A stretch of 58,993 nucleotides of DNA from positions 1-58,993 of the forward strand of contig CAXUUL010000028.1 of NCBI GenBank assembly GCA_964255285.1, in the 5' to 3' direction. Below, piece after piece: positions 1-58,993 of the stretch (positions are counted from its first letter, which is position 1; the number at the start of each line of letters is the position of its first letter). This DNA comes from Ionaspis alba. Taxonomy: Eukaryota. The translations under genes were made by a program, and so were the position numbers. Under the pieces are notes generated by a model, which saw nothing but the letters and a program-made list of their open reading frames with translations, was not told the DNA's origin and ran no database searches.

Positions 1-329
1 CCTTCCCCCCAACCCCCCTTACAGCCTCCCTAGAAATAGGCGAGACTCACGACGACGCGAGCTGCGAGACAAAACGCGGACGACAGCGAGGAAAAGATAT
101 TTCTTTTCAAAAGACGGATCACAGCCTCAATTAAAAGCTTTCCATGTAGACTAGATAGGTACCTATAGTTAGTACAGTTATATGAGAAGAAAAGGCATAC
201 TATTGTGATTTCGCGATAAAGCTTCCAAAGCTTCCAAAACGTCGATGAAATATATATAAATCGTGAAATAGTTGAAGTATTATATCCTATTTGGGACTAG
301 TTTTGACTCTGACTCTTGACTCTCCCTAC
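1..329. mobile_element. Probable end of a TIR DNA transposon or MITE (hAT-like terminus), left copy
   Basis: 284-329 (atcctatttgggactagttttgactctgactcttgactctccctac) is the exact reverse complement of 58948-58993. Read outward it starts TAGGG and carries three AGAGTC units. Part of the flank (about 130-300) is AT/TpA-rich and has no convincing ORF. Confidence 0.55.
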
Positions 330-650
330 GCGGATTGGGGCTGCTCCATAGCGCGGGGAAGATCAGGCATACTGCACTATATGGCTGGACCACGAAATGG
401 TGTCTGCCGCCACGGTATACCATCACCGCAGGCTTTACAGTCTTAGACGAAGAAAATGAAGATATTGACATCTTCGTAATACTGCGGAACGGCACAAATT
501 ATTTGACCTACATCCTGGAGCACTATCCGATCTATCAGGCACTGGACTGCTTCGCCAGCAAACTCTCGAGGATGCTCGACTCAAACAAGTTCAATAACTA
601 CTACACTTCCGGCCAACCATAGTCGATAGAGTCTCGATTGAAGAATCCGG

Positions 651-2547
651 ATGGCGGCTATACTGGCCACCAACCCTCGAGCTCGTGCTTCCTACATCGC
701 CTTATCTGTTATTGCACGATCTTTCTCTAGCAGCACAGCCCGCGACTCGTCTTCACGCTTCCACCGCTCCGACTTCGCGAACCAGCCGTTCGTCGGCAGC
801 TATGAACCAGGTCAGCCTACAACCGGTCCTTTAGGAGATGCTCCCATCTTAGGAGCTCCACGGCTCACCCCCAGGGTTCTGAAGCAACATCTAGACCAAT
901 TCGTGGTGGGACAGGAGCGAGCAAAGAAGGTGCTGAGTGTGGCAGTCTACAATCACTATCAAAGGATACAGGAATTGCAGAGGCGGGAAGAAGAGGAGGA
1001 ACAACTATTGCAGCAGCGTCTACGGAGAGACAGGGGAGAGCCACATCCTGTGGAAGGTCTGTCACCTGTCATCAATACTGTTGGGGAGTGCTTATTTGTA
1101 GCAGATGAATTTCCTGGTCACCAAGAAACTATACCACTACAACCTCCACAAGACTCCCTCGGTGCTCCGCCAATATACGACTCGTCCCCTCTCACCCTGG
1201 AGAAGACCAACATCCTACTGCTGGGCCCTTCAGGAGTTGGGAAAACACTCATGGCCAAAACATTGGCAAGAGTTCTAGCCGTTCCGTTCAGCATGTCCGA
1301 CTGTACACCATTCACGCAAGCCGGATACATTGGAGAGGATGCTCAAGTCTGCGTCGAGCGTCTGCTCGCGGCTGCCAACTACGATGTTGTAGCCGCGGAA
1401 CACGGGATCATATGTCTGGACGAAGTAGACAAGATTGCAGCGGCAAAGTCGGCTCATGGAAAGGATGTTGGGGGAGAAGGCGTGCAACAAGCACTGCTGA
1501 AGATTATTGAGGGAACGACTTTGCATATCCAAGCCAAGCAAGAAAAGGCTGCCCCTTCAAGATCTGCCAATAACGCCGACCTTGGTGGGTCCACCGGAAG
1601 TCCGATCTATGGCGGGAAATATTCCTCTTCTTCTCCAACTTCTGCTTCTGGCTCAGGCGGTACGACAGGGTCATCGAAAGGTGAGACCTACAGCATACGC
1701 ACAGACAACATACTCTTTATCTTCACGGGAGCCTTCATTGGACTGAACAAGATGATTCTAAACCGTGTCTCCAAAGGCTCGATCGGTTTCGGCTCCCCAA
1801 TCCGTGCATCCTCCACTCTCTCTTCCGAGAATCCTGACATGACATTATCGGTCAAGCCCGGCTCCGAAGAGAGTAAGCTTTTCGAGAAGCATCTACCATT
1901 CTTCACCCCATCATCGCCGGACCAAGTCGCCCAGTACAATCCCTTGGATCTTGTAGAGCCGACCGATCTACAAACCTACGGCATGATACCCGAGCTTGTG
2001 GGTCGGATCCCCGTCACCACTGCTTTATCGGCTCTTGATGAGGAGGCTCTTGTCCGGGTGCTCACCGAGCCTCGCAACAGTTTGATCCGGCAGTATGAGC
2101 AGCTCTTTCTCCTCAGTGGAGTAGAGCTGCGCTTTACTAGTGGCGCTCTTAGAGAAGTCGCAAGAAGTAGTCTGGGTATGGGTACAGGGGCTCGAGGCTT
2201 GAGAACTTGCGTGGAGCGGCTCTTAGGCGAAGCTATGTTCGAAGCACCTGGTCAGTAAGGCGAGCGTGTTTTTTGATGGTGCATTGCTGATTTACCGTCC
2301 TTCTGTAGGCTCCAGTATCAAGCACATCCTCATAACCGAAGATGTTGCGAAGAGAAAGCAGGCGCCGATTTACATGGCCAGGGGACAGCAACATCGGTTT
2401 TATGCTATGTTTGCCGCAGAGGAAGAGGAGTGGGAGGCGAAGATGCGCCAGGGCGATGGAAGGGATGGCTCGCAAGAGGTAGGTTCTGATACTGCCGGCA
2501 GTTTTGAGGAATATAGGGAAAAGAGTAAAGCTGCCGGAGTCATGTGA
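651..2547 (+). CDS. clpX: Mitochondrial ClpX AAA+ unfoldase (Mcx1/ClpX)
   Basis: Walker A GPSGVGKT, pore loop GYIG, Walker B ICLDEVDK, DVGGEGVQQALLK, IGF loop (SIGFG), PELVGRIP, GARGLR. Arg/Ser-rich presequence. Introns ~1057-1104 (in-frame) and 2251-2308. Confidence 0.93.
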
Positions 2548-3014
2548 ATAAGCAATCGAGCAGAGGCCGAGGCCTAAGTTCATTGGGAGGGTTCGAGATC
2601 GGGATAACGATTTTGGTTTTGGACATATATAACGATATGGTATTTCCCATAAGACACGGTTATGTCGGTCTATGTACAGCATGAGCAGCATTTCGGCATA
2701 TAACATTACTGAAGAGCATTCAATGTCTACGTAGCATAGATTTTGATAGGTTGTCAAGTGACATATGCCCTGTTCTCAGTGGCCTGTAACTTGCTCGAGT
2801 CACATCAAATTGCCCAGAACTAACGTAAGATGCACAATTTTTCTATTGTCTGTACAAGGTATCTGGGAACCCACTTACCCCACCTCCATCCACTTTCGCT
2901 GTAGGACAATGGCATCCCAACAAAACACATTACGCAGCGCGCGGTTTGTATAATCCACGATCGGTGGGCGTAAGAAACGACTAGAATACAGGTCCAGCAA
3001 ACCATCTACAGGAC

Positions 3015-3801
3015 TCAGTCCCGTTTCGGACCGCTTTGCACTTGTCCCCTGCCCGTGTAGCCTTCCGAAGATATACCGCTGATAGGTTCCGTGTTTTGGG
3101 CCTGTCATAGAGTAATGAGTTAGCTCTATCTGCCTCTAAGAAATCTTATGGATAGAAAGAAAAGGACTGCTGCCGTACCTTGAGGTATTCGTTCGACATT
3201 TCCTGGTATTCTTTGTTCATTGTGCCTGGTGCTGGCCGTGCTTGTGATCGGATGAGGAAAAAAAGGACGAATGAGACGCCAACTCCGATCATGGTGTATG
3301 TGAAGACTTTCATGTTCTCGCCTGGCTCTGGTAGAGCTCGCGGTCCGTGGGGGCCGAAAGCAATCCAGTACGCTGTTGAGGAGAGCGTCAGTCATGCATG
3401 CATGATTCTTACTGTATGTCCTGAACAAGAAGGAACTGGACAGTATGCAATATTGCGTGTTTGAATAAAGCTCTGACGTCAAAGATGCTCCAATGTCGTC
3501 AAACAGTATACATACCAGCCTTTCTTTCCTGCATTGTCAGCTCATGCCAATCCACCTTCATCCGGTCTCTCAGTGCCATCCACAAATCAGCCTGTTCTTG
3601 TGGAGGCATATTCTCCCATCTCTTCTCAATGCCAGCCAAAGTGGGATTTGATATGGCATGAGCGCTCGCTGCGCGTTTTTGCTGTCTTTGGAGACTATAT
3701 AGGCATGTTGAAGCAGGTGTGACGAATCTTGGATTGGAACGAACGGCCCGAGGAAGGAATGAGATGGAGCTTGGGGGAGCTCGAGGAAGAGATCTTAACA
3801 T
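3015..3801 (-). CDS. COX5: Cytochrome c oxidase subunit V (COX4/COX5 family)
   Basis: Spliced: exons 3801-3516, 3372-3179, 3101-3015. AISNPTLAGIEKRWENMP..MKVDWHELTMQERKAAYWIAFGPHGPRA..TMNKEYQEMSNEYLK..EPISGISSEGY. Confidence 0.93.
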
Positions 3802-4109
3802 TGTGTAAGAACTCATATGGCTTCGGGTTGGGATGGAGAGTCGGTCGGCTGAGCTCCGTAAGAGACGGAGCAATTGATTGCCAGCAGTGTAGCATTCAAT
3901 TGAGTTCTACTATTCGTCGCAACCAAGTTGAATTGATCATGTCGGTACATGGGAATTTGAGAGGTCGGCAGCTCTGACTAGCCTCAGCGGGACTAGTGTT
4001 TTCTCCCCCCAAACTTCGAACGAACCTCCATCCTACTCCTTCCGATCAAGCTCCATTCTTCTAATCCCTCTCCACTCTCATCTAATATCGCTCTTTGACA
4101 TCAATCATA

Positions 4110-6104
<1,995 letters not shown>

Positions 6105-6485
6105 AGGGTGCCTGATGCAGTATTTACAATGTTACTATTAGAGAGTGCTCTCAAGGTGATCGGAGCAGTGAGTGTTCCGTCGTAGCAGTGTACAAAAACC
6201 ACCCTTCTTATTTGGCTTCTGTATCTACTCAACCTCAAGACCGACGTCAAAAGTCCATGCCATTTGAGAAGAAATTGTATATTTTGGAGAATAGTGAATG
6301 TTGATGCATATCCCGAAGCTAACGGATGTGACTGTAGCTGCAAGCCGGAAAATTTTCCAAATGACATCCGCTGCTTGGTCGTACTGACCTGCGCCCTCGG
6401 ATCCAGAAATCGCATATCTTGCAATTATGAAGTAATATGATAATAAGGTTGATCCCAGCATCGGCTGATCGACGCACTGGTCGGG

Positions 6486-9400
6486 CTACTTGACCATTTC
6501 TTTTGGTCGGGCATTCTCCTTGCCCTCCAAAGTGATCGCTTTCTGAGTCCCTCTCTCTTTCTCTCTGTTCACTACTCTCGCATCCTCATCCGTCTCCCAC
6601 TGCCCGATGCGATGAACGTTGATGAACTCATCGGTTGTCAGGGCCAATATCTGCAAAGCCTCTCAGTCAGCACCAATACCATCCACTGCCCTCAGAAAAG
6701 AGCAGCCGGTGATACTCACATATCGCCAATTTTCAGCCCATCTCGTCCTTGCTTGCACACCCTCTTCATCCTCGCCATGCACGATGTGCAGTTTCCGATA
6801 GAACTCCAGCTTTGTTCTCGTCCACCCTGCAAACCACTGTGCCAGCAACTCGTCGTTAGCAGCGAGGCCGTTGCTATCGATTTTCTTGGCGCCCAGCCCA
6901 ATATTTATATCATAGTCGTCGATGTCTCTTGCTGAAACAAGCGGCGCGTTCTCCTTCGGGGTTTTGAAGCTATCGGTCTCGTCCGTGAGGTGATGAGGCA
7001 GGAGATAGTAGAGCTGCTCATAGATCTCAACGTAGACCTTGCCGTCCTCTACGGGACGATCTTCAACAATGCTGAGGATCCAATCGACTAGGTGGGGCCG
7101 CGAGCCTAGTTTCCAGGTGCCGTTTGGTTTAGTGTGAAGGATATTCAGGCGGAACCATTTCAGAATCCGGACGGTCTGGTGGGGGTGATTCAGGAAGAGT
7201 GAGTCGGTGAAAAGAATTGCCCCGCCATGGGGAAAGAGCCGGGTAAGAGATTGAGAGTCTGGGAGAGGACGTAGGTTGATGGTAAAAATATTGATAGGCT
7301 TTTTAAGAATGCGGGAGAGATGCGGAATGAGGTGGAGGTAGATAAATGAGTCGTGGATCTGCGTAGTCATGTCAGGGTGATCTCATATTGAGGGTGGATA
7401 GTACGGCTCGGGGACTTACCAGAACAACGCCGGCGTCCACGGCATTCGCGAAGTAGTCCCATGCACCTGTTTTGGCGGCACTGAAAACGGTAGCATTATT
7501 CGCATGAAGAAACTTGACAATGATATCACATTCCTCCTGTAGTCCTGGCGGATACATAAGGAAGAAAGTCTGAGGATGTTCATTCTTCTTCTTAGCTGGC
7601 GGGAGCAATTTGGCATACTCCACACCAAAATACTGCCGAAACAAAGCATTTGGGCCAGTCTCTCCATTCATGATTGGGGCCTTTGATTCGGCCGATGTAT
7701 TCATAAGAGTGTAGGTCAAGAGCTCGGGTATAGGGTAACGCATGACAAATCTCAATGAAGCTTTTGGTGAATGGGGAGGGAAAATGTGGTCGATGAATTT
7801 CCATGATTCATTCCCTGCAGGGTAGACCAGCAGAGTGAATTCTTGGGCAAAGAAGATGCCGCCAGAGTCATGCAGGTTTAAGATATCCGTCATGACCTTG
7901 ATTGGAACCTCCGTCTGGGGCCATGGCACAACATGGCCTGCTCCATAGTAAATTGGTCCATTCTATCACGCCTACTTGTAAGTGAACTTTGATCGGCAAA
8001 GAGGCAGGTGCGATATTTTACATACTTCGTGGAAATAAGCTCGATAATCATGGGCAGAGCAGGTGTGCTTACACCATACGTGCATCTGTCTTGGGAGAAC
8101 CCGGATAGTCAAGAACAGTTGTTTCATTTCTTTTTGTAGTCCCCGAAATCGCACGTCTCCCAACTCTCTGTGGTCTAAGCCAGTGATTATAGTACCAAGG
8201 ACATCCGAGTAATCGTCTATCTGATACTTGTCGAATCGCTTGTCCTGCTGGCCATTCCGAACCTTTGGGGCCAACCCTTCATCACCTTCCAATTGGCGAA
8301 GGGCCGAGCCTCTTAGTCTGGGACGTTGGCGGGAAGAGAGCAATTCGTTATTAGCAGCAGAGGGATTAGTTTGCGCTTGTCTTGACAAGTCATCTTCATT
8401 TTGTGGACCAGACAAATCTTCTCGCTTACCGGAAGACGGAGCGGGAGATCTTCTGGCATAGGCAGAAGATATTTGAGCAGGCACCGTAGGGAGAGACGAA
8501 GATCCCGAAAATGATGCCTCTGCCCTTGCTGAAGCGAAACCCCTGGGGCCTTTAGGCGCATTTTCTGGAGGTACTGCTTCGCTCTGGTGTTGCACGATTT
8601 GCACTTGGGGATGATTATCGAGTCTCGCTGTTTCAAATGAACTCGGGCTTTCTACCTGATTGTCTAAGGCCATTGGAACGTCACCATCGCTGGCTATTGC
8701 ATCATCATCATTCATAGGTACCACGGTTTCTTCAGATGATCGTGTATCGACGACATCTGTGGAGTTAGCGTTGTTCAGGCCCTCTTCGATCAGTTGAAAC
8801 GGTGTCTTGAGTGGTATATTTGGCTTTGGAATATCCATTAACGATTTCGAAATTGCCCTTCCATCCTTGAGGTCGATAAATGTAAGCTGGTCCGGATTCG
8901 GTGTGCGCTCATTTCTCCCAGCTTTTTCAAACCTCCTCTTGATCGAAAGCTTATTGAATGTCTGACGTGCAGTGTCGGCCGTAGAAGAGGCGTTTGTCCC
9001 CATATGGGACCTTTTTCGCGGCTTCGGAGTAGCCGCCCAGTTTCCAAGAACTGCCACGGGTGGTTTACTGCTTGAAGGTGCTGATTTGCGACCAATCTTA
9101 GCTACCCCTCGCCCTCTTCTCGCACTGCCATTGAATCTTGTTTTGGCTTCGTTTGCGCCGCTTGCGCCGCTTGACGCCGCTTCCTGCGCTGATCTGGATT
9201 TCGGGGCGCCATGGGAGGTCGAGCTCGTCCTTACCGCACTCTGAGGAGTAGATGGAGAAGTAAGCTTGTCTTTGGATTTTGATGACCCCGCTTTGGAGTC
9301 ACGCTTAGGAGCTTCGTGCGCTGTCTTCCCGCTTACTTGTTCCTTGCGAAATGTTCGCTGGGTCTTGGCGTGCAGGTCTTCCTTGGGTGTCACAAAGTCG

Positions 9401-10089
9401 GATGAGATTTGAGGCTCGTCAGCCTTGTCCGATGCCGCGCGCAAACATTTAGGGGTTTGCGAGGGCGTCTCCTTCAAATTGTTCCCAGTGGAGTATTTGA
9501 GTGTTACGATCCGACTGGGAGGAGCAGCGTCGTCACTACCGGAGCTTTCAACATGGGTTTTCTTCTTTCGCCTCTTGATCCTCTTATTTTGAGAGGCCCT
9601 CACTCGCTCTCCTGGTGAGCTATCGGAGGAAGAATAATGGTCCTCATACTGTTCGCTGGAAGGATTGTCGTTGAAATTGATTTGGCTTTGCCAGTCCTCG
9701 GGAGCCTGAATTGCTGTGCCGAGCCCCAGACGCACGCGTAGTGCACGACGACGTGATTTTCGCATCCTTGCTTCTTCCTCCCACTTTGCTATCTTTGCTT
9801 CTATCGCCTTAACATCGACCGGTACCTCAAGACCCTTTTCAACGCAGGCTTTCTGCTTCTCCCATGCTGGTAAAGTTTCGTCGTTGAAGAAGTTCTTCTC
9901 GGGTTCCCAGGAACACCGCTCTTCCGGATATCCCTCCCATTTCACAAAGTACTGCTTCACACCATCAATGGTCCTCTCCCCTAGAATCCGCTCTAGAGGA
10001 TATTCATCTTTGGGCTCACTAGGAGCGGTCGAGTTAACGGACAACGAATCGCACTCGCTAGATTCCGAGGACTCAGTGAATGCCATCAT
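6486..10089 (-). CDS. Large N-terminal chromodomain protein, Chp1-like
   Basis: Chromodomain EYPLERILGERTIDGVKQYFVKWEGYPEERCSWEPEKNF, long basic/disordered middle, folded C-terminal region over further exons (ORFs 7372-7929, 6663-7370). Last exon ends ..KEMVK* at 6486. Confidence 0.75.
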
Positions 10090-11357
10090 TGCGAAGCAAT
10101 CGCCTGATACCAAAAGCATCGACCATAGAAGGCCAAATTGAGAGGCACCCTTTTATACACGGTTTATAGACAGATCGAAGTCTCTATAACTTTAGAGGAT
10201 TAGACGAAAAGTCTTAGCGAACCCTCGAAATCACTTTATCGCTCGTTCGCATCGATATAGTCGTTTGAAGTCAGTATATAGCCTTACAGTCCTGGTTCCC
10301 AGCCTGGTCGAGAACCGCGTTCCTACGTCGTCGTAGTAGTTTTAATACTTTTTTAGGATCGAATCGAGACGGTACTCTAGGAGATCAGTTCGAGCGACAA
10401 ATCTCCTTCCGCAAGCAATAGATTGCTGCACCTATCCACCCAAAGTATGCAATTATCCATGCGGTTGCTTGTATAAGCCGTGATCCAGACGCAAAGAGCA
10501 GTTCGTTTGAACTGGAGTTGCCAGAAGAGGTTCTCCTCAAAACACTGTCTTGACAGCGATCGAAACGGTCATGATTTCCAGCCCACACGAATCGGAATAC
10601 CAGTGGCCATGAAATAGATTCCATTAAGAGGTACTTCGTGAGTTTGTAAGACCACAGGAGAAGTCCATATCAAGTGGTCGTGCTACCCCTATGCATACAG
10701 TCCAAGTCCTTCACGTTCGGGAAGGGTATCAGAGAAAAGGGGGAAAGTATGAGGCTGGGCAAAGAAGCATCTGAGAACTCAGCAAAGCTTCTAGCAGCAC
10801 TAGATGGTCCTCATATTTGTGTGAAATTCTTGTGTCTGAGAACGAGCAGTGTATAGGGATGGCACGAAAAGGATGGCGGAGGAACACAACGGTTGACTGT
10901 TAGAGCGGCCGAGCAACAATGTATGAAGTGATTATTCCACCTCCGAGTTCATACCCATGAGGCATAACACGTACTCAACGCTTCTCGAAATGTCATGAAA
11001 ACGATAGGCTTCACCGTGTTGTGATATGTAAGCCTGCCCAGCGCGTCTCGACTACAAACACCAAAGGTAAAGCGCCGGGAGCGTTTCCCCTAGCGCGAGC
11101 CTGCATTTGCTATCCTTGTCATCTTTGAGCCTAACAAAACGATACACCTGCCTAACACCCAACCTGCCACATCCGTCGAAACAGCAACATACTAGATCTT
11201 GATAGGGCAACACTGTGGAGGGATTTATAATTCAGAACTCTAGATCTGGCAACCAAAGCGCCGACCTACCCCAGGCCTCCTTCGCGCGTATCCAGACACA
11301 CCTTCCTCGCTAACCTCTGAGCGTATATTTCGATTACTACACGATTCGCACACAAGT

Positions 11358-12235
<878 letters not shown>

Positions 12236-12975
12236 GCGCAATTTGGAGGGAGGCGGACAGATTGTTTTGCAGCCTATTCACCTATGTCTTTGTCGGGCGC
12301 TCCTTGAATCGATAGTGTCTTGCATGCTTACAGCTAAAGGGCGTTGGCGTTTGTTTCTTCAAGAAATTCTAATCAGGAACCGGTCTACATCATTTTCAGA
12401 GGTCTCATATCGCTCTTCGTGACTAGGACAGTTTATCCGAACAGTTCCTGCAACTGCTTGGGCTTTTGTCTGCGCCACAGCAATTATTAGGCTGGACCTC
12501 GTGGTTTGAGGCAGTCTCCGGATCCTGTTCAAAGTGCTCTTGCTTTGACCGCAACTGTCCAGGCAATGCTATCTAATGTGAGGATAATGCTAAGTATTCT
12601 TCGAAGACTCGATGTAGCAATATAGGTAGTTTGGACAGGTGTAATGTGGAGGTCACTATAGCACCCGACTAGGTCCTCGGACTAGAACGAATATTTCAAG
12701 CACCCTTTATGCACGTCTCTCCAATTAAGTCCAAATTCTATCAGATCCCTCACATGACTGCTTCGGAACAGATCACATATCGTAGTACAATAGCGCCTTT
12801 CTCTCAGTGCAATATTCAGGGCAAATTTTCCCATCGCCGGAAATATTAATGACGTCTCGATATTTACACTAATTGTAACTCTCACTCACTACAAACGTAG
12901 GGCATCCAAGAGTCTCTGGCAGTTATCTTCTCCTTTATATACATAATACAACTGGCTTAGATCTTCTCAATCATC

Positions 12976-13563
12976 ATGGCCTCGACCGTCTCCGCCTCCG
13001 GCTCATTCGACAACCTGTACGCTCATCTCCTCACACTCCCACCACCATTACTCCCACCAGGCAAGGCTACCGACCCCAAATTGGCCGACAAAATATCATC
13101 CCTTTACCTCCATCCGACTCTTGAGGCAGCTTTTCACATCCTCAATGCTGACCTCCCGTCTGCCCACTTCCTCGTCCGCCATATGCAAGCAGCTCCCGCC
13201 TACGAAGGGATGTATCTCCACGGCATCCTTCACCGCATAGAGGGCGACTACGACAATGCTAGAGCATGGTACAAGAATGTTGCGTCTAGTGATATTTTCA
13301 ACAGCTCTTGGAGTAGCCAAGAGGATGGTCTGGGTTTTATAGATAAGGTCGAGACGCTTAATGAGAGGAAGGAGGGAGATAAAGAAGCATTAGGGCAGGA
13401 AAGTGTAGAAGAGATCAAGAGGGCGATTGCATTTTGTGCGAAGAAGTTTGGGAAGGAAAAGATTGCGGATGCGAGCGTGGCATGGAAGCAGCCGGAGGGT
13501 GGGGAGTCGAAGCAGCTTGCGGAGGATATGGTCTCTGGTGGGAAGGGACACCGCAAATTTTAG
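12976..13563 (+). CDS. Hypothetical protein with a TPR-like helical motif
   Basis: Single 195-aa ATG ORF with motif LHGILHRIEGDYDNARAWY. Confidence 0.7.
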   Translation: MASTVSASGSFDNLYAHLLTLPPPLLPPGKATDPKLADKISSLYLHPTLEAAFHILNADLPSAHFLVRHMQAAPAYEGMYLHGILHRIEGDYDNARAWYKNVASSDIFNSSWSSQEDGLGFIDKVETLNERKEGDKEALGQESVEEIKRAIAFCAKKFGKEKIADASVAWKQPEGGESKQLAEDMVSGGKGHRKF

Positions 13564-14024
13564 ATACTGTTCTGCTAGCGTCTAGAATCGTATTTCATCG
13601 CTCAAGTCTGGACTGTTGTTGCTCGGTTCATCAGAGAGTTTGCAGATCTTACTGTCAAGCGTTCAGAAATACTGTGTCTGAAATTGCCGTTTCTGACAAT
13701 GCACGATCGGTTAGTCAAGGTTTTCAGTTCACCATTGCTGGATAAAGTGAGTACTAGGCCAGTGCATACCCTGAGTCTCCAACAAGCCTCTTGAAGGAGC
13801 ATTAGACTTAGTCAATTGTTAGCAGAAATAAACGATGGCTTGGACTCGGTGGTCTCCTTAACCTAGTCCTTTTCACAATATAAACTGCTATTGATGTGGC
13901 GTACCTTAGTGCCCGTCGCGCCACGAAGCTTAAAACGGAGCCGCATGTTATTTTCTTCTAGTAGTTACCTAACCTAATATTAATTGCAAAACGTTTGACG
14001 TTGAAAAGCCTTGTTCACGTATTC

Positions 14025-15068
14025 ATGGCTTCCGTGTACAAGTCATTGTCAAAGTCTAATGGCGATAAGAAGACTACTACCAATGGGATAGAAAAGCACA
14101 GGCAGAGAGTCCTCATATTAAGCAGTCGCGGGGTCACTTACAGGCAAACTAAACCATCGTTCCAAATGTGTGAGGTACTGACAATATCAGGCATCGGCAT
14201 CTTCTCAACGACCTTTACTCTCTTCTTCCACACAGCCGAAAAGATGCAAAGCTCGACACCAAGACCAAGCTCTATCAGCTCAACGAAGTATCCGAGCTCT
14301 ACAACTGCAACAATGTGCTGTTCTTCGAAGCACGCAAAGGCAAAGACCTTTACATATGGATGAGCAAAGCACCCAATGGCCCAACCGTGAAAATGCATCT
14401 GCAAAACCGTGCGGCTTCGTTTCTCTATCGCGCAGTTCTACATGCTAATCTCACTCTCTCGAATAGTCCACACCATGTCCGAACTCCATTTCCCTGGCAA
14501 CTGCCTCAAAGGTTCACGTCCTATCCTCTCATTTGACGCCACTTTCTCTACGCAACCGCATCTCCTTGTCATCAAAGAACTCCTCACCCACATCTTCGGA
14601 GTCCCACCAACTTCGCGGAAAACAAAACCTTTCATAGACCATGTCATGGGCTTCACACTTGCCGATAATAAGATTTGGATTCGGTGCTTTCAGATCACTG
14701 AGACGGAAGTGTCGAAAGCGGATCCGCTTACGAACGGAGAGGTAGAAAAGACAGCCGGCAAGGGAAAGTTTAAAGGGAGGGGGGAAACTAGAATTTCGTT
14801 GACGGAGATTGGGCCACGACTTGTGCTAACCCCAATCGTGATTCTAGAGGGGAGCTTTGGTGGGCCGGTCATATACGAGAACAAGGAGTTCGTAAGTCCC
14901 AACCAGGTAAGGTCGGAGTTGCGGAGAGGCAAAGCCGGGAGGTATGCGAGGAGGAGTGAGGCTGGCGTCGAAAGTAAGGTCAAGAGGAAAGAATTGGGGT
15001 TGCGAAGTGGGGAAGGTAGAAGGAAACGGGAGGGCGACGAGCTGGATGTTAGGACATTGTTTGCTTAG
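14025..15068 (+). CDS. BRX1: Ribosome biogenesis protein Brx1 (Brix domain)
   Basis: QRVLILSSRGVTYR|HRHLLNDL..FFEARKGKDLYIW..NGPT, LHFPGNCLKGSRPILSFD, EIGPRLVLTP, GSFGGPVIYENKEFVSPN. Two introns. Confidence 0.95.
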
Positions 15069-15392
15069 ACGACGGTTCGAGGACCCTGAGCTCTGCGCGT
15101 GGTATGGGTTTCTGATGCGTTTGGTTCTGATCCGCTTGATGATACCACGTTTGTACATCGTTGATGAGGAGCGCTCATTAATGCAGCCGGAAGGTATAGC
15201 TTGAACAAGAAGCAGATCCAGTCGCTTCTCTGACTCGCCCACTCCAACGCCACTTGATTGCATCTATAAATATTTGATTGAAGACAACCCAAGTGAAGGT
15301 TTTCAGAACTGGAAAATTCATCGAAACGGAAAATATAGCTCATAGGAAGGCTCAGCATTCTCCACTAGGATTCCCTCCTCCACTTTTTCTCA

Positions 15393-16733
15393 CTACCGCC
15401 GTATACTTTGAAGGCTAGCAGACTTGACAATTCTTCCAACATTTCCCGCACCCTCCAACGCGTCAATGAGCTCCGAAAGCAGGTCGAGAACCCAGGCATC
15501 GTTCCCAATGCTCGATGACTCGAAGCGCAAACATTCGATCCATGGGTTCTTCAGTAGCAAGGCTGCCACGCTCCTGAACAACTCTTCAATCACGGCTTTG
15601 TCCCCTGGCTTCTCTGATGATGAACTCTCTGGTAGCGAGATCGCCAGTCTTCTGATTGACGAAAGCTTCTGCAAACCGATATTTCCGGGAACTTGTCTTG
15701 GAGGGGAGCCTGCCCAGCCCTCAAGATTCCACCTGCAGAATCGCCACTGCGGCCCAAAGTAGTAGTATTGATTACTGAGATTGAGGCGGAACGTACCGTG
15801 GCGGCAGAAAGATGAGATAGCCTCCTGGTGAATCGTCTTACTAACCGAGAACAACGAGAGGTTCTCGGGGGTGTGCACCCCAAAGGTACGTTTGATCAGA
15901 AAATCCTCGTCTGGAAAGACGTATGGATAGATCTGCTCGCGGACCTCGGGGGGAAGACGCAAGAATGAGTTCTTCCAATAGGCATCTTCAAGCCGAGTTT
16001 TCAGCTCTTTAGCGAAGGACGAAGAGAACTTGCCAGAGATGGTCACCGCGCGGGTGTTTTTGAGCTCCAGGAAAGGCGCGCAGATAATCTCATCCACCCC
16101 TATAATTCCACCGCCGTCCCTCAGCTCGATATGCAGCATCTGGATCTCACGCAGCTCTCTTAGCGCTTGACACAAAAATCGCACCTGGTCCCTTAGCCCC
16201 TCTACCAGCCCATGGCCTCCACAATTGTACTTCAGCATGCCCGTATAGCTGTCCACGTGGTGGACACGGATCTGAAAGCGCCGCATCAGGGCTACATTGC
16301 GGGATGCCAGCTGTTCAGGAAACGCCATGGTACGTTTGGGCACGAGGCCACTTGGGAGAAGCCATTGGTAAGCAAAAGTAGAGCAATCGTAGATGGTGTC
16401 AATGACAAAGGCGTTGGTGCCGTAGATGAGAGATGTGCCTTCGTTGTGGAGCTGTTTACATGCGGCTAGAACGGCTGTGGTGCCACGGAGCCAGCTGATA
16501 CCCTTAGGACTGTGGGCTGTGTGGGGAAGGATAAGAGAGAGGATGATCTCGCGAAGTTCGAGAGGAAGCTGGAGAAGATAGCATCTTGGTGACAGGCTGG
16601 AGGTGTCTTGAGCCTCTTCCTCCGCGAAAAGCACCGTGGAGGCTACCTCTTCTCGAGAGGTCTGCTTTTCTGAAGACAACTGCACCGACTGGAGCAGACG
16701 CCTGTCATAACCATATACTGATATTGATTCCAT
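15393..16733 (-). CDS. Protein with two F-box-like modules
   Basis: 446-aa ORF with YLLQLPLELREIILSLIL and SFLRLPPEVREQIYPYVF, each followed by an L..(C/S)K..H.E motif. Confidence 0.7.
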   Translation of the reverse strand: MESISVYGYDRRLLQSVQLSSEKQTSREEVASTVLFAEEEAQDTSSLSPRCYLLQLPLELREIILSLILPHTAHSPKGISWLRGTTAVLAACKQLHNEGTSLIYGTNAFVIDTIYDCSTFAYQWLLPSGLVPKRTMAFPEQLASRNVALMRRFQIRVHHVDSYTGMLKYNCGGHGLVEGLRDQVRFLCQALRELREIQMLHIELRDGGGIIGVDEIICAPFLELKNTRAVTISGKFSSSFAKELKTRLEDAYWKNSFLRLPPEVREQIYPYVFPDEDFLIKRTFGVHTPENLSLFSVSKTIHQEAISSFCRHGTFRLNLSNQYYYFGPQWRFCRWNLEGWAGSPPRQVPGNIGLQKLSSIRRLAISLPESSSSEKPGDKAVIEELFRSVAALLLKNPWIECLRFESSSIGNDAWVLDLLSELIDALEGAGNVGRIVKSASLQSIRR

Positions 16734-17330
16734 GACTGTTATACATAGAATATTCTGATACTGTAAGAGGGTTCTTGTGAATGTTGGAAATGGTTACACA
16801 TTCACTCGGAACCTGAGCTATTGGCTGGTCTCGCTACAAGCTTCGTTGGATTGCACTGGAATACTTGGTGCCCAAACTCCAAAGTTACTAAAAGCTCGGT
16901 TCGCCATGAGCCGTAGGATTTGACTCGTTCTATGGACGGGCGATCAGTCATTGCCTTCAACATTAGATACATCCTCATGGCAATAGTGAATTTACTAGGG
17001 CAAACACAAATGCAAGTTCAGACTCCTCGGTTTCAATAACATATCGCCCTCCCGCGCAATCGTAGCTACCCAGAACTTTTGGTATGCCAAGATTCGAGTC
17101 GATATTATCTTTCGAGAGGACTATTCGAATCGTAGTCTCAGACCAGAAGCTCCCAAGGCGTGTTTGAGACCATCAGATCGCAAAATATCTTCCAAATACA
17201 TCTTGCTCAATGGACAATTAAATAGATCCTGTCCCTAAGACGCGTCCATGCCTATCGCCGTAATCCACACACCAAGTGTGACTCCGGAGTCCTAGGCGTC
17301 AGTATTGCCAGCCACATCGTGTTAAACAGC

Positions 17331-19068
17331 TCAAGCTTTCCAGGACGGAGCAGGAGGAGGCGGGTAGCTGCTATATTGATTACCAGACTGGCCTTGCGCT
17401 CCGTGCTGCTGCTGCGATGGTGGCTGGCCATATCCTTGATTGCCCGACTGACCATAGCTCTGGTTTCCCGACTGTCCGTAACTCTGCCCGCTTAGCTGCC
17501 CATAACCCGGAGCGTTCTGCTGTCCATACCCTTGACCACCAGGCTGTCCGTGACCCTGATTTGGTGCTTGTCCGTAGCTTGGAGTGCTGGATTGGCCATA
17601 GCCTTGGCCGGGTATTTGACCATAGGTTTGTTGACCGGGATAGCCTCCACTGCTAGAATAAGGGGCTCCTGAAGAGCCATGCTGATTTGAAGGTGTGTTT
17701 GATGACGGGTTTGATCCATACACTTCGTATGGACCTTGTTGACCAGGTGCTGAATACGATGGAGTTTGTTGAGGGGGTGGTGGTGGATATTGGTGATGTT
17801 GTCCTTGCTGTCCTTGACCAGGAAACTGGTTGTAATTAGACGATTGATGCTGTGATTGTTGAGGTCCACTCTGCTGGCCGTATGCGGGAGTCGAAGGATT
17901 CGTGCCACTGTACTGACTGGACGGAGGACTAGCATATGGCTGACTTGGCTGGCCGTAGGTATTGACTGGAGCATGTTGGCTAGGGGCACCATAGGGAGAC
18001 GACGTCGGCGTGCTCGCATATGTCGACTGATGCTGTGATTGTGGATATTGTCCACCGGTTGCGGACTGCTGATTGGTGCCTTGCTGTCCTGAAGGATTAT
18101 AGGTCGCAGATGGGGTATTTCCTGTAGGGTTATAGGTAGCTGATGGTGCGGAGCCTGTATAGCCACCGCTGCTGCTTGAATGACCGCCAGAAGAGTATCC
18201 AAAATTGTTGTTCTGATTCTGTAGAAGACGTTGATATCTAGGCTAGAAACATGGGACTTGGAAGCGGAATGATTGTCTTACCGAAGAGCCATGTCCACCT
18301 AGAAATCCCGATGCCATTCCCATAAGACCACCCTGCTGATGGCTGCCCGAGGAAGAGCCTCCATGCCCACCAGACCCACTAGACCCACCAAAAGATTGAT
18401 TTGATTGTGGCTTGCCACCTCCCAAGAGGCTTCCAACCAACTTTCCAGTCAGGCCTCCACTTCCGCTGTTGTGTCCACCGCTGCCGCCACCATGAGAGCT
18501 CTGGCCTCCTAAAAATGAGCTTGCCAGTCCGCCGAGTCCGGACTGCGGCTTGTTGTTGTGCTTCCCGCCTGTGATCGCATTCATTGCAAGATCCTGCCGC
18601 GTTTATTAGCCTATAAGTGGTCCCAGCGAGTCAATCGTGGTTGTACCCCCAACAGACTCCTGTCCTTAATCTCATTGCCACCGTTGTCATCGAGCGCACG
18701 GGTTTCGGAGGGTTTCTGGAAAGGATCGGATTGCTGAGGCGTTGGTTCTGGCGTTGGCACGGAAAGTGCGGGCTCTGTAGGAACGTCCCTATACTGTTGT
18801 TCGATATAGGTTCATATGCAGAACATGGTGAACCCACCACTGTGAGTGTCCTGGATTTTAAGTCAGCTGACAGTCCTCCAAGATCTCATGATTTCTGTTT
18901 TACCTGTAGCTCTTTGCACAAAGTAATACTTTTTAGCGGATGCATCCCTAGAACCCACTTCAGCACTACTCGTGAGAAGCAGTGAAATGGCTCTGACCAC
19001 TGGCTGAGCCATCCGTCGGGCACGGAAGGCGGCGCGTGACTGGGGCCTGCTTCATTCGAATTGTCCAT
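17331..19068 (-). CDS. WW-domain protein with Gly/Gln/Ser/Tyr-rich low-complexity C-terminus
   Basis: Splicing 19068-18998, 18947-18904, 18850-18838 and from 18788 gives the WW domain VPDGWLSQWDASAKKYYFVQRATGHSQWDVP. Later exons are Gly-rich and YGQ-repeat, ending PPPPAPSWKA*. Confidence 0.8.
17418..17633 (-). repeat. Coding tandem repeat: about 9 x 24-nt units encoding (Y/H)GQ octapeptides
   Basis: QQTYGQIP GQGYGQSS TPSYGQAP NQGHGQPG GQGYGQQN APGYGQLS GQSYGQSG NQSYGQSG NQGYGQPP. Confidence 0.85.
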
Positions 19069-19824
19069 TTTGGAGACCGACTTCTGGATGCCAGAAATAG
19101 TTGGGCGAGAACTTGGTATGAGCGACCTTTTGTGATTATGTTTGATACCTGCGATGTTGGCAGTTTTTAGTGGAAAAGGGATGCGGGCTTATTCGGCACA
19201 GAGATGTAAAGGAGTGCATGAATCGAATGAAGCTGAAAGTCACAAGCCTCTTGGCTACAGCCGGCATGCAAAACCCTAGGTTAACGATCAGAAAGAGCTT
19301 GGCTTCTCCCGTTATGTGCGCCAGGATATCCATGCATGACAACATGCATGCCTCGTTTTATGATGAGCGCTCTCTTGTGACAGCTCATTGATGACTGTGT
19401 TTCAAGATCTGGAGTAGATGGGTTCAAGTATGTACTGAAGCGAATTGCACACAGACGGCCCCCAACCATCTTCATTGTTTAGATATACGTGATCTTTGGT
19501 TGAAAAAGGGATATTCTAAAATCCGGTAGATGTAGTATAGTACAGCACACTGAGACCATCCTATTCATCATACTAGTCTTTATGCGTAGTTGTCTCTGGA
19601 CAACCAACACGTATTGACCATATGTCTGGTTACGCCACACTTGTTGCTGCGCCTCATTACGCAGGAGACCTTCGTCATCAGATAAGGTTGCCCCGTCCCA
19701 AACGATACTCCCCTCTTGTTATGTATTCTTTTTCTTAATACCCGAATCCTCTCTTGAGACATCCTCTTCCCATCCTAAATTCAACATCGACAGTGAGAAT
19801 CATTATATCACAAAACAGCCCAAT

Positions 19825-20815
19825 ATGGATGCCCCGCCTCCAGGGCCTCCACCACCTCGAGGTAAGATACGACTTCACTCCTCGAGAAGCGTATTACTAA
19901 AATCTTTACATTAGTACCTGAGGGATGGAAAGCAGTTTGGAATGAGCAATATTCAGAATGGTAATCACCTGCTCGCCACAAAATCTAGCTTTCCGTATCA
20001 TTTAACACCGCAAACGTAGGTTCTATGTCAACACCTACACCAAAGCTTCCACATGGGAGAAACCTACAGCTCCAGCTGTTAATCCAAGTGGTGACGGTGC
20101 ACCACCCGGTCCTCCACCATCATACGCTGGCAATGGGCCTGTGACATCAAGTGAGAAACTCAACCCGAACAATCCCTACAATGCGACTGGCGGCACGAGC
20201 CCGCACACAGGCCATGTCGAATCAGATGCCGAGTTAGCAGCTAGGCTACAGCAAGAAGAAGACGCCAGAGTCAGTGGAGCGGCAGGTACCAGGGGCTCTG
20301 GACAAGACTACTATTCGCAGAGCCAACAAGCACCCATTGGAAGCACAAGCTACGATCAACCACTGCCACCACGCGACCAAGGGAAGAGCAAAGGACTGGT
20401 GGGAAAGCTCTTTGGCAAGCTCGGGAGCTCGAGTTCCGGACATGGAGGACAAGGCTACCCTCAGCACGGATATGGCCAACAAAGTTACGGGCAACCACAA
20501 ATGGGTTACGGGCAACCAGGCTATGGACAGCCGGGATACGGAGGCTATCCGCCTCAGCAAGGGTTTAGCCCGATGGGCGGGTATGGCGGTGGATACGGCG
20601 GTGGATACGGAGGCGGGTATGGTCAACCACCGCGAAGGGGAGGGGGTGGAATGGGTGCAGCGGGTGGAGCTGCGCTTGGATTAGGTGGGGGTTTGATTGG
20701 CGGAGCGCTGTTGATGGATGCGATGGATGATCATGATAACGAGGGGTATGGTAGTGATGGTAATGGAGGCGGAGGCGGAGGGGATGATGGTGGAGGAGGA
20801 GGAGGAGACTTCTGA
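19825..20815 (+). CDS. Wwm1-like WW-domain, Gly-rich protein
   Basis: MDAPPPGPPPPR|VPEGWKAVWNEQYSEW|FYVNTYTKASTWEKP, DAELAARLQQEE, YGQP repeats, GAALGLGGGLIGGALL, acidic Gly tail ending GGDF. Confidence 0.85.
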
Positions 20816-21058
20816 AAGATGGCAGGAGACTGATTGGGGATGCTGCATGCTGTGTACGATACTCCCAAGAATTGCGTGCTTAATGAAGTGCAAACATTTT
20901 AATCCCTTTAAAAGATCAAAGCAAGAGGTGCCTATAATAGAACAATATGAAGGTCTAGAAACAGATATGTAAATTTAGCCTAAGAATTACAACACAAGGC
21001 TTCCTTCGGACAAAAACTCCACAAGGCCCCTCCGTGTATTTCACCATAAGAAAAAACC

Positions 21059-22114
21059 TTACACCACCACCCCCATCTCCTCCACCCGAATCGCCTCCTT
21101 CACATCCGCAATATCCTCTCCTCGTTCACACACGACCCATTCCAAAGTCTGCCCAAAAGTCTCCCCATTATTCTCAAACCATTCCCCCAGCCCCTTGACA
21201 TACGTTTCCACCATGCCCTTCAACGGCGCATTTTCCTTCAACCACATGATCTGCCCAGGATCCAATTTCAGCATATCCTCCACCACATAATAATGCGGGA
21301 TATCGTCTCCCCATCCTTCCGCCCCTGGCTCATGGAAAGGCGTCGATGCATACTTGAGTCCATTCGCAGCACGCGCACTAGCAGGAAGGAATTTTGGCGA
21401 CGATGTAACCTGATGTTCGCTGTGGAAATGCGCCTGGAAAGACGACACTGGCGGCGGATAGTTGAGATGGATGTTGAACACCAGCTGCTGCTCTGCATCA
21501 GGGAATCGTTTGCGGAACTTCCGTGCGATGGTGCCATTGCTGGGGCAGACATGTGTCTGTAGCACGTCGCGGATTACCTGGCGCACATCCTCGATCTCGG
21601 CCAGCTCCGCCGTGCTCCAATTGTGTAGCAACTCTGCACGCTCGAGCACATTGTGTCGGTGCGTGCGGGTCGTGCGAGGGTAGCGGGCATTGTGGAAGGC
21701 GCGGTTGTAGAGCCAGAGGCGGTAGAGAGCTCGCCGGAGACGGAATCGCTCGCGGTTCGTGAGGAGACGTCGGTCTTCGAAGTTGCATTTCCATTTTTTG
21801 GACGGATATAGGGCTTCCCATTTTTGGGCCGCGGTGCCGATGGAAATGAGCTGCTTGAGCAGGGCGAAGGAGAGCGGAACGGTGCGTGCTAGGTGAGCAG
21901 GTTGACTAGCGTTGTGAGTGAGGACTTGAATGACGTCTTGGAGGGGCCCGAATTGGGTTTCGGCGGCTTGGTAGAGGATGGGGAGTTTCTGGGAGGCGGA
22001 AAAGACTTCGTGGAAATGGCGGCAGGTAGAGGCGAGATTTAGGGCGTCGGGAATTGAACTGCAGTATCGAAAGATGTGCAGGACAAGTTCGTTGGCTAGG
22101 TGTTCAAAATGCAT
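21059..22114 (-). CDS. F-box domain protein
   Basis: N-terminal FEHLANELVLHIFRYCSSIPDALNLASTCRHFHEV; 351-aa intronless ORF. Confidence 0.82.
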   Translation of the reverse strand: MHFEHLANELVLHIFRYCSSIPDALNLASTCRHFHEVFSASQKLPILYQAAETQFGPLQDVIQVLTHNASQPAHLARTVPLSFALLKQLISIGTAAQKWEALYPSKKWKCNFEDRRLLTNRERFRLRRALYRLWLYNRAFHNARYPRTTRTHRHNVLERAELLHNWSTAELAEIEDVRQVIRDVLQTHVCPSNGTIARKFRKRFPDAEQQLVFNIHLNYPPPVSSFQAHFHSEHQVTSSPKFLPASARAANGLKYASTPFHEPGAEGWGDDIPHYYVVEDMLKLDPGQIMWLKENAPLKGMVETYVKGLGEWFENNGETFGQTLEWVVCERGEDIADVKEAIRVEEMGVVV

Positions 22115-22837
22115 GGTGAAGGAAAGGAAAGTTTGACAATTTGGAAAGTCTTGCTTGTCGTCTTCTGGTTTTGATGGTTTCTGGGGATATTTTTGTCTAA
22201 TAATCCGTCTTGTTTGAATGTTCGAGCTCTTCTTGTCTTATTTGTCAATCTTCGACGAGATACCCTTTTGCTGTCTGTCTCAGGTACCACCGACGAATGG
22301 AAAGTAGGAGGTGATCAACTCGCGTCGACCCCTCCATGGGGGCTATGATAGTGATGGGAGAAGCCCCGAGATCCATCGTGAGATGATCTCCGAGATGAGG
22401 ATGTATGCGAAGGAAAGCCGGATGGCCGAGTCTTGCTTAGTCGCTCCATGATTACTGCCAACGTTGAAAGATGATTTTCGTAGAATTTATTGCTCACCGC
22501 CGACCACGCTAGTCTCAGTGGAGACGGACAACGCCAAGATTTTACCCCTGAGCTCCTGTTAAGCAAACGATGCATGAGCATAGACCATGAGGCTAGTTGC
22601 TGAGCCATTCTATGGTAGAATTTATTTCCGTTCCATAGAGGTAGTGTAGATACAGTTCATCGGTCCTGAACCGAAATGAATATGAATGCTCCTCAGTGTA
22701 AAAAAAGAAGACATCAACCGAAAAAGCCTAGCAATGTGCAAGGGCAAGCATGACCAGGGAGGGTATCTTCAATGTACAATCGCTCGAAGGCCACGCTTCT
22801 ATACCCTGCAAGTCGCTGAAATCACTACAGATACCAT

Positions 22838-25800
22838 TCAGTCCCATTGCTCCGTCCTAGCCTTTCTCTTGTGTCTCTTCTCGTTCCCCGAGTCGTCGCT
22901 ATGCCTCCTCGTTCTCTTCAAGGCGTCCTTCTTTTTCGTAAGTATAGATTTTTTCGGAACGGGTTCTTGGGAATGTCGCTCTTCCGCAGGATCAATTCCA
23001 AGCACAGAGGACACAGAGTCCGCGACCGAGGTCGAGTTTGTGATGTCATTGCCTTCTTCGGTAGTTCTATTGGGCTCAACCAGGAAGGCCAAATCGTTAT
23101 CCACCCGCGCCACTTTGCCGTGTAAATCTGCAAGCTCCCTCGTGTTCGTATCCTGATTATCGAACATCCACTTTCGTAGTGAAGCTATCTCGGATTTTTG
23201 CTTGGAGAATTCTGTCTTCCCCTCTTCTATCACTTCTCGGAGTTCGCTGAGATTTTGAGTAAGATCGCCTATTTGTTTACCATAATCGCCAAGTTCTTCT
23301 TTCAGCTCTTCGGTCACTCCCTTAGCCAGCCTGAGCTTGTTGGAAAGCTCCAGAAAGAGGAGGTTGACACGCTTCTCCAGAAGATCTATTTGCTTAGCAT
23401 TTTCTGCTTCCGCACTCTTAGATTGCTCCGATGTCATTAATGCGTCCTGTTGAATGGTTCTGGTACGATTTTCGAGGCTGGCTAGACGGCTGGACAGAGT
23501 TGAATAGGCTTGCAACGAGGCGGCATAATTCTCTTTCAGCAACGAAAGATCTCGCAGGGCGTCAGCGGGATATGGATACATTTTTTTCATTTGATGGATC
23601 ATGTTTTGAGCGAGAGTCTCCGTGTAGATATTATTGTAGCGCTGCTCGAGGCTGATTGTCAGTGTTTCAAGCGCAGTGAACCTTTGCTGAAGGTCTTGGA
23701 TTGCTGCACCAGTCATGACATCGACCCGCTGTACGCCATTGTCCTGCTGCAGTGAATGTGAAAATTCTGCTTGGTCGCTGTTTGACGTCCGCAGATTTGT
23801 TGACGAACTGAGCCTGGCTATCTCGTCTTGCAAATTGCGCAAGTCTGATCGTATAAGCTCCATTGAAACCTCAAACTTGTTGGACGAGATATCGAAATTA
23901 GTCTCCAATTTCGAGCACGCCTCTTGCAGTGCCTCTACGTCTTTGCCCACAATCTCATCCTTGATGTCTTGATCCTTCCTCAACTCCTCAATACCTCCCT
24001 CTACAATAATGAAGCGTTTATCGAATTTTGCCCTCCATTCATCCGTCGCAACGCGGGATGAGCCGGCGCGCTGGGAGAATTCAAGTGATTTAATGCGGGT
24101 ATTGAGACCTGTAGTTTGATTGCTCAGGGCGTCGTCTAAGCCCAATAAACTCTTCTTAATCCCATCTATTCGCTGTTCTTGGCTTTCCAGGAGGTCGAAA
24201 AGGCCGGGATTGTCTGCTCCGGAACCCACAACCTCTACTTTGAGACTGTGCAGTGAGTCATTTGTTTTCTTGCTGGCTTCCTGGAGCTTTTCCACATCTC
24301 CTTGAAGTGTGGAAACAGGGGTAACCCTGTCGTACAGATCCGCCTGACCTGTCGTTACGGAGACAATTTGTTCCTGTAAGATGGACACGTCTTTCTTCAG
24401 ATCCTCAAGCTGAGCGCCACTTGTGGAGGTCGTTTCCTTCTCCACGGAGGAGCGGGAGCCGTATCGCTCAATTGTAGAAACTCGAGAGTCGAGTCTTGCA
24501 ATCGAAGACTGATGTGCCCTGCTCTGGCCTGCATCCTTCTTCAAAGATACTATATTGTCGTTGAAAGACCCCATTGTGGTCTGAATCTCTGCCAGGTTCT
24601 GACTGAGATGAGATTGACCTTGTTCAAGGCTTTCAAGACGCATGTGGTCATGCTTTGGAAAGGTGTTCAAAGAGTCCTTGACGTTGTTCACCCCCCTACG
24701 CAGATCTTTGACATCCATCTCCAAGGTCTTGATTCTGTTGCTGTCTTCGTCCGCTTTTTGTATGGGAAGGCCACCGCAAATTCTCGCTATTGTCTTTGCC
24801 ATATGCTGCAAAGCCTGATCCCTAGCATCTTCGTGCTTTTTGACTCTCTCATTCTGTCGCTCAACATCGTTTTTCATCCGCTTCATTTCCTTGTCTTGCT
24901 GCTGGGCAAGCGACGTAAAAGACTGGTGATGCACGGCCCATCGGTGGTAATCTTTTTCCTTTTCATCATGAATTGCTTTAACGGTGTCTCTAGAGACTGT
25001 CACAGAAGCCAGTCTGTTCACGGTCTGTGAGAATTGAAAGAGGGACTGCATTAAGCTTTTCTCTGTAGAGGATTCTTTGTTCTGGTCGTGAGCCCCTGGT
25101 GGAGGTGGTACAGTGAAATGCCCTGTGAGAGGCGTTCGAGGTATCGGAGTCTGCTCTCCAGCACTATTTAGCCCGGGACTAGCGACACCAGTATCCATCA
25201 CGGTGCTTTGTGGTGTAAGATTTCCAGAATAAGCGAGTGGTTGCGTGGTTTGGGTTTTATCGCTAGGCTTGGTTCCTTCTAGGATAGCTATAGAAGCAGA
25301 AATCGCTTGACCTAGTGGACTTAGACAATTCCTTTGTGGTCGGAAGATAGTCGAGTCTTACCATCAGTTGCAGGACCACCTGCAAGTTCGCTGAGATGTT
25401 CTTTCAACGTTGTCTCAACTCGTAGCTTCCCTAGATTTGCCTTCGACTGTGCAGTATCCAATGGTTCTGGATCAAGGTCCATTGGAACGGCGGGTTCATT
25501 ACCTACGAAATTTGCCCCGTGATCTTGTGCTGAAGTTGTCTGTCGTTCATGGTAGCTAGTTGATCTCCGAAAATCCTCAGGCTCGGAAGACCTCTTGTTT
25601 TTGGGTCCGCCGCGAGTTTCGGCATCTTGACTTCTTTGTGCACCACCAGGTCGAGGTGAACGTGCATCAAGGCCGTCCGATCGGGTGGTGCTGGTACGGG
25701 ACGTGTTTCCAGCGTACTGTTCTCTCAACTTAAAGTCCTCCGACTTCCACTGGTTGTGACGTCTTGGTGGGATGTGATTGTTCTCTCTGTCTAGTGGTGG

Positions 25801-26001
25801 TGGTGGATCAAACCAGTCACCAGCAGTAGGCCTCCGGGACGCAGAGAATTTTGGAGGCTTGTTGTCCATAGGTCGGTAGGAGTCGTAGCTCCCACGATGA
25901 TCATCTTTGGGCCCTTGATGGTCCTTCCAAGGGTTTTCTTGGGGTGATGGTTCGCTCCTGTCGTACGAACGGACCCACGTCCTCTCCTTATACGCCATCA
26001 T
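22838..26001 (-). CDS. Large coiled-coil protein with disordered N-terminus and basic C-terminal NLS-like region
   Basis: ORFs 25321-26082 and 22838-25201 join in frame through a GTAAGA..TAG intron ~25362-25312. Extensive heptad-type L/E/K/Q pattern; C-terminal KRHKRK. Confidence 0.7.
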
Positions 26002-26414
26002 GCCAGTAGCGTGAATTGACCTTGGCAGTGGTAGAATTTGAGATGAAGCAGCATTGCAAGAGAAGATTTCTGACCTCCGCACAAATGTAGGAGTGCTGAA
26101 TTGTGGCTAGACCTAGTGTTTACTGTTCAGTCTGTTCAGAAAGATTTGTAACACACGAAGTGAGACTTTCATGCTCACTTACCACTCGACCGAGACTACT
26201 GAATGCTCCCCAGGTTTTTAGCTTCGCACGGTTTGACTTGACTTTGTCAGCTGGTCGTTGGAAATCTGGTTGTCTTTGAGAAACTTGATCTCCAAAATCT
26301 GGAATTGCGGGGATCCGGAACTCGCGTACTTCGATATCAGTCCCTGCGTCTCCGAGACACGCGAAGTTCTCGCGCTTCACGAACTCTCCGGACGCCCACC
26401 GAATTTTTCTCGTC

Positions 26415-27922
<1,508 letters not shown>

Positions 27923-28249
27923 TGATACCACGGGAAATTCTCAAAAATACCTGGAGTTTAGGTTCGAGGTACCTCCATAGATCTATGTAGACCGGGTAAT
28001 TTTGCTGCTGCTCCAATATTTGTACAAGTCGAGGGATTCTTTGTAGCCACATTTATGGCGTTGTGCTCTCAAAAGTGTTTGCGGCATTTGAGAGCGAGGA
28101 TTGCTGTCCTACTCTTTACAAGCCACTTGCATACCACCACCCTTGACAAGCACCATGCCTGGTTGCACAATTCATTGAAGCTTCAAGAGTATTACGTCCC
28201 TACGCTTTGTGCGTATCTGCAAGGCGTGTCCAAAATATCAAGCTCGTGA

Positions 28250-29677
28250 TCATACAAAGTCGACAATTCTACTCCAGCTGGCTCCCTCGTCATCTGAACG
28301 TCTGAACTCTACACCGTCTCCGAAGTAGCCAGCACCATTCCAAGAAGCCATCATTGGACCATCATAAGGACCATGAATCTCTCCCCCATCTCGAGCGTCA
28401 GACCACCGATACTCCCACTTCTTGCTTCTTCCTCCGTCACCACTAGTGACGTCCGGCGCTTCCTTTGGAGGATCGATCCAATCCTCTCCTGTTTCTCGCC
28501 GGAACTGCCGCATAAGTAGTTCCCTTTCGGCATCGTATATTTCATTCTGACCTCTCGTAAGCAGCTGATCAGCAGCCTCCGTAATTGTTTCCACAGCCTT
28601 TCGCCGCCGAGTTTCCGCAGAATCCTCAAGAGTAGACCGGATTTCGATGTCCATGTCCTCTGAAGATTTTCTCTTGTTGCGGTTCTTGTCCTGCCATTTC
28701 GCCTTCTTCTTCTCCTTCCCTCGGCCAAGTCTAGCAAGCGCTTCCAGAACCGTCTCGCCTCGCTCGAGAAGAGGTATTAGAGACTTTAGAATATCACTCG
28801 TAACGACAGCATCTGCCTCAAGGGCTCGTTGCCGTCGTTCCTGGTCTCGCTTATCCTCAGCCTCTTTTGCCTTCTTCATGTCCTTCTTTGAGACCCCTTG
28901 TAGCCAGGTGTCATGTATAGCATCCGGGTCCGCAGCTTTCCGAACGTAGTTCAATTGCTCGTCGAAGCCACCATCCTCCTTCTCGGCTTTCAAGTTGAAG
29001 GCATCTAGTTTTGGAGCGTGCTTCTTCTTGCCCCCCGCTCCTAGCTCTTCATCCACGTCACTATCAACCTCCGCTCTAACCTCGTCTCCCACTTCACTGT
29101 CGCTACTACTTTCTACCTCCTGGTGTTCTTGTCTTCCCACTGCTCTTCCTTTGCGATCGTTAGACCCGTTGAGGGAAAAGTCTGCGCTAACATGTCCTCC
29201 GCTTTTGCTTCCAGCAACTTGGCCCTCAATTTCTTCCACGTCAACGAACCTGACGTCTTTCTTTCTTTTTCCCCCTCCATCCGCGGCCTCTTCTTCGGGG
29301 TCGCCATCACCAGATCCACCCTCTTCTGGGTCGGCGAACATGTCATTGTCCTCCTCTGCCTGGGACTTTGGTGTGCCATTGCCCCGTTTTTTGCTCTTTG
29401 CTTTAGCCTCCGCCCTGACATCAAAGCCTTCGTTCGAGCTGTCTGATTCATAACCGTCAATGTTCACAGCATTACGTTTGGTCTGCTGGCCTCGTTTGCC
29501 AATCTCATCAGCATCAAGGATGGCATCCTCCTCGGGCGCGTCGGGAATGAGTGCAGAAGGATTGCGGACATCAAATCGGGGCTTCTTCGACGAGGGACCA
29601 TCATCATCATTGTAGTGCGTTCGCGCAAATTCTTCTCCGCCACGTTTTGGTCGCGGAGCTGGGCGTCGGCCGGACAT
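28250..29677 (-). CDS. LIN1: Lin1/CD2BP2 (U5 52K) GYF-domain protein
   Basis: C-terminal GYF domain KWEYRW..HGPYDGPMMASWNGAGYFG, plus KLDAFNLKAE..GGFD and LERGETVLEALARL. Confidence 0.88.
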   Translation of the reverse strand: MSGRRPAPRPKRGGEEFARTHYNDDDGPSSKKPRFDVRNPSALIPDAPEEDAILDADEIGKRGQQTKRNAVNIDGYESDSSNEGFDVRAEAKAKSKKRGNGTPKSQAEEDNDMFADPEEGGSGDGDPEEEAADGGGKRKKDVRFVDVEEIEGQVAGSKSGGHVSADFSLNGSNDRKGRAVGRQEHQEVESSSDSEVGDEVRAEVDSDVDEELGAGGKKKHAPKLDAFNLKAEKEDGGFDEQLNYVRKAADPDAIHDTWLQGVSKKDMKKAKEAEDKRDQERRQRALEADAVVTSDILKSLIPLLERGETVLEALARLGRGKEKKKAKWQDKNRNKRKSSEDMDIEIRSTLEDSAETRRRKAVETITEAADQLLTRGQNEIYDAERELLMRQFRRETGEDWIDPPKEAPDVTSGDGGRSKKWEYRWSDARDGGEIHGPYDGPMMASWNGAGYFGDGVEFRRSDDEGASWSRIVDFV

Positions 29678-30047
29678 GTTCGACGTGGAGGGAAATCACT
29701 CCTGGTCCAACCTTAAAGAACAGTCATAACAAACCGATGTACTAGAGTGGTAGAAACTTTATATACTAGCGCAGAAGTTGTATACAAGTGTGCTCAGTGC
29801 GCGTGTTTTGAGTACAAAGGTTAAGGACTTTTTTCAAGCGACTGGGGGAGCTTTGATCAGCCCAGCATTAGCGACGTCATTGGCTGCCTGTTTGGCTACG
29901 CGTGATCCTGCAGCAGTAACGAACACACCTGTAAAAAGGTAACTTTTCTAGCGTTTTCTTCGGCCCAAGAACACCACACTCTCTTGATCGTGATCAGTCT
30001 CAGAAAACTCGCTGGGTCATTGGCATCACTGACCTGAGCAACTCAAG

Positions 30048-31375
30048 ATGGTGAGCTTCTTCACAGATTCATGAGATTCACAGCTCTAATTATCTTCAGT
30101 TTACTCCTGGGTTCATGGACGACGATGCGATGATGGGAGGAGTTTTTCCTCCGAGCATGATGAGAAGAGCAGGAATGACAGCTCCTCGCCGCTTCGACGA
30201 ATACTATAGATGCTACCCAGTGGTCATGTTACCGGGACCAGAACGAGAGAATGTCAATCATGGAGGAAAGGTCATGCTACCACCAAGTGCTTTAGACAAG
30301 CTCACTCGATTGCACATCACATATCCCATGCTGTTCGAGCTCATAAACGGAGCGGAAGGCAAGATGACCCATGCAGGCGTCTTGGAATTCATCGCTGAAG
30401 AGGGCAAGATCTATCTACCATTTTGGGTCAGTGAGGCAATGAGGATTCAAAAGCATATCGCGTTGGAGTTTGCTGACTCGGTAGGACTGTTAGATGATGC
30501 AAAACCTCTCTCTTGAACCTGGCGATCTTGTTCAGATCAAATCCACCGATCTCCCTCCTGGACAATTTATCAAGCTTCAAGCGCAATCGACCTCTTTTCT
30601 AGACATATCTGATCCCAAGGCTGTACTCGAGAACGCATTCCGCAACTTCTCCTGCCTAACAAAGGGCGATGTTTTCAGCTTTGCCTACAATGACCAAGTC
30701 TACGAGATGGCCGTACTTGAGACGAGACCTGCTACAGACAAGAATGCCATCGGAGTACTCGAGACCGATTTGGAAGTAGACTTTGCGCCGCCATTGGGAT
30801 ACGAAGAGCCAAAGAGACCGAGTGGGACAAGTACGCCCAGAAGTGGGATGGGGGGCCTGCCCAGTGGGGGATTGATACACAATCAGGGTAGTATGGCCCA
30901 GGCAATCAATTACGCATCTATCGCTCCGGATTCGAAGGCCGCTGCTGCAGGCGCAAAGGCTGTTTCGTCAAATTTTCTGCTTGGGGGCCAGAAGCTCAAT
31001 GCCAGGAAGGGGAGCAAGGCCCCAACACCGAAAGCTTCAACGCCAGTGGCAGGAGCATCCACCAACCCAGCACCAACGACTTTCCATAGAACGAACGGGC
31101 CACAACCACTCCGGCTGCCACCAGGGAAGCTTTTCTTCGGTTATGAGATTAAGCCGGTGAAGAAATCAGGTGAGAAAAGGGAGCTTGATGAGACCGCACC
31201 AAAATTCCAAGGCCAGGGTCAGACGCTGAGAGGTGGTATCAAGAAAAAAGGTGGAGATGGCGGTCCTCCAGAGACCGAGAGAAAAGGAAGTGGAAAAGAA
31301 GCGGAGAAGGATGCCTCGGCTGGAAATGGACAGCGTTTAGGAGCTGGTAGAACCTTGAGGGAGGTGTCGAAGTAG
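30048..31375 (+). CDS. UFD1: Ubiquitin fusion degradation protein Ufd1
   Basis: ATG-only first exon. RFDEYYRCYP, GGKVMLPPSALDKL, THAGVLEFIAEEG, ETDLEVDFAPPLGY, SHP box FQGQGQTL. Confidence 0.96.
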
Positions 31376-32099
31376 TCATGCACAGTCGCTGTCGCATCTC
31401 TAGGGCGTACTATCTGAAGCGGACGGAACATTCGGCGTCACGTTGTTTGCACGGCACCAAATTATGAGCATTGGGCGGCGAATCCTGCAATCTCTCTAGC
31501 GACTCACTTGTCGCCCATATTAACATGTATTCGTGGAATCTATGCATAGTTCTACACGGGTCTAAGACATTGATAGTGCTCGCACTTTCCTACCACTTTA
31601 TCGTGATCTATACCGCTTGCATCTCCACTCTTCAATCTGCTCTACTGACACTAATTCATTTAGCCAAGCCAGAAGATCCTCGTATTTCACCGCGGACTTT
31701 GAAGGTCATTGCAGGCAGAGGTGGAGCTTAGGCCAACAACCGCATTGCTGGGGCAGAACGTGGAACCAATACATGAACAAAGGTGTGTACAATATATTGT
31801 CTTTGTGGACAAAGTCAGTGCTGGGAAGCAACGGGAACAACGAGAACAATGATCCACGTCTATATTCTCCTTTTCAACCCATGAGCCACCCTATTCGTTT
31901 CCTTTGTTCTTTGAAATAAAACAATGTCGTTGTACAAGCTATATCATGGCAAATCCTTCCATTGTTTGAATTCTAGAGGACCCTCATACAAGGATCTAAG
32001 TGGTTTGTCAAGCTTGTGGAATTATCGATCTATTCAAACACTGACTCGACTTCGATGCATCACTTGACATTGGCTTCACCATTTCTGCAGGCCCCAGAA

Positions 32100-33035
32100 A
32101 TGGCTGACGAGTCCGATTATACATCCGTCAAGCCGCTCGGAGGAGGTGGTCAAGGGTCATGTCTACTGGTACGTCGAAGCAAAGACCAGCAGCTTTTCGT
32201 GTACAAGACTCTAAAATATCCAGAGCTGTTCCGTGGCAAAGCACGCGAGGCTAGCATCATGGAGATGCTACTGGAATGCAATCGTATCACCAAGTACTTC
32301 CAGTCCTACAAATGGCCTGAGCACTCACAGATCATTTACGAATTCTGCGATGCTGGAGACCTCGGGAAGATTATAGAGAAGTACGCCTATGAAGATCGCA
32401 TCATCCCGGAAGCTTTCGTCTGGCACGTCTTCATTCAGCTTGCTGAGGCCTTGGCTTTCATCCATTACGGCTATGGCGCATCTTCCGAGAAACGAAAGAA
32501 CTGGACGCGGATCATTCACCGAGACCTCAAGCCCGAAAACGTCTTCCTCAAGTGGCGACCTGGCTCTACCCGCTACGACAGCTACCCAGACGTCAAATTA
32601 GGAGACTTCGGTTTGGCCGGTGTCCCTTCCGATCCCGACCACAAGGACAGTACCTACTTAGGCTCATACATGTGGCAGGGGCCCGAGATCCCCTTACTCA
32701 CGGCCAAGGGTGACATTTGGAGTCTCGGCGCTATCATCCATGCCATGGCTTACGAGGGAGACCCCCCTATCGACCAACTGCCCAAGGCGTGGAAGAACAC
32801 CAAGGAGAACAGGGCGTTATGGTCAAAAAATCCGACGGCAAGGGCCCCTAAGCCCATCGATGCTATATACTCAACCCAACTTTCCAAGTGGGTAGATACC
32901 ACCTTGGAGCTAGATCCCTCGGACAGAATCACAAGCTTACAGCTGGCAGAGGAGCTGTACCCGGTGGCGAAAAAGAACAAGCACAAACTCTTTACTGCCC
33001 TAAAGCGCTGGTCTATGCCCATTAGGGAGGAGTAG
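32100..33035 (+). CDS. Intronless NimA/NEK-like Ser/Thr protein kinase (kinase domain only)
   Basis: LGGGGQG, FVYK, EFCDAGDL, IPEAFVWHVFIQLAEALAFIHYG, IIHRDLKPENVFL, KLGDFGLA, WQGPE, DIWSLG. Confidence 0.88.
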   Translation: MADESDYTSVKPLGGGGQGSCLLVRRSKDQQLFVYKTLKYPELFRGKAREASIMEMLLECNRITKYFQSYKWPEHSQIIYEFCDAGDLGKIIEKYAYEDRIIPEAFVWHVFIQLAEALAFIHYGYGASSEKRKNWTRIIHRDLKPENVFLKWRPGSTRYDSYPDVKLGDFGLAGVPSDPDHKDSTYLGSYMWQGPEIPLLTAKGDIWSLGAIIHAMAYEGDPPIDQLPKAWKNTKENRALWSKNPTARAPKPIDAIYSTQLSKWVDTTLELDPSDRITSLQLAEELYPVAKKNKHKLFTALKRWSMPIREE

Positions 33036-33419
33036 TAAAGCCAACTGGTTTAGCGAAGGTGCTTCGAATCCTGTTGGGTCTCGATTCCAGCTGGGCTGCT
33101 CGTACTCAACAGAGATTGCGGCTTTGACGACTAAACTTCTCAATGAGTTAATGACTAGTACCCCACAGGTAGTGTTTTCAGATTACGTATAATCAAGATT
33201 GTTACTCAAGTCCTTTATCATGCTTGAGATGTATGGTCATGGTGTTTTTCTTCCATAAACCTGTTATTTTCTGATCTATGTGCTCTGTTTTGGAACCACA
33301 GTAGTAGCTAAGACTCGCCTTCCTGTAGGCCTGAGTGGTTGGAAGTTGTTAGAAGGCCGAAAATCAAATCACAGCAGAAGACGATCTTTTGACTGTGATC
33401 GTCGTCTTTACGAAGCTTA

Positions 33420-34023
33420 TTAAACCTCCTGACCATAGTCCTGCCAGCCACCATCCCAGCTTAGATCTTTCATCAAACCCGCTTCAAACATACCGTCCGC
33501 CTCGTCGGTTCCATCAATAACACTCGATTCGCTACTGACCATCTCTTGCTTGATGCCGATAACAGCGTTGGTATCGACGGCCCTCTTCTTTGTCGGGGTC
33601 AAGCTTTTGGTGACACGGCCTGAGATAACTCCACTAACCTTCTTCGGGGAGGTGCGAGGCTTGCGAGATTTTCTGGGAGTGCTGCATTCACTCTTGACAC
33701 CGCTATTACCGCGCGGAGGTGCTTGAGGAGCAACTCCGGATTCCACCTCAGACTTCATCTTGGCCGCTTCGGCCCGAATCTTTCGAAACTGTCCTTCAAT
33801 CGCATCGTAAGTTGTGCCTTCGCCGTAATAGGTCGCGATTCTTCGGTAGTCAAGCTGAATCATGAGTTAACTTCATCCCAGCAGGGGCTTAACGCAAAGG
33901 GCAACAAGCGAATGTGCGACAATGGTCGGACGGGGCGCCGCGGCTTACCTTTTTGTCGATGAGAGCCGCAATAAGCGCTGCCATCAAGCGCTCTTTGGCT
34001 TCAATGGTATTCCAGCGAACCAT
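33420..34023 (-). CDS. Myb/SANT-like cluster gene 1
   Basis: Exons 34023-33949 and 33854-33420: MVRWNTIEAKERLMAALIAALIDKK|LDYRRIATYYGEGTTYDAIEGQFRKIRAEA..TPRK..SPKK..IKQE. Confidence 0.82.
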
Positions 34024-35437
34024 TTTGACGATTGGGGTTGAAATGAGCTGAGGGTTGTGGAACCAAATTTGGTGAGCAGAACGAGCACTGTGGTAATGAG
34101 GAGGATGTCAGTTTTGAGATCAATATGATGTTGATGAGCGAACAGATATACCTGCTACAAAGAATCCCTATAGCTCGAAGGGATCAAATGTGTGATGGAG
34201 TGGGTAGGTCTCTGAAGAGAACGGGAAATGGAGACAGGAAATCGTGAGCTCAAAATATTTTCAACCCAAAATCTGACTTATACGTTTCGTTTTCTCAAAA
34301 ATTATATCACTCCAATCGTCTGTGTAGACGGAAAATTCAAAGAACACACTAAGTGCAGAGTTGTGAAGACCCTTGAATGGATGAGATTTAGTCCTTACAT
34401 TCCCCACGAACCAGGCAGACCAGGCCGCTTCATATAGCCACTTCGTACCTTCACACCCAGCCAATACATTGTCTTCGCAATCCTCCTACTTCAGTCCCCG
34501 CCTTTCGCAGTGTAGATCCGGCATATTATGACTCATTTCAATTGTTCCTAGTCCTTGTTACCAGCCATCCGAATTCAAAGGATCACAAATGGCCGGTATC
34601 GATGAAGCAAATCCCGGCCCTCGACCCTCATTCGTCAAATTCCAGATGCACCTCGAAACTGGTCGTCGAGCCGCTATGTTAGTTCCTCTAGCTTCCCAGC
34701 TGTTCCTGCAGCTCCCCGTTCTCTTCATGCAAGCACTCTATCCCCTTCTCCAGCACCTCTCATTGCCCTTTGTTACCTTCTCTCTCTGAGCCTCTATTGT
34801 GAAGTAGCAAATAGAATAACATCATCGCGAATCATTGCAGACGTGCCTACCCGGACAAAGTAGTCAAGTACACGCCCGTGCACCCCAACCACGGCATTTG
34901 CTGTTTGTGTAGTCTTGTACCGAAGCAGAAGGGGCTGTATCGGGGCTTCGAATAAGCGTAGGTACGCGTAGCGCGGCGCTACGCGGTGGCTTATCGAGAC
35001 GCATGCACTTTACGCGTCGATCCCTGCAATGCGGGCGCGTGGGATAAGACCAGGGCAGCCAACGGCTCTCACGTCGCGGCTCGGAAGGCGGGTCATGAAC
35101 TGGGTCTTCGGTCAAACTTTGAGATTACACGTAAATTACAATAGAATACAGCAGTCGGGCAATAGACAGTTTGGCTTTCGAGAAGGTCATCAATTTATTG
35201 TATTGGGGCAAAATTCTCTTGCACCAAAGGACCAGTCTGAAGTAACGTGAGTAGAGCCGACATAACATTGAGCTAGGTGGCTTCGACATCGCTAGATTGC
35301 GACGGTGGAAGAGCTTCTACAAAGGCCCAGGCCACACGACACTCGACGAAGAACCAACACCGAGAATCTCGTTCACTCACCTTCTGTGTAGACAAGAGCG
35401 GTGGAATATGCTGGACACTGGCGTCCACTCCGCTGCG

Positions 35438-36137
35438 CTAACCTGTCATTTCACCCTCTTCATCTCCTACCTCTTCTCCTCCTTCGAACCCGGCATCCGA
35501 CATGGCAGAATCCTCGCTCGAAGCACCGTTGCCATTTCCGAAGATGTTCTCGCCATCCTCACCAATCGCGTCAGCCATGTGCACGAAAGGATCGTTGACG
35601 TAATCATAGTTCTTCGCCATTGTACTGGCACGTCGAGGAGAAGAACGCTTAGTCGTCGCCGAGCTCTGGCTGTCAGATGCTTCAAAAGCAGCCCTGTTCG
35701 TCTTCCCAGCCGGAGTCTCTGGCGGAGTGACGAGTTTGTCGTCATTCTCTGCTTCGCAGTCGATGTCAGGCTCTTGCTTGACCAAAGGCTTGCTGATCTT
35801 TTTGACAGGCCGAGCAGAGACCTTCATCGGCGCGGCACGCTTCGTCCCTGCAGCAGCTACTGCAATGCCATTGCAATCCTTGAACTTCTTTTTCGATAAC
35901 ATGATGTGGGAGATAATGGCTTTGCCCGGAACATTTGGCCCTGTGATGCTTTAGTAAATCGAGTTTTGAATGGCGTTTAGTGGCATGAGGTGCTCAAGGA
36001 TGTTTTGTCTCACCCATTGCCTTGGCGATCTGGTCAGCCACGGTGCCGTCAATCGAGATATTCCCGTAATAGAGCAGGGCATGCAGCATCTTGACATCGT
36101 TTGTCTCGGTCCACACGATGGACTTGACACCAGGCAT
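35438..36137 (-). CDS. Myb/SANT-like cluster gene 2 (divergent)
   Basis: Exons 36137-36014 and 35940-35438: MPGVKSIVWTETNDVKMLHALLYYG..QIAKAMG|PNVPGKAIISHIMLSKKKF..VKQE..acidic tail. A further terminal intron is possible. Confidence 0.72.
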
Positions 36138-37882
36138 GTCGATGGGTTCCCTGGAACGTTGCTCAGTTGAAGAACGATGAAACGAAATGAAGTAGACAAG
36201 GTAGGTATAAAATGGATAGTCCGGCAGAGTCAATATGGAAGTGATAGAAAGACCAGAGCTATAGATTGTAGGCGGGTGTGTGGCACTGAAGACAATGCGA
36301 GTTTGGATGATGGGTTTCGTCTCAATATGGCAGATGAATAGATGACGACAAATTAGGGTAATGACTTTTACTCACTGTGGAATTTGATTTGTGTGAAACG
36401 CGCTTGTGAAAGACGGAACCTGTAGACGAAGATCTTGCGAAGATGTAAGTCAAGGACATCATCTTGTAGTGTCAGTGACACACATACCTCAAACCAGTGT
36501 CTCAAACCAGTTGTTGTTGAATATTGTACGAGGAAAGCGTGGACTGATGAAAGTGAAGTTCAAGGTTGAGGTCGAAGAAGCCAAAGGTAAGCAAGAGACA
36601 GGTGGCTAGGGCTTGGCCTCTTCGTCAGGCTTACCAGAGGTTCACACAACTTCGGACCTTGGAATATGATCGATCGAATAGAGGATTGTCACAGCATATA
36701 CGCCCAGTCATTCATTCAACAGGACTTTTGTGGTTCATTGAGCAGCCTGTCCACTGCATGTGGGTAATGACATGATATCGAAAGCTATCGCATATCCTTC
36801 GCAGAACTGACAGGCAGTAATAGATTCCTTCCAATATGTGACAGGAAAGCTCCTATGAAACACACCGGATTTAGACGAAGGTGTTTGCCATCATTTTATG
36901 TGATACTAGATACTGGACGATTTCACTTCAGCCCACGGAGCAAGCACAGGTATGCAGCTGTCTCTTCTTTCGAAGACGGGCTAAGATGAACGGAGGGAAA
37001 CATGTAAAGAACAGTACAGCCATGTATTTCATTACTGGGACCGGGACAAAAGTAAGGTGGTGCGACGCTCAAATACTGCGATCGTACTATCACACCGCTC
37101 TTTCTCCTCGGGCATCCTGCAATTTCCTCATCGAAGGCTGGTGCAGGGGATGGTATAATGGTGGCCTCGTCATGAAGGTGGGGTTGACACAAAGTTGTAA
37201 AGTCAACAATGTGGTTGAAGCAAAGTTTGCCAGCTTGTCGTAAGCGAGCGGATATGCAGCTAGTGCAGCTAGTGGTAGCGCGAATATACAAAATGCCCTG
37301 ATTCTCTAGGTTCCTGGAACAAGCTGGGTATGGACAAGCAGCTACCAGAGTATGAAATAGTTTGCCTTAGCGGTGGTCTCGGGCTTTCGAGTATAGTGGT
37401 TGCCGCTGGTTAGGATTGGCTCATCACGCCGACCTTGAGCCATATCTGCTGCAGATACACGACACCAGAATGTGCTTCGTCACAGGAGTCCTTGCAATGT
37501 GATCTATCTGTCCTGCTATCAGCTACATCGGCTATCCTTTTGAGCCTATGTCTGCATCCAGTTTGTTGGCAAGGAAGTGCCTCATCTGCACCACAAGATC
37601 CTTGAATACGCGATTTCGTGATTTCTTTTTGCATTAGCCCTAACAGTCTCTGTGATCCACCTCGATCTTTCGATCATCTCTTCTCTACCTAAGTTCTCTC
37701 AGACCTGCACTACACGGTCCCCAGATTTCAAGCCAGCTTGAGTTTCGCCAAGGTTTCGTGAAGATACTCCGAGTATTCAGTATCTTCTTCCGACAATTTC
37801 CTTCCAATCACAACAGACATCTGATCTCAATCTCAAGAACCTCATAGCTATCTTCCTACAGTCTAACAACTTCTCCATCAGC

Positions 37883-38688
37883 ATGCCTATCAAATGGACA
37901 GCCGATAATGATCAGCTTGTATGTTTCCCACCCTACATGTTCTAAGCATCTTTCCTAAATCTTCACATCAACTTTAATCGAACCTGAACTCTCTTCTACC
38001 TGTTTCTCCATCACCTTCCACAAATAAATACTGCTTACTGTCTTCCCTTATCATTCACTATCTCTTTGTGCTGACGGCATTCAGCTTCTCCTCAAGATCC
38101 TCGAGACGTCAGCTATCAATGCGAACGTCAAAGCGATTGCCGAAGCCTGGCGTACGTCCGTCCTGTCTTTCCCTTTGCCCTTCGTGTTCCTCCTCTCCTC
38201 TATAACAGTCCAAATAATGTCTCCACTAACGCGATACAGCAACCGACAAGGGAGAACGACCAACTCCTCGTGCTGTATCCGAGCGCCTGGTCAAAATTCG
38301 GCAACTAGCCAAAGCGAACGGTGCTGGACACTTCACAGTCACTTCTGCAAATGCTGTTAAGCCATCTGGTCCGCGCACGCCGCGCAAACCACGTGTCAAG
38401 AAGTCGGAAGAGAGTCGGGACGCAAGCGACACTCCGGCGACTGATACTAGCGGTGGTAAACGCAAACGCACCAACGGCCTCGTGGTAAAGACGGAGAAGG
38501 TGGACTACGATAGTAGCGCTGAAGATGCGGTTGGTAGTCCACAGGGGACTGGGGAGGGCAAACAGGGTTTTGATGCTGATGCACAAGAGTCGCCGACCAA
38601 AAAATTGAAAGGTCTTTGTGTTGGAGCTGTCAGTGGTGGTAACAGCGAAGATAGCCTCGTTTATGATGAAGAAGAGGAAGAAGTCTAG
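37883..38688 (+). CDS. Myb/SANT-like cluster gene 3
   Basis: Exons 37883-37918, 38085-38151, 38240-38688: MPIKWTADNDQL|LLLKILETSAINANVKAIAEAW|PTDKGERPTPRAVSERLVKIRQLA..TPRK..KRKR..VKTE..DEEEEEV. Confidence 0.85.
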
Positions 38689-39039
38689 TTTTCTAGCTAG
38701 TCTGATACCATGTGACTCGAACAGACTCGTGGAAGTGGTTGTCCTAATAATTCAGGGCTGGGTCTACTGCTTCGTGCCTCTACATAGGTTCTTCGGGGGC
38801 GGCAAAGTACATAGCACTAAGGAGACATCAGGAATCGTTTAATGTGGTCGTCATGTTCCACTTGTACCAGTCGTAGACTGTGCTATTGATTTGACGCTGA
38901 GGAGAAGACACTATCAAGATTCAGAGGATCTTTAGATAGCTACACATATCCCCCACGCCAAGGTAGACCTTGCGATCATGATGAAAGGGGTTTTAGGAGC
39001 CCATTGCACTGATTGACATTGAAGGTTGTAGACTATGGC

Positions 39040-39583
39040 TTAGTCCTTCTCGTCTTCAATCTTGACTTCATTCCCGTCAATCTTGGTCTTCTTGCTCGGG
39101 GTCAACTTGAACTCGTCGTCGTCCAGTTCTTCTCCCGATGTTTCCCATTTTTTAGCTCCGTTCACTCCACGCTTCGTCCCTCTGGGTGCACTCGCCTCGC
39201 TAGCGTTGACGGGTTTCTTAGGAGACAGTGTGACTCTGCCATCCGCGATTCCTTTGAGCTTAGCGATTCTATGCTTGATCGATTTCGCCGTTACACCTGT
39301 AAACATGTCAGATAGCTGAAATGGTTGCCTTTGAGATTGGGAACAGAAAAATCACCCATGTCTGCACCTAGTCCCTCATAGTCGAGTTTGACGTCGTGGC
39401 GGCGAAGAACACTGGCGAACAGCTAATCAGGGAGTCAGTCAAGCTCCTATTCCGATTAGATCCAGTGGGCGGAAGCCGGGAACCCGGACTTCGAGTGAGC
39501 TAGAGTAAAGTGTGCCTGTCATGGTGATCTGAGGGAGAACTGGATCGTTTTACCTTTGCGTCAGCTTCCGAGTTCCACTGCAT
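39040..39583 (-). CDS. Myb/SANT-like cluster gene 4
   Basis: Exons 39583-39554, 39422-39356, 39296-39040: MQWNSEADAK|LFASVLRRHDVKLDYEGLGADMG|VTAKSIKHRIAKLKG..SPKK..TPSKK..VKIE. Confidence 0.83.
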
Positions 39584-40695
39584 CTTGAATTCGAGATGGT
39601 CTTGATGGTTTGAATAAGGTTGTAAGAGACAGGAAATGTTGATCGTTTTGTACTTGAGATCTTGTTGCAGTGGTGGATGTTGTGTGATCTTGAGTTAGAG
39701 GGAGGGCTGATGATTTAAAAAAAAGAAGACTTGCCTCAGCAAATTGGGATTCATGGTCGTTCATAGCACCAGGGGTGAAGTCGACTCACTTCGCGCCGGC
39801 TTATCGACTTCTATTCCAGGAAACCGTGAGCTTCACAATTATTCTGTGTATTGATAACGATTCTTCTCTTACCTTCTACGCGACGACTGGGTGATGTCCC
39901 TTCCAACGTAAACAACATCACCTACTAGGGACCATGAATGCTACAACCACGATGAGAAACAGATCAAGATGTCATGTTTGCTACAAATTGCTAGGATGTT
40001 CACATCGAATACGCAAGCACAACGAGGTCTGACGAGGCAAACAAATGTGTAGAACAAGGAGCCTAGCGCCCAAATCCTTCGAGGATATCCATAAAGGATT
40101 GTCGGTCCTATCGAAAGCTCAGAAAGTGACATAAAATCACGACGCCATTGACTCACTGCTGCACGTTTCCTAGCGTATTTGAGTTTGCAGATACCCATGA
40201 GCGTCCCGGCAGCACTCGCACTCCGAAGCACGTCTCCGTTCGAGTCATGAAGACGTTGGATGCTCAACGGGTCTGCATCTTAGGCACAGAAGGATTCATC
40301 CCTAATAGCGAATAGTCTTGCGCTCTGATCCTCCTATCTCATACCGAGCAGAGCAACGAGCCGAGAAAGATCTGAGCCACGTGGAAGCACGTTCCCAGAT
40401 TTAGGACTTTAGGAGCATATATTACGGCAGAAGCAAGATCGGGATGAGAGAATGGATCTCGTTGATTCTAGACAATGACCGAGGTCAAGAATAGTTCTCC
40501 CCCAGTCCGAAGTAATCCGCTACCCAGAGTCATGACCAGAGACAAAAGCTGTAAATATTGGATTGTGATTAGCAGCCTCTGCGAAATTGCACCAGACTTT
40601 TTGCCCCTGGCAGCCTGCCTTGAGTAGCTGAGTTTGAACCAGCTTCGCGAATATCTAAGGGTCATAGAACCTGTCTTTAGTTAGAGGAACAAGGT

Positions 40696-41241
40696 TCAAA
40701 GCGCGAGAAGAAATTTATACGAGTCCAAGATTTCATCGGCATTGCCATCTCCGAATTCGTTCTCGATCTTAAACTTGCGAGCTTGGGATGCACCGTCATT
40801 CTCCCTCTTGCTCTTCTTGGGCAGAGGACTCCCAGCGGTAATATGATCAGGTTCCTCATCATCCACGCAGGCTTCAGGCTCTGCAACCTTCTTGCGTTTC
40901 CCTCCTGACTTGGTCGCTTTGCCGGAGGCTGGCGTGGAAGCAGGGTCTTTCACTTCGGAAGTCATAGGAGCACCATGCATAACCGCACTTGCTTGCTTGA
41001 GCTTGCGGAAATGCTGGCTAGACTATGCGTTAGCGAATCAACTCAGAAAAGGTTGTACTGCCCTCAAATACGGGTTCGCAGTACGATGATCGAGAGAGCA
41101 GAGCACATACCGACAAGCCTGAGCCGTGACTTCTTTTCCCATCATTTCTGAGATCTTCTCCCACGAGGTCGTCTTGAGATCGGCAAAAGTGATGATGCAA
41201 AGTAAGAGCTTACGCTCTGACACCTCATTCCACTTCGGCAT
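40696..41241 (-). CDS. Myb/SANT-like cluster gene 5
   Basis: Exons 41241-41111 and 41017-40696: MPKWNEVSERKLLLCIITFADLKTTSWEKISEMMGKEVTAQACR|QHFRKLKQ..GKRKK..FKIE. Confidence 0.85.
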
Positions 41242-42229
41242 GGTTGGAACAGGATGCTAGAAATTCTGAGGTAAGCCTTTGGTGGATTGGTTTCCTATTG
41301 AGTGAGTGAAGCAGAGGTGATGATCAAAATTCTGGAAGATTAGAGAAGTTGATGGAGCAAAGCGAGACACTAAAGCTCGAATAGATGCAACGATGATCGA
41401 CGATTCACAGACCGAGTTCTTGATTGTGAGTGTATGCAATACACTAGAGTCTCAATAACAACAGCAATGCAAGCTCATGTCTACTCCCCACTAACGGAAC
41501 ATACAGGCAAAACACGAAAGACTCCAATAGCATAACTCCTCGCCAGCAGAACAGCACTACCTTCATTACTACCGCTCGTGATCACAATCTGGATACACTT
41601 ATCAGCTTGCTATGGTCGCTACGGCCTTGATTCGAAGCCCCGCCAATTGTGCCTATGCTCGAAGCTTCCACAAGTAATCTCCCGGGCCGACATAGCATGT
41701 TGCAGCCATATGTTAGATCAATAAAGCTGCTCAATAATAGCATCACCATGCCTCTTCACTAATGTGACACAACAGTAGTGGAGTACTGAGCGAGAATTAC
41801 ATGGGAACGCTCATGTTTTCCCCTGCAGCGTCGGTAAGGAGCGAGAGGCTAGCCTCTTCGGTACCCTCCTGTATCTTAGCGCCGGCTTCTTTTTCAACCT
41901 TTGTCGAGCAAACACTACTACTGTAGCAGACCGATCTGTGCGGAAAGATAACTAGAGGCTTTTTGATGCAGCAACGCATCCGTGGGGGCCGACGTGGCTT
42001 CTTGGTCTTTCAAGATTGCATCAAAGAAGAATTTAGTCGTTCATATGGGCAATATAATGGTGGCCTCAATCACCCAGGATCACTTGGAGCAAGCATCGAT
42101 AGAACAGGGCAGCTACTGTAGAGCCTAGTACACCCTGTGCAAGAATTCTTGCAGCCCATGCTTCCGAGATAACCTGGTTCACTCTTATTATTTAGTTTCT
42201 TCCCCCTCAAGATCGGACCTTCCTTCGCG

Positions 42230-42868
42230 ATGGCAAGCTTACGCAGAAGTAACGCCATGCAGTCGGATACCGCAACATCCAGGTTTCTCTATACCATCTT
42301 GAAGCAGCTGGACCACAAATCAGTAAATCGAATCTATCCATATGCTTTCAATGAGCGGCTGACCCTTGCCTAGATTGATTGGAATTCAGTTGCCTCCGAT
42401 CTTGACATCACCAATGGGCACGCTGCCCGCATGCGATTTTCACGCTTCAGACAGCATATGGAAGGCATACCACCCACACCAAGAAAGCCGCGATCCGAGG
42501 GACGTCCGAGAAAGAAAGCGAAGACTGGGTTGAGCCTCAAGGATGAGTTGAAAGGCGAAAGCGATTTGCCGGATTTCACAGACGAGATCCCTGTCAAGTT
42601 TGAGCCAATAGTCAAGCCAGAGCCTGCCATCAAGGAGGAGCCAATAGACGACTTCTATAGTGATAGAGGAAGTGGACCTCCAGCTGCTATGTTTGCCGAT
42701 ATTGCCCTCTCGCAAGGGGACATTTTATTGGATGCAAAACCCACATCGTCTATCTACGCGATGGCTGCTACAAATCTATCCCACCATTCCGGGGACCAAA
42801 GCCAGGAATATGAACGTATCAACGGTACAGACGCAGAGATTAAGATGGAACCTAGTCAGAACAACTAG
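42230..42868 (+). CDS. Myb/SANT-like cluster gene 6
   Basis: Exons 42230-42322 and 42374-42868: ..SRFLYTILKQLDHKS|IDWNSVASDLDITNGHAARMRFSRFRQHMEG..TPRKPR..GRPRKK..VKFE.VKPE.IKEE..IKME. Confidence 0.88.
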
Positions 42869-43947
42869 ATTCGGCGACAGTGGTGTCGACGTCGAGAAGA
42901 TAGGAGAGGTAGCTTTACATAGCCTGCACAATTGACATTATGCACTCACCCTTAGATATCCCGAACTTTCCTCATTTCTTATTCGAATTAGGGTTGCGAG
43001 AAGCTCGCATCGGCGGCTTTCTTCTACTCATCACACAGACCGGATAGTGTCTAGAGTAGCTGGTCTCTTGCTGTATTTGTGTAGATAACGCTCAGAACAA
43101 ATGCAGTAGTCTCCACCACAAGTGGCAGCACACTAACTGGCTGAGTCAGTTCTACTCTTATACTTCTATTCTTACGCAAGTCGTTGGGCATTTCAACAAA
43201 ATCGAGTAGTGCGGGACGCGGCGAACAGTTCTCGCAAGACAAGGCAACTCGGTGGCCGTCATAGTGGCATTGCGTCTTACCCTGGCTCTGTGTGCAAAAG
43301 TTATGATAAGAGCTGCAAGTATACTTGAATCGGTCACTACAAGAGATGGACAGGTACAACACCGCGTCGACTGTCCGCTATTATCTGGGGTGTTCCCTCT
43401 ATGGTTTCCTGAAGACCCAGACACAGCGGAGTCACAGCTAACGCCTCCAGGAATGCCTTTCCCCACCAGTAATGCACAAAGCTGGTCGTTCATCTCATCC
43501 CTGCCAATGTACTCCTTGTGGAGCAAATATGACAATCTTCACTCGAGGCTTTTGGACAATGCGTTTATAAAGCCGGTCTCCCCAAAGCTCTGTACTCAGA
43601 AATACACCTGGTGTGATCAGAAGTCTTCACGTGTCTAGGCGAGCCCTATAACGCTAACGCGGGAGGAGGTGAATGAGGATATATCGTCTCATTCCAACTA
43701 CAACTTTCCCCCAAACAACTCGTTCTTGCACTCACTCGGGCTCTCTCGTCAGTTTGCACTGACACGCTTAGACTTTACATCACCGCTCCTCTCAACTTAC
43801 TAGGTCTCAGATCCTCAGAGCGCTTGTCCAGCTTCCATCCGACATTCTGATCCATCCTCGACTTCGAACTCGATAGCAACTCACCGTACAGTGTAGGCAT
43901 CATATAGGTCTGGCTTGTAACAGGACTGACAGCTATCAGACTCCGCA

Positions 43948-44703
43948 ATGTCCACTCCGACCAAATTAGGTCTCTCCGACCGTGACGGCGAATTGCTCTT
44001 CTATGCTATTAAGTTTCTCGACCCTAAACCCAAGGTACGCTCCTTTCTCGCTTCAAGGTCTTGTGGTGCCCCACAAACGTGCTTCACACTTTTACCACAA
44101 GAACACTGTCTCGGCTCTTATACAGTTAAGAAGGATCGGAGTCTACTACACCAGACGCAGACCCATTCTAAACTTACTTTCTGGCCACTTTTACATGTCT
44201 AGTCCTGCTGCTACTCAATGCTTCTTATCATATCATCTTTCATTCCAAGTCCGCCCACAGGCTTACTTAAAACGCCGCAGTTCGACTGGAAGAATGTCGC
44301 TTCCGTCATGGGCTTTAAGAACGCCAGCGTGGCTTCGACGCGCTTCCGCCAGGTCTTGAAAAAGTTTGAGCCACTTTCCGGGGACATCGTGAATGGCTCT
44401 CCAGTTACCGCTACTCCCAAAACCAAGAAGCGCAAGACGGATGACTCCGAAGCTTCCAGTGGAGGATCCAGCAAAGCTTCGGCTCGCAAGCGTGGCAGGA
44501 AGGCCACAGACAAAGCTTCTGCTGCCCAAGAATCAGCTGTTAAGCAGGAAGTTGATGACGAGGAGGCGGAGACTGAGATCCTAGGAAATGGGAACGGAGA
44601 TGTGGGAGGGGAATCCGAGGGAGACGAATCGGAGAAGGGTGAAGGACAGGATAACATTCTTGGAGATATGCAAGCAGAATATGAAGCCGCGATGGAGGAC
44701 TGA
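43948..44703 (+). CDS. Myb/SANT-like cluster gene 7
   Basis: Exons 43948-44034 and 44281-44703: MSTPTKLGLSDRDGELLFYAIKFLDPKPK|FDWKNVASVMGFKNASVASTRFRQVLKKF..KKRK..RKRGRK..VKQE..acidic tail. Confidence 0.85.
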
Positions 44704-45316
44704 AGACAACTCCGTTCGTTTGCCGGCTGCTGGTTGACCAATGCCATCGGTCGTCCTTGAGACTTGCCTGACTGATTGTTCAGCCGTGCCTTGTATGTAG
44801 CCGTTGCAGACGGAATGCCAAGGAGCAGTAGGGATTTGGGAACCACCATCATGGAAGAGACTACACTCGTATACCATGCCCAACGAGCTTCCAGATAGAT
44901 GTACTAGTGGATGCAGCGGTATTGTCATGCATCGATAAGCTTCTTGAAGGAAACTGAGGTAGTGATGCAGGATTGGACCAACCCAGTGCCTGTTTCTCAT
45001 GAACTCTAGATTCAATCTTGTGATCACTACTGGAGCTCTGGAGAAGTGAGGTGTGCGCTCAAGTACCACCCTAGTAGGTCAACCATGTGATTTACCCCGG
45101 CCAACCTTTTGTCATTCTTGAACCTCTTCCACTCACAACCACCTTAGTAACCATCTTCACGATTCATACGAATTGTGCACATACATGCAGCAGCGAAGAA
45201 AACAAGTCAACGTACACGGTGAGTGGAAGATTTAGAGGAACTTTGGTTTGAGGTGAAGCACCACTAATATGCGCAATGAAGCAGTAAAAGCAGGAAAGCA
45301 ACTCCCAACAGCGACC

Positions 45317-45819
45317 ATGGCAACGAAGAATCATCCATTCACAGACGCGGAGACCAGACTCATCATTCTGTGCTTCAAACATATGAACGGTACTCCAGAT
45401 GTAAGTTCACTCGATTTTCCCCAAGATTCTCAATCCAATGCCCCAGGTTCATGATATGACTGTACTCTTGTACTCACCCTAAATCTCTTGCATAGATCGA
45501 TTTCGACAAAGTGGCTGAGGACTACGGCTACAAAGACGCCAAGGTCGCTCGGTCAAAGTTCTCTATTGCCAAAGGTAAATGCAAGGCGTCTGGCAGCGTT
45601 GCTGAAGCGTCCACGGCTGTTGTCGCAAGCACAAAACGTAAAGCTACCGGAGATGGCAAGCCTGCGGGAGCCAAGCGTGGGAGGAAGCACAAACTTGAAG
45701 CGCTCGATGCTGTCAACGACGAGGAAGATGGGACGAAAGGCGAAGATGAGTCAACGATTAAAGGCGAGGAAGGCAATGATGGTGGAAAGCAAAGTGGTGC
45801 TAATAGTCAGGACAACTAA
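45317..45819 (+). CDS. Myb/SANT-like cluster gene 8
   Basis: Exons 45317-45400 and 45496-45819: MATKNHPFTDAETRLIILCFKHMNGTPD|IDFDKVAEDYGYKDAKVARSKFSIAKGK..KRK..KRGRK..IKGE. Confidence 0.83.
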
Positions 45820-46502
45820 GGCAGTCAGCATGGGGACTAGGTATTCGATGAGATGGCAATGACCTCGATGAAGCCAAGACTTCTGCACAGCTCATAGGGA
45901 CGCTCGCTGTTGGTGACGGTTGTCCGGACTGCTCCTATCCCTCGTCAGCTAAGGCCTTTCCAACGCTCTTGTCAAGATAGTGAAATTTAGGCCATGGTTG
46001 AAAGTAAGGTTCCACGAATCAATATCATATGAGCCTTCCACTGGCTGAATTAAAGCATTGCTTGCTTGTGTATGTGACATGCCAGAGGCCTTTGCGCAGC
46101 TAGTCTGCACCAGCTGAACCAAACATGCAGACCCGAGTCATTCAGTTAGTCCATTGATGCAATCGAACGGCTTGTTGTCCACCTTTCTTAGAGGCTTTGT
46201 ACGCACAACCGCGAGCATCCTGCAATCTCAAGCACGATTCTCTCTATTGAAAACTGCGTTTCCGCAGGATCCTGCACTTCACCTTCCATTGACCAGATTG
46301 ACGACGTCTGAAGTCCACTACTTGCCCTAGTCATTCAACTCTATAAGTCCTGACAAGACTCCATGACTTTTCAACCTCCGTACGTCCTGTCAACTTGAAC
46401 ACCAGACACCTCAAGTCATCATCTTTTCACCATCGGTCACGATCTCCCATACCAGAACCTCAACTACCCTCAGCTTTTGCTTCATCTTAGCTGCGCTTCA
46501 TC

Positions 46503-47245
46503 ATGGGCAGGCTTAACAATGATGAGCAGTTCAAGTTCCTCATCTCTTGCATTCGTTGGTCAAACAATGGCAAGGTAAGTGCTATCAGAATACCTCATGC
46601 ATGACATGCAATTCATATCAGCAGGTCGACTTTGGAGAAGTCGCAAAGGAATGCAAGATCGTGACTAAAGGTGCAGCGTAAGTGTTCAAGTAATTCTCAA
46701 CACCGGTGTCCAGCGCGTGTTAGGTACGATCTGCAGCAGCTAATACTGGTTCGACTGACAGAGCGAAGCGCTACGAACGTATGATGAAAGCACACGGCAT
46801 CCACCAACCAGCTTCATCTCGCGACTCAGTAGTCCCACCTCTTCGTCGCAAAGAAGGAGTGACTTCCACTCCATCCAAGAAACGCAAGCATCAGCAATTC
46901 AGCTCCGAGTGCGGGTCCGCTGTTGATGACGACGAAGGACTAGGGAATGTCAAAGACGAGATCGTTTACCCCGAATCCGGGACTTCGTTGGTTAAAGAGG
47001 AGTTAGGTCTCCACAACAGCAATACAGACATGATGAACTATCCTTGGCTCTATGGCACAGGTCGATCAAACACGAACCTGAGTAATGATAACGATGCTTT
47101 CAACGATTTTATCGTCTCGGGTGCTTTTGAGCCGATCAATACTCAACCCGGTTATGGGACCGGACTGTCTCAGGCCAATGCTGAGGAAAGTGTCAGGCTT
47201 GCTGAAGGAGGTGAAATGCAGGAAAGTATTCTCATCCTCGACTGA
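46503..47245 (+). CDS. Myb/SANT-like cluster gene 9
   Basis: Exons 46503-46574, 46625-46677, 46762-47245: MGRLNNDEQFKFLISCIRWSNNGK|VDFGEVAKECKIVTKGAA|AKRYERMMKAHG..TPSKKRK..VKDE..VKEE..ESILILD. Confidence 0.88.
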
Positions 47246-48215
47246 GCCATGCCAATTCTGGTGGGCCCGTTAACTAGGTCGATTCAACTAGAGGCCGCGA
47301 GCCCAGTCACTCTGTGGTTTGATCTATATGCTTCTCTGGAGTTTTCCGTCCCGATTCAGACATAAGTGCAGCTCGTATTTACTCTTCTGTTTTCTGGTCT
47401 CTCTTTTACTCTGCAGAGACATTGGGATTTTGGCCTCTCTCTTGCGATGGAAGACAATCGTCTTGATCCTGTACATAGACCTCAGAGAATGATGTTGCCG
47501 ATCTGCCACGTACGCGCACATTTAGAAGCTCAAAACGTAAAGATTTTAAGAAGACGTGCTTTCTCTATGACCTCTGTGAAAGTGGCTACTCGTAGAAAAT
47601 CCGTGGACTTTGTCAAATCATGACCCAACGTGGTCATCACGTCTCTGCTAGTCTCCGACTGCCTAGAACAGATTATTGTCGTTGAAATTGGCATTCGGTC
47701 GACACGCGAAGCGCGGACCAGTCTAACGCCAAACGAATATTTACAGGGTACTCAATTAAGCGAATAGGGAGCATTGTCCTATATCAATGAGAAGCTTCGA
47801 GATCTAAAACTGATGTAAAGATTGAAGTTGTGATGAATGAATTGTGCTTCCTCATATGTTGAAAACTCTACTGCTTCGAACCAGACTTCACCCTCAACAC
47901 TGGACCTTGGACTTCGATCTCGCTTCATCGATCCCGCATCTTCCACAACGTGCCCACGTTGCTCAACATCTAATCAGGAACAAATTCGAACTCTTTGAAT
48001 ACGTAAGTGAAACATTTATTGTCATCGTTATAACTACTACAACATCCTCTTTTTATGAGTTAAGTTTCGATCATCCTCGTTGCAGAGCACCGACTTCTAA
48101 AATACCAGATCAGAGCTGAGCATCACGGAGAATTACAGACCACAGTCTCTTGTCTCTTTCCATCTCCAACATCTTTCAAAGCTCACTCGGACTTGTATGA
48201 TCTGCAACCACGAAA

Positions 48216-48906
48216 ATGGCTGCCAAGATGACATGGGACGGTAAGCATTCTCACTGTACTATTGATGAATGATCATTTCTCTTGCTTTGAACAATCTCGA
48301 GGACGTCTCTCAAAGACTTGACACTGCAGTATCTTCGACGATCTCACCGACCATGTATTCAAAAGAAGCATCCTACCTCCCTTATGCACTACTGATCTTG
48401 TGACTGGGCGTTGTTTGCTAACATTATGGTCAGGCGCTGCCGATCAACAGCTTCTCCTCAACATTTTGGACGAACACACGATCTCAGTCAACTTCGAGGG
48501 TGTAGCCGCTCGTCTTGGATGCACTCCCCGCGCAGTCCAAGAACGCCTCAAGAAGCTCAAGAAGATGGCATCCGAACAAGCCGGCGGCTCGGCGCTCGCT
48601 CCCGTCACGCCAACTAAGCCTCTAGCTAAAAAGAAAACTGGCGAGGACGACACTTCTTCTTCAGCTACCAAGAAGCGCAAAGTCGCGACGCCGAAGTCAG
48701 CCAAGGCTGTCAATAGCACCAAAGCTAGCAAAGCTGTGACGGGTACTGCCGCAGATACCAGTGATGCGGGCCAGGATGCTACCGAAATGGCTCAAGGGAT
48801 CAAGCGTGAGCGTGAAGATGACAGTCATGGTGTTTTGTACGGATTGGAGGTAGGCATGTGCTCTAGTTTTCGTACTTATAGATGCGAAGTTACTAACTCA
48901 TACTGA
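48216..48906 (+). CDS. Myb/SANT-like cluster gene 10
   Basis: Exons 48216-48240 and from 48434: MAAKMTWDG|AADQQLLLNILDEHTISVNFEGVAARLGCTPRAVQERLKKLKK..TPTK..KKRK..IKRE. 3' end uncertain: a possible intron 48850-48908 would move the stop to about 48977. Confidence 0.83.
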
Positions 48907-50243
48907 AGATGCTGGGGAAGCTTAATCTCGGTGGTAATCCTCCGCCCGGGCCTGGATCTGGGTGCGTTGTCTCCTAAACGTAGATCAACAACGGATCTGC
49001 GACCTGTAGGCTTGAAGAAACGCGACAATGGAAAGAAGGAAGTTGTCTAGCTTCTGCCCCTCCCGGTCTTGAAGGCGCGGAATGTCGTTGCGTCCATGGG
49101 AACACTCCGCTCTCCGACATCTGTATTCTAGTAAGTTACGTTGCCTGAAGGCTCGACTTATGTTGGTGGTTCCATGAAATGAGCATAGCAATGCAATATT
49201 GTCATGGTTGAGACTCCCCCACAAAGTTGTCCTCCAATCAGATCAATAAAGGTGGACCAGAAGCAAGCTGCCATAACCTAGCAAAGCCTATAATGAATGT
49301 TGTAGAGTCGCAGATTCTTGTTTCTAGTCGAGCCTGTTTCCGGTAAGCGTTTCTGAATATATAGCTATCAGTAGGAAATAGCTGGTAGGGCTGGACTGTG
49401 TTGCTAAATGCGAACGTCAATGTTGACCCTCCGAGCATCTCAACCATCCTCTTTGCTCCCTATCCCTCAGCACAAAGCTCGAGTCTTTTGCATCAAAGTG
49501 AGATTGCCAAAGTCGCCCCACCTTGAATATTCACCTACTCCTGTCATATAGCCGAGGCCGGCTTCTGTTGGACCTGTCGCCTCGGCGATATCTGTGAATA
49601 AATTAAGGTCTGCGAATAACCTCGTCCAACAACGACGTCCACAAAAGTGACTAATAGTAGCGACAACTTCCACAACTTACAAGTAGGTAGTTTGACTCAC
49701 TTTTCCTTCACCTCTCCACCTTTCTCGGTCGTTGTCATCAACGGCTTGTATCAGACGACGTCAACAGACCTTCGTCCGTCAGTGTCAACAGGTATGTTGC
49801 AGATCATACCTCCCTCCTTACCGACCACAACGTAATTCCTCTCACTTCCCGATGACTACTCCTCTCCAATGCGAACAATGCTCTTCCCAGCTTCTTCAAT
49901 GCAGCGCTCTTTTGGTTCTTCCACTACCCAATCACCAGTTCGACTGGTCGTACATGGCATAGTGTGGCTGGGTTATGCTATTGTCGAGGACACTGACAGT
50001 ATCGCGGACTTGCGCATCAATTCCCAACATAGGAAATTTTGGTGCTTTTCCTTTGTCCTTGAAGCACAACTCTTCACTCTCGAGAGCACATCTTGCTTCC
50101 CTTCTTCCCTTCCTTACATCCCTTTTTGCTTACATCTGTCAGAAAAGGCTTGGCTGACCGCAAGCACGTCAACAGACTCGAACCGCACAGTCCAATCCTG
50201 AACTTCGAACACAGAGAAACTTTGCCAGAACCACCACTGCATC

Positions 50244-52684
50244 ATGGGGAGACAACGGGCTCCACGTCCGAAGACTCGTAAATTGGTTCGTTGGACTGGT
50301 ACGTCGTCTCCCTGATTCACGAATATAGCACTTGACTCTTTTCTCCAAGCCTCCGGGCGGCCGCTGCCTTCGTGGGTGGAGACCTGGTCCTCCAATTCCG
50401 TATTGGCTACGCACCAGGAAAGATTCACGATGGCGAGGTTATTGGCGAGTGGCTAATGCCTGCAAACGTTGCTAACATAGCCTTAGAAGATATGAATATC
50501 CAGCTTCTGCTAGGCGCGCAGTCGGTCTGTAATCAAGACAACATCAAGATTCCTTGGGAGAAGGTGGCCCGCGGCATCGATCCTAACATCACCAGCGGAG
50601 CTGTAATCCAACATCTGGCTAAGATTCGCCTGCGCCGTGAACTGGCGGGTGAACCAGTTCCCCAGCCATTGAAGCGTGGGGGTGGCAGGTCCAATGTACC
50701 CAAGGTCAGCAGTCCCGCGGGTGGTCGGATCGGCAGCAAGCGAGCAAGGGTCGGCAAAGCAGCTCTGTCCACGGCAACAATGTCTAATGAAGATGAGGAG
50801 GAAGAGGATTTCGATGTCGACAGAGCTTCTGATCCAGAGGAGTCCTTCGGCGAGACCCGTTCCAAACGTGTCAAGCCTGGTGGAGCGTCAGCCTCGAAGA
50901 AGAACATGAAGGACGAGTCTGAGCACGAGGACGAGGAAGAACGCGAGACTAAAGAGAAAGGCAAAGTAATGGTGGTTGGAACCAAGGCAAATCGGAAAAT
51001 CACGACTGTTAGCAAGAAAGCCAAATCTAAGTCTGGACGAGTCAAGGACGAAGTATCACCGGACATACCCGTTGTGACTACCGAGGAGCGTGCTGCTCGT
51101 CGCTCTAGTGTCAACTATTCCAAACTCAATGGCGAAGACTCGGACTCTTCAGATGACTCGAATGACTCGTATGACCCTGACGAGACATACACTGGTGCAG
51201 GGGCAGCGTGCTTCAAACTTGAAAAGACCAAGAAGGAGTCGGACAGTGGCAACATCGACAAGGAAGACGAAAATTCTGAGAGTGCGATGGACGATGAAGA
51301 TGAAGATGGCTCCCAAGCCGCGTCTCACGGCGATGACATCAAGAACGACGACGACGAGGACGAAGAAGACGAAGAGCATAAGACGAGTGACAAGGAGCAG
51401 AACAAGCAGAGCGTTGTCCTTCATCTCGGTAGGAGCGCTGAAGCAATGGGACTTCTTCAAAACCTGGAGAACACATCAGCCATCTCCCAAAGCCGTGATG
51501 GATATGCAAACATGAATGTGTATAGTCAACCAAACCCCGCCTCATACTACTCTGGCAATGGCAATAGTCGGGTCGAATTGGGTGGTCATGGTAGCCTTGG
51601 TACCGCGGACAATTACTCCTCAAGCCACAATGGTATGGCCGACATGGTTGCGTACAGCAATGGTGGATTTGACATAAACCTTCTCGGAAAAAACTATAGC
51701 CAGTACCCTCAGCAGAAGTATTACGCACACAATCTATACGTACCGTCGGGTACAGGAAACACAACCGATTCGTTCCAGAGCACAACTGGAGTAGGTTCTG
51801 GACAATCACAGCAAGTTCCTACATCTCCTACTGGTCTTGGCTATAGCCAAGCTCAGCAATTCGTACCAGCCCTAAATACCATGGGATATGACCCAACGCA
51901 CCAAGGCGTTCTGTCAAATGTTGTCACAGGATCTGCGTCAGCTCAGTACAACACGCAGCCTGTTCTTCACCAAGGATATCCTTCTACTTACCAGACTTTT
52001 GCCACCCACAATGGTATTCTTCCAGGGTATGGGGAGTCAGCATAACCACCGTTCGACTTCCTAGCTAACACAGTAAATAGTGCATATCAGCAGAGTCTCC
52101 AATACCCAGCTGGTCTAACTCAAGGACATTGTACAATTCAACCGAACTTTCAACCCTCAGTGGGCCAGGCCTTTATGTCGAATCAGTCGAACTTCCTGCC
52201 TCCCACCCCACTCACAGGCAGTGGTGGATTTGCTGATGGCGTTCATAATGGGAACTTTGTTGAGCAATCTTCAGGATATGCTGGCAACGCTCAACACCAT
52301 GGCCCGACTACTCCAAGCACTCCTCTGACTGCTCGTGTTGCAAGCTTCCCTGGGACTCCGTACGTCACCACCGCGCAACCAAGTACGTCATTGGGTGGTC
52401 ATGTTGAAAACCTCGCTGGCTTTCAGCATGTCAACGGGATGCAGAATCAGTACTACATGCAGCCTGACAATAGCCCTGCTAGCGCTCATGACACCAACGA
52501 CACGATGAATGGAAATGTGGCTTTGCGTAATGGACGTGACCCTGTTCTGAACAATGTTAGTTCGGGGGAGGAGACCGACTTGTCTGGCTTTGACCCTGGC
52601 GATGACCAGCTCCTTAGTGCAGAAGAATTAGGCATGTTCCTGGATGGGCACGACTTTGATGTCACCTCTGGCTGGATGGGCTAA
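50244..52684 (+). CDS. Myb/SANT-like cluster gene 11 (large; acidic and Q/S/G/Y-rich tail)
   Basis: Exons 50244-50298, ~50487-52026, 52081-52684: MGRQRAPRPKTRKLVRWT|EDMNIQLLLGAQSVCNQDNIKIPWEKVARGIDPNITSGAVIQHLAKIRLRR. D/E tracts, VKDE, low-complexity tail ending LGMFLDGHDFDVTSGWMG. Confidence 0.82.
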
Positions 52685-54395
52685 ACAGCTTGGGATCTTA
52701 TTCGGTTGCGCAGATCAGAGGTCGGAAAGCTCTTCGCCGAGCATCTGTTACAACAACACCACTAGTCAGTGATAACGTGACATTTGGTGGAACTAAAAAT
52801 TGGAACTTGCCTCGAGTCCTCCGATCTGTTTATCTTCTTCACTTCTTGTCCCCCTTGTTAGACTCTTCTGAGATCCAGCCTCTTAATTGTATTCAAGGCT
52901 TGGATGGTGCTGCCTACACGGCTTGTTTTTCAAGTTTCATCTGCTGACTATCTCGCAAGACTTGTGGCTTTTTCTGACACTGATGCCACTTCCTTCCAGA
53001 GCTGACATGTATTTCGAGTCAGTGGACATCGTCTATGAAGTGTTCATTTGTTCCAGAGCCTTTCAGGTAGTTCAGGATAGTCAGCAAACACGTCCATCAT
53101 ATAATGTTGTTCCTCATACCTTGTGGGTCTTCGTGCTTTCGACAAAATTGTGCTGCAGCATCATAATATTGGATAAGACTCGACTGGGTCAGGAACCGAA
53201 TGGCAGTGGACGAGAAGGCAAAGTTGACGTGAGAATAAACAGGACTTCTTAGTCCTAAGTGGCTGAGGGTCAGTAGTACCGCATGCGCTAAAGGGGTGGA
53301 AAAGCAATTTCGCCCGGCAAGATGAGTGAAGCCTCAGGTCAGTGCCATCCTAGATAATTTTCGTCTGGGAGAAAGCTGATATCAGTGTTATCCTATTTGT
53401 AGGAGTCAGATGACACGTCACCGAGCACCCACAATGCCTCCAGACACGCAAAGACATCAAAATTGCTTCGCTAGTTCAAGCCCCATGCCAAATAAATTAC
53501 TCGAGGACTTAGTGGATTGCAAGCAGGTGCACATGTGGGGTTCCGCGCTTACAAGCAGAAGCAGGACTTTCCCACACAACAAAGGACAACCGCAGACTGG
53601 TATTGTGGAGGATGCTTCTAGGAGGTATGCAGTCTTCTCCTACCATCAACGTCGTAAGGGGTAAGACCTGCAGAGGAGTATTGGGCTTCTTTGAGGGTAG
53701 GGAAAGATAATTATAGCAGAGCTTCCTTAGGAACAGAATACTCAGAGTCATCTTAATAAAGATAAATGAATGGTATTCACGACCGGTGGATGAATAGTAC
53801 TGGCATCAAGTGTTGTCAAAGGGAATAGGCTCTTCGACTAGTTCCCTTCACTAGGGACTTTGCAAAGTCAAACAACACTTCCCGAGCAAAAGAACACGTT
53901 CTCCTATGAAGTCTAGTACGCAGATGACATTGCTTCAGGGAAAATCTCAACCTGTTACATGGTTTTGTGCCAGAGCAACGCTAAGTGGCTACACAGGGAC
54001 ATAGTTGATACGGTCCATGGAACGTCAAATACAAGACCAGTAGGTTCAGTAAAACGCCAAATTCTATGGATGTCAAAATGGTTGGACTCCACAAGGTTGC
54101 TTGAGTCACATATGTAGACGTGGAATGCCCAAATTGTGAAACTGAAGTTCTAGCTGAAGTGAAGTGCCAGAATGTCCACCCCTGTCACTGCAAGGATCGT
54201 CCAAGGTTCGATGGCGGATTTACTGTCGGCCCGTTGTGGATGCCCTGAATCTTCCATCTCATAATTTCTTGAACCCAAAACTTTTGAGATCTCGCGCTTC
54301 CAATAGTCTCTCCATTCACCGGCATCTGCAATACCCTGTGCTGCTTTATCATCTGACTCTCCTTCTTCTGCCTTGATACTCATTTTTCTTACCCC

Positions 54396-56349
<1,954 letters not shown>

Positions 56350-56977
56350 GATATCCCGTCTCCTTTTCAACTCTTGAACGGCGTATCTGCATAGCACTTT
56401 GAATGTCTGGAAGACGTGGCTTTAGGTTTGTGGACCTCCCCACTCAAACTTCTTCATAATTTGTCTTACATGGCGTTCCAAAACCGTCCTTTGAAAATGT
56501 ACAACATAGCTGTACAGCGCATGTAATTACTAGATAATCAAACATGTTGAGATATTTCGCTTACAGTGGAATGGTCTCACTATTTTCTAAAGAAATTCTG
56601 ACCCCTAATTTTCAGTTTGACATTGTGTAACGCCTGGACAGTGAATTGCCTGTTATGTTCAGATAGAGCCTAGCGCTAAATTGCATCCCACCAAACACAG
56701 CCGCCCCTCCACTGTTTTCCGTGAGCAGTCTCCCCCCCAACCACGAACAATACCAATTCTTCTGCTGCTACCCTTACCTCCTCCACTACCAGAATCTTAC
56801 GTATGTGTCTCTCATAAGCGCCTTAGTAGCCTAAAAGCTTCTTAATCTAGAGCCACGCAAACCCTCTCAGCTACACGCTGTAGCCTATGGCTGACGAAGT
56901 CCGCTGATAGAATAAATACAGGCTGCCAACGAGTTCCTCATCATCGAGCCTTACCGCACTATTTACAAGTCGAAATT

Positions 56978-57698
56978 ATGGTAAGATCCTCTGGACGACT
57001 TCATATCGTGGATATGCCTCCTCGTTAATCCGTCCCACAGAGCAAATCCGGGTACGAAACTGTGCTACTGATATATGACGGCTGCGTTCAGAAGCGCATC
57101 AAATACCGACACTACACTCCAGGAATATGCTAACGGAAATTCTCATACAGAGTTTCTGTAGCACCCGAGTGCATCACCACCTTCAACGAACTCAAGTTGG
57201 GGAAAGGATCGATAAAATACATCATCTACAAACTCACAGACGACTACAAGGAGATCGTCGTGGAAGATAAAGGCGCAGATGGCGATTGGGAGACCTTCCA
57301 ATCGAAGCTGTTGAATGCCAAGGCCAGCTACAAAGGTAAGGAGGGTAAAGGACCGAGATATGCTGTCTACGACTTCGATTACGAGCTTGAGGGTGGGGAG
57401 GGTAAGAGGTACGTAATATACTTCAGGTCTGCAGAACGGAAATTGATATTTGCACAGGAGTAAGATTACCTTTATCTCTTGGTCGCCTGACGAAGGCACG
57501 TTGATCTTTGTAAGTCACGACATACCCAACAATGCTAACATCCACTGATGCAATCCGCAGCCTCGGATGACCTATGCCTCGTCCAAGGAAGCGCTCAGAA
57601 AAGTCCTGACCGGTATTGCCGCCGAGATCCAAGCTAATCGCGATGATGATATCGAGTATGACACATTACTCAAGGAAGTGACTAGGGGCAAGCGCTAG
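56978..57698 (+). CDS. COF1: Cofilin (ADF-H domain)
   Basis: M|SKSG|VSVAPECITTFNELKLG..KYIIYKL..PRYAVYDFDY..GEGKR|SKITFISWSPD..|PRMTYASSKEAL..IQANR. Probable 5'-UTR intron 56801-56910. Confidence 0.94.
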
Positions 57699-58042
57699 AG
57701 ATCTAAGCCAGAAGGCGAGACTACCAGAGGATGCTATGCCATAGTCATGAAGCCGTGAAAGACTAAGACCGGTCGGGTGTGCGTGCAGAACGAGACTGCT
57801 ACATAGATTTGATACTCTATGGTCCACTGGTTATGAAGGGGACTTGGGGTGCAGGAAACAACTCATTTTCTCCTACTTATCGTCATAATCATGAAGTAGG
57901 AAACAAGACCGGTGCCATTCCGTTACACGTCAGGAGTCATCGCTTCTTCCTCAACGCCATGCTCTCTCTATGTACTCTGTAACTTGCAACATAACAAGGC
58001 GATCCATTCGAAGGAGCTCCGATTCATTACCACAGCCTCAAA

Positions 58043-58767
58043 TTAAGCAGCCTTGCTTCTCTTCTCCCTCCAAACCTCCTCAAACATCTTCGCCGCTTTC
58101 TGCGCGACGTCCTGGTCTCTGACCCTCTGCAACAGAAACCCTCTCAGATCGTCCCAAAACTCCTTCCCCTCCAGTACTTCTACCCCGCTACTCCCTTGCG
58201 CGACAGGAGCATCCTCCATAGCCACGTCAGTCTTCTCCTCCTTGTCTTCGCTCTCCCTCCTATTCTCCTCCCCGGCGGCCGAAACCCCTCCCAATACCAT
58301 GACTGTAAACTCCACCTCTTTTCCGCTTTCCTCCCCAAGCACATCCTTGATGGTCTTTGAGTCTGCACACGGCTTCTTCTTGTACAGTAACCGTATCTTC
58401 TCCGTGTTCTCTGCGCCAATTTTCTCCGCTACAGCTTGTTTGAGATCCAATATACTAGTTGTGAATGTTTGAGCAGGAAGCGTCATGTCCAGTGGTGGGT
58501 TGCGGAGCGATTTGAGGGAGACGCTTAAGGCAGGGGCAGAGCCAGGTGCTGGGGCGGAAGTGGTAGTGGGACGTTTCATGGGATTGGGCATACGGGGAAG
58601 AGTGTACTTGAAGGGCTGTTAGCTCAGAGAGCAGAAGAGAAAAGGAGGGTATATACTGGGCCTTTCGGCTCAAAAGTTTTGGGGTCCGCAGCATAGTCTG
58701 ATTGGAGTTTTATAGGTCGGCTGTCGAGGGTTGAAAGGAAGGATTTGGCGAAGGAAAGTTCCGTCAT
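58043..58767 (-). CDS. GET5: Get5/Mdy2-like ubiquitin-like protein (GET pathway)
   Basis: N-terminal MTELSFAKSFLSTLDSRPIKLQSDYAADP (Get4-binding type), one intron, UBL domain (SVSLKSLRNPP..ILDLKQAV..IRLLYKKK), C-terminal FWDDLRGFLLQRVRD helix. Confidence 0.8.
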
Positions 58768-58947
58768 GGTTATCTAAGGACTTTGTATTTGGAGGCAAAT
58801 CAGACGCAGGAGAAATGAATGGACCGAAGCTGTATCGAATAAATATGTTGCAGTTGGTGGTTGCAATCCAGCGCTACGTCAGAGAGCTTGAAGCTAGGGC
58901 TTGGTTAGTGCCGGATAGTTTGGCGGCTCTCAGTCTAGCCAATCGGG

Positions 58948-58993
58948 GTAGGGAGAGTCAAGAGTCAGAGTCAAAACTAGTCCCAAATAGGAT
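58948..58993. mobile_element. Probable TIR of the same element family, right copy, truncated by the window end
   Basis: gtagggagagtcaagagtcagagtcaaaactagtcccaaataggat is the exact 46/46 reverse complement of 284-329. Confidence 0.55.

Follow-up and report, generated by a model that had tools for sequence, protein, structure and literature searches.

Eleven neighbouring Myb-like genes of an uncharacterised Pfam family form an ancient and apparently undescribed array in Ionaspis alba

The window analysed here, a stretch of 58,993 nucleotides of contig CAXUUL010000028.1 from the lichen-type fungus Ionaspis alba, contains eleven consecutive genes, G1-G11, at positions 33420-52684, between a protein kinase gene and HSP60 (Table 1). 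They had been described in an initial annotation, and models rebuilt at the stated coordinates and strands (- - + - - + + + + + +) reproduced the peptides quoted for G3, G4, G5 and G10. The array includes two strand switches and two divergent promoter pairs. Among its neighbours, the kinase (Pkinase) and UFD1 are identified by Pfam matches, and HSP60 and cofilin from ORF translations only. As had been claimed, the block holds no other gene that we could find (0 tRNAs, and 4/4 intergenic ORFs tested without a Pfam match), and the eleven genes show no similarity to one another at the DNA level (0 non-self blastn HSPs). A family HMM applied at one fixed threshold gave 11 matches, all within the 19.5-kb cluster, and 0 elsewhere in the window (39.5 kb). 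All eleven products follow the same plan, with an N-terminal three-helix domain of ~50 residues, then a basic stretch, and then an acidic disordered tail.

Table 1. Spliced models of the eleven array genes, with positions in the window.
Gene	Length (aa)	Exons	Span	Strand	Remarks
G1	169	34023..33949, 33854..33420	33420..34023	-	P0262 orthologue ungapped across junction
G2	208	36137..36014, 35940..35438	35438..36137	-	
G3	183	37883..37918, 38085..38151, 38240..38688	37883..38688	+	
G4	117	39583..39554, 39422..39356, 39296..39040	39040..39583	-	
G5	150	41241..41111, 41017..40696	40696..41241	-	Divergent from G6
G6	195	42230..42322, 42374..42868	42230..42868	+	Best-conserved member
G7	169	43948..44034, 44281..44703	43948..44703	+	246-nt intron
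G8	135	45317..45400, 45496..45819	45317..45819	+	
G9	202	46503..46574, 46625..46677, 46762..47245	46503..47245	+	
G10	169	48216..48240, 48434..48849, 48909..48977	48216..48977	+	Last intron predicted
G11	734	50244..50298, 50481..52026, 52081..52684	50244..52684	+	Last intron predicted

The spliced models were built by hand from the genomic sequence, and their introns are canonical, as previously proposed: 16/16 are GT..AG, 50-246 nt in length, with branch-site-like CTRAY/TTAAC motifs close to the 3' end. Comparison with orthologues covered the junctions of all introns but the 3' introns of G10 and G11; 11 of the 16 junctions fell in ungapped alignment (±4 residues) and three adjoined a loop indel. 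The junction of G7 aligns without gaps to P0210, a model of another genome in which G7- and G8-like genes are fused. Both junctions of G9 do so to P0185 from Xylographa pallens, with which G9 has 121/202 identical residues. Intron positions and phases held in common define subgroups of array genes: both introns agree in G3 and G4, and one position and phase is common to G10 and G11. The more likely start of G10 would lie four codons earlier than modelled, as in its Acarospora orthologue P0008; for G8, an in-frame ATG at 45269 is a possible alternative start. The contention that ORF callers miss these genes is borne out by prokaryote-style calls of the contig, which are truncated (P0001, P0018 and P0143), but eukaryotic annotations of related genomes do call the orthologues, sometimes as fusions.

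The eleven proteins had been said to open with one common pattern, and an HMM of their N-termini had been proposed as a check. In leave-one-out tests, an HMM of ten of the genes was used to score the eleventh among 1820 sequences, made up of that gene, 300 shuffles and 1519 six-frame ORFs that lie outside the cluster. Every gene ranked 1/1820, with E values from 2e-9 (G5) to 0.063 (G2, the weakest member), the next weakest being G9 (0.009), G11 (0.002) and G1 (0.0016); G3 reached 7e-4, G8 2.7e-4, G7 8e-6 and G4 2e-7. The pattern is nevertheless not uniform, as the first tryptophan of the domain is absent in G6-G9 and the aromatic residue at helix 2 in G2 and G3. By phmmer, G3 is linked to G10, and so is G4, at 36 bits. 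Comparison by hhalign with a G6+G9+G10 reference gave 97.6-99.7% for the G1, G2, G3, G4, G5, G11 and G7/8 groups (98.9% for G1, 97.6% for G2, 99.7% for G3 and 98.8% for G11), scores that may be inflated by the pre-alignment of all inputs to one family HMM.

This N-terminal domain is the one catalogued in Pfam as PF22980 (Myb_DNA-bind_8, curated cut-off 27 bits). The window genes were scanned against it as single exons, and G6 passes directly, with 41.4 bits for its exon 2 alone (profile positions 20-49); the scores for G7 (16.8 bits), G8 (14.8), G9 (12.2) and G10 (22.7) are likewise those of single exons and not of spliced products. G7, G9 and G10 join the family through orthologue-type proteins, given that P0210 scores 45.7 bits on its G7-like domain, the full-length G9-type protein P0185 scores 88.6 bits, and named G10 orthologues carry a precomputed match; no passing protein was seen for G8 itself. 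Unlike these, G1-G5, G8 and G11 fall below the cut-off together with most of their relatives, and leave-one-out and profile-profile tests, their only links to PF22980, support them as remote members of the same family. No PF22980 match was found in the exons of G1, G2, G3, G4, G5 and G11, and the best related proteins, of G3-type (P0178, 37% identical to G3; 25.7 bits), G5-type (21.0) and G4-type (17.5), all score below 27 bits. Relatives of G1-, G2- and G11-type gave no PF22980 score; neither the G1 exon nor its orthologue P0262 has a Pfam match, and the same is true of the G11 exon and seven G11-like proteins. An eighth G11-like protein, P0139, does reach 16.9 bits, but with a second domain that is G4/G10-like.

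A profile made from the window exons retrieved 333 representatives at E<=1e-3, and a scan of 60 of these gave 43 with a match to PF22980 and 8 classical Myb proteins with several repeats. Homologues were found for G6 (136, including Onygenales and Eurotiales) and G9 (148), and the PF22980 family is widespread in Pezizomycotina. Our literature search found no paper naming PF22980 or six of its members, and the initial annotation knew of no functional description of such a cluster. PF22980 does have its Pfam entry, however, and its members appear in UniRef as 'Myb-like DNA-binding domain-containing protein', which makes the family an uncharacterised but not an unknown one.

The assertion that a Myb/SANT fold is established was too strong, although profile matches and predicted fold support a Myb-like domain. 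The classical Myb repeat PF00249 (cut-off 24.4 bits) matched no window exon, and orthologues scored 13.4-16.5 bits, below the cut-off. AF2 models of P0008, the G10 orthologue (helices 9-22, 29-36 and 40-59; block-mean pLDDT 70-92), and of P0250, a G2 orthologue (helices 11-24, 31-41 and 47-64; block-mean pLDDT 84-94), both predict three helices and a disordered tail, the helices forming a compact bundle with a helix-turn-helix. The structure search that had been suggested gave a divided answer. For P0250, the top VIA match was the RAD MYB domain (Z 7.9, rmsd 3.5, 63 aligned), followed by many Myb/SANT/GARP entries and many homeodomains (the latter at Z 6.8-7.3), but the P0008 model had no structural match above Z 3.6, its best being sigma region 4. 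The top Foldseek matches were the Myb-like domains of ARR1 and ZZZ3 (prob 0.96-0.98 but E 0.23), and among PDB sequences the window profile found nothing below E 0.27. The predicted-fold scores thus tie Myb domains and homeodomains at middling values and do not separate them. With classical Myb/SANT domains and plant single-repeat MYB/GARP/trihelix proteins, the array domain would have in common a homeodomain-like fold of three helices and a similar spacing of the aromatic or hydrophobic positions in the core. Unlike classical Myb proteins, the array proteins carry a single repeat, at the very N-terminus.

In a tree of the domain, each array gene falls in its own clade (support 0.82-0.996), with G7 and G8 in one common clade. 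Each is also represented by separate orthologues in other species and by a strongly conserved third helix of its own. Homologues elsewhere are mostly clustered: among 38 G6-anchored loci of at least 9 kb, many of them near-duplicates of one another, at least two members were found in 35, at least four in 23 and at least six in 17, and G6 was alone in three. Order and strand are conserved in metagenome loci of several other fungi, one of them Eurotiomycete-like. It reads G1 and G2 (-), G3 (+), a family member (-), then G6, G9 and G11 (+) in L001; G3 (+), a family member (-), G5 (-), then G6, G8, G9 and G10 (+) in L021; and G3 (+), two family members (-), then G6, a family member and G9 (+) in L024, for which the closest named G6 homologue is from Thermoascus crustaceus (69%). 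A minus-strand family member stands directly upstream of G6 in most loci of at least 9 kb, and G8-like matches occupy the expected position in L019-L021. In 14 of the 15 named genomes present in both match lists, the orthologues of G6 and G9 are 1-8 locus tags apart; the exception is Pleopsidium flavum, where the tags are far apart but the contigs measure only 1.4-6.3 kb. Public gene models, moreover, fuse neighbours (G6+G7/8+G9, G7+G8, G9+G10 and G10+G11). These maps support the view that order and orientation are kept in other fungi of Lecanoromycetes-like type and, as far as a G3...G9 core is concerned, in one Eurotiomycete-like fungus. Distantly related fungi have the same genes arranged in the same order, and the array is therefore old, as the initial annotation had it; by these sequence comparisons, the duplications are shown to be older than the divergence of the sampled fungal lineages. 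We thus regard G1-G11 as a real, ancient and apparently undescribed array, the clustered arrangement being apparently absent from the description of PF22980. Like Hox and other arrays of transcription factor paralogs, it consists of tandem genes with a homeodomain-like fold, each with its own orthologues, whose order and orientation are kept across deep divergences according to locus maps, locus-tag spacing and fused models. Unlike Hox, it is built from a different domain family, has switches of strand and, in some lineages, has been rearranged or truncated in part; a Hox-like role in development or the sexual cycle, as had been suggested, is hypothetical.

The tails are enriched in psi-K-x-D/E motifs, with 22 seen against 3.9 expected, in all 11 genes, a count that 0 of 5000 shuffles reached. 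Six of the motifs are in G6, and several motifs, as in G6, are flanked by prolines. Among database relatives, 280 of 298 carry the motif (90 expected), with a total of 971 against 108 expected. This enrichment in SUMO-consensus motifs is reported here for the first time, and the sites, consensus matches in disordered tails, are putative. They recall SUMO-regulated transcription factors, which carry psi-K-x-E motifs of the 'synergy control' type, a likeness of consensus only. NLS-like K-K/R-x-K/R motifs are present in 10/11 tails, within the basic stretch, and the long tail of G11 is acidic and then rich in Q/N/S/G/Y.

The explanation that we consider probable as a whole, though far from certain, is that of an ancient tandem array of eleven paralogous genes with the following mode of action. 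The proteins would be nuclear, and the net-positive domain, judging from motifs and charge, could contact DNA or nucleosomal DNA via helix 3, whose distinct sequences would direct each paralog to different targets. The acidic tail could recruit or repel partners, and sumoylation of the tail may tune activity, as its motifs suggest. The array would be held together by selection on shared regulation, either through the two divergent promoter pairs or through one chromatin domain, and not by chance. No upstream k-mer common to the array genes rose above the window-derived null, and co-regulation is therefore unsupported.

Other readings have to be weighed against this one. Splice sites picked to fit the motif could have turned sequences that are not genes, or not family members, into some of the eleven. 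The models were indeed built by hand, G2, G9, G11 and G1 are weak in the leave-one-out tests, and the 3' introns of G10 and G11 rest on prediction. This possibility is very improbable and largely refuted by the independent annotations of other genomes, which match the spliced N-termini of our models, by tblastn matches in other fungi, which break at the same exon borders, by the separate clades of orthologues and by the three helices predicted for the G2-type orthologue. It is also conceivable, but in our view unlikely, that the domains are SANT-like binders of proteins or histone tails and not DNA binders, and that the proteins serve chromatin complexes as small subunits of an adaptor or chaperone type. 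SANT domains that bind histones tend to be acidic, and the array domain has a net charge of +1 to +5, with a helix 3 rich in K/R in most members; furthermore, DNA-bound chains of Myb, GARP or homeodomain proteins make up most of the structural matches. Such adaptors would nonetheless agree with the presence of SANT domains (CoREST, RSC subunits, ZZZ3) among those matches, with the long acidic tails, which would suit binding to basic histones, and with the lack of a sequence match to any solved DNA-binding Myb.

A further alternative accepts the array as real and regards its persistence as neutral. The array would be a relic of tandem duplication in a gene-dense region where rearrangement is slow; its order would not be under selection, and its members would not be functionally linked. 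The missing promoter k-mer fits such a relic, as do signs of erosion and rearrangement: L010/L013 have the G1-G3 block in inverted orientation, L024 lacks G10 and G11 after G9, and in L018, L027 and L069 no other member accompanies G6. UFD1 is also found near G6 in L061 and L072, which hints at wider regional synteny. We nevertheless find a neutral relic rather improbable. Between classes of Pezizomycotina, genes have usually been reshuffled (mesosynteny), a general tendency and not a background rate for these genomes. In the array, six to eight members keep their order and strand between fungi with orthologues of only ~35-50% identity, and G6 has remained linked to G9 in named Lecanoromycetes, Onygenales and Geoglossum.

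Between the kinase and the HSP60-type gene, the window carries eleven spliced gene models, numbered G1 to G11 from left to right and oriented - - + - - + + + + + +, which our analysis shows to be an old collinear array of paralogs belonging to a Myb-like family that is catalogued yet uncharacterised. The window resembles contigs of filamentous ascomycetes; among named fungi, its proteins have their nearest homologues in Xylographa, Trapelia, Schaereria and Acarospora, which are lichen-forming Lecanoromycetes. The initial annotation had proposed eleven genes with canonical introns and no other gene among them, and this description held: the models fit at the coordinates and orientation proposed, all 16 introns are GT..AG and measure 50-246 nt, a tRNA search of the cluster found none, and none of the four intergenic ORFs tested matched any Pfam family. 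Across eleven of the 16 splice junctions the alignment with a related protein of another genome runs without a gap, three adjoin a loop-length difference, and the other two belong to the predicted 3' introns of G10 and G11; the exon borders of the window genes are also the break points of tblastn matches in other fungi. A low-complexity ORF of 213 aa lies antisense to G7; it appears to be a side effect of the skewed composition of the G7 tail rather than a gene. Sequencing run X2, compared with the cluster, comes from the same organism at low depth, and informative variants or joints were not seen over the cluster. One short X2 contig, loose at both ends, shows 5-6 differences in helix 3 of G10, the most conserved part, and is probably the G10 orthologue of another fungus in the same sample.

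Coordinates of the array, its flanks and individual features in the window and in metagenome loci
Feature	Sequence	Position	Strand	Place	Basis
UFD1	window	30494-31375		upstream flank	Pfam
Protein kinase	window	32055-33035		upstream flank	Pfam
G1-G11	window	33420-52684		array	spliced models
G2 C-terminal conserved stretch	window	35438-35650	-	G2	
ORF of 213 aa	window	44211-44852	-	antisense to G7	
Differences in X2 contig	window	48504-48570		G10 helix 3	
G11 tail	window	51200-52684	+	G11	
HSP60-type gene	window	about 54.5-56.3 kb		downstream flank	translation reading only
Cofilin-like ORF	window	57.1 kb		downstream flank	translation reading only
G5-like gene pair	L024	5790-6571	-	upstream of G6	
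G11-type tandem segment	L010	14659-15100	+		
UFD1	L061	18898-19659	-		
UFD1	L072	15235-16122	-		

At the DNA level the eleven genes show no similarity to one another, as had been claimed (0 non-self HSPs with blastn at word size 7), and pairwise phmmer searches link only G1-G5, G3-G10-G4 and G6-G7-G8, so that a profile-based test of the common N-terminal pattern was needed. An HMM from G6 orthologues alone was too narrow for testing the other members. For each gene, an HMM of the remaining ten was instead run over 1820 sequences: the gene's own product, 1519 six-frame ORFs taken outside the cluster, and 300 shuffles. All eleven ranked first (E 2e-9 to 0.063), with G2, G9, G11 and G1 scoring weakest. 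The HMM of all eleven gave no match with E below 1 elsewhere in the window, and a broader family HMM at one fixed threshold gave 11 matches in the cluster against 0 in the other 39.5 kb.

The domain is that of Pfam PF22980 (Myb_DNA-bind_8) and its remote relatives. When the window genes were scanned as single exons against its cut-off of 27 bits, exon 2 of G6 alone reached 41.4 bits, G10, G7, G8 and G9 obtained 22.7, 16.8, 14.8 and 12.2 bits, and the exons of G1-G5 and G11 gave no score. Among full-length relatives, the G9-type protein P0185 of Xylographa pallens scored 88.6 bits and the G7+G8-like P0210 45.7 bits, and G10 orthologues have a precomputed match; G3-, G5- and G4-type relatives fall just below the cut-off (25.7, 21.0 and 17.5 bits), and G1-, G2- and G11-type relatives gave no match. 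Profile-profile comparison of the below-cut-off groups and the G7/G8 group with a reference from the G6, G9 and G10 clades gave probabilities of 97.6-99.7%, with the caveat that a single family HMM had served to align all inputs beforehand. Profile A2, built exclusively from exons of the window and searched against 1.84 billion proteins, retrieved 333 representatives of clusters at 50% identity with E<=1e-3; of the 60 scanned, 43 matched PF22980, eight were classical multi-repeat Myb proteins and nine were neither, three of these nine having other or generic HTH or LysM matches and six no family. The family is large and occurs widely across Pezizomycotina, in pathogens and industrial moulds among others. 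The expectation that such a cluster had received no functional description was borne out by literature searches by family name, member locus tags and the topic of Myb synteny, which found no description of family or array; neither is mentioned in the term-matched passages of PMC8396895 and PMC2871058.

The attribution to a Myb/SANT fold could be kept only in part. AlphaFold2 models of two orthologues, P0008 (G10-type, from Acarospora) and P0250 (G2-type, G2 being the weakest member), both have three N-terminal helices followed by disorder, in agreement with a three-helix fold. For the more confident P0250 model, the best structural match is the RAD MYB domain (Z 7.9, rmsd 3.5, 63 residues aligned), and the Myb-like domains of ARR1 and ZZZ3 are on top in Foldseek, but at E 0.23. 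After RAD come, at Z 5.9-7.3, some twenty Myb/SANT/GARP/trihelix rows and about as many homeodomain rows, as classed by title, and with the P0008 model Foldseek and VIA returned only generic HTH rows, with a best Z of 3.6. Since Myb-type and homeodomain structures score alike, and the window profile, searched against PDB sequences, had no match with E under 0.27, we call the predicted fold homeodomain-like; the label 'Myb-like' is based mainly on profile cross-matches rather than on structure.

That the paralogs are old was corroborated by a domain tree of 325 sequences, in which each window gene groups with proteins from other species in a separate clade (local support 0.82-0.996), with the exception of G7 and G8, which share one clade. 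Homologues of G6 occur in Onygenales and Eurotiales, those of G9 in Leotiomycetes and Xylariales, and those of G10 in Cryomyces. Intron positions are common to subsets of the genes: before helix 2 in phase 0 (G1, G6, G7, G8 and G9), after helix 2 in phase 1 (G2, G3 and G4), within helix 1 in phase 0 (G3 and G4) and just after the tryptophan in phase 1 (G10 and G11).

The array has also been kept together. Scanning metagenome contigs with the G6 alignment gave 80 loci, 38 of them of at least 9 kb; of these, G6 is accompanied by one or more other family members in 35 and stands without them in three; 23 loci hold four or more members and 17 hold six or more. Many of the loci are near-duplicates, with about nine distinct sequence groups having at least four members. 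Order and strand agree with the window; in L010 and L013 the G1-G3 block is inverted. Writing fam for a member without gene assignment, L001-L008 read G1- G2- G3+ fam- G6+ G9+ G11+, plus a weak G7-like match; L021 reads G3+ fam- G5- G6+ G8+ G9+ G10+; L032 and L035 read G1+ fam- G6+ G9+ G10+ G11+; and L024 and L026, whose nearest named G6 homologue is that of Thermoascus crustaceus (69%), read G3+ fam- fam- G6+ fam+ G9+, and a large gene outside the family comes next. Named genomes back this independently: G6 and G9 locus tags lie 1-8 apart on equal-length contigs in 14 of the 15 present in both match lists. For example, the distance is 3, as in the window, in four (three Xylographa species and Trapelia), 2 in four Onygenales and 8 in Geoglossum; the exception is Pleopsidium flavum, with contigs of only 1.4-6.3 kb. 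In Pycnora, the G9 type adjoins the G10 type.

Individual loci show further features. UFD1 lies 5-9 kb from G6 in the more distant loci L061 and L072, where otherwise just one or two upstream family members are left, which hints at wider regional synteny. In L010, a G11-type helix 2-3 segment is present in three tandem copies over about 450 bp, which may reflect internal duplication local to that fungus or an error of assembly. The Eurotiomycete-like locus L024 has two adjacent G5-like genes, and the database model P0162 has two G5-like domains.

In each protein the domain, whose net charge is +1 to +5, is followed by a low-complexity tail that is first basic and then acidic. K-K/R-x-K/R motifs occur in ten of the eleven tails, and psi-K-x-D/E, the consensus for SUMO conjugation, occurs in all eleven, 22 times against 3.9 expected from composition-preserving shuffles; none of 5000 shuffles attained this total, nor presence in all eleven. 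Among database relatives, which are phylogenetically non-independent, the motif is found in 280 of 298 against 90 expected, with 971 motifs against 108. The C-terminus of G2 has a stretch conserved with P0250, beginning N-D-P-F-V and continuing as an acidic glycine-rich segment, so that in this tail at least conservation is not limited to the domain but extends to a second element. The final ~350 residues of G11 are rich in Q/N/S/G/Y, much as prion-like or activation regions are, and have no Pfam match.

Gene order among filamentous ascomycete classes is usually scrambled; when as many as eleven regulator-like paralogs keep both order and orientation, some constraint that has no known explanation is therefore indicated. 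The proteins would be nuclear, with a paralog-specific third helix that may contact DNA or chromatin, sumoylation may modulate them, and selection would hold the array together. A bolder reading would make the array a fungal counterpart of a Hox-type regulatory cluster, in which eleven ancient Myb-like DNA-binding paralogs with their own recognition helices would be fixed in order by one shared regulatory landscape and switched on coordinately or sequentially in a developmental programme, either the sexual cycle or the development of thallus or conidia, and in which sumoylation of the tails would be a common off-switch; we consider this improbable. Co-regulation finds no backing in any common promoter word: the most widely shared 7-mer lies upstream of 6 of the eleven genes and the most widely shared 8-mer upstream of 4, both within the null. 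The array is a testable entry to the function of a catalogued, uncharacterised domain family, and work on it would reveal if clusters of transcription-factor paralogs are in use among fungi.

Public genomes systematically mis-annotate these genes. Neighbours are fused in public gene models (G6+G7/8+G9, G7+G8, G9+G10 and G10+G11), the window contig's own calls P0001, P0018 and P0143 are truncated, unspliced ORFs, and P0138, P0139, P0141, P0157 and P0210 each hold two or three adjoining family members in one protein model.
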